Shown piece after piece: positions 1-64,000 of a stretch of 64,000 nucleotides of DNA. A program made the translations under genes and the position numbers. The first letter of the stretch is position 1; the number at the start of each line of letters is the position of its first letter. The stretch is taken from contig JAHLWP010000002.1 of the NCBI GenBank assembly GCA_019057865.1, positions 64,001 through 128,000 of the forward strand, read 5' to 3'. The notes under the pieces are model-generated. The model ran no database searches and was not told the origin of the DNA. It worked only from the letters and a program-made list of their open reading frames with translations. Origin of the DNA: Promethearchaeota archaeon (GTDB lineage: Archaea; Asgardarchaeota; Lokiarchaeia; Sigyniarchaeales; SOKP01).

Positions 1-2
1 TA

Positions 3-353
3 GAAATGAAATTCCCTGCTCAGTATCCTAAACAACCTCCTTTTGTAAGAATGCATACTCCAATTTGGCATCCAAATTTTTGGCCAAAACCGAATGAATA
101 TAAAGGACAGAGAAATATTTGCCTTGCATTAGTAGATCCCTCTTTAATTGGCAAAAAAGGTGGATGGAGTCCATCAAAAACTGGTGTAACGGTTGTTCAA
201 GCAATAATTGCTATGTTAAACACCCGTGGTAAATATGTCAATCCAACGGATGTTTTTAATAAGAAAGCAGCAATAGAAATGATGAAAAATCCTAAATTTT
301 TCGATAAAAAAGTCAAAAACTTAGTTAAAAAGTATGCTAATAAAAAGTGGTGA
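3..353 (+). CDS. Ubiquitin-conjugating enzyme E2 (probably 5'-partial)
   Basis: FPxxYPxxPP, HPN motif (IWHPNF) and catalytic Cys in NICL; frame is open to the window edge. Confidence 0.9.
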   Translation, partial: EMKFPAQYPKQPPFVRMHTPIWHPNFWPKPNEYKGQRNICLALVDPSLIGKKGGWSPSKTGVTVVQAIIAMLNTRGKYVNPTDVFNKKAAIEMMKNPKFFDKKVKNLVKKYANKKW

Positions 354-1170
354 AATTATAATGAATATTGATAATGATAAGAATAACTCAATCAGAGAAG
401 TAATAAAACGAAAAATTAGGGAAAAAATCAAAAACGAATTGCTTGAAGAGATATACACTGAATTAAAATTAGAAGAAGAGTTGATTGGAGATAGAGCTTC
501 TGAATTTACCCAAAAAAAGCCTTCAGAAGATACAGAAAAAATTAAAATCATACATGAGAACACTTCAACAGAACCAGAAATAGCATATGTTAAATATAAT
601 GATACTAAAGCCAATATAACTATAACAGTAAAAGCAATCCTTAAGATAGCTAGCCATTCATTAAAATATGCCCACTCTAAAATACCAAGAGAGAAATGGG
701 TTGAAGTAATTGGACTAATTGCCGGTAAATTAGACAATTCTGAACGCATTCTTCAAATAGAAGACGCTTATCCAATGGGACATGGTACAGCAGTTTATGC
801 TGAAATTAAAGACTATAGAAATTATGTTAGAGCTTTTAAAGATATTAAGAGGAATAAATTATTCATATGTGGATGGTATCATTCTCATCCATCTTATGGG
901 TGTTTTATGTCTAATGAAGATATAGGAACTCAAGCGAGATATCAAAAATTATGGGATAAGGCTATTGCTCTTGTTATAGATCCATATCAAATTGATGGTA
1001 CTTCATTAGGATTTGAGATTTATCGTGCAAGTATCAGAACAAAAAAATGGTTTTCTATACCATATAATATAAAAGGGCATTTAGATGTTCGAATGTTGCC
1101 TGAAATCTTGGCATTTATGATTCCTATTATTGAGGGGAAACCTGTTTACTTGGAATATGATGAAGATTAA
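334..1170 (+). CDS. JAB/MPN+ (JAMM) metalloprotease, Rpn11/CSN5-like deubiquitinase (start may be ATG 361)
   Basis: EVIGL...GWYHSHPSYGCFMSNED...TQ...ALVIDP = complete JAMM motif; overlaps the E2 gene. Confidence 0.9.
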   Translation: MLIKSGEIIMNIDNDKNNSIREVIKRKIREKIKNELLEEIYTELKLEEELIGDRASEFTQKKPSEDTEKIKIIHENTSTEPEIAYVKYNDTKANITITVKAILKIASHSLKYAHSKIPREKWVEVIGLIAGKLDNSERILQIEDAYPMGHGTAVYAEIKDYRNYVRAFKDIKRNKLFICGWYHSHPSYGCFMSNEDIGTQARYQKLWDKAIALVIDPYQIDGTSLGFEIYRASIRTKKWFSIPYNIKGHLDVRMLPEILAFMIPIIEGKPVYLEYDED

Positions 1171-1199
1171 ATTATTTAATATGTGGTGATTCATAAATC

Positions 1200-2369
1200 G
1201 TGGTGAAAACTAAAGCTGTCGCTATATCATTAATTATATTTTCAATCATAGGCATAATCCATGGTGCTATTTTAGATTCATTTAATGTATTTGTAACTTG
1301 GTTATTAATTAGTTTATGGATAATATTTAATATTAAGATTTTAGAAAATGTAAAACGTCATCGCGAATTTAATTCACCACACAATACTGCCTTTTTTGTT
1401 ATTATCCCTTTATTTATCGGAATTTTTTACTCTATTTGGGGTTATTTTACAGGTATATTGGGTGAAAACCTTCTAGAGGGTTCAGATCTATATTTTAGTT
1501 GGTGGAGTATCATTTTTGGATTTCCATTTGTAGTATATGGCGCTCATTCTTTATATCGTTGTTTTAAGAAATATAATGTTATTTATTTTGGAACGAAATC
1601 AATAAAAGCTAGGTTATTTGGATATATTTTAACTTTCATTGTTGTTCTTTTTATATTATTTTATTGGATTATATTTTATACTGTTATTGAATTCTATAAT
1701 TCTCCATTAATCCCGCTTCACTTCTCTGTAGATCTTAACCTTTTACTATTATTCATAATTACAATATTGGTATTAATTGTTTTTGGATTTATGAGTTCAC
1801 AAAGACCATTGCCTGCATTAACTCGTGATTATATAGTACAACGTACTAGGAGAATAAATTCATTAACATCTCCTACCGCATTATCTTCGCCTAGTAGACA
1901 AAGAAATAGGGTAAGTTCACCAACAAGAACAACTCCAACATCAAGAACTGTATCTCGTACAACGCGATCAAGTGCTCAATCATCAAGAACAAAACCAACT
2001 TCACATAGACAATCAACTAGAACAAGATCAACAAAAAGCACTCAAACTAGAAATATAAAACCAACTTCAAAAGGTCGAAATCTGGATAGATTTAAACCAA
2101 TAGCATCATTTCTATCAGAAGATGATTTTAAATGTATTTTCTGTTTTAAATTACCAAAACTTCCTGAGGATAGAGGGAGAGGGATAATCTTGTGCCCACG
2201 TTGTAGATATCCAGCACATGCAGATGAATTTAAAGATTGGTTACGAACCTCAAATCTGTGTTCACGATGTAGTACTCCTATTCCATATCGTTATCAACGA
2301 ACTCCTAGAATAATTAGTGTAAAGAATTACTTAATTATCTATAGACACTTTTTAAGGAAGAAGAAATAA
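1200..2369 (+). CDS. Multi-pass membrane protein with Ser/Thr/Arg-rich linker and C-terminal RING-like Zn finger (putative E3 ligase)
   Basis: ~6 hydrophobic segments, low-complexity S/T/R region (~1850-2075), CIFC..CPRC..H..E..W..CSRC. Confidence 0.7.
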   Translation: MVKTKAVAISLIIFSIIGIIHGAILDSFNVFVTWLLISLWIIFNIKILENVKRHREFNSPHNTAFFVIIPLFIGIFYSIWGYFTGILGENLLEGSDLYFSWWSIIFGFPFVVYGAHSLYRCFKKYNVIYFGTKSIKARLFGYILTFIVVLFILFYWIIFYTVIEFYNSPLIPLHFSVDLNLLLLFIITILVLIVFGFMSSQRPLPALTRDYIVQRTRRINSLTSPTALSSPSRQRNRVSSPTRTTPTSRTVSRTTRSSAQSSRTKPTSHRQSTRTRSTKSTQTRNIKPTSKGRNLDRFKPIASFLSEDDFKCIFCFKLPKLPEDRGRGIILCPRCRYPAHADEFKDWLRTSNLCSRCSTPIPYRYQRTPRIISVKNYLIIYRHFLRKKK

Positions 2370-2400
2370 CCAGACCGAAAATTTGTAAGAAATTAGGTAA

Positions 2401-3345
2401 TTAACTTTTCAATTTAAATTTTTTTTTTAATTCTCCTACTGTTGTTTTTAATTCAGCATAAACATTATGCGGATGAATAGATTCAAAGCTTTCTATTTTA
2501 AATTTTATTTTAAAGTTATCTTCAATATTTGGAAAATCTCTTAAAATGAAATTTTGTGCCATCTCTCGAATGACATCCTCAGAAAATAATGGTTTTAAAT
2601 GAGCACTTCTAACTAATTCCGCTTCTTCTGGTCGCTTTAAAACAGATTGTATTTTTCCACTCATTGATGTCTCGATGATTTCAATTATATCTAAAACATC
2701 AATTTTTTGTTTATTTAAATCCTTAATTTGTACTATAATTGTACCTACTGAACGTTGATTATGTGATGAGAAAGGAAGTATATTGATTAGTTTTTTAATA
2801 TCTTCTTCTGAAATGTTAATATCTTTTCTAGTTCTGATAATTTCTTCAGCATATTCTTGAGACATTTCTTTTGCGCATGGACAAACTGTCATCCCAACTG
2901 CGCTTGCCCCTATAAAGTAATTAAAATCCATTTCTCCCGATTCTTTTTTTCTTGCTTTTACAAAAGAGGTAATATCATAAGATTTTTGTATACTTCTTTG
3001 CTCATTTTCCCTGACTTGGACAACAATTTTTCCTTTCAACTTAACATAAGCTTTTGAGGTGTACGGATGGCGTTCCAATATTTTTCTTACAATTCTATCA
3101 GTAACGACTTCAATTGCAGGCGTAGGTTTAAAAATTACCTCATTTATAACTTCTTCTATAGTTTCGGAGGTTCTTGACATATGAATACCTCGTTGTTGGG
3201 CAGGAAGAGCAATTAAAGCAGAAATTTTTGGATAAAACGAATATCTTTTATTCTCTTGAACAATTTCGACTTTCTTCTCAAGTCCTACTATACCAACACG
3301 ATCTATTGCTATGTCTATTCCTGAGTTAGAACTCTGTAAATCCAT
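2401..3345 (-). CDS. mptA: GTP cyclohydrolase MptA (FolE2 family)
   Basis: RGIHMSR, GMTVCPC, HNQRS, ESIHPHN motifs. Confidence 0.92.
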   Translation of the reverse strand: MDLQSSNSGIDIAIDRVGIVGLEKKVEIVQENKRYSFYPKISALIALPAQQRGIHMSRTSETIEEVINEVIFKPTPAIEVVTDRIVRKILERHPYTSKAYVKLKGKIVVQVRENEQRSIQKSYDITSFVKARKKESGEMDFNYFIGASAVGMTVCPCAKEMSQEYAEEIIRTRKDINISEEDIKKLINILPFSSHNQRSVGTIIVQIKDLNKQKIDVLDIIEIIETSMSGKIQSVLKRPEEAELVRSAHLKPLFSEDVIREMAQNFILRDFPNIEDNFKIKFKIESFESIHPHNVYAELKTTVGELKKKFKLKS

Positions 3346-3428
3346 TTTAAACTTATGAATTTTGTACCACCAATATTAAAAAATAAATTCTATAGTCTAG
3401 TTTTATAAAAAGATTAGATGTAATTTAT

Positions 3429-3480
3429 ATTATTATATAGATAGAAAATTAAGAATTATTATATAGATAGAAAATTAAGA
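3429..3480. repeat. Perfect 26-bp tandem duplication in the divergent mptA/amidohydrolase promoter
   Basis: ATTATTATATAGATAGAAAATTAAGA at 3429-3454 and 3455-3480. Confidence 0.9.
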
Positions 3481-3485
3481 AGTTA

Positions 3486-4655
3486 ATGTCTCAGAATCAA
3501 ATTTTTTGCAAATTTGCATTAATTGGTGATAATTTAGAACTTAAACAGAATGTTACTTTAGAGATTAATAACGAAGGAATGATTTTAAATATAGAATATG
3601 ATGACATTGGGGAAGAAATAGATATTTCGAAGGAAAAAAATGCCTTTATAATGATACCTGGCTTTATCAACTCACATATCCACATTGGAGACAGCTTTGC
3701 AAAAGAAATAGGATTTAATCAAAATTTAAAAGACATTGTTGCTCCACCTAATGGTATTAAACATAAACTGTTACAAGAGGTACCTAAAGAGATAATAGTT
3801 GAAGGAATAAAAAATGCGATAAGAGAAATGGTTTCAACTGGAATAACGTGTTTTGTTGACTTTAGAGAACGTAATATAGAAGGTATAAATCTCTTAAATA
3901 ATACATTAAAAGGATTTTCAATTAATAATCTAATTTTTGGGCGATTTACCAATCCAGAAGAAATTGAATCTATTTTTAAAGTGGCTGATGGTATTGGTTT
4001 ACCAAGCTACCATAATATTTCCACTGATATAAAAGAAATTCTAAACTATAATAAAGAAAAGTTAAAAAAGAAAATTGCTTGTCATTGTGCTGAGTTAGAA
4101 AGAGATGAAAATTTAATAAATGAGATGATTAATGATGGTATAGTTGATATTGTTATTCATGGAACTCACTTTATTAAAAAGGATTTGGAACGTTTAAATA
4201 AAAATAAATTATCTTTAGTTCTATGTCCCAGATCTAATGGGTATTTTGGAGCTGGATTTCCTCCCATATTGAATGTATTGAAATTAAAAATTCCAATTTC
4301 TTTAGGAACTGATAATTTAATGATAAATAATCCTGATTTGTTTGAAGAAATGCGTTATTTTTACCGAATAGCGAGAGTATTGTGCAATAAAGATATTAAC
4401 GTCGAAATTAGTGCTAAAGATATTTTAAAAATGGTTACAATTAATGCTGCAAGAAATTTTAGAATCGAAAAAAACTTAGGGTCCATTTCAAAAGGAAAAA
4501 TGGCTGATTTCTTCCTTATCAATTTAAACGATCCTAACTTCTATTCAATAAATATTGACATAAATAAAATATATCCTATAATTGTGCAGCGTACAAAATC
4601 AGAAAATGTAAAAAAGACCTATATAAAAGGAGAAATTGTATTTGAAAGAGATTGA
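3486..4655 (+). CDS. Metal-dependent amidohydrolase/deaminase (ATZ/TRZ type)
   Basis: PGFINSHIH, HCAE, HGTH, CPRSN, LGTD, GKMADF. Confidence 0.88.
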   Translation: MSQNQIFCKFALIGDNLELKQNVTLEINNEGMILNIEYDDIGEEIDISKEKNAFIMIPGFINSHIHIGDSFAKEIGFNQNLKDIVAPPNGIKHKLLQEVPKEIIVEGIKNAIREMVSTGITCFVDFRERNIEGINLLNNTLKGFSINNLIFGRFTNPEEIESIFKVADGIGLPSYHNISTDIKEILNYNKEKLKKKIACHCAELERDENLINEMINDGIVDIVIHGTHFIKKDLERLNKNKLSLVLCPRSNGYFGAGFPPILNVLKLKIPISLGTDNLMINNPDLFEEMRYFYRIARVLCNKDINVEISAKDILKMVTINAARNFRIEKNLGSISKGKMADFFLINLNDPNFYSINIDINKIYPIIVQRTKSENVKKTYIKGEIVFERD

Positions 4656-5328
4656 AAAATTTGTAAATAAACAACCTTATATTTTGCTAAGTGCTGCAAT
4701 GTCTATTGATGGAAAAATAGCTTCAAGAACAGGAGACCCAGAATTATCTGATGAACAAGATTGGAAAGAAGTTCATAAAATTCGTAGTAAGATGGATGCA
4801 ATTATGGTCGGAAAGGAAACAATTCTAAAGGATAACCCAAAATTACATATTAAATTTCATGAGCACAAAGGCTATTATCGAATTGTTTTAGATAGTAACC
4901 TAACAATACCTTTAGATTCGAATGTTATTGTTTTTCAGCCAGAAATTTATCCCACTATAATTTGTACTACTGAGGGAGTTCCCATTAAAAGAATTAGACA
5001 ATATGAAACATCTAATGTGAGAATTATCCAATCTGGAGTAGGTAAGAAAGTTAATTTAGTAAAACTAATGCCTCTTTTATATGAATTAGGGATACATTCA
5101 ATCTTATTAGAAGGAGGTGGTACTTTAAATTGGAGTTTTATTAAAAACGATTTGATTGATGAAATAAGATTGACAATTGCTCCTTGGATTATTGGAGGAA
5201 AAGATGCTGTAAGCTTAGTAGAGGGTGAGGGTATTGAAAAAATGATTCAAGCACCCAGATTTAGATTGCTTAATATTAATGATAGAGATAATTATGTTGT
5301 TTTAAATTACAAAAGGAGCGATAAATGA
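4636..5328 (+). CDS. arfC: 2,5-diamino-6-ribosylamino-4(3H)-pyrimidinone 5'-phosphate reductase (archaeal RibD-reductase)
   Basis: AMSIDGKIA, DAIMVG..TILKDNP, LLEGGG.LN, IDEIRLTIAP. Confidence 0.9.
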   Translation: MYLKEIEKFVNKQPYILLSAAMSIDGKIASRTGDPELSDEQDWKEVHKIRSKMDAIMVGKETILKDNPKLHIKFHEHKGYYRIVLDSNLTIPLDSNVIVFQPEIYPTIICTTEGVPIKRIRQYETSNVRIIQSGVGKKVNLVKLMPLLYELGIHSILLEGGGTLNWSFIKNDLIDEIRLTIAPWIIGGKDAVSLVEGEGIEKMIQAPRFRLLNINDRDNYVVLNYKRSDK

Positions 5329-6428
5329 ATATTAAAGATAATTTTGAACAATTAAAGAATTTAACGTTAAAGAAAATAAAAGAAAAAGTCAAAGATATCA
5401 AATCTCAATTACCTAATAATGAGCAAAAAGTAATTACTTATTCAAAAAATTTCACAATTTCATTGTCAAATTATTGTCAAAACTTCTGTGGATATTGTTT
5501 TTACAATTTTAGAATTCCTAAGTTAGATGGACAAGGAAATGTAATATTACTTGGAAATGAACAAATGCAAACTCTAATTCAAATGGGAATTCGTTATAAT
5601 TGCAAAGAGGCTTTGATAATATCTGGAGAAAAACCAGATAGTTTCAAGGAAGTTAAAGATGAATTAAAAAAGAGAGATTGCAGTGATTTTATTAAGTTTG
5701 TAAAAGATATTTCTAACTATTTATTAGATTTTAATTTATTACCTCATACAAATATAGGGATACTTACTTTTAACGAATTGAAACTATTAAAAAATTATAA
5801 TGCCAGTATGGGTTTGATGCTTGAGAGTACCAGCATGGATTTATTTAAGAAAGGAGGAGTACATGAACATTCACCAGGAAAAGCTCCTGCCAAACGAATA
5901 AACCACATAAATAATGCAGGAAAATTAAAAATCCCTTTTACAACAGGATTATTGTTAGGGATTGGGGAATCTTTAGATGATAGAATAAAAGATTTGTATT
6001 TAATTAAAGAAATTCATGAAACTTATGGTCATATACAAGAGGTTATAATACAGAATTTTGTAAATAAACCGGGAATTTCGTACCAACCAAAGAAAGTAAT
6101 TAAAATAAAAGATATCCTTAGAATTGTTGGAATTGCGAAATTTATTTTTGAAAATGAAATTGCAATCCAAGTTCCACCAAATCTCATATCAGGATATGAA
6201 ACAGAATTTATTGAAATGGGAGTGAATGATTTTGGTGGGATATCGCCATTTACTTTAGATTATATCAATCCAGAAAATAGATGGCCCCAGATTGATGAAT
6301 TAAAAAATATATGTGAGTCTAAAAGTTATAAACTCAAAGAAAGGCTTCCAGTATATGATAAATATCTAAAAAAAAATGGTTTTTGTCCAGAAAATATTAA
6401 AAAAACTATAGATAATATAAATTATTAA
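5325..6428 (+). CDS. cofG: FO synthase subunit CofG (radical SAM)
   Basis: CQNFCGYC, PHTNIG, SMGLMLE, IPFTTGLLLGIGE, QVPPNL, DFGGISP. Confidence 0.93.
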   Translation: MNIKDNFEQLKNLTLKKIKEKVKDIKSQLPNNEQKVITYSKNFTISLSNYCQNFCGYCFYNFRIPKLDGQGNVILLGNEQMQTLIQMGIRYNCKEALIISGEKPDSFKEVKDELKKRDCSDFIKFVKDISNYLLDFNLLPHTNIGILTFNELKLLKNYNASMGLMLESTSMDLFKKGGVHEHSPGKAPAKRINHINNAGKLKIPFTTGLLLGIGESLDDRIKDLYLIKEIHETYGHIQEVIIQNFVNKPGISYQPKKVIKIKDILRIVGIAKFIFENEIAIQVPPNLISGYETEFIEMGVNDFGGISPFTLDYINPENRWPQIDELKNICESKSYKLKERLPVYDKYLKKNGFCPENIKKTIDNINY

Positions 6429-7558
6429 TGATAGCTTCTCAGATATTCAACCAGATAAAAACAGAGACAAAGGAAATTTTAAAAAAAGCGTTAAGTAATG
6501 AGGAAATTTCATCTATTGAAGCTTTAAAATTATTGAAAGTTCATGGCAAAGAATTTTTAGCTTTACAATACGTAGCAGATCAAATTTGTTTTGAAAAAAA
6601 GCAAGGTATTATCACTTTTATAATAAATAGAAATATAAACTTTACAAATATATGTTTTCAAGGATGTAAATTTTGTTCATTTAGTTTACCTGCAAATCAC
6701 GAAGATGCTTTTTTATTAAGTATTGAAGAAATAAGGAATAAAGTTATTGAAGCGAAAAATTTTAATTGTACTGAAGTATGTATTCAAGGTGGTATAAATC
6801 CTCAATTAAAATTTGATTATTATTTGGAAATTATCAAAACTATCAAAAAGATTGATTCAAAAATTCATATTCATGCTTTTTCTCCTCAAGAAATATTCTA
6901 TATGTCAAAATTATACGGAGATACTGTGGAAAATACATTAAAAGAACTAAAAAAGTCTGGTTTAGATTCAATGCCAGGGACAGCAGCCGAAATTCTTGTT
7001 GATGAGGTTCGTAAAATCATATGTCCTAATAAAGTTTCCACCTCTCAATGGATTGATATTATCACGTTAGCTCATAAAACTAAAATACCAACGACTTCTA
7101 CAATAATGTATGGACATATAGAGAAGTTGTCTGACAGGATTAAGCATTTAGAAATTTTAAGAGAGATTCAGAAGAAAACCAATGGTTTTACTGAATTTAT
7201 TCCATTACCTTTTGTTAAGGAAAAACCAATTTTATCAAAACTTACAAATTATCCATTAAAACCTAGTTATGGAATGGAAGATTTAAAGTTATTTTGTGTA
7301 GCACGTTTATTTTTAAATAATTATATAGATAATATCCAATGTAGTTGGGTGAAGCTTGGTCCCAAACTTGCTCAAGTTTCTCTAAACTATGGAGTGAATG
7401 ATTTTTCAGGCACTTTAATGGAAGAAAATATCTCTAAAAGTGCAGGAGCAGAATTTGGTGAGTATTTATCTCCCGATGAAATGATTGAAATTATTAAAGC
7501 TGCTGGAAAACGCCCAGCTCAGCGTGATACGCTTTATAATATTATCAGATATTATTAA
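6428..7558 (+). CDS. cofH: FO synthase subunit CofH (radical SAM)
   Basis: NRNINFTNIC..GCKFC, SMPGTAAEIL, IQCSWVKLG, GTLMEENIS; coupled to cofG. Confidence 0.93.
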   Translation: MIASQIFNQIKTETKEILKKALSNEEISSIEALKLLKVHGKEFLALQYVADQICFEKKQGIITFIINRNINFTNICFQGCKFCSFSLPANHEDAFLLSIEEIRNKVIEAKNFNCTEVCIQGGINPQLKFDYYLEIIKTIKKIDSKIHIHAFSPQEIFYMSKLYGDTVENTLKELKKSGLDSMPGTAAEILVDEVRKIICPNKVSTSQWIDIITLAHKTKIPTTSTIMYGHIEKLSDRIKHLEILREIQKKTNGFTEFIPLPFVKEKPILSKLTNYPLKPSYGMEDLKLFCVARLFLNNYIDNIQCSWVKLGPKLAQVSLNYGVNDFSGTLMEENISKSAGAEFGEYLSPDEMIEIIKAAGKRPAQRDTLYNIIRYY

Positions 7559-7587
7559 TAAGAGTCTTACATGAAATGTTTGAATAA

Positions 7588-9453
7588 TTAGAGATTTTGA
7601 TGACCCTGTAAATAACTTAAGATATATTGTTGCGTTATTAAGTCTGAACTAACTACACCTAATACTTTTCCTTCATCAACAACAGGTATAGCAGAAATTT
7701 GATACTGTTCAAGTTCTCTTACAATATCCAAAATAGTAAAGTTCGGAGATGCTGTGATAACATTCTTAGTCATAATTTTATCAAGCTTAACATCAATAAT
7801 TCCCTCAGCAGTAGCCTTTGTAATGTCCCAATCTGTTACAACTCCTACAAGCTTATCTTTAGAAAGAACAGCAATTATCCCACTCATACTATTAATTATT
7901 AAGGCTGCACCATCTTGTAAATTACTTTTAACATCAATAGTAGGTATTGAAACCATGATATCTTTTGCGGTACGTTCACTTTCTTTTGCTGTGAGGCGTT
8001 GTAAACTTATACGTTCTGCAGCTGCGAAGGGAAGCGTATCTGGATTGGCTGCTAATAAATCAACCAATTCAATCATATTATGATGAATAACATTCTCTCT
8101 ATATTCTTCTCCAGCTGTTAAGCGTCGTTTTGAAAGTTCGGAAAATTCATCGGTATGGTCTTTTAACCAATTTTCTACTGCTTTACGGTCACCTAACATT
8201 TTTTCTGGTATTTGTAAATGATCGGGAGTTTTGATGATATGTTCTTGAGCAGCATAGATGACACCACCTGAATTAACTAAATAATCATTAGCTATCATCA
8301 CACCTTTTTCACGATACACGATTTGTTCCATACGAATACGAGCAGCTTTTCTATTTGGATCTGGAGAATATGTATTAGCACCCTCAACGATTACCGACCA
8401 TTTACCCATCCGATCCACAGTCATTGAAGGATTCTCAGATTGCCAGACACCCAGATAATTAAATATAGGTGCAGCTGGAATCATACAAAAAGCATTTTCG
8501 AGAAGCAAATTATTTGAATTAGTAGAAAATTTCGTAGGATGCTTATAACCCTGTGTTATAATTTTATTTTTAAAATATATATCGGTAACTAACCGTTCTT
8601 CTATCCACAATTTAAAAAGATCTTCAACTGGTAAACCAGATTCATTATATAAATAACCTTCTAGATCACTAATCCCAATTATTTTAACTTGTGGAATCCG
8701 TTCTCTTAATATACGTGCTGCATGAGCACCAACAGCACCAAAACCTTGAATTATTACTTTAAGATCGTTTAGTTCTGGAATTTCTAAATTAGCGAATTGT
8801 GGAAGAACTCTCAACCTTGGCATAATTTCTAACAGAGTCTGTAAAGCAATCACTACACCTCCAGCAGCAGCACCTAACTCATCAATACGATTACCTCCCA
8901 TATCGAGTGGTTTGGATACGGCACTATCTAGCCCATTTTCTATTGCTATTGTTTTCATATCAGCATCATTTGTACCAACATCAGGTCCTGGGACATAAAT
9001 ACCTTTATAACGTCGAATTAGACGAGCAAAACCACGAACTACTTCAGTATGTTCTTCAGGTGTCAAATTCCTTTCAGCAACTATTCCTGCTTTTCCACCA
9101 CCATAAGGTAAGTTAGCAGCAGCATTTTTAAGTGTCATACCCCGAGCTAAATTATAAATATCTGAAGGTGTGATATCTGGCAACATTCTAATACCCCCCA
9201 TCGAAGGACTTCCCATTGAAAGATTATCAACAACTAAATATCCACCTATTTCCGATGAAGATACCTCATCCCACAAACACACAACAAGTTTAGGACCAAG
9301 TTTATCACAAATAATTCCTAGATGAGATAAGAGATGAACATCTAAATTAGTAAATTCTAAATAACGCTTTCCATTCTCCTTTTTGGTTCTCGCTTTCAGA
9401 GTACCCTCTGGAAGGTGTTCCCTAAGAAAAGCTTCCATTCTTTTTGGTATCAT
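7588..9453 (-). CDS. Glu/Leu/Phe/Val dehydrogenase with C-terminal CBS pair
   Basis: GGIRM, MTLKNA, GGGKAG, PGPDVGT, QGFGAVG, VEGAN, NSGGV; tandem CBS at C-terminus. Confidence 0.88.
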   Translation of the reverse strand: MIPKRMEAFLREHLPEGTLKARTKKENGKRYLEFTNLDVHLLSHLGIICDKLGPKLVVCLWDEVSSSEIGGYLVVDNLSMGSPSMGGIRMLPDITPSDIYNLARGMTLKNAAANLPYGGGKAGIVAERNLTPEEHTEVVRGFARLIRRYKGIYVPGPDVGTNDADMKTIAIENGLDSAVSKPLDMGGNRIDELGAAAGGVVIALQTLLEIMPRLRVLPQFANLEIPELNDLKVIIQGFGAVGAHAARILRERIPQVKIIGISDLEGYLYNESGLPVEDLFKLWIEERLVTDIYFKNKIITQGYKHPTKFSTNSNNLLLENAFCMIPAAPIFNYLGVWQSENPSMTVDRMGKWSVIVEGANTYSPDPNRKAARIRMEQIVYREKGVMIANDYLVNSGGVIYAAQEHIIKTPDHLQIPEKMLGDRKAVENWLKDHTDEFSELSKRRLTAGEEYRENVIHHNMIELVDLLAANPDTLPFAAAERISLQRLTAKESERTAKDIMVSIPTIDVKSNLQDGAALIINSMSGIIAVLSKDKLVGVVTDWDITKATAEGIIDVKLDKIMTKNVITASPNFTILDIVRELEQYQISAIPVVDEGKVLGVVSSDLITQQYILSYLQGHQNL

Positions 9454-9571
9454 AATTTTCTTCCTATACTTAATTTCTTTAAAATTGTTTTAATTGTTAA
9501 TATTCGCAATTTCTATATAGAATATATTATTAAAAATATTTTTTCTTTTTTTTAACAAGTTAACAGTAAAA

Positions 9572-11143
9572 TTATTCATCTTGAATATAAGGTTTCCCTA
9601 ACTGCAAAGAAATTTCTGCTTTCTTTAACTCTCTACCAATGTAATTAATATGAGAAAGATTTTTAGTTAAATTTTCTTCTATAAATTTTTTACTCAAAGC
9701 TTCTGCATTGGTTCCAATTAAAGTATTGAGTAACTTATGTTCATTTGAGAAAAATACTACATAAATTTTTCTTGAATAATGATCTACATAAATCTTACAA
9801 TATCCTTTTTTATCTGGAATATAATTAGGATTAAGTTCTTCAACAATTATTGCATCTCTCTCATCAATTTTCGGTATCACTTGACTAGTTTTTCCTTTTG
9901 CTTTAAAAATTTGAATTCCTTGATTAATTGGTGGTGTTTTATTATATTTTGAAATGTAAGTTAATTTCACACTTTCTTTTAACTCTGCAACACCACCCAT
10001 TAATTTTGTGCTATGCTCAACGGTAAATAATATACCCATACCTAATTCAATTGCTATACTAGCTAAAAGTCCATTAATTCCGACAGAATCAATATCCATT
10101 AATTCAACTACATTTGATATGCCAAAAAACATAGGGAGCTCTAAATTTGTGTTTTTTGGTTTATTAATTTCCTTTTTATACAAAAAATAAGCTTCTAAAG
10201 AATTACAAATTCCTGGAGTGATTGGTGTTTCAAGCAATGGATCTGCTATTAATTTCTCAAAACCAATATCTTGCATCCTTTTCGTCAATTCAAGCAAATT
10301 ATTAACGCGTGTTTCCGGGTCATTTGGAAAATATCCCTCATTAATTTTAGTTGGTAATATAACAATAGGGATATTTCTTGGGATATCTGAAAATTCCATA
10401 TAATTTCCTAAATCTATGCTAAGGATTAAATCCACTTTACTCTCTATAGCGGCTAATATCTCGTTAGTATCCATTGAATCAATACTAATTAATATATTAA
10501 AATCGTTTCTAATGAGATCAATGATATTTTTAACTCTCTGGGGGTTGGGTTTATTTGCAACACATCCAATATCGATTATATCTGCTCCTGAGTTAATATA
10601 ATGCTTCACTTTCTTAATTATACCTTTATCAGACTTTTCAGTACAATTTACAATCTCAGCTATTATAGGGGGAGGCAAATTTCGCCCTATTATTATATTT
10701 GAACTTTTTTTATTAAGATAAAATGTGTGATATCCAATATTCTTCTTTGCATGATCTAAACGCTCTTTCAGGATTTGATTGTACAACTTTTCACCAGAAA
10801 TTTCTATTAATTTATTTGCTGGAATTGTATTTGATAATTCAATATTTTCAAGGTTTTTTAATATTGAAGGTAAATCAGAAGCGAATTCTGGTCCTTTTTT
10901 GATCTTAGTATAAAAAATTTTTTCTAAACTACTTGTATTCCATTGAACGAACCCAGGAAGTAAAATTAAATTAAATTGAGAAAGATCTTGATTTTTCAGA
11001 ATGCTATCAGTCATTTTTTCTGTTAAAAATGCAGATACTGAAATTGGAGCTTTAAATATGGAAATAAAATGTTCTTCAATGGGTTGTACAATCTTTTTAA
11101 TAGTTGGATAACTATTTTGACCTGTAATTATGAGAATTTTAAT
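9572..11143 (-). CDS. Dihydropteroate synthase-like protein (MJ0107 type, C-terminal DUF4346); extended to a probable ATT start
   Basis: IIAEI, GADIIDIG, ISIDS, NVVELMDIDSVGIN, YIGRELKKAE; frame open 43 codons upstream of ATG 11014, reading IKILIITGQNSY. Confidence 0.85.
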   Translation of the reverse strand: MKILIITGQNSYPTIKKIVQPIEEHFISIFKAPISVSAFLTEKMTDSILKNQDLSQFNLILLPGFVQWNTSSLEKIFYTKIKKGPEFASDLPSILKNLENIELSNTIPANKLIEISGEKLYNQILKERLDHAKKNIGYHTFYLNKKSSNIIIGRNLPPPIIAEIVNCTEKSDKGIIKKVKHYINSGADIIDIGCVANKPNPQRVKNIIDLIRNDFNILISIDSMDTNEILAAIESKVDLILSIDLGNYMEFSDIPRNIPIVILPTKINEGYFPNDPETRVNNLLELTKRMQDIGFEKLIADPLLETPITPGICNSLEAYFLYKKEINKPKNTNLELPMFFGISNVVELMDIDSVGINGLLASIAIELGMGILFTVEHSTKLMGGVAELKESVKLTYISKYNKTPPINQGIQIFKAKGKTSQVIPKIDERDAIIVEELNPNYIPDKKGYCKIYVDHYSRKIYVVFFSNEHKLLNTLIGTNAEALSKKFIEENLTKNLSHINYIGRELKKAEISLQLGKPYIQDE

Positions 11144-12242
11144 CTAGATCACGTATTAATTTATCTTTTTCAAATGGAATAAAAATATCGTCAAGAATTG
11201 AACCCGATGCTTCTTTAATTTTTAAGTTATTTATTATTGGCTCGAATCGACCTCCTAATATTCCATTGGCTATGAAAGCAGCACCTTGAGCAGCACGTTT
11301 AGCTATTTGACTATAAGATTTCATAATTTTAACAGGAGCAACATCTTTTAAACCACGAATCATCCTGTCTCTTAAATAAGTTAATTCAGCACCCCTCCCA
11401 GCCAATAAAACTTCCAATATTTTTTCTTTTTGTGAAAATGATGATGCAATTCCATATACTGCTTTTTTAACGCTTGAAATATAAGCTTTAAGGGCAGTTT
11501 TGGTTTGTTCATCCCTTTCAGCTAGAAGAGTTATTTCTCTTAAGCTTAAATCAGAATATCCAGAGATATAAGCTACTCCACCTTTATATATATTTTTCTT
11601 TCTGATATTTTTTATTAGATAGGCTAATTCTCCATCAAGAGAACCACAAGCTCTAAATCCCATGATATTAGAACCACCAATCCCATCAATTATTTGCCCA
11701 TTTTCAATCGCTAAAACAGCAGTAAATCCATATCCAATTTCAACCATAATAAAATTAGTTTTTTCAGGAGCAACATTAAATCTCTCCATTTGATCTCTTA
11801 TTCCCGTTACAGTGGTACATAACTTATCTGCTGTTCCCATATCAATTTTATTAATCTTTCTATATCTTGGAATGGTGGGTAAATGTTTCACTCCTGGAAC
11901 AATTACTCCTTTAATATTTTGAGATTTAATTAATCTTAATACTTTTCCAAGACCTATTAATTTATCTTTATCTTTCTGATCAAATTTTAAAAGAGTAAAA
12001 AAAATATCTTTTTCAGTTAAATCTCGTACGTTTTTTAATGGAAGGCCAAATCCACTAGGAGAAACCATTAAATCAATATTTTGAACAGATTTAATAATAT
12101 TAATTGCTTTTTGGGGATCTTGTATTAATTCTTTTGTAGGTATTGAAGTGTCTAAAATTATTTTATTATCTTCTAATCCAAAAAAATCCCATGATAAGCT
12201 GCCAGGGTCCACGCCTAAAGTGATCAAATTTCCCATTTTCAC
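11139..12242 (-). CDS. DUF1464 family protein (ASKHA/butyrate-kinase-like fold)
   Basis: GVDPGS, PSGFGLP, PGVKHLPTIP..RKINKIDMGTADK, AAQGAA. Confidence 0.85.
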   Translation of the reverse strand: MKMGNLITLGVDPGSLSWDFFGLEDNKIILDTSIPTKELIQDPQKAINIIKSVQNIDLMVSPSGFGLPLKNVRDLTEKDIFFTLLKFDQKDKDKLIGLGKVLRLIKSQNIKGVIVPGVKHLPTIPRYRKINKIDMGTADKLCTTVTGIRDQMERFNVAPEKTNFIMVEIGYGFTAVLAIENGQIIDGIGGSNIMGFRACGSLDGELAYLIKNIRKKNIYKGGVAYISGYSDLSLREITLLAERDEQTKTALKAYISSVKKAVYGIASSFSQKEKILEVLLAGRGAELTYLRDRMIRGLKDVAPVKIMKSYSQIAKRAAQGAAFIANGILGGRFEPIINNLKIKEASGSILDDIFIPFEKDKLIRDLD

Positions 12243-12471
12243 ATTATATTAAAAAGTCATTGTATTAAAAATAAGTAATTATATTATAGTACTTCTAGAA
12301 ATTATCTATATTTCATTATAATTTTTAGTTTTTTTTATTATTAGCTCAAATTAAAATTATTTATTTTTTGAACTGATTAGCCATAAAACTTTTAGATTTT
12401 AAGTCAAAAATATAAATAATTATAAAAATTTAAAAATAACATAATTTAAATTTGAATAATAATCAATTTAG

Positions 12472-13014
12472 GTGAAAAAAATTACAAAAGTAAACGTGTT
12501 TGTATGCAAAATTTGTGGAGAAGCTTATATTGGAGAAGAAGCTCCTAGTCGCTGCCCATTTTGTGGAGCTTTCAAGAAATTTTTCGTTAAAGCAAAAGAT
12601 TATGATGATACTGGAGCATGGGATGTCGAATTAAATGAAAAAGACAAAGCAAACGCAGAGAAAGCCTTAGAAGTGGAAGTCTCAAATACAATCTTTTATA
12701 AATGTTCTAACACGAAAACACCAGAACTAGAAGGTCAGAAATTATTTAAAATTTTGGGTAGAGTCGAGCAAGAACATGCAGCTGTCTGGCGGAAAATCTT
12801 AAAGCTTGATAAAGTAGAATTCCCTAAATATGATAAATGTGCTGCGGAATATAAACCTAATCTCGAGGAATCACATAGCAGAGAGGACAGAGCAATAAGA
12901 TTTTATGGACAAGCTGCTGCTGAAGCTGAAAATCCACGAGTAAAAGAGATATTTCAGGCTTTTGTAGAGGTAGAAACAGATCATCTTCATTTATCAGAAG
13001 CAAGACTTAAGTAG
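12472..13014 (+). CDS. Rubredoxin-ferritin fusion (reverse rubrerythrin-like)
   Basis: CKICG..CPFCG followed by ExxH di-iron motifs (EQEH, ETDH). Confidence 0.85.
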   Translation: MKKITKVNVFVCKICGEAYIGEEAPSRCPFCGAFKKFFVKAKDYDDTGAWDVELNEKDKANAEKALEVEVSNTIFYKCSNTKTPELEGQKLFKILGRVEQEHAAVWRKILKLDKVEFPKYDKCAAEYKPNLEESHSREDRAIRFYGQAAAEAENPRVKEIFQAFVEVETDHLHLSEARLK

Positions 13015-13223
13015 AAGAAATTGTAAAACCATTATTATCACTCCTAATGTAATTTATAGAAAGACTTAAATAAAACAAAACTTAAATTTATTATTTTTTT
13101 AATCCTTTTCTATAATAATTTTAACTTGTTATGAAAAGTAAAAATAAGTTATATATATCTTAGACAATAATTTGCATTTAATTTTATAATATTATTTAAT
13201 AGTAATAGCAGGAAAGAAAAACA

Positions 13224-15722
13224 ATGAATAATATTTATGGAAATTTAGATAATATAGGAGAACAGCGACAGCGAATAGCAAAACCTCACGATCTTTCTCC
13301 ACGATCAAAATGGTTAAGAGATTATTACTTTAAGGGAAATGAAAGAGAATGAAATAATCAATACATGCCCTTTACTACTGGAACGGAGTGGGATTTAATT
13401 TTTGAAGAAAGTAATATGTATATTGTTCCAGGAGCACACCTTTATGTAGGAAATAAAGGTAAAGGAGTATTTGAAAGTTGCTTTCGATCAATGGCAATAC
13501 CAGTTAAATTACCTGAAAATTTCTGGAAATTATCGCTTCCTGAACGAAGAATAATCCTTTTTGAAGAAGTAATGTTAAATTACATCCCACATGAAATAAT
13601 TTCCGAGAATGATTTAATAGCAGGTGGAAGATTTCATACACAATTAAGTAAGTGTTTTACAAAAAAGGAGGCTAATCAATTTTGGAAGAAAAATTTAAAG
13701 ATTCGAAAAGCTGTTTTTAAATTCCACCATTCTGGTTTTGGAAATTTAGGGGCTGTTGGTGGTCATATTATCCCCGACCATGAAACTATAATAAAGAAAG
13801 GATTTGAGTTTGTCTATGAAAAAGCAAAAAGTAGATATGAACAGCTAAATAAAAAAGAAAAGGAAGGTTCTAAAGGTCAAGAAATTCTAGCAATGATAAG
13901 AGCTGCAGAAATTCCTAGAAAACTAGCTAAAAAATATGCTGAAGAATGTCTACGCTTAAAAGAAGAAGCATCAACACCAGATAGAGTTAAGGAACTAGAA
14001 GAAATGGCTAAGAATTTAGAACATGTCCCATGGGAACCAGCTGAGACTTTCTGGCAAGGGATTCAAGCACTCTGGCTTATTCATATGTTAACTATATCAG
14101 AGGAATCATATCCCGGTGCAGGAACATCTTTTGGAAGAACAGATCAATACTTATGGCCTTTGTACAAAAAGGATGTCATTGATGAGAAAAAAATTACGAA
14201 AGAATTTGCAAAAGATATTTTGGGAAGCTTTTGGTTTCATTGTAATACGGTATATGATGCACAAATAATGGTTGGAAAACAAGGGATCACAAGTGGCTTT
14301 GGACAGTTAATGACATTATCGGGATGTGGTCCTAATGGAGAAGATTTAACAAATGAATTAACATATACAATCTTAGAAGTCGTTGATGAATGGTCTCCAA
14401 TATTGGAACCCAAACCAAATATTCGTTTGCATCGAAATTCTCCTGATAAACTTTTAGATAAAATCACTAATATGATTTCAAGATCACAAGGCGCTCCCTT
14501 TTTAATAAATTTTGATGAGAGGGCTATTGCAGGATTACTTGAAGAGGGTATTATAAGAGAAGAAGCTTGGAACTATGCTTGCGTTGGTTGTTTAGAAAAT
14601 ACTATGCAAGGAAATGATCGTTCAGGTACAGTAAATTGCAACCCAAATTTAGCTAAGAGTATTGAGCTGACATTATGGAATGGATCAAATATGCCAGGAA
14701 ACTTTGAAAAACCTTGGAATAAAGACGGAGAGCAATTTGGACCAAAAACCGGAGATTCTAACAATTTTAAAACTTGGGAAGATTTTTGGAATGCTTGGCA
14801 GGCACAAATGAAGTTTATTATAAAATATACTATTGATGTATATAATATAAGCGAATTACTTCGAGCAGAATATATACCAACTCCATATATATCGACTCTA
14901 GTTCGTGGTTGCATTGAGAAGGGTTTAGATGTGAGAAAAGGTGGGCCTGAATTACGATTTATAACTATTGAGGGTGTAGGATTCGCAACAACAGTGGATT
15001 CATTGTTAGCAATTAAACATTTAGTCTATGACGAAAAGAAATATACTATAACTGAAATTAAAAAGGCATTGATGAATAATTATAAGGGATATGAAATTAT
15101 GCAAACAACATTAAGAAATAAAGCTCCTAAATACGGAAATGATGACGATGATGCTGATGAATTAGCAAAAAATGTAATGAAATTATGGGCAGATGAAACA
15201 TGGAAATATAAAACACCTAATAATTTTCAATATCGACCAGGAATGTTATCATGGAATTATTGGGCCGGTGCTGACGCACGATTTACCATAGCTACTCCAG
15301 ATGGTCGAAAAGCAGGAACCTTTCTTTCTAATGCAATATGTCCCTCTAATGGAGTTGATAAAAAAGGACCTACAGCAGTTACTAATTCTGTAGGGATTGC
15401 TTTGGGGGGAAAAACTGATAGTGGAGAATATTTGAATTTTCTACCTAATGGAGCAAGTCACACCATTACATTTAATCCAAGTATTATTAAAGATCCTGAA
15501 AATAAAGAAAAATTTAAATCATATTTGAGAGGTTATGTTGAGAACGGTGGGACTTGTTTACAAGTTAATATGTTAGATGCGGAGTTGTTAAAAGATGCAC
15601 AGGACCATCCAGAGAATTATAAGGACTTGTTAGTACGTATCACTGGATATAATGCCTACTTCAATACGATCGGAAGGGAACTTCAAGATGAAATAATTGC
15701 ACGAGAATCTCATAAAATATAA
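13224..15722 (+). CDS. Glycyl radical enzyme (PFL2/eliminase type) with in-frame TGA at 13350-13352; possible pseudogene or restart at ATG 13365
   Basis: CVGCLE thiyl loop, LLVRITGY glycyl motif; ATG 13224 reads MNNIYG...WLRDYYFKGNERE*NNQYMPFTTG in the same frame. Confidence 0.88.
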
Positions 15723-15768
15723 ATTTTATTTTTTATTTTGAATTTTTTTTAATAGGTGTAAAATTTTT

Positions 15769-16740
15769 ATGATTGAGGTTGATAAGGGATTAATCTTTGA
15801 AATACAGAAGATGTCAACTGAAGATGGACCAGGTATTAGGACAACAGTTTTTTTTAAGCAATGTCCTTTAAGATGTGTATGGTGTCATAATCCCGAATCA
15901 ATCTTGAGAAAAAAACAGCTACAATGGTTTAAACATAAATGTATTGGATGCAAGACATGTATAGAGACTTGTGAAGAAAAAGCCTTAATGCTCAATCAAG
16001 ATGGTATGCATATAGATAGAGAAAAGTGTAATAGTTGCGGAAGGTGTGTTGAGGAATGTCCAAGTACAGCATTAAATATGTTTGGTAAATGGTGGGATTT
16101 AGAGGAGTTATTCTATGAGATTAATAAAGATAAAATTTATTATCTTAAATCAAATGGAGGGATCACGGTCTCAGGAGGTGAACCTACCGTACAATCTAAT
16201 TTTATAGCAAATTTTTTAAAGAAATGTAAGGAAAATGATATCTCAACAGCTCTAGATACTTGCGGATATTCTTCAAAAAAGATTTATGAAAAAATAATAC
16301 CATATGTTGATTTAGTGCTTTTAGATATCAAAGAAATTAATTCTGAAAAACATGAGAAATGGACAGGGGTATCAAACGAGCAAATCTTTGAAAATGCTAG
16401 ATGGCTCGCGATCAACCTTAAAAAAGATGGAAAAGAGTTGTGGATACGTACACCTCTTATTCCTCACTATACCGCCACAGACGAAAACATTCGAGGAATT
16501 GGTGAATTTATTGTAAATGACTTAAATAACTTCCCTTCACGATGGGATTTACTTGCTTTTAATAGTTTATGCACGGCAAAATATGAGCGTTTAGATCTTG
16601 ATTGGATTTTGAAAGATGAACCTCTTATGACAAATGAGGAAATGGAACATTTTTTTGAAACTGCTAAATCTACTGGAGTTAATAATGTCAAATGGTCTGG
16701 TTTAACGAAAAAGATTAGTAATGAAAATATAAGTGAATAA
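15769..16740 (+). CDS. Glycyl-radical enzyme activating enzyme (radical SAM with 2x[4Fe-4S] insert)
   Basis: DGPGIRTTVFFK.CPLRCVWCHNPE, CIGCKTC, CNSCGRC, GITVSGGEP. Confidence 0.93.
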   Translation: MIEVDKGLIFEIQKMSTEDGPGIRTTVFFKQCPLRCVWCHNPESILRKKQLQWFKHKCIGCKTCIETCEEKALMLNQDGMHIDREKCNSCGRCVEECPSTALNMFGKWWDLEELFYEINKDKIYYLKSNGGITVSGGEPTVQSNFIANFLKKCKENDISTALDTCGYSSKKIYEKIIPYVDLVLLDIKEINSEKHEKWTGVSNEQIFENARWLAINLKKDGKELWIRTPLIPHYTATDENIRGIGEFIVNDLNNFPSRWDLLAFNSLCTAKYERLDLDWILKDEPLMTNEEMEHFFETAKSTGVNNVKWSGLTKKISNENISE

Positions 16741-16759
16741 ATTATAAAGTTGAATAATT

Positions 16760-17644
16760 ATGAATGAAAAAAGTAAAATGGCAGAATGGTGTTCTGAAGC
16801 TTCGAAAGAAGCTATAGAATTTACTCAACCTGAAATGATGTTGAAGTTAATAGGAACCATAGATGAGAGAGGATGGCCACATATAACATTTATTGCAATG
16901 AATCGAATTATTGATAAGAATACAATAGTTTGGGGTGCATTTACAACAGGAACTAGTAAAAGAAACGTTTCAAAAAACCCTAAACAAGGAATTTTTTATA
17001 TGACAGCAGATATGCCCTTTAAATTTCTACAAATTAAGGCAGATTTTAGTCATACAACTAAAGAAGGAAAGGATTTAGAATATTTTAATAGTACAAATTT
17101 ATTTAGATACTTTCCCTATTATAGGATCCATACTGCTTATTATAATAATATCGTTAGTTCTTCTCCCGTGAAAAATTTACCTTTATTTGGAATTATAAAA
17201 GGGATTCTAAAAAATATAATTGGTAAAGGGGGAGCAAAAACAAAGCTAAAGGAAAGGCGTTTGAATGTTATAGGATATAAGTTATTTACAACAGCTATAG
17301 CTATTAGAGCAATTGCTTATATTGATCCTTCAAATGGGTACCCAATTATTATTCCATGTATTCAGCTTCAAGCAGCTGATCATAATAGATTAGTATTTCC
17401 TCCTTCTGTCTTAAAGGAAGATTTGTATCAGATTCCTATCGATTCTAAAGTTGCTGTTTTTGGTATGAATTTCGATTTTGCGAGTCAAGTGGTAAAAGGT
17501 ACATTTACCGGTTTTAAAAGATTCAGAGGAATCAAATTCGGTGTTATCGAAATTGAAGAAATTTACAATAGTTCACCTTTAGTTGTAGGGAAGATATATC
17601 CTGAGATTGAAACTCGTCCAAAAGTAACTGATTTTCATTTATAG
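16760..17644 (+). CDS. Tandem FMN-binding split-barrel (pyridoxamine 5'-phosphate oxidase-like) protein
   Basis: GTIDERGWPH and AYIDPSNGYP repeats typical of split-barrel domains. Confidence 0.65.
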   Translation: MNEKSKMAEWCSEASKEAIEFTQPEMMLKLIGTIDERGWPHITFIAMNRIIDKNTIVWGAFTTGTSKRNVSKNPKQGIFYMTADMPFKFLQIKADFSHTTKEGKDLEYFNSTNLFRYFPYYRIHTAYYNNIVSSSPVKNLPLFGIIKGILKNIIGKGGAKTKLKERRLNVIGYKLFTTAIAIRAIAYIDPSNGYPIIIPCIQLQAADHNRLVFPPSVLKEDLYQIPIDSKVAVFGMNFDFASQVVKGTFTGFKRFRGIKFGVIEIEEIYNSSPLVVGKIYPEIETRPKVTDFHL

Positions 17645-17682
17645 TTTTAAGAAAAATTGAATCTTAACTTTTTATTTTTGAT

Positions 17683-19110
17683 TTATTTCTTTAAAATATA
17701 TTTTTCTCTATTCTTTCTTGTATCATCAATCCAGTTATCAATATTCTCTAATAATTCTTCTATTTCTCTTTTACTTAATCCGAGATGAGGATCTTTACGT
17801 TGGTATAAATTAGCATATTTACCCATTTCCCACATAAATTTAGATTGAAGAATAATTCTCTGGAGATTATTTCTGGCAAGTTCAAATGCTTTTCCAATTA
17901 AATGCATTTCATAATTTCCTTTAACAATATCTTTTAGATAAAGTAGTATTTGTTCAATATTACCTTCAGGAGGATATGGAAGTAGTTTCTCTTCAACTGG
18001 TTCATGTTTCATAGTTCTAATTTCAAATTTTTTTCCTAGAGGCCCTTTCTGTGTATCAATTTGGCTAATATCAGATGCACTTCTTTCAGAAGGTTTAATA
18101 GCTGGTGTTACAGGAGGATGAGTTTCTAACTCTTTAATAACAGCTGACGTTTCCAGTTCCTCTCTTGTATTTCTTTTAAATTGTGGTGACCAGTAAAAAT
18201 ATGAATTCATACGGTTTTCAGCTGAAAAGAAAATTGATTCTTTTGGCATTGTTTTTGTAGTTTTAATAATTCTTTCTTTAAAAGCGAGGGATGGCTCGGA
18301 AATAAGGACTCTTGATGCATTATCTAATATTGAAAAGAGATACATAGGGTCATACACTAAAGTTGAGAACTTGTCTCTTAAAGAGGATATTTTTTGTTCA
18401 ATCTTCTTAAGTTCTGAGGCTGAAAATATATCACTTAAATGTTGATCAACCCCAAGAGAGATGTTATTTAAACCTGCTGTTGGATTTAAATAATTACTCT
18501 TTAAATTTTCATTCATTTTAGTAGAAATTAGGATACTGTTATAAAAATCCCAATGGGTACTTAAAATCATATGGCCGTCTTCCAATTGATAAGATTCCTT
18601 ATTTTGGATTGTTTCCATCACTTTTAAAAAAATATCTTTATATGGAATGAAAACATTCCTCATCAACGCTCCTCGAATGAAAGATTTTTCAGTATTCGAT
18701 TTATATGATAAATCGATTGGAACTTTGATTAATCTATCACCGATAATAACATCTCTGTCATTTTCCAACGTAATATTTGTAAGTGAAGCCAAGTGATCAT
18801 AAACAAAATCTGATAAAATTAATCCTGTTAATTGTCTACCATCCGTAATATATCTTCCAGATTTAAGTTCAAATTTAGAATAATAATATCCTAAGCCGAA
18901 AAGATAATGTAGCCATCTTTTCTCAGATACATCTCCTAATTTAATTTTAATTGGAATTGAACATTCAATTCCCGCTAAAAATAGGACAAGATCAGAATCA
19001 ATTTTAGACACAAAATGATTTACATACTTTCCTAAGGTAGGATAACCTAATAGATCCCCCCAACTAGGAATTACAAAAAGCATATTATTATTAACTAATC
19101 TGCTGATCAT
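17683..19110 (-). CDS. Hypothetical protein
   Basis: 475-aa ORF with host-like codon usage; no motif recognised. Confidence 0.75.
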   Translation of the reverse strand: MISRLVNNNMLFVIPSWGDLLGYPTLGKYVNHFVSKIDSDLVLFLAGIECSIPIKIKLGDVSEKRWLHYLFGLGYYYSKFELKSGRYITDGRQLTGLILSDFVYDHLASLTNITLENDRDVIIGDRLIKVPIDLSYKSNTEKSFIRGALMRNVFIPYKDIFLKVMETIQNKESYQLEDGHMILSTHWDFYNSILISTKMNENLKSNYLNPTAGLNNISLGVDQHLSDIFSASELKKIEQKISSLRDKFSTLVYDPMYLFSILDNASRVLISEPSLAFKERIIKTTKTMPKESIFFSAENRMNSYFYWSPQFKRNTREELETSAVIKELETHPPVTPAIKPSERSASDISQIDTQKGPLGKKFEIRTMKHEPVEEKLLPYPPEGNIEQILLYLKDIVKGNYEMHLIGKAFELARNNLQRIILQSKFMWEMGKYANLYQRKDPHLGLSKREIEELLENIDNWIDDTRKNREKYILKK

Positions 19111-19260
19111 GATATAGATCTTTAATCTTTAGTTGTGAAATTTGAAATCAATTTATGGATTAGATTTTTAATATAAAAAATTTTATTGAATTTATTTTTT
19201 TGTTAAAATATTTAAAATTTTGAACAATTTTTATATTGTAAGTTGATAAGCTAAAAACGG

Positions 19261-20001
19261 TTGTTATTAATGAGACTAAATTATAGAGAATTGGGGTTAA
19301 ACTTAAATTATTTATATGAAATATTAGCTACTACTTTTTCTATTGGCAAATCAAAAAATAAAATTATTCCTAATACTGCTTGTATGGGTATTAGATTAAT
19401 TAATGACACAACAATTAAAATCACACCTTATCCAAATACTGCAACATGTAAGAATTTAAAAGCAAATAGATATATTTCGATTAATTTTTTAGATGATATT
19501 TATTTATATGCACTAGCTGCTTTAAAAAAGTTGAAACCTAATTTACTCTTTACAGAATTTCCCTCTAAATATTATAGTTATTATGAAATTACTAAAGAAT
19601 TAAAGCAAATTGATAATTTAAATTTAAAAAATATTTCAATGCCTTTTATAAATAATGCTTGGGCGGTAATCTTTTGTAAGGCAATTGAGGAACAACAAAC
19701 AATTAAACAAAATAGTTTAGGAGAAGTTAAACTCTCTGAATTTAAATTGGATATAATTTCTTTTAATAAATCTAAAGAATCTTTTAAACTGTTTAATAGA
19801 GCAGAAAATTTAGCTTTAGAAATTATTTTACTTTCCACTCGATTGAAAGCAGCAAAGGAAAAAAATATTCAACCTTTAATTTATAAAATTCATGAGACAA
19901 TTATCAATCATATGGAAAATGTTGAAAGATTTGGAAAAAATGAAAGAGCTCTTAAATCAATAGAAATTGCTAGAAATTATATTAGTGCTTTAATGGATTA
20001 A
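19261..20001 (+). CDS. DUF447 family protein
   Basis: YEILATT..PNTACMGI...T.KNL..., FNRAENLALE...STR; lies beside mptD/mptG. Confidence 0.75.
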   Translation: MLLMRLNYRELGLNLNYLYEILATTFSIGKSKNKIIPNTACMGIRLINDTTIKITPYPNTATCKNLKANRYISINFLDDIYLYALAALKKLKPNLLFTEFPSKYYSYYEITKELKQIDNLNLKNISMPFINNAWAVIFCKAIEEQQTIKQNSLGEVKLSEFKLDIISFNKSKESFKLFNRAENLALEIILLSTRLKAAKEKNIQPLIYKIHETIINHMENVERFGKNERALKSIEIARNYISALMD

Positions 20002-20393
20002 TCTATTTTATAGATTTTTTCTATAAACATTAGTGGATATTGCATATTTTCAACCCAATCAATCTTAGCAACTATTTCTATTGACTCATATTGAATAATT
20101 AATTCTACTCTGATAATTTTCCCTGAAATTTCGTCATAATCGAATTCTGTAGATTTTTCTCCACTAATTTTTTCTCGATCTAAATTTATTTTTACTGATC
20201 TTACAAATGGTTGGCATGAAATAGCTGCTTCTATTCCTTTCTCAATAGATTGAATAATACTTTCATTAGATTGAATAGGAATTCCACAAAGAATGTGATA
20301 AAGAGCACCCAGCTTTATACCAGACTCAAAACACGCTCTTTCTCTGATACTGAGATCTGGTGAAAACAAGATTTTTTCATTATTTTTTGTCAT
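19998..20393 (-). CDS. mptD: Archaeal dihydroneopterin aldolase
   Basis: RERACFESGIKLGALYH, QPFV, YPLM. Confidence 0.9.
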   Translation of the reverse strand: MTKNNEKILFSPDLSIRERACFESGIKLGALYHILCGIPIQSNESIIQSIEKGIEAAISCQPFVRSVKINLDREKISGEKSTEFDYDEISGKIIRVELIIQYESIEIVAKIDWVENMQYPLMFIEKIYKID

Positions 20394-20399
20394 TTCTAC

Positions 20400-21410
20400 T
20401 CATTCTATATATTCAAATTTAGCTCCATAGTTATTGGGTTTACATATGTAGATATGTCCTCCCCTATATCTCTGATTTTTTTGAACATCCTTTAACAATT
20501 CTTCTGCTTCGTAATCTGTCTCTACAATGCCTATTACACTAGGTCCAAATGATGACATTCCATAAGCTTTTAACCCATATTCATCAAAAAATTTAAGGAG
20601 GTCTTTTACAATATCATGCTGCAGACTTATTTCAATTTTTTTAAAACCAATAGACTGAATTCTTTTTAATCCTTCACCAAAACATTTTAAATCATTTTTA
20701 ATTAATGCGGGTAAAATTTTCATTATTATCTGGTGAGAGACTTCATTTACCTCATTTCTCGGGATTGGGGCATGGTTTTTAAAAATAGAAACTTCCTCAT
20801 CTCCGAATGCACCCTTTTTTACGTTTGGAATTATAAGAACAAATCTCCAATTATTTGGGATATTGTATCTTGAAATTGTCAATGCTGGATTTGCTGATGT
20901 AGATGCGGAAGAAGGTAAAAAAGTTTCCTTTTCTTTTCCCTTACCAAACTCATGACCTCCATCAAGAATGAAACCTCCTGTTTCGAAACCTCTCCAACCA
21001 ATCCCAGAAGTACCGCCTCTTTCTACTAATTTTGTTAATTCTTGTAATGATATATTATTTAAATCCTTTAATCTTGTTATTGCAAAGGCAATAGCAAGGC
21101 TTAATTGAGTTTTTGAACCTAAACCTACATGACTAGGATAATATCTTTTAAGTTTGAAATGATAATTTTTATTATTAATATTAAATGCTTTAAAGATTCG
21201 AGAGGCTTTCTCATTAATAACATGAACAGATTCTCTATAATACCTATGACATTCAATTTTGAATTCATCAGCACTATTAGACACTTCAAGAATTACATTA
21301 GGACGGTCAAGCATAAGCCCGATCCCTCCATCTACTCTACCAGTATACCCATTTTCATCGATTAAAGAAAGATGGATACGACAAGGAGTCGTGATTTTTA
21401 TAGAAGTCAT
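20400..21410 (-). CDS. mptG: Beta-ribofuranosylaminobenzene 5'-phosphate synthase (GHMP family)
   Basis: PCRIHLSLID, GRVDGGIG, HVGLGSKTQ, RGGTSGIG, GFILDGGH, MSSFGP. Confidence 0.92.
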   Translation of the reverse strand: MTSIKITTPCRIHLSLIDENGYTGRVDGGIGLMLDRPNVILEVSNSADEFKIECHRYYRESVHVINEKASRIFKAFNINNKNYHFKLKRYYPSHVGLGSKTQLSLAIAFAITRLKDLNNISLQELTKLVERGGTSGIGWRGFETGGFILDGGHEFGKGKEKETFLPSSASTSANPALTISRYNIPNNWRFVLIIPNVKKGAFGDEEVSIFKNHAPIPRNEVNEVSHQIIMKILPALIKNDLKCFGEGLKRIQSIGFKKIEISLQHDIVKDLLKFFDEYGLKAYGMSSFGPSVIGIVETDYEAEELLKDVQKNQRYRGGHIYICKPNNYGAKFEYIE

Positions 21411-21663
21411 ATTATTTTTTTTTTTAAGAATGATGAACTATGATTATGAATTCTTAAAATAATTTAAATGTATTATATACCATAATGGGAGAATGAGAGG
21501 ATTTAGATTATCTTTAAAAATAATTTTTTCAGTGTGCTTAGCGAATAATTATTACTCCTTAATAAAATTCCAAAGAATTTTTCTATAAACTAATTCTTTA
21601 TATTTTAATAGATAGATTGCTATTTGTCAGATTAAATTAATTATTTTATGAAAGGTTTTATTT

Positions 21664-23058
21664 TTGAGTGATTTGGAAGGTTTAACAAGGAGATTAATAA
21701 AAAAAGGATATTCAGACAGTCAAATACTTGAAAGATTAGTTCAAGAATATCTTGATTTTAAAGATATTGATGAGAATTTAGCTTTTAAACTTGCAAATGC
21801 TATTTTGGAAGAATGTAAAAACAGTAATATTGATTATATCTTAGATCCTTTTATAAAAGAATTATTAGAAGTTAATAAAGCAAACGTCTCTGTAGGAAAG
21901 CAAGGAGTAGGGTGTAGAGGTGCCGGAGATTTTTTTGTTCATAAACTTGTAACAGACTTTTCTGAAACAGAACATAAAGCATATTTATCTCCTACTTCCC
22001 TCGATGATGCTGGAGCTGTTCGATTACAAGATATAAAAGGATTTAAAAATGATTTCTTTAAAATAAAAGATTTAATTGTTGTCTCTAAAATGGAAGGTAT
22101 TCATTCTCGGCTTAGTGATTTTCCGTTCATATGTGGTTTTCATGTAACACGAGCAGCTTTAAGAGATTTGTATGTTAAAGGAGCAAAACCTATTTCAATA
22201 ATGATTGATGTTCATTTAGGAGATGATGCTGATGTTGGAAAATTATTTGATTTTATGGCAGGTATTTCTGTAGTTTCAGAACTTACAAAAGTTCCAATAA
22301 CAGCCGGGTCAACATTAAGGATTGGAGGAGATATGGTAATTGGGGATCGATTAGTTGGAGGAATAGCAGCTGTTGGTCTTGCTAAGAGGAAACTATTAGC
22401 AAGAAGAAATATACAAGTTGGAGATGTAATCCTAATGACTGAAGGAGCAGGAGGTGGAACAATCACAACCACAGCAATTTATTCAGGAAATCATGAAATT
22501 GTAAAACAAACAATTAATATTAAATTTCTTGAAGCTTGTGAAATTATTTTAAACTCGAATTACACTAATGAAATTAGAGCCATGTGCGATGTTACAAATG
22601 GAGGATTAAGAGGAGATCTATATGAAATTAATTATGAAGCCAATTGTGGAGTTAACATCTATGTGGAAAAAGTAAGAAATCTAGTAAATCCAATCGTTTT
22701 AGATATGTTAGAAAAGGTTGGAGTGGATTATTTAGGAGTTTCTTTAGATTCTCTCTTAATATATTGTTCTAAATCTATTTCAGATAAAATTATTATTGAT
22801 CTTAAAAGAAAAAATATTAGGTGTGATGAAATAGGTTATGTAGATGATTCAAACCAAGTTTTTCTAACGTATAAAGGTAAAGAGAAAAAAGAAATCCTTC
22901 CTAAATTTAGAGAATCTGCTTACACTAAGATAAAACAAGAGATTGGAGAAAATGCACCCGATATTATTGATGTAATGGAAAAAGATATTGAAAAGGCAGC
23001 TTTAGAAGCGCTAAAAAAGCGAAAGAAGATAATTGAATATATAAAAAGTCAGAACTAG
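21664..23058 (+). CDS. AIR synthase-related (PurM-like) protein
   Basis: DLEG, GVGCRGAGDFFVH, DDAG, GIHSRLS.FP, DVTNGG, FRESAYT. Confidence 0.85.
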   Translation: MSDLEGLTRRLIKKGYSDSQILERLVQEYLDFKDIDENLAFKLANAILEECKNSNIDYILDPFIKELLEVNKANVSVGKQGVGCRGAGDFFVHKLVTDFSETEHKAYLSPTSLDDAGAVRLQDIKGFKNDFFKIKDLIVVSKMEGIHSRLSDFPFICGFHVTRAALRDLYVKGAKPISIMIDVHLGDDADVGKLFDFMAGISVVSELTKVPITAGSTLRIGGDMVIGDRLVGGIAAVGLAKRKLLARRNIQVGDVILMTEGAGGGTITTTAIYSGNHEIVKQTINIKFLEACEIILNSNYTNEIRAMCDVTNGGLRGDLYEINYEANCGVNIYVEKVRNLVNPIVLDMLEKVGVDYLGVSLDSLLIYCSKSISDKIIIDLKRKNIRCDEIGYVDDSNQVFLTYKGKEKKEILPKFRESAYTKIKQEIGENAPDIIDVMEKDIEKAALEALKKRKKIIEYIKSQN

Positions 23059-23070
23059 AAATTTTGAACA

Positions 23071-23895
23071 TTAATTTAAATCTAAGACCTCATTCATAGA
23101 TCCTGATCTAAAACCTTCAATATCAATCGTGACGTATGTAAATCCAAGTTCTTTTAATTTGGTTCCAATTAATTTCATATTATTTGCAGTTAAAATATTG
23201 AGTAAATCTTCAGGTAAGAATTCAATACGAGCAAGACTTTCTTCATGTAATCTTACCCTTAATTGCTTTAAATTAAATGTATTTTTAAGAAATTTTTCTG
23301 CTTCTCTAATCATAATTAGCTTTTTTTCACTTATGATTTGCCCATAAGGAATTCGTGATGAAAAGCATGCCATTGATGGTTTAGATTGAACATCAAGCTC
23401 ATAAAATTTACTGATCTCTCTTATTTCACTTTTGTTTATATTGTAGTCAATATAAGGAGTGAAAATTTTTAATTCTTTTAAAGCTTGCATTCCTGGCCTA
23501 TAATCCGAAAGATCATCTGCATTTGAACCATCTATAATAACGTCAAAATTTTTTAAATTTTTAATTTCAAGAATGTCATTATATAATCCTGTTTTGCAAA
23601 TGTAACATCTATTTAAGGGATTACACTGGAAATCTTCTTCCTTTAGGGGATCTCTTTCTATAATCATATGATTTATACCAAAACTTTTAGCAAATTGAGA
23701 AGATTCTTCAATTTCTTCTTCAGGATAAAGGATTGAACGTTCAGTTATAAGCAGGGTATCTTTAGCGTATTTCTTTGAAAGAAATGCTAAAAGTGAGCTA
23801 TCTATACCTCCTGAAAAAGCAACAATTACTTTTTTCTCTTTTAAAAAAGAGATGAGATTATTTAATTTTTTTCTAAGATTTTCATTTAATTCCAT
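23071..23895 (-). CDS. larE: ATP-dependent sulfur transferase LarE
   Basis: AFSGGIDS PP-loop, RCYICK, DGSNADD..DYRPG, ACFSSRIPYG, GFRSGSMN. Confidence 0.9.
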   Translation of the reverse strand: MELNENLRKKLNNLISFLKEKKVIVAFSGGIDSSLLAFLSKKYAKDTLLITERSILYPEEEIEESSQFAKSFGINHMIIERDPLKEEDFQCNPLNRCYICKTGLYNDILEIKNLKNFDVIIDGSNADDLSDYRPGMQALKELKIFTPYIDYNINKSEIREISKFYELDVQSKPSMACFSSRIPYGQIISEKKLIMIREAEKFLKNTFNLKQLRVRLHEESLARIEFLPEDLLNILTANNMKLIGTKLKELGFTYVTIDIEGFRSGSMNEVLDLN

Positions 23896-24007
23896 TATTA
23901 GTTAATAAGTTCTTTAGAATTTAGATTATTCTCTAATAAAATAAAAATTATGATTACAACCTAATAATATTTATCAAACAAATAAGAAAGAAAAAAATAA
24001 GATATTA

Positions 24008-24784
24008 TTACCATTTAAAGTTAGGATCAAAAAATAGAATTGTATTTAGTTTTTGCATAGTTATCCATACAACAGGATAATACCACGCGATCCCACTTAA
24101 CATCATTAACCATTCAAGAAATGCTCTTGTTAATGGTTCTGGGGGTATTAAAAAAAATATAGAAGCTACAGGTGGACCGAATATCATGAAATAACCAATC
24201 ATTTTAGGGAATATTCTTCTTTTTAATACAATCGCTAATCCAGTGAAAAATGCTCCAAAAGCAAATCCTCCAAATGCCAAAGTAGCAAAAATAAAATGTA
24301 AATCAAATGGAGAACGATCTAAACTAAAAATTCCTATAAAAAACATTCCAAAAATTCCTACAAAAAGACCTCCTACTCCCATATAGCCAAATATCCTTCT
24401 AGATACAATTAGACGATGCTCCCTTTTCGAATTATCTATAATATGATTCTGATGTGAGCTATATAAGCGGTTTAGATTTAAGATTAAAGGAATAATGAAA
24501 ATTGCAGTTAATATACAGGTTATATCCAAAATAAAAGGAGCTGGAGTATATTTTATTGAACCCAAATCACTTATATAATTATAAAATAAATTATAGCTAA
24601 GTGGACCAAAATTAATAGCAATTATTAAACCTAATATCAAGCCTGGTAAAAATGTAAGGAGACTTACATAAATACTAATCTTCACTATTTTTGGTTCTGT
24701 AAATTTGTTATAAAACCAAATACTATTTTCCTTTAATTTTATAAGAATTGGATTTAAAAATTCCAGTGAATTTTTTTCGCTCAT
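24008..24784 (-). CDS. DUF998-like membrane protein
   Basis: NYISDLG motif, conserved His (DLHFIFA), five hydrophobic helices. Confidence 0.7.
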   Translation of the reverse strand: MSEKNSLEFLNPILIKLKENSIWFYNKFTEPKIVKISIYVSLLTFLPGLILGLIIAINFGPLSYNLFYNYISDLGSIKYTPAPFILDITCILTAIFIIPLILNLNRLYSSHQNHIIDNSKREHRLIVSRRIFGYMGVGGLFVGIFGMFFIGIFSLDRSPFDLHFIFATLAFGGFAFGAFFTGLAIVLKRRIFPKMIGYFMIFGPPVASIFFLIPPEPLTRAFLEWLMMLSGIAWYYPVVWITMQKLNTILFFDPNFKW

Positions 24785-25061
24785 TCTAAATTACCATTAT
24801 TATAATTTTATAAACATTACATAAATATTAAAGTTATTCGAACTCTGGTAACTGTTTAATTATTAAAGCTTAACCCGTTTTTCTTTAATAAATAATTATA
24901 TTACACTTATTTATTTGTTTTGATCTCATAAAACACAATTTTGTATGATTAAGATAGGAAAAAAAATATTAAACATTATCATTTAGATTAATAATTTGAT
25001 AAAATTAAACAAAAAAGCTTGATACAAAAGATAAAAAATTAGAAAAAGAGAAAATAAAAAT

Positions 25062-26246
25062 TTAAGTCTTTGCATTTTGAATTTTATAGATTTTGTAAAT
25101 ATTACCAGCAAAACCGCCTACTATAGCTATGATTATACCGATGTGTACCCAGAAATAAATGATATATGCAATAGAATCTGGATCAGAAGGTATTTCAGTA
25201 ATGTTCCCCCCAGAAAATAATGAGATTGGGAAAATCTCAGGATTATTCAGTAAATACATGAATAGAGGAATATATGCTATGCTAAAGAGTGCTTCAAAGA
25301 ATATAAGAACTTGTTGTGCAGTATAATTTCTTACTCCTGCAATTAATCGAACAAGATTAAATAACCCACTAATGAAGATTAGCAATCCAAATATGATAAG
25401 CCAATCTAAAAAAAGTTCTTCAAATAATTCCGTAAATTCAGCAAAAGGCTGAAGAATAAGGAATAATCCAAAAATAATACCTCCAGCAACACCAAATGTT
25501 AATTCACCTACAGATATAGGTTGAAGTTTCCTCAATTCTCGTTTAGCTTTAGCTACTGCTAATCTTTCCTCGCTAATAGCCTTAACTTCAGAAACCTTTT
25601 CGACTGGAAGACTTCTTGCTTTAATTATTCTCTCCTTGGCACGTTGTTTTGCTTCTTCAAGTTTAAATTTTGTATATTGTCTTGTTTCTTCTAAATCCCT
25701 TTTTGTAAAGTGGATTGGAAACATTAAAGCTAATCTTTTAGGGAATACACCAAAATCTTCAGGTAAAAATCCTTCCATTGAAAAATAAACAAAAACACAT
25801 GTTATAACAACTGCAGTAATTAGGCAACTGATCCATATACCAGTAAACATACTTCCTAAAACATTCCACCAAGGTTCAAAAAAGAACTGGAAAACTGAAA
25901 CAATGATATTAATAGAAATCACTATTATCCAAAAGAAAAAAAGGCTTCTTAAATAAAAGTCAAGCAATTCCTCAGTAATGTATAATTTGGGAGTCCCTCT
26001 TTTTTTGTATATATTTGCTATATTTTCTGGAGTTCCAATTTGGATTAAAGCTTGTTGGATATCTGCATTAGATGGCTCATATCCGTTTGCTATGAAAATA
26101 GCTTCATTTAGGATTTGTTGCTTTAAGTCTTCTAAGATATTTTGTACTTCATCTTCTTTCCATTTTAACCACTCAGGTAATTTTCTCTTAATCTGTGTTA
26201 AAAAATCATCAATCAAAATGTCACCTTGATCATTCAATATTCTCAC
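25062..26246 (-). CDS. HAAS-domain membrane protein
   Basis: N-terminal IDDFLTQIKRKLP...DL...IGTPENIA followed by multiple TM helices. Confidence 0.7.
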   Translation of the reverse strand: MRILNDQGDILIDDFLTQIKRKLPEWLKWKEDEVQNILEDLKQQILNEAIFIANGYEPSNADIQQALIQIGTPENIANIYKKRGTPKLYITEELLDFYLRSLFFFWIIVISINIIVSVFQFFFEPWWNVLGSMFTGIWISCLITAVVITCVFVYFSMEGFLPEDFGVFPKRLALMFPIHFTKRDLEETRQYTKFKLEEAKQRAKERIIKARSLPVEKVSEVKAISEERLAVAKAKRELRKLQPISVGELTFGVAGGIIFGLFLILQPFAEFTELFEELFLDWLIIFGLLIFISGLFNLVRLIAGVRNYTAQQVLIFFEALFSIAYIPLFMYLLNNPEIFPISLFSGGNITEIPSDPDSIAYIIYFWVHIGIIIAIVGGFAGNIYKIYKIQNAKT

Positions 26247-26387
26247 ATTTTTTATTAATTTGAGTTATATAAAAGTCAATTCAATATTATCTAGTTAAAA
26301 AATAATTATAATTTATTATTAAAATTAATATAGACCAATATTATAGTTATTATAGCTTAAAGTGATTATGGATAATGCCTATTTAAT

Positions 26388-27833
26388 TTGGATAATAAAT
26401 TATATTCTATGAGAGATTTGATCAATAAGAAAAGAGAAAAATCAATCAAAAGAAAATTTGGTTCTCATTTAACTTCAGTTGATATCTTTAATCAATTTAT
26501 ATTACCTGATATTAAGAATCTATTATTAGATTATATTTGGATTGATCTATATGCTGGTGAAGGAAATCTAATTCTACCTATATTAAATGAGATTTCATTA
26601 AATGATAGAAGAGAATTCTTTAAAGATCATATATATTTATTTGATGTTCAGCCCTCGATGGTTAATAAATGTATAGCGAATGCATTTTCTTATGGAATCC
26701 CCGAATATCTAGCAAAAAACAATATTAAACTAAGAGATAATTTAGAGAATTTCCCTTTATTTTTAAAAGGAAAAAGCTTCCCAACATATCATATAACAAA
26801 TCCCCCATACTTATATTTAGGATATATTCGAAAACATCAAGACACCCAAAATTATTATAAATATTTTGAAAATGAAAATGAAGGATATCAAGATTTATAC
26901 CAGATTGCTATGATAAATGACTTAAGGAACGAGATTGAAAATTTAATTTACATAATTCCAACAAATTTTTTGTTTGGGGCATCAGTTTCCAATAAATTCC
27001 GTCATGATTTCTTAAAACATTATAAAATTCTCAAAATGGTAATATTTGAAACTAAAGTCTTTGAATATACAGGAACAAATATATGTATAGGATTTTTTAA
27101 AAAGAAAAGAGTATCTAAGGTGGAACCTGTGGAGTTTGCTGGCTTAAAAATCAAAAAGCAAAATAAAATTCTAGAAAAAACCTACCGTTTAAAGCCGGAA
27201 TACAATTATCGTGCTGGCTCTGAATTTGAAGAATTTCTCGATAAATATCGATCTCAAAATCCCCTAGTCGTAAAATATTATTTACTAAAAGATGAAATAT
27301 TAAAGAATAATGGGAGCTATGAAATTAGAGTAATTGATGCTAATAATTATAAAAATAATAAATACAAAAAATTAATTCTTCATGTTAATCAAAATTTGAA
27401 ACAGAAAATTGATTCAAATATATTATACATTAAAACTGTTGATTCAGGAACATATGATGGAAGGGTAGGGCTTGGCATTATAAATGAAGATTTCAATGTT
27501 CAAGGAATATATGTATCATCAAATACTTATCGCACTCATCCTATTCATATCTTTCTTGACCCAAAATTGTCTATAGAAGATCAAATACTGTTGAAAGATT
27601 ATTTTAATTTTATTTTAGAATCTTTTAGAGAAAAGTTAGACAGTGAATTTTTAACCACATATAAATATTCAAAAGCAGAATACACGAGAAAATATTTAGG
27701 ATTGACTCAAGTTAGAAAATTAATTGAAACATTTCCTATACGAGATATTGATTTAGTAAATAAGAAAGAATTAAAGAATTTGATAGAAAATGGGGAGTTT
27801 AACAAAATTTTAGGAATGTTAAAGACTTTATAA
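26388..27833 (+). CDS. N6-adenine DNA methyltransferase (gamma-class motif order)
   Basis: DLYAGEG (motif I) precedes TNPPY (motif IV). Confidence 0.85.
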   Translation: MDNKLYSMRDLINKKREKSIKRKFGSHLTSVDIFNQFILPDIKNLLLDYIWIDLYAGEGNLILPILNEISLNDRREFFKDHIYLFDVQPSMVNKCIANAFSYGIPEYLAKNNIKLRDNLENFPLFLKGKSFPTYHITNPPYLYLGYIRKHQDTQNYYKYFENENEGYQDLYQIAMINDLRNEIENLIYIIPTNFLFGASVSNKFRHDFLKHYKILKMVIFETKVFEYTGTNICIGFFKKKRVSKVEPVEFAGLKIKKQNKILEKTYRLKPEYNYRAGSEFEEFLDKYRSQNPLVVKYYLLKDEILKNNGSYEIRVIDANNYKNNKYKKLILHVNQNLKQKIDSNILYIKTVDSGTYDGRVGLGIINEDFNVQGIYVSSNTYRTHPIHIFLDPKLSIEDQILLKDYFNFILESFREKLDSEFLTTYKYSKAEYTRKYLGLTQVRKLIETFPIRDIDLVNKKELKNLIENGEFNKILGMLKTL

Positions 27834-27848
27834 GTAATTTTTAATCTA

Positions 27849-28730
27849 TTATAATATACTTGCTAAAATAAAGGCAATTAATCCAAGAAAGGCTCCAATT
27901 TTTAACAATAAACTAATTTTTGAAAAGTCTTTTTTTACTAAATTCTTTTTTAACATTAAAATTATAGCAAAAATGACAATAACCAATCCGCAAATCATAG
28001 AAATTAGGAATAAAATAGGATTTATAATTGGAGTAAAAAGGGGCAATACGAAAAATAAAATTGCTAATAAAGCAGAAATCATGGAAATTAATGTTGCCTT
28101 CTTTATTCCTATATGAATAGCTAGCGTTTTTACACCTTGTTCTTTGTCACCTTCAATATCTTCACAACCCTTAATTATTTCACGAGCAAGTAATAAAAAA
28201 AAGCTTGTTAAGAAAAAGAAATAAATATATAATGGAACAGCTGAATTATTTAAGACGGCACCATAAATCAAGCCTATTGAAAAAGAGATACTAACAATAA
28301 TATTTCCAAAAAAACCACTTTTTTTCCCCCAAGCAGCGTAAAGCCATCCAATAAAGCCAAAAAAAACTGCCAAAATTATATTAAGAAAACCTAATTCAAA
28401 TATGAAACTATGTATAATGGAAAGTACAACTCCTATGGATAAAGTAACTGAGTATATTATTATCGCTTGTTTAACAGTTAACCTCTCTGAGGGTAGAGGT
28501 CGCTCTGGGCGATTTATAATATCGATTCCTGATTTATAGTCGTAGATGTCATTTATCACCATACCTGATCCAGCAATTAAAAAATAAGTTAATACACCTA
28601 AAATTATATTGAAAACTAGGATTAACGGATCAATTCCAGTTCGTGTATTTAGGATCCCAATAATAACAGTCAAACTGCCCATAATATCATTGATAGGTCT
28701 AAGAATCTCGAAACTTACTTTAAGTTTCAT
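27849..28730 (-). CDS. Digeranylgeranylglyceryl phosphate synthase (UbiA family)
   Basis: ILRP.N, NDIYD...DIINRPERPLPS, REIIKGCEDIEGD. Confidence 0.9.
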   Translation of the reverse strand: MKLKVSFEILRPINDIMGSLTVIIGILNTRTGIDPLILVFNIILGVLTYFLIAGSGMVINDIYDYKSGIDIINRPERPLPSERLTVKQAIIIYSVTLSIGVVLSIIHSFIFELGFLNIILAVFFGFIGWLYAAWGKKSGFFGNIIVSISFSIGLIYGAVLNNSAVPLYIYFFFLTSFFLLLAREIIKGCEDIEGDKEQGVKTLAIHIGIKKATLISMISALLAILFFVLPLFTPIINPILFLISMICGLVIVIFAIILMLKKNLVKKDFSKISLLLKIGAFLGLIAFILASIL

Positions 28731-28791
28731 ATAATAATCAATGTTATTATTAAAAAAAGATTTGTGCTTTTCATTACTAAATTGTTCTACT

Positions 28792-31509
28792 TTATATTAT
28801 GTGATTGAATTTAGGGATCTCATTCAATTCAATTCTGGTTTTGTTTACAAACTGTTTGATAATATATTTTTGAATTTTTTTAGGATGATTCATATTCTCA
28901 TCAATATAATATGGAAACTCAATTAATATTATATGGTATTTCAGGCAAAATAATCTTTTAAATTCATCAGTTAACTGTTGATGCTCAAATCGTTTACGAC
29001 CTTCTTTTAAAAATCCATGAATATGATTGGGGAATATATAATGTTGGGGTCCATTATATTCAAAAGCCAATCTAATCTTCTTGCCATTTATTTTGATTAT
29101 TGCAAAACCGTCAAAGTGCATTTTGTTCAAAGCAATTCCCTCGAAATTTTTAGGACGTTTAATCATTTTTGCAATTCTATGTAACCGAATTTTTACAAAT
29201 TGAATTGACGACCCAGAGATATAAGTAAAAATTTTCTCAAAATACCAACGGCAAATGCTCTCATATTTTCCTTCCTTACATTTAGGACACCACGAGATTC
29301 TTAGTCGATCCTTTGTAGTTTCCCATATATGACCTTTTATACATTTAACTCTGATCTTAGTTTTTACAGGGATAGTTCCCTCAGTTTTTCTATTTTGTTC
29401 ATACTCTTCTTTATTTGATACAATTACTCCACCAAGCTTTAATATATAATTTTTTATATCTTTATATTTCCACGGTTTCAATCCAACACATTCAGGACAC
29501 CAATGACCATTTAATCTATCTTTAGTAGTTTCCCATATATGCTCATTATCACATTGAACAGTAATCTTAGTTCTAGTAGGTATAGTACCATCATTTTTTC
29601 TTCTATTTTTAAATTCACTTCTGCTAGTTATGAGAATACCGCCTAGTGATTCGACAAATTCGTTTATGTCTTCATAAGTTTGTTTTGATAACCCCTTACA
29701 TACACGACATCCTTTCTTTACCCATAAATTGCCATATTTTGTATTCCATTCATGTCCATTTTCACATTGAACCTTAATTCTAGTTTGACTTGGCGAAGTT
29801 TTTTCTTTTCTCTTATTAATATAAAATTCTTCTTTATTAGTTAAGAGAAAATAGCCAAGTGATTCGGTATAACTTTTTATTTCTTGATATGATAACTGAT
29901 GTGGATGTGATTTATTTGATATTAAAGTTTTAATGTGACTAGGCAAGAATGGTTTAAAATAAGATGTACGTATATTAGTCCTGCTTCCTTTTGATAATCC
30001 GATTTTTTTATATCCTTCTATTCCCAAAAATCGCCAAATTGCATTTTTAGATACTTTTTCATTTTTGATACTCTTTATCCCTAAAGAAATTAGTGAAAAA
30101 TAAGTCAAAATTATTGATAGGAAATTAGCACTTTTATTTATTCCCAGATCTGATGGTTTTAATCCATTTTCTAATGCATATTCAAATAGCCTTATGGCTT
30201 CTTTTTCAATTTTATTTCTATTTTCATCTGAAAATGGAAGATAATAAACAACTGTATTCACATAATTTATTAATTCTCTTTTAAAATTATGGTTGAACGA
30301 TATAACCATTCGAGGATATTTGATTTGTTTTAAAGAAACCTCCAAACCATCTGAAATAAACGGATAAAGCTTTCCTGGACTTAAATTTTTTAACACTGAT
30401 TTAGTAAATCCTATTTCTATATTTTTATCCTCTAAAAATTTTCCTATTGCTTTAGCAGATACTTTTCTATTATTAATTATGGTTATTCCTAAAGAAATTA
30501 AACCATAATAGATTAAGATAATCGATAAATCTAGTACATTTTTAGATTTTCCCATATCTTCAGGGGTCAATCCATTATCTAAAGCTAATTTGAATAGATT
30601 TTCTGACTTTTTTAGAGTATTATGGCGTTCATCTTCTGATATTGGTAGATTTGAAAGAATAATTTCAAAATTATTATATATTTTTGCTTTAAAATTTTCA
30701 TCATAAATATTATTATTAGAATCCTTGCTTGAAAAGGATTTAATTTTACTATTACTCTTAAAATTATAACTTTTCAAATCATCTCGAATGATTCGTTCAA
30801 ATCTGGGGAGAATTGATTTATCCCACAACTTTGAAACAATTATTACAACAGTTTCTATGAGCCATTGGATGTAAATGATGAATTCTTCATAGTATTTTGG
30901 ATTTTTTTTCAATTTAGCCTGTAATTTTTTCAACCATTCTTCAAAATCGTTTTGGGAGATATTGTGAAGGTTCTCCAAGAATTCAGGTTTAATATTCTTA
31001 ACAGTTATTAGTTTTAGGTGGTCTGTTAGAGCTTTAAGTTCGGCTTTTTTTAACTTATTTATATTATCTTTTAGATTTGCTATACATTGTTGTTTTTTTA
31101 ACTCAAAATAAGTAATACGAGAAAAGACAATTATAAAGTTATCTTTAAAGATTTTTGAAAAATCACCGTCTTTAAAGATGCTAGCAATGCTTTCCTTTTG
31201 TTTCTCAGTTTCTTGAAATTCTCCCCCTTCAGTTTCCGTTATAAACTTTTTAATTGTTTCATAAAACCGTTTCCAGGGAGAATTTTTTGATTTATCAGTG
31301 CTGCCACTTAAATTATTATCATTTTTATTTTCAATTATTTCATCTTTTTCTTGATTTTTTTCATTATTATATCTAATTTCAGCACCACATAATTCACAAA
31401 ATAGAGGGTCACTATTCTCGTTAATTTTTTCGAGCAAATCATTTGGAAATTTCCACCCACAGAATTTACAACGATTTAAGGAACTAGTTTGAGATTTTTT
31501 TTCAATCAT
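28792..31509 (-). CDS. Multidomain protein: Zn ribbon + 2 helical (TFIIB/cyclin-like) repeats + 3 Zn-finger repeats + C-terminal PD-(D/E)xK-like nuclease
   Basis: CKFC..CELC; duplicated LP.S..ER...LF..AL.NGL.P.D.G...LSIIL.Y..LISLG; 3x C..(G/E)H.W...C..C; HFDG..LAFEYNGPQHY. Confidence 0.75.
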   Translation of the reverse strand: MIEKKSQTSSLNRCKFCGWKFPNDLLEKINENSDPLFCELCGAEIRYNNEKNQEKDEIIENKNDNNLSGSTDKSKNSPWKRFYETIKKFITETEGGEFQETEKQKESIASIFKDGDFSKIFKDNFIIVFSRITYFELKKQQCIANLKDNINKLKKAELKALTDHLKLITVKNIKPEFLENLHNISQNDFEEWLKKLQAKLKKNPKYYEEFIIYIQWLIETVVIIVSKLWDKSILPRFERIIRDDLKSYNFKSNSKIKSFSSKDSNNNIYDENFKAKIYNNFEIILSNLPISEDERHNTLKKSENLFKLALDNGLTPEDMGKSKNVLDLSIILIYYGLISLGITIINNRKVSAKAIGKFLEDKNIEIGFTKSVLKNLSPGKLYPFISDGLEVSLKQIKYPRMVISFNHNFKRELINYVNTVVYYLPFSDENRNKIEKEAIRLFEYALENGLKPSDLGINKSANFLSIILTYFSLISLGIKSIKNEKVSKNAIWRFLGIEGYKKIGLSKGSRTNIRTSYFKPFLPSHIKTLISNKSHPHQLSYQEIKSYTESLGYFLLTNKEEFYINKRKEKTSPSQTRIKVQCENGHEWNTKYGNLWVKKGCRVCKGLSKQTYEDINEFVESLGGILITSRSEFKNRRKNDGTIPTRTKITVQCDNEHIWETTKDRLNGHWCPECVGLKPWKYKDIKNYILKLGGVIVSNKEEYEQNRKTEGTIPVKTKIRVKCIKGHIWETTKDRLRISWCPKCKEGKYESICRWYFEKIFTYISGSSIQFVKIRLHRIAKMIKRPKNFEGIALNKMHFDGFAIIKINGKKIRLAFEYNGPQHYIFPNHIHGFLKEGRKRFEHQQLTDEFKRLFCLKYHIILIEFPYYIDENMNHPKKIQKYIIKQFVNKTRIELNEIPKFNHII

Positions 31510-31822
31510 TAATTCTTTTATTTAACAGATATATTTAAAGAAAAAGAGAATTAGAAAAATTTACAAATTCAATTAAAGAAAATACAATTATCATGTAAAA
31601 ATTAAAAGAAAGGATGATTTATTACTTATGGAAAAGATGAGTTCAGCAAAGAAGAGTCTATGCAGCACTTCCACCGAAGGATCCAAATTTACAGTGCGTT
31701 AATTCTTTTTTGTAAATTTTTAAGTATTTTCAATACATAATGATTATTAGTACACAATATTTTATATCAAGAAAATCCTAAGATTTTAAAAGAATCCACA
31801 GGAAAAATTTATAGTCAAAGTT

Positions 31823-32248
31823 ATGATAATTGAAATAGCAATCATAGTTTTATTTGGTATTTTTTTACTAACTTATTCTTTAGTGATACGACCTTTACAA
31901 GGGGAATTAATGCTTAATCTATTCATGATCGTTCTTTTAGGAGTAGTTATTATCGGCCTTATTGGCGAATATATTTATAAAAGACGTTTTAAATTAGAGA
32001 GAGTCAATATCATAAATTTATTTAAATCTTCAACCATAGTTGTTAAGTTCCTTGTTGTATTTAGTTTTATTGGCTTAGCAATTGTAGGTATTTCTGTTTA
32101 TGTTAATGTATTTTCATCGATATTTTTCAAATCTGAAAGTTTATCAAAAAATTTAGATGCTTTAAGGGATTTTGGAATTTATTTATTTGCATTCGCAGCA
32201 ATTCCTTTTCTCTTTATGAAAGGTAAAGAGAAAAACAATTCAAAATAA
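31823..32248 (+). CDS. Small 4-TM hypothetical membrane protein
   Basis: Four hydrophobic segments. Confidence 0.7.
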   Translation: MIIEIAIIVLFGIFLLTYSLVIRPLQGELMLNLFMIVLLGVVIIGLIGEYIYKRRFKLERVNIINLFKSSTIVVKFLVVFSFIGLAIVGISVYVNVFSSIFFKSESLSKNLDALRDFGIYLFAFAAIPFLFMKGKEKNNSK

Positions 32249-32272
32249 ATAAGACAGTCATATTGAGAATTA

Positions 32273-32731
32273 ATGAAGATAATTAGAAACTTGAGCCGAA
32301 AATCTGTATTTTCTTTCATTTGTTTGGTTATCATTTCAATACTTACTCTTGTTGTCTTATTGAATTTGTATTTTTTAATAGAAATAATACGAAAAAAAGG
32401 GACTAGTTATCAAGTTCAATTTCAGTCCATAAATTTCCTATTCGAATTATTAATATTATTAGGGGTTGGTTGTTTTCTTCTGATCTTATGGAAGAGATTA
32501 TTTTCAGAGAAGAGAAAGAAGATAGAGCCTAAGTACAAAAGGATTTTTCTAATAATTTTATTAATAGGTGGCTTAATTCTCTTGATATTTATTCCATTAA
32601 CGATAATTTTTTCTACTATTCCATTTGGTTTTGTTTTTAATAGTATTTTGAGGATTGGAATAATTTTATATATGTTTGGTTGGGCGATGTTATTAGCTGA
32701 TAAAATAGAAAAACAAAAAATGGAAACATGA
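32273..32731 (+). CDS. Small 4-TM hypothetical membrane protein
   Basis: Four hydrophobic segments, same topology as the upstream gene. Confidence 0.7.
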   Translation: MKIIRNLSRKSVFSFICLVIISILTLVVLLNLYFLIEIIRKKGTSYQVQFQSINFLFELLILLGVGCFLLILWKRLFSEKRKKIEPKYKRIFLIILLIGGLILLIFIPLTIIFSTIPFGFVFNSILRIGIILYMFGWAMLLADKIEKQKMET

Positions 32732-32819
32732 TTGATATATAGTATTATTTTAACAATTGAATAAAATTAAATTAATTTATAACCGAAAAAAAAATGTCCT
32801 CTGAACAGAATTCTCATTT

Positions 32820-35081
32820 TTACCTGCGCTTTTTAATTTGATATATTGATACCGAGCAAATAAGAGCAATAATTATGAATATTTCAAATATAAAGATATT
32901 TTTCATTATAGAATTATGATTTGAATTATTATCTTCACTCATTAGACGATCATCATACTTAAATATATAGAGTGTGGTCCATGATGCACTATTTCCAGCA
33001 TTATCTATTGTACATGCTCTCAAGTAATAAATCCCAGTATTAACTGCTGGAGGATTAAAAATTGGATGTATAGTAAAATTATTGGATGTTCCATTAAGAT
33101 CAGTACCCCAATAATAATAGTATCCGGCTACACCTGAGTGAGAATCTAACCCATCGCCCCAAATGAAAAAGGGATCATTTACTAAGCCTTGCCAAATATC
33201 ACTTTTAGTAGAGCCAGCTAGTTGATCGCATGTTGTAGGATTTAGAGGAGCTATATTATCGAATTTAAAAGTGTAAAGCGTAGTCCATGATGCATTATTT
33301 TCTGCGTTATCTTTTGCTAGAATCCTTAGATAATACGTTCCCGAACTAACTGTTGGAGCATTAAAGCTTTCCAATGAAGTAAAGGAGGATGATATTCCGT
33401 TAGGATCAGTTCCCCAATAATAAAAATATCCTGCTATATTGGATTGAGCATCAGAAGCCCCACTCCAATTAAAATAAGGATCGTTTATAGTATTTTGCCA
33501 GATATTATTTTTTGTAGATCCTTCTAATTGGTCACACATTGTTGGGTTTATAGGTGGTGTATCATCATACTTAAAGACGTAGAGACTTTTCCATGATGCA
33601 TTATTTCCAATACTATCTTGAGTTTTTACTCGTAGATAATATATACCTGAGCTAACTGCTGGTGGATCATAACTTGAAGATGTGGTAAAAGAATTTGATG
33701 TTCCATTAGGATCAGGTCCCCAGTAATAATAATAACCTTTAACATTTGTATGAACATCTGAAGCACCATTCCAGCTGAAGGAAGGATTGTTTACCGAACC
33801 TTGCCATACATTATTCTCTGTCGAACCTTCTAATTGTACGCACGATGTAGGATTTAATGGAGGAGTAGCATCAATTAAAATCTTAGTGGGTGATATATAG
33901 TTTATATTATTGTCTTCATTGAATTCATCGATATCATTATTAATATCTAGAATTCTACCAATGTAATATCTTCCACTTGGCACATTTTCAGGAAAAATCC
34001 CTGACCAACCTGAAATTTTATATTTTGTAGGAGAAATTGAAAATATAGGTTCAATCCCTAGTAGATAATCCTCCTCTGAAAAAATAGTATCATTTGAAGC
34101 ATAATATGAAATAGTAAAAGACTCTGATGAGACTGTTCCTACATTATGAACTTCGCACCACGTTTTAAAATGTGTTATCCCAGCCCCAACAGTTGTAGTA
34201 TTGAAGCTGGCATAGTTATTAGTTCCAGAAGCTAAATCAGGTTTATTAATGGATGTCTCATCAGCAAAGATCCAATTATTTATGGCATATAACTTATTTT
34301 GATTTATTGTTGTTCCATGATTACTGCCAGAACCATCATCACCGCATGTATGGACAGAGAGGATAAATGGATCAGTTCCGTTATCGAACCAAACAGGAGC
34401 TCCACTCATACCTCCTTCTGTATCCAAATAATACCAATGATTATTTTCAGTTGCAATACGTCCACTTTCATAGCACCAGTACATATTTTGTCCACTATCT
34501 AAATCGTAAGGATAACCAGCTATGTTAAGAGCTCCTCTATAGACTGAATCTGATGTTTCTCCAGAATATAATTCCATCCATCCTGTTTGCAGACCAATAT
34601 CTTGGTCAAGGGTTAAAAGCGCCAAATCATATTGAGTGTATTCACTTTCTATCCAATAAGTATATGTTCGCATATTAATCACCCAAGTATACCCATAAGG
34701 CTCATTTCCATTATCAACAGCTGGTGAAACTTTTATTGAGTCAGCCCATCCACCAAGAGAATTTTGATATACACAGTGTCCAGCAGTCAGCACATGATTT
34801 TTATCGATTATCACGCCTGAACCAATATAATTCGAGCCTCCCCAAGTTATGCGTAGTTTTACAATTGTACTCCATGGATAAGAGGTTGTTGGAGTTATTC
34901 TTACTCTATCATCATCTCCAAGTACATTGGATAAGAACAAAATATTTTCATTTTTATTATTTGAATTTACTGTCTTGATACTGATTGTAGATGGAATATA
35001 TGTAAAAACAACTATAAAAATAATTATTAAGACAAAATTTCTTTTACTATACTTGATTTTCAAATTGTTATGCTCCAACAA
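32820..35081 (-). CDS. Surface-anchored trypsin-like (V8-type) serine protease with CARDB-like domain and 3 Ig/FN3-like repeats
   Basis: N-terminal signal/TM; LTAGHC, YDLALL, GGMSGAP catalytic triad; E.NEDNN motif; C-terminal TM. Confidence 0.88.
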   Translation of the reverse strand: MLEHNNLKIKYSKRNFVLIIIFIVVFTYIPSTISIKTVNSNNKNENILFLSNVLGDDDRVRITPTTSYPWSTIVKLRITWGGSNYIGSGVIIDKNHVLTAGHCVYQNSLGGWADSIKVSPAVDNGNEPYGYTWVINMRTYTYWIESEYTQYDLALLTLDQDIGLQTGWMELYSGETSDSVYRGALNIAGYPYDLDSGQNMYWCYESGRIATENNHWYYLDTEGGMSGAPVWFDNGTDPFILSVHTCGDDGSGSNHGTTINQNKLYAINNWIFADETSINKPDLASGTNNYASFNTTTVGAGITHFKTWCEVHNVGTVSSESFTISYYASNDTIFSEEDYLLGIEPIFSISPTKYKISGWSGIFPENVPSGRYYIGRILDINNDIDEFNEDNNINYISPTKILIDATPPLNPTSCVQLEGSTENNVWQGSVNNPSFSWNGASDVHTNVKGYYYYWGPDPNGTSNSFTTSSSYDPPAVSSGIYYLRVKTQDSIGNNASWKSLYVFKYDDTPPINPTMCDQLEGSTKNNIWQNTINDPYFNWSGASDAQSNIAGYFYYWGTDPNGISSSFTSLESFNAPTVSSGTYYLRILAKDNAENNASWTTLYTFKFDNIAPLNPTTCDQLAGSTKSDIWQGLVNDPFFIWGDGLDSHSGVAGYYYYWGTDLNGTSNNFTIHPIFNPPAVNTGIYYLRACTIDNAGNSASWTTLYIFKYDDRLMSEDNNSNHNSIMKNIFIFEIFIIIALICSVSIYQIKKRR
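32955..33872 (-). repeat. Three 306-bp intragenic repeats (102-aa Ig/FN3-like domains)
   Basis: DATPPLNPTSC / DDTPPINPTMC / DNIAPLNPTTC spaced exactly 306 bp apart. Confidence 0.9.
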
Positions 35082-35167
35082 GACTTCTTATATCCTTCTT
35101 TTCTATATTAAGACATAAAAAGTAAACACAAAGAGGAATAAAAAAAAAATAAAAGTATGAATTCCTG

Positions 35168-38100
35168 TTAATCCCAATCTTTAAAAGCCGAATCCTTTAA
35201 ATCATTAAAGTCTCCATTGGATCCGGTTTTACATACTTCTTTTTTAACCTTTTCGCCTTGATCTATTTGTTTTTCCTTTTTTCTTTCTCCTTTAACCCAT
35301 CTTCCACCTTTAACTGTTGCCACCATAATAGAAGCTGATATTGCTACGCTCAAACCTGCTAAGATTGTGCCACTCACTTTAAGCTTAAAAGGATCTGGTT
35401 CTGAAATCGTTTGTAGGTATGATAGTATATTTTGACCATTTGGATAATAATCATCAACGATAATAATATTAAAAAAGTATTTTCCTAATCCATTGTATCC
35501 ATAGGTTAGAGTAAATTTTGAATGGCTTATGTAATCTTTTCGACTGAAATTTAAAGTTATAAGATCTTGGTCATCTTTTAAAATATCAATAGATAATGTC
35601 GAATTATAAACTGGTTGAAATCCCGAGTTGAATTTCCGAGATATGTTTATTTCAAAGTTAATCCATTCCTTATCCTTTAAAATTGTATAATTAACAATTT
35701 GTTCAAACTCAGTTTGAAAGAATACCGGAGTCTGACCAATTACTTTTGAACCTTCATATACCTTTATATCCCCCTCAACATAAGGATAATAGTTAGGATC
35801 TTCTGGAATCATCAAATTTAATTGATAAGTTTTATCGAATTGTCTCTCAAGGATTAAAACGCCAAACTGGATGCTTTCGAATTTAACAGAAGTATAAGGA
35901 CCAAAGTTGGATAGAATTATATTACTAAAAGATGTTGAAATTGTATTAACACTTCCTAAATTAATCGATTCATCATATTCGCATATAAATTTTAATTCAC
36001 TATTTTTTGCCATTTCACAAATCCATAGAAGAATCTCTTGCTTAATCATTTGGTGATCAGAACTTATATAAAACTCATTCAAATCCTCTGAATATAGTGA
36101 TTTAACTAAATCCCCCGTTAATTCAAGGTTAAAATCAATCTCCAAATCCAAAATTTCTGAAATTTTATAAGAATAATAGATATTGTTTATATTATCATAA
36201 TTTATGTTTTGGAGAACATAATCTTTGATCTTTTGACTGTTTAAATCATAAAGATCCAGTGCTTTTAGAATATAGATCATGTAATAAGTATTTTGTAAGA
36301 TAATATCGACATTGGAAGTGTATCGAGGATCAAAATAGAGTGTGGAAGAGGTTTCAATGATATTTCTTTCAATATATCCATATAGTGCTCCTTTATCAAA
36401 AGATAAATTAACTATACTTCCTAAATTCAGATGGTTAACTAGCACTTCTAACGATTTTGTGGCATAATAGGAGTATTTAAAGAATATCTTCTTTATTTGG
36501 CTTTCATATGAAAAGAAGGAATTTCCACGCATAGGTAAAAATGCTCCGTAATATTCTGGATAAGAATCGCTTAGAAACTGTGATTGTATTATATCATTAA
36601 TCAGAATTTCTAGTCCAAATTCTCCCTTAAAGTCATCCAATTTAAATAGCTTATTCATTGAATCTAAGGCAAAAAAGAGCGATTTAAAAGTCATTACCAT
36701 ATCAATTTCGGTAATATAATTACGATGTCCTATATTATAGTATTCAATAGGACGAGAACGAAATCCAGGCATCAGAGGATCAGCATTTATATAATCTAGA
36801 AACCCATACCAATATTCAGGATAATCATATTGTCTGAAACATTCCTTTATGACTAAATAAAGATTTTGTATATCCAAATCTGATATTCGATCAAACAATT
36901 GAAATGATGATACAATTGTATTGATAAGCTTTAGAGAGGTATATTCTTTAGAAGTAAGTGAAAAGCCCTTAAACTGATAAAAATTTTTAACTGCATTAGC
37001 AATTTGAATTTTTTCAGAAGAAGTTAAGGTAGAAATTGTACCTGTGGAGTTTAAAGACCGAATAATCTGGAATGTGTCGATTAACTCATACATGGTAACT
37101 GTTGTTGAGGAATCCCATATACTAAGATGATTTCTGTGGTTTAATATAAAGTTAAGTACAGCATTTTGATTTATACTTGAATATCCTGTTGTTAGAGAAA
37201 GATCTAAGCCAATTGCAGTAGCAACAATATTAGTATAGTTATGATCCAGCTTAGACATTTCAAAATAATTTTCATTTATAATATATAACTCATTGAGAAA
37301 TTGATGAAAACTTACCTTATTAATGGTGGCTCCCATTTCAAATACTTCTAAAGTTTTAATACAATAGTAAGAAGAAAGAAGGCTGGGTTCTTTAGTTGGA
37401 GCTAAACTGTCAAATGTATTATTGTTATCATTAGGAAAACCTCCATATCTCCAATTAGTGCTTATTGAATCTTGTAGGTCATTTATATATTGTATTACCT
37501 CATTTTTACTAGCTGTATAACTACTCCAATCATCCATTAACAAGTCTAATGTCATCACTGCAAAGTATGTATTATCCATAGTAGAAATTTTAAAGTAATT
37601 GTCTAAATCCACATTGTAGGGTTGTCCAATAAATCCACTTGAGACTGGATTGTAACAACTCCAAATGAAATCGATTGATTTTTGGATGTCAATTAAATCC
37701 AACTTATTTAATAAATCTAAGGATAAAACAGCATAACAATTAACTTCAAGAAGCGTAGCAAGAGAATAATATGTACGTGAGAAATCTGTGTCCAAGTATC
37801 TATAAGCATATTTATCATAGAAAATATTAGTATTATTATCATAGCAAGACATTATGAACTCTATTGTATCATTTACATTAACCTGATCTAACTGTTCAAT
37901 GATTTCATATATATAAAGTGCATAAAATGTTGCTTGCAAGGATGGTTCATATACTTGCGGAAAATATCCTAAAGAGGAATAATCTGATAATTTATCTGAA
38001 AACATCTCTTGAATTATATCATAGTTAGTTTTTGAAGCAGAGATGATTGGCTTATTATTAATCTCATTTTTTATATCAATCTGCTCATTTTGAATAAATT

Positions 38101-38206
38101 CTTGGCGAAACCGGGTATCTTGACCTAAATTTCCCTCAATTAAAAATATTGAACTGATACACATTAGAAAACAAAAGCAAAACAAAACTTTTTGAACTCT
38201 TTTCAA
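35168..38206 (-). CDS. Large secreted/membrane-anchored prenyltransferase-like alpha-alpha toroid repeat protein
   Basis: Signal peptide; repeats such as ATFYALYIY, FIWSCYN..SGF, NTYFAV.TL, YGGF; C-terminal TM. Confidence 0.7.
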   Translation of the reverse strand: MKRVQKVLFCFCFLMCISSIFLIEGNLGQDTRFRQEFIQNEQIDIKNEINNKPIISASKTNYDIIQEMFSDKLSDYSSLGYFPQVYEPSLQATFYALYIYEIIEQLDQVNVNDTIEFIMSCYDNNTNIFYDKYAYRYLDTDFSRTYYSLATLLEVNCYAVLSLDLLNKLDLIDIQKSIDFIWSCYNPVSSGFIGQPYNVDLDNYFKISTMDNTYFAVMTLDLLMDDWSSYTASKNEVIQYINDLQDSISTNWRYGGFPNDNNNTFDSLAPTKEPSLLSSYYCIKTLEVFEMGATINKVSFHQFLNELYIINENYFEMSKLDHNYTNIVATAIGLDLSLTTGYSSINQNAVLNFILNHRNHLSIWDSSTTVTMYELIDTFQIIRSLNSTGTISTLTSSEKIQIANAVKNFYQFKGFSLTSKEYTSLKLINTIVSSFQLFDRISDLDIQNLYLVIKECFRQYDYPEYWYGFLDYINADPLMPGFRSRPIEYYNIGHRNYITEIDMVMTFKSLFFALDSMNKLFKLDDFKGEFGLEILINDIIQSQFLSDSYPEYYGAFLPMRGNSFFSYESQIKKIFFKYSYYATKSLEVLVNHLNLGSIVNLSFDKGALYGYIERNIIETSSTLYFDPRYTSNVDIILQNTYYMIYILKALDLYDLNSQKIKDYVLQNINYDNINNIYYSYKISEILDLEIDFNLELTGDLVKSLYSEDLNEFYISSDHQMIKQEILLWICEMAKNSELKFICEYDESINLGSVNTISTSFSNIILSNFGPYTSVKFESIQFGVLILERQFDKTYQLNLMIPEDPNYYPYVEGDIKVYEGSKVIGQTPVFFQTEFEQIVNYTILKDKEWINFEINISRKFNSGFQPVYNSTLSIDILKDDQDLITLNFSRKDYISHSKFTLTYGYNGLGKYFFNIIIVDDYYPNGQNILSYLQTISEPDPFKLKVSGTILAGLSVAISASIMVATVKGGRWVKGERKKEKQIDQGEKVKKEVCKTGSNGDFNDLKDSAFKDWD

Positions 38207-38221
38207 TTTTTACATCACCAT

Positions 38222-38566
38222 TTAGATATCATCTATTATGCCTATAATTGCGCCAATAAAGACCAAAATACCAGGTAAAATTTTACAGAAAATGAAAAGT
38301 AGTACCCCAAATACAATAAGGGTAAGCCAATGCCATGGTATGGGATCATCAGGTTTCATTGTAACTAGAAATGTTAAAGTAGCGGTTATCATTCCAATAA
38401 TAATACCATTAACTCCGTTTATGCTGAAACCTATGGGCCATATAGTAAATTTCTCAGTATTTAAGAGAGTAAAAAAGCAAAATATAAATCCTAAGAGTGC
38501 TCCAAAGGCTGTACAAAACTTTATTATTTTATTATGTTTGTAGTTTTTTACCATTTTTAGAATCAT
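38222..38566 (-). CDS. Small membrane protein
   Basis: Hydrophobic 114-aa ORF co-oriented with the toroid-protein gene. Confidence 0.7.
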   Translation of the reverse strand: MILKMVKNYKHNKIIKFCTAFGALLGFIFCFFTLLNTEKFTIWPIGFSINGVNGIIIGMITATLTFLVTMKPDDPIPWHWLTLIVFGVLLFIFCKILPGILVFIGAIIGIIDDI

Positions 38567-38830
38567 TTTTAAATTTAATTTTTCTGAAAAAGATATTCAA
38601 CTCAGTATATTTAAATAAAAAATATGAATAAAAAATCCAAACAAGAATTAATTGTCTTTCTCAATTCTATCTATGAAACCTTATAATTTTTTATCTAAAT
38701 CATAAGACTCTATTAATTTAAAAGAAAAACCATGTTTTAATAACCACAATTAACTCTTTATTAACCAGATTTAAAAACTAGTTATTGTTATTTATTATAG
38801 TACTTTTACATTTTTGGAAATCTAGTCATT

Positions 38831-39661
38831 ATGAGCTGGGAAAAGAAAAAATTTTTAATTGTTGTAAAAGCTTATCCAGAAAGGAGTGGTTCATACGGTT
38901 CTACTATTTGTATGGCAGGTCTAACTGAAGATAATGAGTGGATTCGAATCTATCCTGTAGTTTTTGACTATTACATTAAAAAGCTCAAATTTGAAAAATT
39001 TACGTGGATTGAAGCAGAAATTAGGAAAGCTAAGGAGAAACTGAAGAGAAAAGAGAGTTATAAAGTTAATATGGATTCAATTAGAGTAGTGGATACATCA
39101 TTAGTATTAAAAGGAAAAACTGAAAAAGAAAAAAGAAAAATCTGGTCTAAAAGACGTGAAATAATAAATAATAATTTAAGTTCTTCAATTTATGAATTGA
39201 AAGAAAATTGGAAAAAAAATAACTTATCCCTAGGAGTAATAAAACCTAAACTAATTGATTTGCATTTTAGAAAACCAATAGATGATATAAAAATAGAGCA
39301 TGAGAAATTAATTCAAAAGACTCTCGATGGAAAAAAAATATCAGTAGCGGATCAAATTGAGCATAAAATAAGTTATAAATTTAAATGTCAAGATTCAAAA
39401 TGTTCATGTAATTATACAAAAAAAAAGCACCATAATATTATTTGTGAAGACTGGGAATTGGGTGAATCATTAAGAACTTGGGATTACTCTTCAGAGGAAA
39501 AAGAAATGAAAATAAGGCAAAAGTATTTTGATGAGATGAAAATTAAGAGAGATTTATATTTCTTTATGGGAATGTATTCTCAATTTACTACATGGTTAAT
39601 CATAGGTTTGTTTTATCCACCAAAAATTGGTGAAGGAATTGGACTTTCAAGATTTATATGA
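38831..39661 (+). CDS. Conserved protein of the dual-OB-like family found with DUF488
   Basis: VKAYP.RS..YG..ICMAG...WIRIYPV, RKESY, SLGVIKP, YKFKC..C..H...EDWE, LYFFMG, FYPP. Confidence 0.65.
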   Translation: MSWEKKKFLIVVKAYPERSGSYGSTICMAGLTEDNEWIRIYPVVFDYYIKKLKFEKFTWIEAEIRKAKEKLKRKESYKVNMDSIRVVDTSLVLKGKTEKEKRKIWSKRREIINNNLSSSIYELKENWKKNNLSLGVIKPKLIDLHFRKPIDDIKIEHEKLIQKTLDGKKISVADQIEHKISYKFKCQDSKCSCNYTKKKHHNIICEDWELGESLRTWDYSSEEKEMKIRQKYFDEMKIKRDLYFFMGMYSQFTTWLIIGLFYPPKIGEGIGLSRFI

Positions 39662-39734
39662 GAAAATATAGAAGGATTTTTTATTTTTAAATAATTGGAA
39701 TATAAGATCAGAAAAGAATAAAATAGTATGAAAA

Positions 39735-40802
39735 ATGAAAATTAAAATTTCAAAAATAAATGTTGGTAAACACTCAATAAGAGATAGTATAGATGCGAAT
39801 CACGTTAAAGAAATTAAGAATAGTTTTAAAATAGATGGACAGTGGGATCCAATAATTGTTAGACCAGATATAAACGGAAATTACGATTTAGTTGCTGGAC
39901 ATTATCGTTTACAAGCGGCAAAAGAATTAAGATGGAATGAAATTGAAGCCACTATAAAAGATTTAGAAGATATCGATGCGGATGTTTTATCTTTAAAGAC
40001 CAATTTAATGCATTCAGAAATGAGCCCAACTGAGAAAGGAAAGGTAATTAATAAACTAATAACTACTTATGGAATTTCTCAGAAAGATCTTTCATTCAAA
40101 CTTGGAATAAGTCAAGCACAAGTTAGTAAGTTATTAACTTTAGCTCTATCTTTACATAAATCAGTTGTTGATTCTTTGAACTCTGGAAAAATTAACTATG
40201 GTGTTGCTTCTGTAATTGGTAGCTTAGACCCTAACCAACAGCCAAGTTTTCTTAAAATTATTACAGAGAGGAAAATTACTCAACCATCAGAAGCAAGCAC
40301 ACTAAAAGCTAAATTTTTAAACAACACAATTTATACTATTGGATATCAAGGAAAAAATCTAGATTCTTTACTAGAAATTTTAAAAGAAACTAAGATTGAC
40401 GTTCTTATTGATATTAGAGAATCTGGTAAAAGTAGTAATAAACCAGAATTTAATTCAGAAATATTAAAAAGAGAATTTCAGAAGATTAATATAAAATATA
40501 TACATAAATCTGAGTTAGGAGTTATATATCAGATTAGAACACCATATATAGAGGAATACATTGATGACAAAGCTTTTAAGGGATGGTATAGATGGCATTT
40601 AAAAGATATTGAATTCGATATCTCAGAATTCATAAAATTCCTTAAAAATAATGGAAGTACTTGTTTAATGTGCATGGAGGAATATGCAAAACCAATTAAA
40701 GCTCAAAAATATTATTGTCATAGAGATTTTCTAGCTGATCTCATAATAAATCATAAATCTGAAGATCCTCTGCTTAAATTTGAAAATAGAATAGATCTAT
40801 AG
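39735..40802 (+). CDS. ParB/Srx + HTH + DUF488 fusion protein
   Basis: PIIVR...LVAGHYRLQA (ParB), SQKDLSFKLGISQAQVSKLL (HTH), IYTIGY..DVLIDIR..ELG..CLMCME..CHR (DUF488). Confidence 0.85.
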   Translation: MKIKISKINVGKHSIRDSIDANHVKEIKNSFKIDGQWDPIIVRPDINGNYDLVAGHYRLQAAKELRWNEIEATIKDLEDIDADVLSLKTNLMHSEMSPTEKGKVINKLITTYGISQKDLSFKLGISQAQVSKLLTLALSLHKSVVDSLNSGKINYGVASVIGSLDPNQQPSFLKIITERKITQPSEASTLKAKFLNNTIYTIGYQGKNLDSLLEILKETKIDVLIDIRESGKSSNKPEFNSEILKREFQKINIKYIHKSELGVIYQIRTPYIEEYIDDKAFKGWYRWHLKDIEFDISEFIKFLKNNGSTCLMCMEEYAKPIKAQKYYCHRDFLADLIINHKSEDPLLKFENRIDL

Positions 40803-40923
40803 ACTTTAAAAATAAAATCTCTTATTGGGAATTTTAATATGGAGTTCAATAAATTTATTTATAAGATTAATACTACCATTCATTTTTATCTTGTTTAAGA
40901 TTAATGGAATTTTCTTGGTTATA

Positions 40924-41394
40924 TTATACGTTATTGCTTTCCCAATAAGTTTTATGGTAGTTGTTTTTATACCTATCTTTTTCACTTCTAGCTACAAAGT
41001 AAGCTAAGATAAAACCAACAAGAACAAGTAATCCGCAAAATATTAGTAAAAACCCATTAAAAATTCCCTCAGATCCTTTAATAATCAAAATTGCTATTCC
41101 TAATTCTAATGGTAGAACTGAAAGAAAACTAAATGCTCCACCTATGTAAAACACATGCTCCCACTTAATTTTCCTTTCTTTTTCTGATTGAGTAAAATTA
41201 TAATATAATAGAGTTAGTATGAATACAATTCCTATCTGTAAGAAATAAAAACCAAAAAAGAATAATAAAAATTTATCAATGAGAGTTAATCCTTTTAAAT
41301 AAAATAAAGAAGAAAATAGTAAAAAACTAATAATAAAGAAGGAGACCAGAAATAAATAATAAAATACTTTACTTTTAACATCGTGAAAAATCAT
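40924..41394 (-). CDS. 4-TM hypothetical membrane protein (cassette 3)
   Basis: Hydrophobic ORF directly downstream of repeat copy B. Confidence 0.7.
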   Translation of the reverse strand: MIFHDVKSKVFYYLFLVSFFIISFLLFSSLFYLKGLTLIDKFLLFFFGFYFLQIGIVFILTLLYYNFTQSEKERKIKWEHVFYIGGAFSFLSVLPLELGIAILIIKGSEGIFNGFLLIFCGLLVLVGFILAYFVARSEKDRYKNNYHKTYWESNNV

Positions 41395-41443
41395 CTATAT
41401 ATAATACTAGTACTAATTCTAATATTAAAATATGATATTTCCC

Positions 41444-41578
41444 TTAATGATCTTCCTCTTCACCGTTACCCTCAAGTATTTCATTTACAAATTTCTCAAA
41501 TCTATCAAAACCCTCTGAATCAGCATCAGTAGAACTTAAAGTTTCCTTTTTCTCTTTAGGAATTGAATTCTTGAGCAT
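41444..41578 (-). repeat. Repeat copy B: 44-codon ORF matching the 3' half of the 43174-43383 gene
   Basis: MLKNSIPKEKKETLSSTDADSEGFDRFEKFVNEILEGNGEEEDH*; 41514-41572 matches 43235-43293 at 57/59 nt. Confidence 0.88.
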
Positions 41579-41626
41579 TCATGCTTAATTTAAATTTATA
41601 AGTAATTTTTAAAATCCTTTTTTATA

Positions 41627-42451
41627 CTAAGATTTTTTGAATACCCTAAAGAAACTGAAAATAATTAAACTAAAACCTGAAATAGATAGTATTAATAACA
41701 ATATAACAAAAGGGGAATTAAATTGAAAGATATCTATTGCATTATCTGATGGAAGAAGAAGATAAGCATAATATAAAATAAATGCTACCATAATCTGCAT
41801 CATAAATCCAATACGAGGAAATAATCTAAATATATTTTTACTTTTTTTAGATTTAAGAATTATTTTTCCTTCTCCTCTCTGGTTATACTGAAGTCTTTTA
41901 CTTAAGTAATTATAAATATTTAAATATAAATATAGAATAAATAAACTTGTTAAGAAAAAAAGCCCCCAATAACGATATTCATATGTTAAACCTAAATCTA
42001 GTTTAGAAGTCTTTAAATAATAAAAAATATAAAAAATAAGACTAAAAATAAGAACAAAAAAGAGAACTAAAAGAATTAGGTAGTTTAAAAGTTTAAATTT
42101 TGTAATATTCAATTTCCTTTCCTTTATCTTAATTCCATTCTTTTTTTTCTTTGATTTTAATAAAATTACCTTTACCAACTCTTGGGGTGCATCAGCTTTT
42201 TGTGCTATTTCTTCTGATGAAAGATTTGGATATTTTTGAATTATTGATTTAATCTCATTAATTCTTTCTTTTTTTAGAATTATTACAATAGTAAAAATAT
42301 AAATAATTGTTGATAGGAAAAATGCTGTAAAAGTGAGGACAATATCAAGTATTCGAATAATTCCTAATATTAGAATTACAACTATTATCATAAAATACAT
42401 TAACCTAATAACTAGTTTTGTTTTAATCATAACTTTACGAGATTTAATCAT
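41627..42451 (-). CDS. Hypothetical membrane protein (cassette 2) with a short HTH-like loop
   Basis: ~6 TM segments; YPNLSSEEIAQKADAPQELV. Confidence 0.7.
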   Translation of the reverse strand: MIKSRKVMIKTKLVIRLMYFMIIVVILILGIIRILDIVLTFTAFFLSTIIYIFTIVIILKKERINEIKSIIQKYPNLSSEEIAQKADAPQELVKVILLKSKKKKNGIKIKERKLNITKFKLLNYLILLVLFFVLIFSLIFYIFYYLKTSKLDLGLTYEYRYWGLFFLTSLFILYLYLNIYNYLSKRLQYNQRGEGKIILKSKKSKNIFRLFPRIGFMMQIMVAFILYYAYLLLPSDNAIDIFQFNSPFVILLLILSISGFSLIIFSFFRVFKKS

Positions 42452-42519
42452 AATAGAAGATTATATTGGTAGTACTTATTATAATGCACTAGTAATTATT
42501 ATTATATCTACTTTATAAC

Positions 42520-43020
42520 CTAATCTTCTTTCTCTTCCTCTTTACGCTCAATTAACTCGTTCACAAATTCTTCAAATTCATCCAATGCACCCTGTAAACC
42601 CATTTTAATTCCTAAAATCATTAAAACCAGTCCAAAAAAGGCAAATATCCCTACCCCCCATCCAATTAAATTTAATATAGAGTGGAGTAAAATAGTGGAA
42701 TACAAAAAGACAATAGCTGCAAGTACCATTATTAATATACCCGCTACTATTATTGCAATACAAAGTTTTGCTTTTTTCTTATCAATATATTTATTGCTCT
42801 TTTTATCAGAATGCTTTTTAAACTTGTTCTCAAAATAGGTTATTATGGGAAAAAATACGAACATAGCTACTACTACATTTAATAACTGAAGTAGCCAAAA
42901 TTCTGCTTGCTGACTGAATCTTGTATTAATATAATTTATTGAAGTAAAAAATAAAAAAAAAAGTAAAATTACAGTTATAATTACTAATGTAATTTTTACT
43001 AGTGTCTCTTTAGTTTGAAT
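42520..43020 (-). CDS. 4-TM membrane protein (cassette 1), probable ATT start; C-terminus is repeat copy C
   Basis: Frame open 52 codons upstream of ATG 42864 (IQTKETLVKITLVIITVILLFF...); ends LDEFEEFVNELIERKEEEKED. Confidence 0.65.
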   Translation of the reverse strand: MQTKETLVKITLVIITVILLFFLFFTSINYINTRFSQQAEFWLLQLLNVVVAMFVFFPIITYFENKFKKHSDKKSNKYIDKKKAKLCIAIIVAGILIMVLAAIVFLYSTILLHSILNLIGWGVGIFAFFGLVLMILGIKMGLQGALDEFEEFVNELIERKEEEKED

Positions 43021-43173
43021 AACTAATCATCACTTATATGAATAGTTTTTATAACCATATCAATTAATATTATGATAGAAACTATCCATCCGAATAATAC
43101 TTGTTAATAATTGGCTTCCTCATAACATTCCATATAAATAATAAAAAATCTCGCTTTTAATCTTTACTTAAGA

Positions 43174-43383
43174 TTAATCCTCTTCCTCACCATTAAGTAT
43201 CTCACTCACAAATTCCTCAAATTTCCTAAGAATATCTGAATCAGCATCAGTAGAACTTAAAATTTCCTTTTTCTCTTTAGTAATTGAATTCTTTATAAAC
43301 TTTTTCTCTACAAAATGCTTAATTGCCTTCCTGTATTCCCTTCTCTTACTTTTTGGAACGCGAACGCTTACAAAATCAGATAT
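43174..43383 (-). CDS. Small ribbon-helix-helix-like protein with acidic tail (repeat copy A); start uncertain
   Basis: SDFVSVRVPKSKRREYRKAIKHFVE (strand-helix pattern) ...LSSTDADS...KFEEFVSEILNGEEED. Confidence 0.55.
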   Translation of the reverse strand: MSDFVSVRVPKSKRREYRKAIKHFVEKKFIKNSITKEKKEILSSTDADSDILRKFEEFVSEILNGEEED

Positions 43384-43432
43384 ACATAAATAATAAGAAG
43401 AAGGAGAAATTTTAAAATCGATCGATAAATAA

Positions 43433-44251
43433 TTACTTTTTAATATAATTTTTATTTTGAGATTTTCCTGCATCTTTAATCTCATCAATAATGACTTTTA
43501 AAGAAGAACCATTATCCTGTAATATATTATTTTCAAGGTAAGTGCCCATAACGATGATATCTGCTCCAGCTTCTATAAATGCTCTTGCGTCCTCCTTATT
43601 ATCAACCCCTCCTCCTGCTATTATTGGAATATTTAATACTTGTGAACAGACTTTTATATGATCTGTTGGAATTATTTCACTACCTGAACCTGCCTCCAAA
43701 TATACGAGCTTGAATCCATACATCTCTGCTGCTAATGAATATGCAGCAGTTAATTTTGGTTTATTTCGAGGTATTAATCTCGCATTTCCAATCCATCCAG
43801 CACTAGCTCCTGGTTCTATGATTAAATATCCCATTGAAATATATTCTAATTTCACCATTTTAATTGTGTATGAAACAAGTGCTTGTTGACCAATAATAAA
43901 ATAAGGGTCTGAGGAGTTTAATAAAGACATGAAAAATATGGCATCAGCATATTGAGAAACATTACTAATACCTCCTGGGAAAATAATTATTGGTACATTT
44001 ACATTTTCTTTGATAGAAGAGATTGTTTTATCCACAAATACTTGATCAAATACAGTACTCCCTCCTATTAATATTGCATCTGTTCCAGCTTCTTCAGCAT
44101 ACTTTGCGATCTTTGCTGCTTTATTAGGACCTTGTCTTAATGGGTCTGGATCTATAAGAGAAAAATGTAATGCTCCTTCATTCTTGATTTTATTAATGAT
44201 ATATTTATATGTACTGTTTTCTATATATTCATCTACTAAAATATCAACCAT
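43433..44251 (-). CDS. Geranylgeranylglyceryl phosphate synthase (group II)
   Basis: HFSLIDPD, ILIGGS, IIFPG, SLLNS, YLEAGSG, IAGGG. Confidence 0.93.
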   Translation of the reverse strand: MVDILVDEYIENSTYKYIINKIKNEGALHFSLIDPDPLRQGPNKAAKIAKYAEEAGTDAILIGGSTVFDQVFVDKTISSIKENVNVPIIIFPGGISNVSQYADAIFFMSLLNSSDPYFIIGQQALVSYTIKMVKLEYISMGYLIIEPGASAGWIGNARLIPRNKPKLTAAYSLAAEMYGFKLVYLEAGSGSEIIPTDHIKVCSQVLNIPIIAGGGVDNKEDARAFIEAGADIIVMGTYLENNILQDNGSSLKVIIDEIKDAGKSQNKNYIKK

Positions 44252-44274
44252 TTATTTCACATCTCTAATTTTAC

Positions 44275-45663
44275 TTATTTTTTTTTATTAATTATCATTC
44301 TTTCGATTTTATTATAGACTTCTAAAACTTTTTGTTTCCAACCTGGAAATATATCAGGATTTTGAGGGAAATTTTTATAAAGATTTGAAATTTCATTCAT
44401 CCGTATTCTAAGATAATTTAAATCTAATAACAAGTTAGGACGAGAAATACCCTTAAAAGCTTTTTTTACCATACTAATTAAAGAGATATTTAATCCACCA
44501 GTTGAAGAAATATCTAATATTTCTTCTCCACTTAATAGATCACGTTCCAATCCAAAATTTAAATCTTCATTTGAAAGAACTTGGAGAACTCTTCTTAATA
44601 AATCTAATGAAGCAAATTCCGCTCCAAAACTTGTCATTACTTTATAATTATAATCCCATAATTTATTTAATGATTGATCTTCATCTTCAATTGCTCTTAT
44701 TGCTGTATTTGCAGCATGTAATCCTGCTCTCATTGATGGATCTATCCCACCACCATGAAGCGGATTAACTTGACATGCAGCATCACCTACAAACATAATG
44801 CCATTATCAGCACAAGACCATAATGGCCTTCTTACAGGTGCTATACCTCCTCCCGTCGAAATTATCTCAAATTTTGAAGTCGTTATGAAATTATTAAATA
44901 TATTTTGCCTATAAAGTTCCTTTACTTTACCACCATAATCCATAAATACGCCTAGACCGATATTAACTGAGGATTCATTTTTTGGAAAATACCATATATA
45001 TCCTCCAGGAGCTTTTTCCTGATCTAAAATAATGGTAATATATTCAGAATCTTTTACTTGTAGATCTTTTGGTGAAAATTTCACAATCTCACGATAACAT
45101 AAAATAACATCTTGTTTAGAGATCTCTTTTTCAACTATTGAGCTCTTTACTTTTTTTCGCAATGGTGTATTATACCCACTTGCATCAATTACTATTTTTG
45201 ATTTAAGATCGATTTTTTCTCCGTTTTTTGACCGAACTTTTACTCCTGTAACATGATCATTAGTATACAATAAATCTAATGCCATAGTATTGTCTAAAAA
45301 TTGAGCTACTCCAGCATCTAGAGCTTCATTTAATAACCTTTGACCAAACTCTAATCTATTTATTATATAACCTGCTTGCTTCGGATCTACTAATGTTATA
45401 CATTTCTTAAGGTTTGGTGAATAAATTTTTGCCCCCTTTATATAACAAGATAATTCTTCATTCTTTGGATGATTTATGTTTAAAAAGTCGAATATTTCGT
45501 TTCCTACAGCGTCTCCACATATTTTATCTCCAATTTGGTGTTTTTCTTTTCTGTCAATTAAACATACACTTAAACCTTTTTTAGCAGCAAACCTAGCTGC
45601 AATAGTTCCGGCTGTACCTGCTCCAACCACTACAACATCAAAGAGTTTTTGTATGTTTTCCAT
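44275..45663 (-). CDS. Geranylgeranyl reductase family flavoprotein
   Basis: VVGAGTAG, KICGD, PGGYIWYFPK, VGDAA..VNPLHGGGI. Confidence 0.92.
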   Translation of the reverse strand: MENIQKLFDVVVVGAGTAGTIAARFAAKKGLSVCLIDRKEKHQIGDKICGDAVGNEIFDFLNINHPKNEELSCYIKGAKIYSPNLKKCITLVDPKQAGYIINRLEFGQRLLNEALDAGVAQFLDNTMALDLLYTNDHVTGVKVRSKNGEKIDLKSKIVIDASGYNTPLRKKVKSSIVEKEISKQDVILCYREIVKFSPKDLQVKDSEYITIILDQEKAPGGYIWYFPKNESSVNIGLGVFMDYGGKVKELYRQNIFNNFITTSKFEIISTGGGIAPVRRPLWSCADNGIMFVGDAACQVNPLHGGGIDPSMRAGLHAANTAIRAIEDEDQSLNKLWDYNYKVMTSFGAEFASLDLLRRVLQVLSNEDLNFGLERDLLSGEEILDISSTGGLNISLISMVKKAFKGISRPNLLLDLNYLRIRMNEISNLYKNFPQNPDIFPGWKQKVLEVYNKIERMIINKKK

Positions 45664-45727
45664 GTTAGTTAGTTAAATTACTTTTTTAAAATAATTATAT
45701 TAGTTAAATAAAAAATTGTAAATAGTG

Positions 45728-46540
45728 TTAGATAAGAGTTAGAATATAAATTATCAATGTACTGCCTATTGGAACTGTTAAATCGTCATAAGTACTAGGA
45801 GACAATAGTTCAATTATAGTTGCTATTGTACTTGTAATTAAAGAATATATTAAAATCGTTTCAAAAGCTAAAGGTTCTTGTATATCAGGAAAAAGTAAAC
45901 CAAATAGGAAAAAGGAGATAAAACATAATAATAATGCTGTTCCAAAGAAAGTTAACGATCCTTCAAGAGTTCTACTTGAATTTGTCCAAGCAAAGCTGAT
46001 TTTTACTTTTCCCCAACGCTTTCCAATTACAGAAGCAAGAGTGTCAGCAATTATCATTAGTAAAATACCCGCTATTGGAAAATAAAATTGTTCTGGAGCA
46101 AAAATTGCAAAAATTAAAACTAGTGATGTAATGGAGAGACAATAGAAAAAAGGTCCTTGTAAACATCCAACTTTTTCTTCTGCTTCTTCACCAATTGCTT
46201 CATATAATTCCTTTAATTGTTTTATTTTTGATTCTTTTGAGCTAAAAAATACTAACACTGTGAGGGATCCTGCAATAATTGCTGACCAAAAAGGCCAAAA
46301 ATAAAATGGAGCAGTTAATATAGACAAACCAGCAAACATATGCACAGCTTTTCTTGCTGTAAACTTCGTTATTTTATCTTTTTTCTTCAAAATCAGTGGA
46401 ATAAAGATAGTTAAAAGTATATATACATATGCTAATAAGACAATAAATAAATCTAATAATAACGATGAAATTGCCATTGACGAATCATTACTTCTTATTA
46501 ATAACCGTGTAAAGTATTCATTTTTTAATAAAGTTTTCAA
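45728..46540 (-). CDS. CTP-dependent polyprenol/phytol/dolichol kinase family membrane protein
   Basis: RKAVH, ADTLASVIGKRWG, RTLEGS, DDLTVP. Confidence 0.85.
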   Translation of the reverse strand: MKTLLKNEYFTRLLIRSNDSSMAISSLLLDLFIVLLAYVYILLTIFIPLILKKKDKITKFTARKAVHMFAGLSILTAPFYFWPFWSAIIAGSLTVLVFFSSKESKIKQLKELYEAIGEEAEEKVGCLQGPFFYCLSITSLVLIFAIFAPEQFYFPIAGILLMIIADTLASVIGKRWGKVKISFAWTNSSRTLEGSLTFFGTALLLCFISFFLFGLLFPDIQEPLAFETILIYSLITSTIATIIELLSPSTYDDLTVPIGSTLIIYILTLI

Positions 46541-46785
46541 TAATCTTATATTTCTTACATTTCCGAATATGAAACGTTATAAAAAAACAAATTTGTTAAA
46601 AAAATTCCTTTTTAGGTTTTAAATGTGGTACTGGTGGAACTTTATTAAACGTCCATTTTTTTAGTGTGGGATATATATATTAATGATTCTGTTTTTTCGC
46701 ATAAATTCAATTTTTCATGATTTAAAAATTAAAATTTTTATTATATCTCAAATTTCCTTTTCTAAAAGATAGAAAATTATAATAA

Positions 46786-49458
46786 ATGTCAAAAAAAGCG
46801 TTTGGTTCGGGGTATTTTGGTGAATGGATTGAAGATGAGTTTGGATTACCTGCTTATCGATATACATGCGATCAAATAAATGATCCAAAAGCAATTACAC
46901 CTATAAATGAAGTGTGGCATTCCAAAACTGACCATTGGCATCAAGTAGGAAATGACCGTTTAGTTGCTTTGGCATCCAATTATGGTTATATCCAAGTACG
47001 TCAAGATGAGGGAAGTCCTAAATTACTTAATGAATTCGATCCTGATCATGGACAATATGCAGGAGGATTTGGGTATCTGATAGATAGAAACCAATATATT
47101 AGTACATTTTATCCTGGAAATGGAGATTTTTTTGAACGGATTTTTGGAATTGGTTATATTCGGAAAAGAGTATCAGGAATAGGTTTAATTGTCGATCAAG
47201 TTGTATTTGCTCCTTATGGAGATGATCCTATCTTGATCTCGCGAATAACAGTGAAAAATAATCGTAATAAACCAGCTCATCTTCGCTGGATTGAATATTG
47301 GGGTTGCCATATGTATCAATTTTCGCCAGATGCATATCTTAATGCTATGAATAAAAAAAATGTATCACTTACCAGAAAATATCGTCGAGAATTCAGTGAA
47401 CAGTTTACTCATGAGTTTAAATTAATAAATGGTAATGAAGGTCTTATGGAATCAAAAATTTTTAAAGATCGAAAAAGTCAGAAAAGATCTACTGCTCCTA
47501 AAGCCGTAATTAGAGATATGAACCCCCCTATGACATTACTTATATCAATGGATGCGAAAGCAGATGGATTTAGTACGGATTCATCTTCTTTTTTTGGAAA
47601 AGGAGGCGTAGAATCACCAGATGGTCTAAAAAAGTCTTTGGATTCAAATATTACTCTTTCTGATAATAAGAGTGCTATGCTTCTTGAGCGTAAAATACAA
47701 TTAAATCCCAATGAGAATAAAACTATGTATTTTGCATATGGTTATATCCCCGAAGGATTCGAGATTGAATCTCTTCTCAATAAATATAAAAAAGATTTAA
47801 ATCAAATATGGGAAACTTCATGTGAATATTGGAAAAAAAATCGGATTGACTTAGTGATTCCAGATGATTCATGGATACGACGTGAATTACTATGGCATAA
47901 TTATTACTTACGTGGGAGTATGACCTATGATAGTTATTTTAAAGAGTATATTCTTTCACAAGGACAGGTATATCAATATATTATAGGATTTCAAGGTGCT
48001 TTACGTGATCCTATGCAACATGTTTTACCATTTATATATAGTCAACCTGAAATCGTTAAAAATATCATAAGATATATTTTGAAAACTATAAAACCAAATG
48101 GAGAAATACCCTATGGTATTATGGGTAGTGGAATGATATTGCCTGTTCCCTATAAGCCTTCTGATCAACAGATGTGGTTACTATGGTTAGTGAGTGAATA
48201 TATTCTTGCAACTAGAGATATTGATTTCCTTGACGAAAAAGTACCAATTTATCCGGTTTATGGAAGAAATGTGATTAGGAATACTATAAAGGATTTGTTA
48301 TTATCATGTTATGGTTATTTTACCAAAATTCTTGGAACAGGACGACATGGTCTTCAGCGAATATCTAACGGAGACTGGAATGATGGTGTTATTATAGGAT
48401 ATATTTCAGAAGAAAAGCAAGATGAGGTTATTAAACATGGAGAAAGTGTATTAAATGCTGCCATGGCATCATATACTATTAGGCTTTTTGGAGAAATGTT
48501 GAACTTTTTTGGTGATACTGAAAATTCAGAAAATGTAATCCAATATGCTAATGATCAAAGGCAAGCAGTCCATGCTCAATGGAACGGAAAATGGTTTAAA
48601 CGCGCTTGGCTTACAGAAGATATTGGATGGATTGGGCAAGATCAGTTATGGCTTGAACCCCAACCTTGGGCAATTATTGGAGGAGCAGTAGATTCAGATC
48701 AGATGAAAATTTTAGTGGCCTCAATAGATGAGTTATTACGTCAGCCCTCGAAAATTGGTGCAAGACTTCTGAGTAAGGGTATTGATGCAATGAAAGAAGA
48801 ACTAGGAATGAGAGTGAATGGCGGAATATGGCCTTCAATAAATGGCACATTAATTTGGGCTTTATCCTTAGTTGATAGGAATATGGCTTGGGATGAATGG
48901 AAAAAAAATACACTTGCTTTCCATGCAGAAAATTATCCTGAAGTATGGTATGGAATTTGGAGCGGTCCGGATGTTTACAATTCTGATCTTTCTAAATATC
49001 CTGGTCAAACGCATTTCAGTGAAGATTTAATCAGTAGCAATAAGAAAGAAGGAGAACCTATATATGATGAAACTTTTGGGGTGAATTGGACAGACTTTCC
49101 AATTATGGATCTACATCCCCATGCATGGTCTATATACAATACAATTCATCTCATTGGAGCAAAATTTACCCTTGAAGGTGTAGAGTTGACACCAATACTA
49201 CCTAAAGATGAATATAAGTTTTCTTCTCCAATTTTAGGATTTGAAAAATCAAAAAAAGGATATTCAGGTTGGTATAGTCCCCTTGATGAGGGTACATGGA
49301 TGATCTCATTAACACTTGAAAGAGAAGATTTACAGGCACGATTATCTTTAAAGATTAATGATAAAGAAGAAAAAGTTGTTATAGAGGATGGGAAAATAAC
49401 TTTTCGTGGTGGGAGCAAACCAAATAAGCCATTAAGATGGGAGGTTATGAAGTATTAG
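46786..49458 (+). CDS. GH94-like glycoside phosphorylase/hydrolase
   Basis: RDPMQ, GRHGL..I..GDWND, GESV, NGGIW. Confidence 0.8.
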   Translation: MSKKAFGSGYFGEWIEDEFGLPAYRYTCDQINDPKAITPINEVWHSKTDHWHQVGNDRLVALASNYGYIQVRQDEGSPKLLNEFDPDHGQYAGGFGYLIDRNQYISTFYPGNGDFFERIFGIGYIRKRVSGIGLIVDQVVFAPYGDDPILISRITVKNNRNKPAHLRWIEYWGCHMYQFSPDAYLNAMNKKNVSLTRKYRREFSEQFTHEFKLINGNEGLMESKIFKDRKSQKRSTAPKAVIRDMNPPMTLLISMDAKADGFSTDSSSFFGKGGVESPDGLKKSLDSNITLSDNKSAMLLERKIQLNPNENKTMYFAYGYIPEGFEIESLLNKYKKDLNQIWETSCEYWKKNRIDLVIPDDSWIRRELLWHNYYLRGSMTYDSYFKEYILSQGQVYQYIIGFQGALRDPMQHVLPFIYSQPEIVKNIIRYILKTIKPNGEIPYGIMGSGMILPVPYKPSDQQMWLLWLVSEYILATRDIDFLDEKVPIYPVYGRNVIRNTIKDLLLSCYGYFTKILGTGRHGLQRISNGDWNDGVIIGYISEEKQDEVIKHGESVLNAAMASYTIRLFGEMLNFFGDTENSENVIQYANDQRQAVHAQWNGKWFKRAWLTEDIGWIGQDQLWLEPQPWAIIGGAVDSDQMKILVASIDELLRQPSKIGARLLSKGIDAMKEELGMRVNGGIWPSINGTLIWALSLVDRNMAWDEWKKNTLAFHAENYPEVWYGIWSGPDVYNSDLSKYPGQTHFSEDLISSNKKEGEPIYDETFGVNWTDFPIMDLHPHAWSIYNTIHLIGAKFTLEGVELTPILPKDEYKFSSPILGFEKSKKGYSGWYSPLDEGTWMISLTLEREDLQARLSLKINDKEEKVVIEDGKITFRGGSKPNKPLRWEVMKY

Positions 49459-50707
49459 AGTAGGGATAATTGGATGTGGTGATATCTCAAATTTAAACGT
49501 ATTAGGATATCTCCATTCACAAGATACTGAACTTGTTGCTGTTTCTGATACAGATATTAAAAGGGCTGGTGAAAAACTTGAACGATGGGGATTAAGAACC
49601 GTAAAGATTTATACAGACTATAAAAAAATGATTGATCATGAAGATTTAGATATTGTAGAAATTTTAACTCCCCATCATCTACATAGCCCAATGACGGAAT
49701 ATTGTGCGAAAGCAGGAGTACCTGGTATTTCAGTTCAAAAACCTCTTGCTCATACAATTTTAGATTGCGAAAATATGATACAAGTATGTAAAAAAGAGAA
49801 CGTAAAATTAAAATTATATGAAAATTTCCGATTTTACCCGATTTATCTAAAAGCAAAAGAATTATTGAATAGTGGAATCATTGGCGAATTATTAAATTTC
49901 AGAATTAGCACTCTTGTGACAGGAGGACCGAATATGTATATAGATATTAAATCTTATAGATGGCGGACTGATGTCGAAACGTGTGGTGGATTCCCTTATA
50001 TTTATGATGATGGTATTCATAAATTTTCAATGGCACTTTGGTTAATGAACCAAGAAAGATTTGAGAAGTTATTTAGTTGGATAGATTATTTTAACGGAAC
50101 CCAAGATATCCCCAGTTATGTTCTTTGGAAATATCCAAAAATAAGTTCAGAAGCTCCCCCGAAATATGGAATTATGGAAATTACTTTGGCTCCAAATCTA
50201 TATTATCCAAGTAATTATTATTTTTGTGATGAGTATATTGAAATATCTGGCTCAAAAGGAATAATGTGGATTAATCAATGTACATGTGGGGGGAACTTTG
50301 TTTCAAAAAGCCTACAATATCCTCCTATTGTTGTTTATATTGATGGAGAGGTTAAAACATATGGAGATAAGCTTCCAAGAGATTGGAGGTATTCTTTTAT
50401 AAATTCTACTGAACATTTTATAAACGTTGTTAAGAATGGGGGAACACCAATATATACAGGAGAACAAGGAAAAAATCTGTGTATTTGTGCAAAAATGCCT
50501 TATATTTCTCAACAGCAAAAAAGATCTGTTATTTGGGAAGAAATAACGCCTGAAAGTGAGAAAGATCATTCTTGTGTAGTAGTAGTTCCTGAAGAATTAG
50601 ATGGTTCGGGATTACTTAAATTTTTTTCCAGAAAAAAAAAAGATTTGAGAAAAGGTATTAAAGGAGGTTTAATCCATAAAGAATTTAAATATGAATATGA
50701 AGTTTAG
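49454..50707 (+). CDS. Gfo/Idh/MocA oxidoreductase (probable ATT start)
   Basis: Rossmann IRVGIIGCG starts 58 codons upstream of ATG 49628 in the same open frame; VQKP, YENFRF, DDGIH. Confidence 0.85.
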   Translation: MRVGIIGCGDISNLNVLGYLHSQDTELVAVSDTDIKRAGEKLERWGLRTVKIYTDYKKMIDHEDLDIVEILTPHHLHSPMTEYCAKAGVPGISVQKPLAHTILDCENMIQVCKKENVKLKLYENFRFYPIYLKAKELLNSGIIGELLNFRISTLVTGGPNMYIDIKSYRWRTDVETCGGFPYIYDDGIHKFSMALWLMNQERFEKLFSWIDYFNGTQDIPSYVLWKYPKISSEAPPKYGIMEITLAPNLYYPSNYYFCDEYIEISGSKGIMWINQCTCGGNFVSKSLQYPPIVVYIDGEVKTYGDKLPRDWRYSFINSTEHFINVVKNGGTPIYTGEQGKNLCICAKMPYISQQQKRSVIWEEITPESEKDHSCVVVVPEELDGSGLLKFFSRKKKDLRKGIKGGLIHKEFKYEYEV

Positions 50708-50721
50708 AAAACCATTACATC

Positions 50722-51846
50722 CTATTCAAATTTATCGAGATAAATTTCCTTACCCGATTCTGCTGATTCAATTGCCGCAAGATTAAATTTTAAAATATAT
50801 CTTGCCTGCTCCCCTGAAAGTATTGGATTTTTTTTGTTCTTTATAACGTCAATAAAATGGTTTGTAGCATTAATAAAACTATATTTCCAATCTCTTTCAA
50901 AATCTGTATAAGTTTCTACTTTACCATCTCTGATTATTACAATTGGAGCAAATATGTCCGAATCAGACATTTTATTTCCTATCGAAGTCCCTTGATTAAT
51001 TTTCATTACTCCACGACTTGCAATAATTTCGATAAACTCATCTGTAGGATAATAATTTGAAGGGATTTTCATTTCTGGCATTAGAGAAAATTCCATATTT
51101 CCATATTGTGGTACTACATGCTCAAAACTTTGTTTGTATTTAAACATAACATAAGCAGGAGCATCAAGTCCTTGATAATTATCTGTCCATGCAAAAACTT
51201 TTTCAATTTCTTCATTAAAAAACCAATGAGCTAATACAAAATCGTGCCATCCATTATCAAATAAAACTGGTGAACCGCTTTTTGCACCCCCAACCTTTTC
51301 TGGTCGTTTTCTCCACTCTTCCGCACTTGTTGGAATATTCCAACCTCCTTTCCCACCCATTGCGGTTTTAATACGTATTGACGAGGGATCACCTATATAA
51401 TCCTGTTCGAGTAATTCTTTAGCCCTCTTAATATGAGGAGCAAACAGAAAATTTTCATAAATTGATAGAATTGACCCAGATTTCTCACATGCATTAATCA
51501 TTTCATCTGCTTGTTCCAAAGTAAGGGCAATTGGCTTTTGAACTGAAATACCTTTAATATTTTTTTCAGCAGCATAAATCGTTGCTTCAGCGTGTAGATG
51601 ATGAGGTAAAAGAATCTCAACAATATCTATATCTTCTTTATCCAACATTTCCCTATAGTCTGAATAAATAGGTATATTCTTATCTAAGTTGAAATTTTTT
51701 ACTTTTTCTTTCGCTTTCGCACTGGTTCTATTACATAAACAGGTAATTTCCACATCTGGATTATTTAAAAACCCTAAAACATTCAAGTCAAAAATAACTC
51801 CAGTGCCAATAAATCCCACTTTGAACATAACAATTAGTAAAATCAT
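50722..51846 (-). CDS. Gfo/Idh/MocA oxidoreductase (paralog)
   Basis: VGFIGTG, PHHLH, VQKP, DNGWH. Confidence 0.88.
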   Translation of the reverse strand: MILLIVMFKVGFIGTGVIFDLNVLGFLNNPDVEITCLCNRTSAKAKEKVKNFNLDKNIPIYSDYREMLDKEDIDIVEILLPHHLHAEATIYAAEKNIKGISVQKPIALTLEQADEMINACEKSGSILSIYENFLFAPHIKRAKELLEQDYIGDPSSIRIKTAMGGKGGWNIPTSAEEWRKRPEKVGGAKSGSPVLFDNGWHDFVLAHWFFNEEIEKVFAWTDNYQGLDAPAYVMFKYKQSFEHVVPQYGNMEFSLMPEMKIPSNYYPTDEFIEIIASRGVMKINQGTSIGNKMSDSDIFAPIVIIRDGKVETYTDFERDWKYSFINATNHFIDVIKNKKNPILSGEQARYILKFNLAAIESAESGKEIYLDKFE

Positions 51847-51900
51847 TAATTAAATTTATATAATCTCTATTTGTAAAAATATTATCTTAGTAAGTTAAGA

Positions 51901-52830
51901 TTGAAAAGTAAGATTTTTATCATGAACATAACGTTACTAAATTTTTTAGAAGAATTTTTCGAGAATAGTGAGCTCAATCGTTTACATAACAATTACAATG
52001 GAGGGAGGATTTTTTCTTCCCCCTTAATTGGTGTTACTAGTGGTGATGACCCAATTTTCCAGATATTCAAAGAAGTTGTTGGTCCAGAACATCTAACTCC
52101 AAATGAGTTGTGGTTAGCTTGCGGACAGAACGATATACCACCATCGCAGCTTCGCGTAATTTCGATAGTTTTTCCCTTTGTAAAAAAGATTAGGGATGAA
52201 AGTCAAAACCCAATAGTTCTTTCAAATGTAAAATTACCTGCAGAAATTTATTCTGTTGGACGTAATTATGCAAATCCATTTAAAAAAGAAACTTGTAGAC
52301 AAATAGTTGAATTCTTTAAAAAGAAGGGATTTAATGCTGTAGCAGGAATGTTGAGTGAAGCTTTCACTGTTATTGCGAACGGGAATTTTTATTCTAATTA
52401 GTCCGAACGACACATTGCATTCGCAGCTGGACTCGGAACTTTTAGTTTACATGAAGGTTTAATTACAGAAGTAGGATGCAATATTAGATTAGCTTCTGTT
52501 GTCACTAATGCTCCCCTTGAAATTACTAATAGAAAAAGTGATGACCCATATGCAAACTGCTTATATTATAGAAATGGTAATTGTAAAGAGTGTGTGAAAA
52601 AATGTCCCGCTAAAGCTATAACAGAAAAAGGGCATGATAAGATAGAATGTTATAATTACGGGCAGAAAGTAGAAAGAAAAATGATTTCCCGTATTGGGCA
52701 AATATTAAAGCCACACATCAGTCGCGTCAATGGTAAACTGAGACCACCAGTCTTTCCTGTAGGTTGTGCTTTTTGTCAGTTTGGAGTTCCTTGTATGGAT
52801 AAAAATCCAATAGCCAGTGAAGAGAAGTAA
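51901..52830 (+). pseudogene. QueG/reductive-dehalogenase-like Fe-S protein interrupted by in-frame TAG (52399-52401)
   Basis: FYSN*SERHIAFAAGLGTF continues in frame to CKECVKKCP and GCAFCQFGVPC. Confidence 0.85.
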
Positions 52831-52884
52831 ATCTCTAATTTTTTATTCAGAAAATTAAAATTTAAGAGTATTAAATAATTAAAA

Positions 52885-54550
52885 ATGAGATCAGAAAAAA
52901 AAAATTTAGATCCAAATAAGGCTTATGAACGAGCATTATACCTTGGTTGTGGTTATTCTTATGAAGATTTAGCAAAACCTAGAATAGCTATAGTAATTTA
53001 TGGAATGAAATTAATCCCGGACATATTCATTTAAGAAAACTAAGCCGATTTGTTAAAGAGGGTGTTAAAGAAGCGGGTGGCACTCCAATGGAATTTAATA
53101 CAATCGCTTCTTGTGATGGAATTGCAAATTCTGGAAATTATTCAAAATATATTTTGCCGTCACGAGAAGTAATAACTGCATCCATAGAATGTACAATAAA
53201 GGCATATGGCTTTGATGGGATGGTGATGTTATGCTCTTGCGATAAAATCATTCCAGGAATGTTATTAGCTGCTGCTAGATGCAATATCCCTACAATTTTT
53301 TTAACTGGAGGGATTATGGAGGCAAAAATATTTGAGAATGGTCCTCTTAAAGGAAAAACCTATGTAACATCAGATATTAAGGAAGCGATTGGTGAATACA
53401 AAGTAGGTAAATTAACTAAAGAGGAATTTTTTCTAATTGAATCACAAACATGCTGTTCCCCTGGGGCTTGTAACATGATGGGAACGGCAAATACAATGGC
53501 ATGTATAGTAGAAGCTATTGGATTATCTTTACCAGGTTGTGCCACAATGGGCGCTATCAGTAAAGAAAAGGAAGATTTAAGTAGAGATACAGGAAAAAAA
53601 ATAATAAAGTTAGTTGAAGATAACATAAAAGCTTTGGACATTATTACTCACTCCTCCATTGAAAATGGAATTAAAGTTGCGTTATCCTTTGGTGGTTCAA
53701 CTAATATGATTCTTCATATGTGTGCCTTATCTCATGAACTTGGAGGAAATTTAAATCATTTTGATTTTGATAAATTGAGTAAATCTATACCGCTATTAGC
53801 AAAATTCAAACCTGCATCTGAATATAATCTTACTGAATTTCATGAAGCCGGTGGTGTTCAAGTCTTAATGAAAAAATTATCCAATCTACTAGATTTATCA
53901 ACTAAAACTATATTAAATTTAACCTTGAATAAAGCACTCGAGAATCTTGAGATACATGATTATCAAATAATTCGAAATTTAGATGATCCAATAGAAAAAG
54001 AAGGTGGGATTGCTGTATTAAAAGGAAATTTAGCCCCAGAAGGAGCAGTTGTGAAACAGAGTGCTATAAGCCTAAAAATGAGATACCATAAAGGTCCAGC
54101 TAAAGTATTTGAATGTGAAGAAGATGTAAAAGATGCGCTTTTGTCAGATAAAGTACAAGAGGGGGACGTACTGGTTATTAGATAAGAAGGTCCTAAAGGA
54201 TCTCCAGGAATGAGGGAATTATCTATACCTGCAGCAATTCTTATAGGTATGGGATTAGGTGAGTCTGTAGCAATGATAACAGATGGACGCTATTCGGGAG
54301 CAACAAGAGGACCTTGTATTGGTCATGTTTGTCCTGAAGCAATTGAGGGAGTCCTATAGCAATTGTACAAGATGGAGATATTATCGAAATCGATATTAAT
54401 GATCGAAAATTGAATTTATTAATTACAGAAAAAGAAATAGATCAGAGATTAAGAAATTGGATTAAACCAGAGCCAAGAATTACTACTGGTTATTTAAATG
54501 CATATAGAAAAATTGTAAGTTCTGCTAAAGTTGGAGCATATTTCAATTAA
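52885..54550 (+). pseudogene. ilvD: Dihydroxy-acid dehydratase (IlvD/Edd family) with two 1-nt deletions and one nonsense codon
   Basis: KPRIAIV/frameshift ~52997/WNEINPGH; CDG, CDKIIPG, C.MMGTANTM; VIR*EGPKG (TAA 54183-5); DGRYSG; frameshift ~54350 in EGGP. Confidence 0.9.
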
Positions 54551-54571
54551 AAACAAATATATTTTTTCAGA

Positions 54572-55729
54572 ATGATTGAAGAAAATCGGATAAGAGAGAA
54601 TTTATCAGTTTTTTCTTTTCCAAGATTATCTGGTACTGAATTCGAGAAAAAAAGTTTTAACTTAGCCAAACAAAAGATTGAAGGTTTAAATCTTACACCT
54701 TCAGTTCAAAAATTTTCCTTCAGTACGTTTTACTCAAGAATTTATCCTAAATTTGGTTTAATTTTACTATTTTGGCTTCATTTTACCTTATTTTTCAATA
54801 ATATCTATTGGGTTTTTACATTGTTAAGTCTAATTTTAACCTTAATGATGTTTCTGGTATTAATTTTTATTACAAGAAACCCAGAAAAAATTCAATTTGG
54901 AAAGACACTTAATTCTCAAAATTTATATATAAAATTACCCTCGAAATCTATATATAAGAAGAAAACTATTAATTCTGATAAGAATATTCTACTTTTTTCT
55001 CACTTAGATTCAAAAGGACAAATATTACCTATAAAATTTAGAATGCAATCATACTTTATTTGGTTCTTTTCCTTTATTTTTGGGATTTTAATTAATACAG
55101 TTAATTATTTCCTCTTTATGGGGTCATTCTTATGGCTTTTTATTATAGGAGCAATAATGTTAGGGATAAATTTTATCTCAACAATTATTATTACAATTAA
55201 CTCAACAAATAATAAATCTAAGGGAGCTATAGATAACGCATCGGGAGTTTCTTGTGTATTAGAATTATTAAGATATTATTCAAATCCAGAATTCAGATTA
55301 GATAATTTTAATTTATGGTTTGTTTTTACGGGAGCAGAAGAGTCTGGTACAATGGGAATTAGAAATTTCTATAAGCTTATAAAAGACTTCGATAGAGAGA
55401 AGACATATATAATTAATTTTGATGGAATAGCAAAAAGATTCATTCTGTATGATCATGGTCTCCTTAATAATAAAAATTATAAGTCTTATAATTTTATTTT
55501 AGAAAATAAGGACATAATGAGGATGGAAAGGGCACATAAGATTTATATTGGCATATACAGCGACGGATTATTTCTTTTGAATAAAAAATTCCAAGGACTT
55601 GGAGTAGGTGATAAAAGTGGGCAAATATATGTACATTCTATCAATGATACTATTGATAAAATAGATCCTAAAGTTTTGAAAAAACTCTGTCAATTTATAA
55701 CAATTCTTTTAAAAGATATTGATAAGTAA
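54572..55729 (+). CDS. M28 family metallopeptidase with membrane inserts
   Basis: SHLDS, GAIDNASG, TGAEESG, NFD, VHSINDT. Confidence 0.85.
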   Translation: MIEENRIRENLSVFSFPRLSGTEFEKKSFNLAKQKIEGLNLTPSVQKFSFSTFYSRIYPKFGLILLFWLHFTLFFNNIYWVFTLLSLILTLMMFLVLIFITRNPEKIQFGKTLNSQNLYIKLPSKSIYKKKTINSDKNILLFSHLDSKGQILPIKFRMQSYFIWFFSFIFGILINTVNYFLFMGSFLWLFIIGAIMLGINFISTIIITINSTNNKSKGAIDNASGVSCVLELLRYYSNPEFRLDNFNLWFVFTGAEESGTMGIRNFYKLIKDFDREKTYIINFDGIAKRFILYDHGLLNNKNYKSYNFILENKDIMRMERAHKIYIGIYSDGLFLLNKKFQGLGVGDKSGQIYVHSINDTIDKIDPKVLKKLCQFITILLKDIDK

Positions 55730-55735
55730 CTTAAA

Positions 55736-57298
55736 ATTAAAAAATGTGGATTAACAATCCAATTCAAGAATAAAGATTTAGGAACTGTTATTACTCCTCC
55801 ATTAACAGCTAAGTATATTATATCAAGGTTAGGCCAGATTAATGAGGGACAAAAAATATTAGATCCTTGTGTTGGCAATGGTGCTTTTGTTGAGAAATTA
55901 GTAGAGGCAGAAGTAAGTGAAAATCAAATTTTTACTTATGACATAAATCCAATATATAAAGATGAAATAGAAAAACTAGGAGTTTCTTTTAAAACACATG
56001 ATACTCTTTTATCATTATATCCTGATTCTTACAATGAGTTTGATATTATTGTTGGTAATCCTCCATACTTGAATAAAACAAGTGAATATATTCGAAAAAA
56101 TAAATTAAAATTAAGGAAGATCTATGGAAAAATTAATGCTCATGAAACTTATTCGATGTTTATAGTAAATAGTATATGGCGCATAAAGAAAGGAGGAAAA
56201 TTAGGGTTTATTACTAGCGATTCTTTTTTAACATTAAGTACCCATAAAAAGTTAAGAAAATTTATTCTTGATAATTGTATCATAAATGAGATCCTATTAG
56301 CCCCAAAATATTTATTTTCTAATCAAAAAGTAAGCACTAATCCAGTAATAATCATTCTAACAAAATATCCTGGAGAAAAATGTAAAAAAAAGAGACAGGA
56401 AAATACAATGAGAATTATACCAAGAGTAAATAATGAACAAGAATATTTTGAACCTAAAAATGTTAAGGAAATTACGCAGGTAAAATATCACTCATTACCG
56501 TTTAATATATTTTTTATAGATGTTGAGGAGCAAGTAATTGAGTTATTTGAAAAAGCACCTAGATTAAAAAATTTTGTTAATGGCCATATTGGAATGCACA
56601 CTCACGATAATAAAAAATACATTGCTGCAATTGAGAATACTGAATTAGCAGATATTTTTAGAAAACGAAATAAAACAATTATAAATCAAGGAAATAAATA
56701 TAAAATCATTTCAAAAGAAGAATTAAGATCCGGAAATTGGAAACCCTATTTGAAACGCGGTGGTTCAGATCAATATTTTAGACCAATAATGGAAGCTTTG
56801 ATTTGGGATGAGGATTCTATAAATGAATATGATATTCCCATAAAAGTGACTTTTGAAAAAGAAGGAATAGTTATAAGCGGTGTTAGTTCAAGATTAGCAG
56901 CTCGCTACATGCCCGAAGGATGCTATTGGGATTCTAATAAAGCTATAGGATTTTATATAATCGATAATTCTATATCGATAGAATATATCTTAGGATTGTT
57001 GAACAGCTCCTTTTATAATTATCTTATGAAAGGGATTATTAATAACACAAATAGTATACAAATATCTGGGATACACACTTTACCTTTTATTGTTCCTGAC
57101 AACATTATTAAAGAAAAAGTGGAAAAATTAGTTAAAAAGATAATTAAAAATAAAAAACAAGACTTAAACTATGATTACATTATGGAGCAAAAAGAAATAG
57201 ATGAAATCATTTTTAATTTCTATAAAAATAGGTTTAATTTTTCTGAACAATTAAGAAATAAATTAGATAATGAATACTCAATTTATAAAAAAAAATGA
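55736..57298 (+). CDS. N6-adenine DNA methyltransferase (TaqI/Eco57I-like); non-canonical start
   Basis: Open frame upstream of TTG 56069 encodes GTVITPP, ILDPCVGNGAF and IVGNPPY; TaqI_C-like YILGLLNS; no in-frame ATG/GTG/TTG upstream. Confidence 0.85.
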   Translation: MKKCGLTIQFKNKDLGTVITPPLTAKYIISRLGQINEGQKILDPCVGNGAFVEKLVEAEVSENQIFTYDINPIYKDEIEKLGVSFKTHDTLLSLYPDSYNEFDIIVGNPPYLNKTSEYIRKNKLKLRKIYGKINAHETYSMFIVNSIWRIKKGGKLGFITSDSFLTLSTHKKLRKFILDNCIINEILLAPKYLFSNQKVSTNPVIIILTKYPGEKCKKKRQENTMRIIPRVNNEQEYFEPKNVKEITQVKYHSLPFNIFFIDVEEQVIELFEKAPRLKNFVNGHIGMHTHDNKKYIAAIENTELADIFRKRNKTIINQGNKYKIISKEELRSGNWKPYLKRGGSDQYFRPIMEALIWDEDSINEYDIPIKVTFEKEGIVISGVSSRLAARYMPEGCYWDSNKAIGFYIIDNSISIEYILGLLNSSFYNYLMKGIINNTNSIQISGIHTLPFIVPDNIIKEKVEKLVKKIIKNKKQDLNYDYIMEQKEIDEIIFNFYKNRFNFSEQLRNKLDNEYSIYKKK

Positions 57299-57311
57299 GA
57301 AAATCATAATT

Positions 57312-57527
57312 TTATCGATTTTTTACTTTTGAATTGGTACTAGCATATAACTTTTTCGTTTCTTTGGCAAATTTTGCCTCTCTTCCCAGTAGAAATCCAA
57401 AAAGAATACCTAAGCCTGAAGCAAGTATTAACAGAAAATAACTACCGGTAGTAATAAACCAATAAATCCCTAATATTAAACCCAAACTAGATATTAAAAA
57501 AATAATTAAAGTTTTTATAATCAACAT
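57312..57527 (-). CDS. Small 2-TM membrane protein
   Basis: Two hydrophobic helices and a basic tail; GGTGG SD-like sequence upstream. Confidence 0.6.
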   Translation of the reverse strand: MLIIKTLIIFLISSLGLILGIYWFITTGSYFLLILASGLGILFGFLLGREAKFAKETKKLYASTNSKVKNR

Positions 57528-57702
57528 TTTCCACCTTGAATATCTTTGTAAAATATAACTAAATAGGATTTATCAAGGTTTTCCTCATATACTATAAGAT
57601 TTCGGGAGATTTCACTTTTAAATTTAAGGAAAAAAGAATAACATAATTATTAAAAAAATAAAGATAATATTATATTAGAAATCAATTCAAGGAGGTAAAA
57701 TT

Positions 57703-57921
57703 TTGCCAATAGTACATGTAAATGTTTGGAAAGGATTTGGAGAAGAAAGAGTAAAGACTTTAATAGAAAATATTACCAAAGTTTTCGTTGATTTAGGTGT
57801 CCCCCAACATGCTGTAGAAGTAATTGTCCACGAAATACCAAAAACCCACTGGGGAATCGGTGGAGAACCCGCTTCTGAAAAATTTAAGGACCAATATTTA
57901 ACAGAGGCTCAAAAAAAGTAA
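57703..57921 (+). CDS. 4-oxalocrotonate tautomerase family protein
   Basis: N-terminal catalytic Pro (MPIVHV), WGIGG; GGAGGT SD upstream of TTG. Confidence 0.9.
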   Translation: MPIVHVNVWKGFGEERVKTLIENITKVFVDLGVPQHAVEVIVHEIPKTHWGIGGEPASEKFKDQYLTEAQKK

Positions 57922-57935
57922 GAACAAATTGATTT

Positions 57936-59753
57936 TTAAAGCTTCTCGCCTTTAATCTCTTCCTCATACTTCTTTCTTCGCTCTAATAAGTAAGTGGGAG
58001 TTGGAACATCCCACCATCCAACAGCGGGAGATCCAGTGAAAGGATAGGTTCTATTAACTATAATTTCTATAACAATAGGTTTGTTAGATTTACTTGCTCT
58101 TTTCAATGCAGGGATAATTTCTTCTTTTTTAGAAATTTTTTCAGAATAACACCCAAATCCTTCTGCTATCTTAGTAAAGTCAGGAGAGTAAGGATTACCA
58201 TTTTTATCATAAAAAGCTGTGCCGTACCCTCGATCCTCACCAAAAGCGGCTTGTTGCAAGTCCTTTATAGCAATCCAACCATAGTTATTAATTACAATGA
58301 AGAAGATATTAGTTAATCCTAGTTGTACAGCAACAGACAATTCCGAGATGGTCATCATAAAATCTCCATCTCCAACTAATGCTACTACTTGACGATTTGG
58401 TTTTCCAATGTCTATTGAACCTAATTTTGCTCCAATTGTAGCAGGAATACTATATCCCATAGTTGAGAACCCTCCAGCAGTAATGCATGTTCTTGGCTCA
58501 TAGAATTCGAGTTCCTGAAGCATTTGAGCTTGAACATTTCCAGAACTTGTTACTATAACCGCATCTTTATCGAAAAATTTTCTAATTTCTCTAATAACTG
58601 TAGAAATCATTACAGGTACTTTAGTGTCATCTCGATGCTTATCAAGAAATTTAAACCATTTCTTCGTCTCTTCTTGAATTTCTTTAAAGTAATCGGTTTT
58701 TTCATAATCTTTTTTATAATCTCCTAGCTCATCAATGATTTGCTTTAAGCAAGCTTTAGCATCTCCAATAATCCCAGCAGAAACGGGATAATTTTTACCA
58801 ATTTCATGAGGATCAATATCAATCTGAATCAATTTTGTGGGAGGGATGGAAAAACTAACACCATTTTTATAAGAACTTGCGGTTTGATCTGCAAACCGAC
58901 AACCAACAGCAAGAAGTACATCAGCAGTAGAAGTCATTTTTAATCCTACTGTTGTACCTTTGCTACCAGATGCCCAGCAAAATAATGAATGATCATTTGG
59001 AAAAGCATCTTTAGCCATCATAGTTGTCACCACTGCAGCCCCAATCTTTTCCGCTAAAATCTTGACTTCATCAAAAGCATTTGAAGTTACTATACCACCC
59101 CCTAAAAATAGTACAGGTCTTTTTGCTTCTTTTAATAAATTTGAGGCTTCTTTAATTAATTCTGGATCTCCAAGAATTCTCCCACTAGATCTCCTCTCTA
59201 ATGGTTTAGGTATTTGTACATCAGCAGAAGCCGCCTGTACATCTATAGGGAGATCTATTGCAACTGGTCCCTTCCGACCTGTCAATATCTGATTGAATGC
59301 GCGTTGCATTATTGAGGGTAACTGACCTACTGTATCGACTTGAAAATTGCGCTTAACGATTGGCTCAAGAATTCTAGGCATATTTGAGTCGCCTTTTCGT
59401 TCAATCTCCTGTAATACACCTTTACCTCTCATATGAACATGTGTATCACCCGTGATGACTAAAACTGGCATACTATCCACGAATGCATCTGCAACTCCGA
59501 TTGCAGTATTAATAGCTCCTGGACCAATAGAGGTAAAAACTGCTAAAGGTTTACCTGTAATTCTATAATAACCAACTGCTATATGAACTGCGCTCATTTC
59601 TTGCTTCGGTTGAATTAAGGTAAGTTTATCCCGATCCTTGAAGAATGCATCAACGAGAGGAAGGTTCCCATGCCCAGGGATTCCAATAACATATTTTACT
59701 CCTTCTTTTATTAAATATTTGGAGATTATTTCTCCACCAGTATATTCAGGCAT
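57936..59753 (-). CDS. Thiamine-diphosphate enzyme, acetolactate synthase large-subunit family
   Basis: GIPGHG, QEMSA, SIGPG, GDGDFMM..NNYG TPP motif. Confidence 0.9.
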   Translation of the reverse strand: MPEYTGGEIISKYLIKEGVKYVIGIPGHGNLPLVDAFFKDRDKLTLIQPKQEMSAVHIAVGYYRITGKPLAVFTSIGPGAINTAIGVADAFVDSMPVLVITGDTHVHMRGKGVLQEIERKGDSNMPRILEPIVKRNFQVDTVGQLPSIMQRAFNQILTGRKGPVAIDLPIDVQAASADVQIPKPLERRSSGRILGDPELIKEASNLLKEAKRPVLFLGGGIVTSNAFDEVKILAEKIGAAVVTTMMAKDAFPNDHSLFCWASGSKGTTVGLKMTSTADVLLAVGCRFADQTASSYKNGVSFSIPPTKLIQIDIDPHEIGKNYPVSAGIIGDAKACLKQIIDELGDYKKDYEKTDYFKEIQEETKKWFKFLDKHRDDTKVPVMISTVIREIRKFFDKDAVIVTSSGNVQAQMLQELEFYEPRTCITAGGFSTMGYSIPATIGAKLGSIDIGKPNRQVVALVGDGDFMMTISELSVAVQLGLTNIFFIVINNYGWIAIKDLQQAAFGEDRGYGTAFYDKNGNPYSPDFTKIAEGFGCYSEKISKKEEIIPALKRASKSNKPIVIEIIVNRTYPFTGSPAVGWWDVPTPTYLLERRKKYEEEIKGEKL

Positions 59754-59968
59754 CTTTAATTCTAATTAATTAATAAGTCATTATTAAATATAATTTGATA
59801 AATAAAGAATAGATTTAAGTTTGTTTATCATTGAGACTGTTTACTTTAAAATTATTTTTTTAATGATTAAAATTATTTTGAAAATTCAATAATCCCTCTC
59901 TTTTTATAAATTAAATATCTAGATTTAAATTTATATACCATGTTTAGGTATGTTATTCTACTTAGCTG

Positions 59969-61303
59969 ATGGATAAAGTGCCGTCTACTTTAGAAAAGAT
60001 TCGAGTCTTGGGAGAAAATTCTAAATATGATATTTGTGCCAGTACTGCTTCCAGTCGTACCAATAAATATCCAAAACTTTTTGGAGATTCAAAAAAATGG
60101 ATTGGAGCTACAGCAAGTGCTGGAATTTGCCATAGCTATACACCTGATGGTCGATGCATGAGTCTTTTCAAAACCTTATATACTAACAAATGCATCTACA
60201 ATTGTAAGTACTGTTTTTCTCATAGTTGTAAGAAAAAGATGAGTTTTACACCACAGGAATATGCTCGCACATTTATGAAACTTTATTCGATGAATGTAGC
60301 GGAAGGTATATTTATATCATCTGGAGTTTGTGGCAGCGCCGATGAAACAACTGAAGAAATGTTGGAAGCGGTTCGACTCCTTCGGTTTAAGTATAACTTT
60401 CGAGGATATGTACATTTTAAGTGTTTACCTGGTGTAAGTCAATATCTCCTCAAAGAAGCAATATCTTTATCTGATCGTATTTCAATCAACATGGAAGCTT
60501 CCACAAAAGATCATCTCGCAGAAATTGCGGAGCAAAAAGATTTTCACAACGATATTATAACCCGACAGCGTTGGTTAAAACAAATTCGCATCAAACACAA
60601 TAATGAAACCCTTAAACTAATGAGAGATTTGAAGCAAGACAATCAATTAGAATACCAAGAAAGGATTATTAAGGACAGGCGAGAGGATGGGTACAAAAAA
60701 TTTCGATGGGACGGTGCTCCAATTCTCAATAGTGGACAAACGACCCAGTTTGTGGTGGGAGCAGCAGAAAATGAAAGTGATTTTGACTTACTTAACAGAA
60801 TTGATTGGGGATATCGAGAAATTGATCTAAGGCGTGCTTATTTTTCTTCGTTCATTCCAATCGAAGGCACGCCTTTAGCAGGTAAGCAAGCAACCTCACT
60901 TGCAAGAGAGCATCGATTATATCAAAGTGATTGGCTATTACGGATATATCATTATAAATTAAAAGATTTAAAAGATATATTGACCGAAGAAGGCAATTTA
61001 CCTGAAGGAGATCCTAAAATTCATTTAGCAAGACAGTATTTTAAAGATCGTGGACCTGTGGATCCAAATCAAGCATCTTACCAAGAATTAATAAGAGTTC
61101 CTGGAATAGGGCCTATTTCTGCTAAACGGATAATAAACTTACGAACGCAAAAATTTGTATTTAAACGTCGACAAGATCTAAAATCTGTTGGTGTAATATT
61201 AAAACGGGCTGATCCTTACCTCCTAATAAATGGACAAAATCAAACTGTTCTTCATAATTTTATTGATCTTGAAGAGAATAAAATTTTACAAAGAGGGATA
61301 TAA
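59969..61303 (+). CDS. Putative DNA modification/repair radical SAM protein with helix-hairpin-helix
   Basis: KYDIC, GICHSYTPDGRC.SL.K, CIYNCKYC, REHRLYQSDWLLR.Y, VPGIGP HhH. Confidence 0.9.
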   Translation: MDKVPSTLEKIRVLGENSKYDICASTASSRTNKYPKLFGDSKKWIGATASAGICHSYTPDGRCMSLFKTLYTNKCIYNCKYCFSHSCKKKMSFTPQEYARTFMKLYSMNVAEGIFISSGVCGSADETTEEMLEAVRLLRFKYNFRGYVHFKCLPGVSQYLLKEAISLSDRISINMEASTKDHLAEIAEQKDFHNDIITRQRWLKQIRIKHNNETLKLMRDLKQDNQLEYQERIIKDRREDGYKKFRWDGAPILNSGQTTQFVVGAAENESDFDLLNRIDWGYREIDLRRAYFSSFIPIEGTPLAGKQATSLAREHRLYQSDWLLRIYHYKLKDLKDILTEEGNLPEGDPKIHLARQYFKDRGPVDPNQASYQELIRVPGIGPISAKRIINLRTQKFVFKRRQDLKSVGVILKRADPYLLINGQNQTVLHNFIDLEENKILQRGI

Positions 61304-61965
61304 TGAACAAAAAAAGTAAAGATGAGGATCCATTGAAAGTCCTTGGTTGTGCTAAAGGACATTCGCATGAAGAACTGATTCGTAATCTTCCTCGTCATTG
61401 TAGATTTTCTCCTGTTCTAATCCAACAGATTAAGAGACTTCCAGAAGTGGTTTTACGCAATTCAAGTACTCCATTCGCCAAGAATGTCAACCATATGATG
61501 CGAGAGGTTTCTACTGAAGCATATCGTGCGAGACAATTTACACGGACAGAAATAAATAATCGTGGTGTGATGTTTGGAGTAGTATTACTTAAACATCGAG
61601 TAATAGATCTTGTTTTACACTATTTTTCTAAAAGATTTCCACAATGTATAATTTGTTTATACAATAAACACACACATAAAACTACCATAATAGATGAAAA
61701 AGGGTTAATTCAGGAGTTTAACTCTCCTCTAAGAAGTGTAGTAAAAAAGGTTAGTAGAAATCGTCCAATTATCCCATATTTCGACGATATCCAATTTTCT
61801 GGTGAGGAAATCTTCGAGACGCTATACAGTTCACAATTTATTTCTGAAAGAGAAAACAAAAACTACTTTAAAAAGATGATTCCTAATAAGTGTTTTAAAT
61901 TACCTGGGATGAGAAGTGGAGTAGAAAAACGTTTTCGAAATAGAAAGATTAATGATTATCTTTAA
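61303..61965 (+). CDS. DUF4130 family protein
   Basis: REVSTEAYRARQFTR, YFSKRFP, LYSSQFISEREN...KMIP; coupled to the rSAM gene. Confidence 0.78.
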   Translation: MNKKSKDEDPLKVLGCAKGHSHEELIRNLPRHCRFSPVLIQQIKRLPEVVLRNSSTPFAKNVNHMMREVSTEAYRARQFTRTEINNRGVMFGVVLLKHRVIDLVLHYFSKRFPQCIICLYNKHTHKTTIIDEKGLIQEFNSPLRSVVKKVSRNRPIIPYFDDIQFSGEEIFETLYSSQFISERENKNYFKKMIPNKCFKLPGMRSGVEKRFRNRKINDYL

Positions 61966-62223
61966 TATCAAATTATTTTTGTGAAGATTTCTTTAGCTTC
62001 TTGATAAGAAGGATTATCTTGCGGTAAATCTAGCAAATTGACTTTAGTTCTTTTTTTAGATCCTCTAATATATTATTATTCATTTTTGCAAGCTCATCCG
62101 TATTTAAGAATTTAATTTTGAAGATTTTATTTTTTTTATTTTTTTTTTTCTGTTAACATTTTCAATTTATTTGTCATTATGTAGTGAAAATTTTCTACCT
62201 TATTGTTTTTGAATCATTTAAAC

Positions 62224-62433
62224 TTATCTTTGATTTTCACTAGAAATATTAAAAACCCGAACTTCATATTTTTTTTCAGGGTTGATCTTACCTGTACGGA
62301 TAAAATCGATTGGGATATTAAAATAATACGAGTCTCCTTTTTTTGTTGGTTTTTTAACAACCACAGTGATTAAATTTTGCTCCATAAGGTACCATAAACT
62401 GTTATAGTATTTTTCTGTTATACAAAAAATCAT
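62224..62433 (-). CDS. Small AbrB/SpoVT-like (DUF2080-like) DNA-binding protein
   Basis: KKPTKKGDSYYFNIP..I....I..EKKYEV swapped-hairpin pattern; likely start MEQNL. Confidence 0.6.
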   Translation of the reverse strand: MIFCITEKYYNSLWYLMEQNLITVVVKKPTKKGDSYYFNIPIDFIRTGKINPEKKYEVRVFNISSENQR

Positions 62434-62477
62434 AGGACTCTTTAGAAATTTAACTTGGAGTATCTTTTGTATTAATT

Positions 62478-63827
62478 ATGACACAATCTCACCCCAATTC
62501 TTATTTTAAAAAACTTTATGTTTATTTGGACACCAAAGAAGTCCAACTACTTGTAAACAAATTAAAGATTAATGAAGGGATGACACAAAAAAAAATTAGC
62601 GGGAAAATCGGGTCAAGCATTAAGAGTGTGATGAATCGCGGGTCAGCATTGAGGATTAAAAGCTACCAAATATTATGTGAATTGGCTAAGATGGTAAATA
62701 TAACACTAACTATAAAGAAAAAAAAACCTGTTCATACTTATTGCGTAAGATCTATGCAAGAATTAGCAAAAGAAATTGGGCTAAAGAAAACGGGAATAGC
62801 AGGGAGATTCTTATCAGAAGAGTATAAGGGAATGAATGTATCTCATAGATGGCAATGCGGGAAGTGCGGAAGAAAGTGGAAGACGTCTCCAAATAGCATT
62901 AAATATCAAGGAAGTTGGTGTAAAAAATGTTCAGGGCGGGAAACATGGACATATGAGCAGATGGTGGAACTTGCACGAAAGCGGGGTATTGAAAAAACTG
63001 GAGTCATGGGTAAGTTTTTGACGAGCAAAGAGGATTATAAAAAGCAATCATACCCAGATAGAAATACATATCGGTGGAAATGTGGAAAGTGCGGTCATAT
63101 ATGGGAAGCGACTGCCAATAATATTAAGCGAGGATCATGGTGTAGAACATGCCAATATACCCTTCTTTCCCATATATTTAAGAAGCCATATCAAGAAATA
63201 TTGGAACTAGCTAAAAATGTAGGGATTATAAAAACGGGCTATGCAGGTACATTTTTAGCAAATAAAGAGGAATATAACAAAGTCAGAAAACCCAGCCACC
63301 ATAAATTCATGTGGAAATGTGGGAAATGCAAGGAAATTTTTGAGATGGATATAACTCACGTAAGCCGACCGCAATGGTGTCCGAGCTGTACCGAAGGGGA
63401 AAGCGAAGTGATATGTCGCGGGTTTTTCGAATGTATTTTCAAAACCAAATTTCCTAAACAGCGACCAGAATGGTTGGTGAATCCCTTGAGCGGAGGTCAG
63501 ATGCACCTTGACGGATATAATAAAAAGTTAAAGTTGGCGTTTGAGTTTAACGGACCGCAACATTATAAGATGTATCCCAAATTTCATAAGGATTATCAAG
63601 ATTTTAAGAAGCAAGTAGAGCGGGATATGTTCAAAGCGTTATTGTGTAAAGAGCATGGATTAATAATAATTATAGTGCCATATACATTAGACTATGATGA
63701 GTTTCAGGAATATATTCAAGCAGAATATATGAGATTAACGGGAAAAGAGATAAAAAACGTACCTAAATACGATTGGAGAACGTTTAAAATAGAAGGCTCT
63801 AACTTATTAGACTATTTTTGCAAATAA
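62478..63827 (+). CDS. HTH + 3 Zn-finger repeats + PD-(D/E)xK-like endonuclease
   Basis: 3x WxCGKC...WCxxC; E..CR..FE.IF, HLDGYN..LAFEFNGPQHY. Confidence 0.8.
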   Translation: MTQSHPNSYFKKLYVYLDTKEVQLLVNKLKINEGMTQKKISGKIGSSIKSVMNRGSALRIKSYQILCELAKMVNITLTIKKKKPVHTYCVRSMQELAKEIGLKKTGIAGRFLSEEYKGMNVSHRWQCGKCGRKWKTSPNSIKYQGSWCKKCSGRETWTYEQMVELARKRGIEKTGVMGKFLTSKEDYKKQSYPDRNTYRWKCGKCGHIWEATANNIKRGSWCRTCQYTLLSHIFKKPYQEILELAKNVGIIKTGYAGTFLANKEEYNKVRKPSHHKFMWKCGKCKEIFEMDITHVSRPQWCPSCTEGESEVICRGFFECIFKTKFPKQRPEWLVNPLSGGQMHLDGYNKKLKLAFEFNGPQHYKMYPKFHKDYQDFKKQVERDMFKALLCKEHGLIIIIVPYTLDYDEFQEYIQAEYMRLTGKEIKNVPKYDWRTFKIEGSNLLDYFCK

Positions 63828-63874
63828 TTCTTTTCCAGTTTCATACACTTCACTTTCATTAGGTAGTCTGACTC

Positions 63875-64000
63875 CTAACCTAATATTTTTGATGATAGAT
63901 TTTCAGAGAAATGGATAATCCACGCTTCGTTGCTATTTGGTTGGATCGGAGACCCCCATTCCTTTAGATTATGATGTGAAGCAATTATATGGATAATTTC
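63875..64000 (-). CDS. C-terminus of an HD-domain protein (YhaM/Cbf1-like), partial
   Basis: EIIHIIASHHNLKEWGSPIQPNSNEAWIIHFSENLSSKILG*; absent from the ORF track. Confidence 0.75.
   Translation of the reverse strand, partial: EIIHIIASHHNLKEWGSPIQPNSNEAWIIHFSENLSSKILG

Follow-up and report, generated by a model that had tools for sequence, protein, structure and literature searches.

Small-gene tails and unrelated membrane genes at one end of a genomic island in a Lokiarchaeial genome

Introduction

Downstream of cdiA and rhs lie orphan toxin-tip and immunity modules: behind the complete gene come displaced 3' fragments, every one with a downstream gene of its own. Their origin is attributed to recombination within the gene's conserved part, and their content varies from strain to strain. 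RHH repressors with tandem operators are represented by the Arc/CopG/MetJ type and, in archaea, by F55 of SSV1. Phages and satellites of the P2/P4 type are described as having variable anti-phage hotspots between conserved core genes (Rousset et al. 2022, as cited in PMC13700489).

Here we analyse a locus in a 64,000-nucleotide stretch (hereafter the window) of a Lokiarchaeial genome, in which a small gene is followed by membrane genes and by further copies of its own 3' end. The elements of this array, as originally predicted from the DNA, are all present on the minus strand at the positions assigned to them. The locus resembles the cdiA and rhs orphan modules in having a full gene, displaced 3' fragments with their own gene, and variable content. 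It differs from them in that the array repeats the conserved 3' end of its gene, the linker being the variable part; there is no toxin domain, the cargo is not, as far as can be judged, a cognate immunity gene, and the anchor gene heads a mobile island. The analogy to such orphans drawn in the original prediction stands for the full 5' copy and the displaced 3' fragments with their own cargo, but not for a preceding toxin gene: Pfam searches found no toxin domain in the anchor, and the gene upstream of the array is a GGGP synthase.

The island and its insertion site

The 2.5-kb array forms the left end of a genome-specific insertion of 14.7 kb (28731..43432, minus strand) that sits between the GGGP synthase (GGGPS) and DGGGP synthase (DGGGPS) genes. 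Its boundaries are the stop codon of GGGPS and the 26-nt intergenic spacer preceding DGGGPS. Among the other genomes of the genus with both genes on one contig, the two are adjacent in 47/47, at a distance of 23-38 nt, against 14.7 kb here. The empty site of genomes G012 and G030 aligns to both flanks of the insertion, and the GGGPS of G012 is 98% identical. Absent from this site in relatives and sharply bounded, the insertion is a genomic island. Its GC content is 21-27% between 38.2 and 43.3 kb, compared with 29-33% in the flanks, and varies along the 14.7 kb in a manner compatible with either a single element or a composite.

Beyond the array, the island carries two adjacent plus-strand genes that match both component profiles of the candidate defence system PDC-M19 (module 38831..40802). 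They encode a 276-aa protein matching PDC-M19B (38831-39661; PADLOC E 2.1e-51) and a ParB_N-HTH-DUF488 fusion matching PDC-M19A (39735-40802; PADLOC E 4.8e-23; Pfam ParB_N, HTH_ParB and DUF488). The same gene pair also lies downstream of the small gene in locus L093. Three further minus-strand cargo genes (32820..38566) were characterized with Pfam. One product is a 114-aa membrane protein; another, of 1012 aa, has an alpha-alpha toroid domain of the prenyltransferase type; the third is a trypsin-like protease of 753 aa that also carries CARDB/Ig domains.

The island closes on its far (right) side, 61 nt short of the DGGGPS start codon, with a gene for a 905-aa multi-zinc-finger nuclease (28792..31509, minus strand). 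A Pfam search with the whole protein gave no hit, and its C-terminal ~370 residues share 30-45% identity with 442-459-aa proteins at the right ends of canonical islands and with many paralogues in the genus. These similarities make it a candidate mobility enzyme of the island. Pfam detected neither recombinase domains (tyrosine or serine) nor transposase domains in any island protein, in keeping with the original description of an integrase-free locus. The locus is not a self-contained system, however, but one end of an island that has a large zinc-finger nuclease at the other. As with free-standing homing endonucleases of the T4 seg/mob type, the nuclease gene is at the island end beside a host gene, and a displaced fragment of that gene is found on the other side of the island at the cooC-type site considered below. 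Unlike them, the Lokiarchaeial islands contain as much as 14 kb of cargo together with a regulator module, and the lipid-operon site between GGGPS and DGGGPS has no duplicated host gene end.

Elements of the array

Adjacent to GGGPS, separated from its stop codon by 56 nt of unmatched filler (43377..43432, minus strand), is copy A of the small gene (43174..43376, minus strand; family HMM E 1.2e-25, profile positions 11-77). The filler matches neither the host intergenic spacer, the family leader, the rest of the genome nor any fetched locus. The copy A frame ends at 43174 with LSSTDADSDILRKFEEFVSEILNGEEED and a stop, so that the tail and position originally predicted are correct, but its head is missing: the first 11-12 codons of the family are absent, homology beginning in the alignment at TCTGATTTTGTAAGC, and the open frame instead continues upstream to an ATG at 43473 within the 3' end of GGGPS. 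A full-length counterpart, P0005, which shares 94% identity over 66 residues and has the head MGRKKKFGEES, is located on a 5687-nt contig of another sample.

Cargo gene 1 (42520..42864, minus strand; 114 aa with two hydrophobic segments, from the ORF and hydrophobicity) ends in LDEFEEFVNELIERKEEEKED, and over its last ~20 residues (42520-42585) reproduces the family tail in frame, in diverged form. A 99% identical protein is encoded on the 5687-nt contig and no further homologue was found in 5.8 billion clusters. Cargo gene 2 (41627..42451, minus strand) encodes a 274-aa multi-pass membrane protein with 5-6 hydrophobic segments; it has homologues of 97%, 82% and 82% identity in other metagenomes and MAGs (the 5687-nt contig carries one of these), and was not found in 153 other genomes of the order. 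Cargo gene 3 (40924..41394, minus strand) encodes a 156-aa membrane protein with 4-5 hydrophobic segments, for which six distant homologues of 34-47% identity were found in 1.8 billion representatives; no protein of at least 90% identity clusters with it. As originally noted, the three membrane genes are unrelated to one another (best E 0.27).

Between genes 2 and 3 lies copy B, the decayed 3' two-thirds of a small-gene copy (41444..41600, minus strand; family HMM E 6e-4, positions 40-80). The predicted 135-nt ORF of 44 codons is present (41444-41578) but the copy reaches further 5' and is a frameshifted remnant: upstream are the 10-mer AATTAAGCAT and then a 13-nt deletion, and the tblastn match is interrupted by stops. 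Beside the deletion, the sequence GAATGCTC replaces 21 nt of copy A, and it is in this novel junction sequence that the ATG of the ORF sits. No cluster mates of copy B were found.

Copies A and B form a direct repeat of 116 nt with 82% identity (43178-43293 and 41457-41572). Compared in register, the first 59 nt agree at 57 positions (97%), exactly the near-identical core reported at the outset, and the following 57 nt at 38 (67%); on either side identity falls to a background of 33-38%. On their profile matches, both copies are members of the Lokiarchaeial small-gene family described below. The tail of gene 1 is a weaker match at the DNA level (74%, over 46 nt only) and was missed both by BLAST and by a family-tail profile. 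Its identification as a tail copy is nevertheless upheld by the rarity of FE[EK]F[VIL] ends: among 6194 six-frame ORFs of at least 80 aa in the whole genome, only three (copy A, gene 1 and one unrelated ORF) have this pattern in their last 25 residues, so that the two would be neighbours by chance about 1 time in 1000. Repeat searches of the array junctions gave only the direct repeats of A, B and gene 1 along with AT-rich chance pairs, and no attC-type inverted repeats.

Differences between samples

At the level of contigs, a misassembly can be excluded. An independently built contig from run X1, which may be the source sample, spans 38595-46600 without a single difference, and run X3, from a second study, holds copy A, gene 1 and gene 2 at 96-99% identity. 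The number of cargo genes varies among samples, as the original prediction anticipated. In X3, depth is 25-29 over copy A and genes 1 and 2 and ~3 over copy B and gene 3; the 5687-nt contig combines a full-length copy A with genes 1 and 2; and run X6 has copy A and gene 1 followed by different DNA, as well as the empty-site sequence. In other samples, copy A, gene 1 and gene 2 follow an intact small gene, and copy B and gene 3 are scarce or missing. Short-sided joints in runs X4 and X6 were left out of the analysis because they may originate from repeats or from other organisms.

The small-gene family and its islands

The small gene belongs to a family of ~80-aa proteins with at least 145 members, all from Promethearchaeota/Lokiarchaeia sources and without a Pfam match. 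The common pattern is MGRKRKFGEESDFVSVRVPKSKRKEYRxAIKxFVEKKF, a variable linker, GFRKFEEFIKDI and a charged tail, the family profile being marked by the head MGRKRKFGEESDFVSVRVPKSKRKEY..FVEKKF and the tail GFRKFEEF[IV]. Median dN/dS of the head is ~0.05, a value biased low because the sequences were selected by motif; that of the tail, which is well conserved in the family, is ~0.2.

In ~45 loci the small gene is the first gene of an integrated island. The order seen in loci L082-L120 is leader, small gene, cargo, AbrB-like gene, zinc-finger/PD-(D/E)XK protein and host gene fragment. The leader, ~170 nt long, contains two or three imperfect CGTGAYACG palindromes 21 bp apart and a TATA-like box, and these boxes are confined to leaders. 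Neither Rfam nor tRNA scans, run on the leader and on complete loci, returned a match; the leader therefore corresponds to no known RNA, and tRNA genes are not the targets of the islands. A viral origin was also considered and rejected, a search of IMG/VR viral contigs with the family profile having given no hit.

For the small protein, no usable match came from Pfam, from a sequence search of the PDB, from Foldseek or from the ESM Atlas. A monomer model (mean pLDDT 71, pTM 0.35) has an extended segment at residues 1-19 and helices at 20-55 and 64-76, and a sister genus has a single-chain tandem of the strand-helix unit; together with the model, this suggests an RHH-like fold. RHH repressors, too, are small and basic, with an N-terminal strand-like segment and helices, and come first in their operons, and the 21-bp-spaced palindromic boxes just upstream of the promoter add to the likeness. 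The Lokiarchaeial protein differs in matching no RHH family and in the long variable linker between its helices.

That the small gene is a conserved anchor for variable cargo, as originally suggested, is supported: over ~33 loci, the first downstream gene falls into more than 20 unrelated clusters. Cargo across loci includes Hypoth_Ymh, HEPN_AbiV, Endonuclease_NS, GIY-YIG, PDC-M19, Ras-like GTPase and membrane proteins; away from the window it consists mostly of nucleases and HEPN-type proteins, often convergent rather than co-directional. Conserved flanks around rapidly exchanged defence-type cargo (here PDC-M19, AbiV-type HEPN, Ymh and nucleases) are a feature shared with the P2/P4 hotspots and with tandem island accretion, but the Lokiarchaeial islands are archaeal, have no virion or integrase genes and bear a zinc-finger nuclease at the far end. 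Like an integron (IntI, attI, attC and Pc), they join a promoter-bearing platform to unrelated genes, several of them co-directional, whose content varies between strains. Unlike an integron, they have no tyrosine recombinase (no Phage_integrase by Pfam), no attC-like repeat and no fixed junctions.

Extra 3' copies with cargo between them, another expectation of the original prediction, recur in three other, independent loci. L085 has two full small-gene copies flanking a nuclease gene, with the leader partly duplicated; L092 a full copy, a 209-aa gene and a 3' partial copy; and L120 a near-full copy, a membrane gene and the tail only. A precise unit of tail plus cargo is not borne out, since the partial copies begin at differing places: ~40 nt upstream of a full gene, at codon ~29, ~33 or ~50, or at the tail only.

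A second island of the same family, found with tblastn using core proteins of other loci and the ORF map, occupies 61968..64000 of the window (plus strand) at a cooC-type site. It comprises an AbrB-like gene (62224-62433, minus strand; tblastn, ORF map) and a gene for a 449-aa zinc-finger nuclease (62478-63827, plus strand; three Pfam DUF4379 domains), and has no leader, small gene or cargo. The island between GGGPS and DGGGPS likewise has no leader; CGTGAYACG boxes are absent from the entire window, and the AbrB-like gene from that island. With leader and AbrB-like gene missing, the small gene here cannot be regulated in the manner proposed below, and the island may be a dead end. The array in the window is a partly decayed example of the island architecture.

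Truncated copies of the small gene

Copy A is one of four headless small-gene copies (the others being C42 of genome G000, L111 and L112), whose starts fall within ~10 nt of each other. A head-only copy, C21 of G000, ends directly after GTAAGCGTT, and its head has the rare GGCGAGGAGTCT wording, in common with the head on a 91%-identical copy A in run X6. The 13 other copies in the 154 genomes of the order are all intact.

Several mechanisms were considered and rejected. Head-only C21 and headless C42 could be reciprocal products of an inversion, but the gene cut at C21, a 268-aa BKACE-like gene, has no remainder in the assembly. Nor was the island cut and pasted from C21, there being no BKACE fragment at its right end. 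The microhomology GATTTTG is present in the empty target, yet on the wrong side of the insertion, and a BHB micro-intron fails because no head sequence occurs anywhere upstream. The breakpoint shared by the headless copies is left unexplained by homologous recombination.

Alternative explanations

We consider it probable that the array is the cargo-proximal end of a Lokiarchaeia-specific mobile island, with cargo stacked by recombination at the small gene. Directly observed are the insertion, the family and its island position, the variability of cargo, the recurrent partial copies and the differences between samples. The original prediction went further, proposing a dedicated cassette system in which the tail is the recombination site, each event adds one unit of tail plus cargo, and the cargo may encode immunity or exclusion factors. 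The presence of three copies of the tail, each preceding a different one of the membrane genes, the similar arrays in L092 and L120, the conservation of the family tail and the variation in cargo number across samples would all fit. Such a system is unlikely, however, given that the 5' limit of the partial copies differs in every case, that in L085 the duplication takes in the entire gene along with some of the leader, that copy B is frameshifted and that the junctions lack a conserved inverted or structured repeat; there is also no toxin domain upstream, and the nuclease and HEPN-type cargo found elsewhere is often convergent. The differing 5' limits and the frameshift in copy B lead us to read the array as accretion between related islands rather than as a dedicated system. 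A functional reason for keeping the tails would be that the FEEFV helix is a docking tag, bringing the gene 1 protein and the 44-aa copy B peptide to a common partner. The tail of gene 1 does stay in frame, with 99% conservation in a second sample, copy B retains an open frame with an ATG, and dN/dS of the family tail is ~0.2. Yet that ATG lies in the novel GAATGCTC sequence beside the 13-nt deletion, cluster mates of copy B are lacking, gene 1 escapes the family tail profile, and 99% identity between near-identical strains says little about selection, so that we hold a docking tag to be quite improbable. As for chance similarity or an assembly artefact, AT-rich low-complexity DNA and the weak gene 1 match could be cited in its favour, but it is scarcely credible in the face of the 57/59 core, the family HMM hits of A and B, the 0-difference contig over the whole array and the presence of most of the array in a second study.

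The truncations raise the possibility, in our view a rather doubtful one, of a site-specific break or recombination site at codons 11-16 of the small gene (TC[GT]GATTTTGTAAGCGTT), with the segment from this site to the nuclease being what moved and the array a passenger. The clustered starts of the four headless copies would be accounted for, as would the end of head-only C21 right after GTAAGCGTT and the GGCGAGGAGTCT wording that its head shares with that in X6; the chance of three further random breakpoints in ~210 nt hitting a 7-nt window is estimated at ~4e-5. But one old truncation could be the ancestor of all four headless copies, and the junction at C21 is also explained by plain deletion into the neighbouring BKACE-like gene. 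Intact heads in all 13 other copies in the order also count against such a site, as do the lack of a known recombinase, the lack of a matching site in the empty target and the 56-nt filler between host gene and site.

Proposed mechanism

Under the favoured reading of accretion between related islands, the small protein would bind DNA as a dimer of strand-helix (RHH-like) type, act on the leader boxes and control expression of the downstream cargo. Cargo would be gained through recombination of a related island, whole or in part, within the small gene, which is the sole sequence conserved to that side of the cargo. One crossover would bring the new tail and cargo in behind the head already present and displace the former 3' part, together with its cargo, downstream, giving the order A - gene 1 (fused to an older tail) - gene 2 - B - gene 3; displaced copies would then decay. 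The island itself would be moved by its nuclease rather than by an integrase. The mosaic of A and B, 97% and then 67% identical, is as expected at a crossover or gene-conversion tract, and the order of events proposed here derives from this one mosaic. The linker that A and B have in common is the most variable part of the family, and a crossover within it requires two near-identical parents, or later gene conversion.

Significance

In a limited literature search, no description of the island architecture was found. More speculatively, Lokiarchaeia may possess an undescribed integrase-free type of mobile island, in which a small operator-controlled regulator gene serves both as expression platform and as recombination anchor, with a break site at codons 11-16, and which is moved by a zinc-finger nuclease. 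The analysis links an unusual repeat to an island architecture that recurs, with a defined module at its end, a candidate regulator and its putative operators, and a nuclease rather than an integrase. The leader and small gene offer a handle for spotting such islands in metagenomes. Little is known of how Asgard archaea gain and shuffle accessory genes, and the cargo of these islands, exchanged between close strains, includes candidate defence systems. If the proposal is true, the islands would be an archaeal functional counterpart of the integron or defence hotspot, made of different parts.

The array and its repeat

Read on the minus strand, the gene for GGGP synthase (GGGPS, 43433-44251) is followed by a small ORF, copy A, ending at 43174. 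Three membrane genes come next: g1 (114 aa, 42520-42864), g2 (274 aa, 41627-42451) and, beyond a 44-codon ORF termed copy B (41444-41578), g3 (156 aa, 40924-41394). The original observation of a repeated tail alternating with membrane genes is confirmed on this strand; a repeat search returned copies A and B as a direct repeat of 116 nt at 82% identity. In register, 57 of the first 59 nt are identical and 38 of the next 57, and identity falls to background level beyond the repeat. On its 5' side copy B retains the 10-mer AATTAAGCAT, after which it lacks 13 nt present in copy A, and in tblastn its A-like codons are interrupted by three stops. The near-identical core attributed to a small-gene tail is real, but copy B is therefore the decayed 3' two-thirds of a gene rather than a clean tail.

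The C-terminal end of g1, LDEFEEFVNELIERKEEEKED, shows weak DNA similarity to the repeat (74% over 46 nt) and is matched to the family tail neither by BLAST nor by a family-tail profile. The pattern FE[EK]F[VIL] occurs within the last 25 residues of only three of the 6194 long ORFs of the genome, two of which are the neighbours A and g1. The products of g1, g2 and g3 are all hydrophobic, and comparing them with one another revealed no relationship, bearing out their reported dissimilarity.

An island between two lipid genes

In each of the 47 other genomes of the genus that have both on one contig, including one (G012) with a 98% identical GGGPS, a gap of 23-38 nt separates the genes for GGGPS and DGGGP synthase (DGGGPS); in the window genome the distance is 14.7 kb (28731-43432). 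By alignment with the empty site, the insertion falls directly after the GGGPS stop codon, with the 26-nt spacer retained on the DGGGPS side. On the GGGPS side the insertion has copy A, joined to that gene by a 56-nt filler. On the DGGGPS side, 61 nt from the gene, is a predicted 905-aa zinc-finger nuclease, the C-terminal part of which is 30-45% identical to right-end proteins of other islands (see below). Cargo other than g1-g3 comprises two genes that match the PADLOC candidate system PDC-M19, a pair also found after the small gene in another locus (L093), a membrane protein, a 1012-aa toroid-domain protein and a secreted-type protease. The island has neither a leader nor an AbrB-like gene, and its small gene is short of the first 11-12 codons. 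None of the island proteins contains an integrase or transposase domain, in keeping with the description of the array as integrase-free, but the array is not the self-contained cassette locus envisaged: it is one end, partly decayed, of a larger island that carries a nuclease. A full-text literature search of limited extent found no description of such an island type.

The N-terminal 260-280 residues encoded by the 905-aa nuclease gene (28792-31509) recur at the start of many 450-1260-aa proteins of the genus, at 31-67% identity, and the C-terminal nuclease part recurs apart from them; the zinc-finger nuclease family is modular and heavily shuffled. On a contig from public run X3, the end of the ParB-DUF488 gene is joined to the 5' part of the DGGGPS gene (window 40824 / 28654), the two being separated by 13 other nucleotides; the island of that population is laid out differently.

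At the cooC-type site, 19 kb away, is a second island of the family (window 61968-64000 and beyond; G000:C41:125966-129922). It consists of an AbrB-like gene, a gene for a predicted 449-aa nuclease with three treble-clef zinc fingers, a 267-aa gene and full-length cooC. Leader, small gene and cargo are absent, so that the opposite part is missing compared with the lipid-gene island.

A recurrent island and its first gene

Clustering of ORFs across 39 loci from genomes and metagenomes shows the small gene to be the first gene of a recurrent island. On the left is host sequence, in at least four versions: a displaced cooC/ParA-type ATPase gene fragment, a GH57-like gene and two others. A leader of around 170 nt then starts sharply at CACTTTCGTATAATGTTACAAAGATACA and contains imperfect palindromes (TTTCGTGATACGGTA), two or three in number and with 21-bp spacing, followed by AAGTTTAAAAA. 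The small gene comes after, then cargo, then a 52-aa AbrB-like gene on the opposite strand with one or two tiny genes. Finally, within a few bases of a host gene, there is a gene for either a 442-459-aa treble-clef zinc-finger protein or a 543-779-aa PD-(D/E)XK-domain protein. The palindromic boxes are confined to leaders, with none at the far island end, and are therefore read as putative operators, not transposon ends.

Among about 33 loci, the gene directly 3' of the small gene falls into more than 20 unrelated clusters, as expected from the variable cargo proposed. Cargo includes Hypoth_Ymh, AbiV-type HEPN, non-specific endonuclease, GIY-YIG, Ras-like GTPase, beta-helix surface proteins and membrane proteins. 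The idea of an anchor gene with variable cargo survives as a topology with displaced 3' ends but not as an autonomous cassette system. Scans of viral contigs found no small-gene relatives, and tRNA and known-RNA scans of the island loci implicated none. In L110 (176-529), a locus stripped of all cargo by internal deletion, the first ~40 small-gene codons run straight into right-end zinc-finger nuclease sequence.

Whole-genome searches found relatives of the small gene in a few genomes of the genus, and a profile search extended the family to at least 145 proteins, each about 80 aa long. Their sources are without exception Promethearchaeota/Lokiarchaeia MAGs or sediment metagenomes, and no Pfam domain is present in any of them. 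Their consensus is MGRKKKFGEESDFVSVRVPKSKRKEYRxAIKxFVEKKFA, about 20 variable residues, GFRKFEEFIKDI and a charged tail. In a codon-level comparison the head has a median dN/dS of about 0.05 and the tail one of about 0.2, values biased low by the picking of sequences by motif; the small gene genuinely encodes a protein. In a structural model with a mean pLDDT of 71 the N-terminus is extended and there are two helices, and the protein has no match in Pfam, PDB or Atlas. Family members from the sister genus g28 (L148, L149, L150) contain two strand-helix units per chain (AFVSVRVPKSKVKEYREALK ... ALITVFVPKERVGEYREAVKRFVEEK), consistent with a putative ribbon-helix-helix-type pairing unit.

In L103 (1893-3662) the small gene and a downstream ORF of ~500 aa form one continuous reading frame of 589 aa in total. 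Single in-frame stops are present in metagenome members at L088:~1860, L089:~965, L106:~3700, L116:~100 and L070:~1545, and decay of the small gene seems common.

Broken and stacked copies

Four headless copies (copy A, a pseudogene on contig C42 of the same genome, L111 and L112) start within about 10 nt of each other, at the join of TC[GT]GATTTT and GTAAGCGTT; the other 13 of 13 copies, among 154 genomes of the order, are intact. The clustered starts may mark a specific break site or may reflect shared descent. The C42 pseudogene (G000:C42:19040-19330; L003:1441-1740, L061:~7090-7330), the third copy of the genome, has an in-frame TGA and is followed by the final codons (RRAEEGKV and stop) of a decayed convergent Hypoth_Ymh gene, a partner of the small gene also in L082, L095 and L102.

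Elsewhere in the genome (G000:C21:1925-2284; L125), a complete leader and small-gene codons 1-16, ending directly after GTAAGCGTT, are joined to the 40 initial codons of a BKACE-like gene (minus strand), a gene that relatives have in intact form. This head has the rare wording GGCGAGGAGTCT, also seen on a contig of run X6 joined to the A lineage, so that copy A, overlapping this head by 18 nt, may be the other half of the same gene. The fusion junction carries a 21-nt tandem duplication; the corresponding site in G030, another genome of the genus, reads GH641 - BKACE (268 aa) - ABC permease.

Extra copies of the left-end module, with intervening cargo, occur in three other loci. L085 has a nuclease gene between two full small genes, with part of the leader also duplicated; in L092 a 209-aa zinc-ribbon gene separates a full gene from a later copy that begins near codon 33; in L120 a near-full copy precedes a membrane gene, after which comes the tail alone. 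The limits of the extra copies vary from locus to locus, which speaks against a fixed tail site and in favour of stacking by general recombination, or by tandem insertion then deletion, as the probable route. A crossover or short gene-conversion tract would be expected to leave the 97%/67% mosaic of A and B as its trace.

Cargo also varies among samples. An intact copy A (P0005, with the head MGRKKKFGEES) is found in another sample on a 5687-nt contig, together with g1 at 99% and g2 at 97% identity. For copy B and g3 there are no mates at an identity of 90% or more. Run X3, which belongs to a different study, has A, g1 and g2 at 96-99% identity and a depth of 25-29, against about 3 for B and g3. 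Run X6 has a relative of A and g1 at 91-92% identity, with the canonical head before it and other DNA after, as well as the empty site. The units of the array can be separated from one another.
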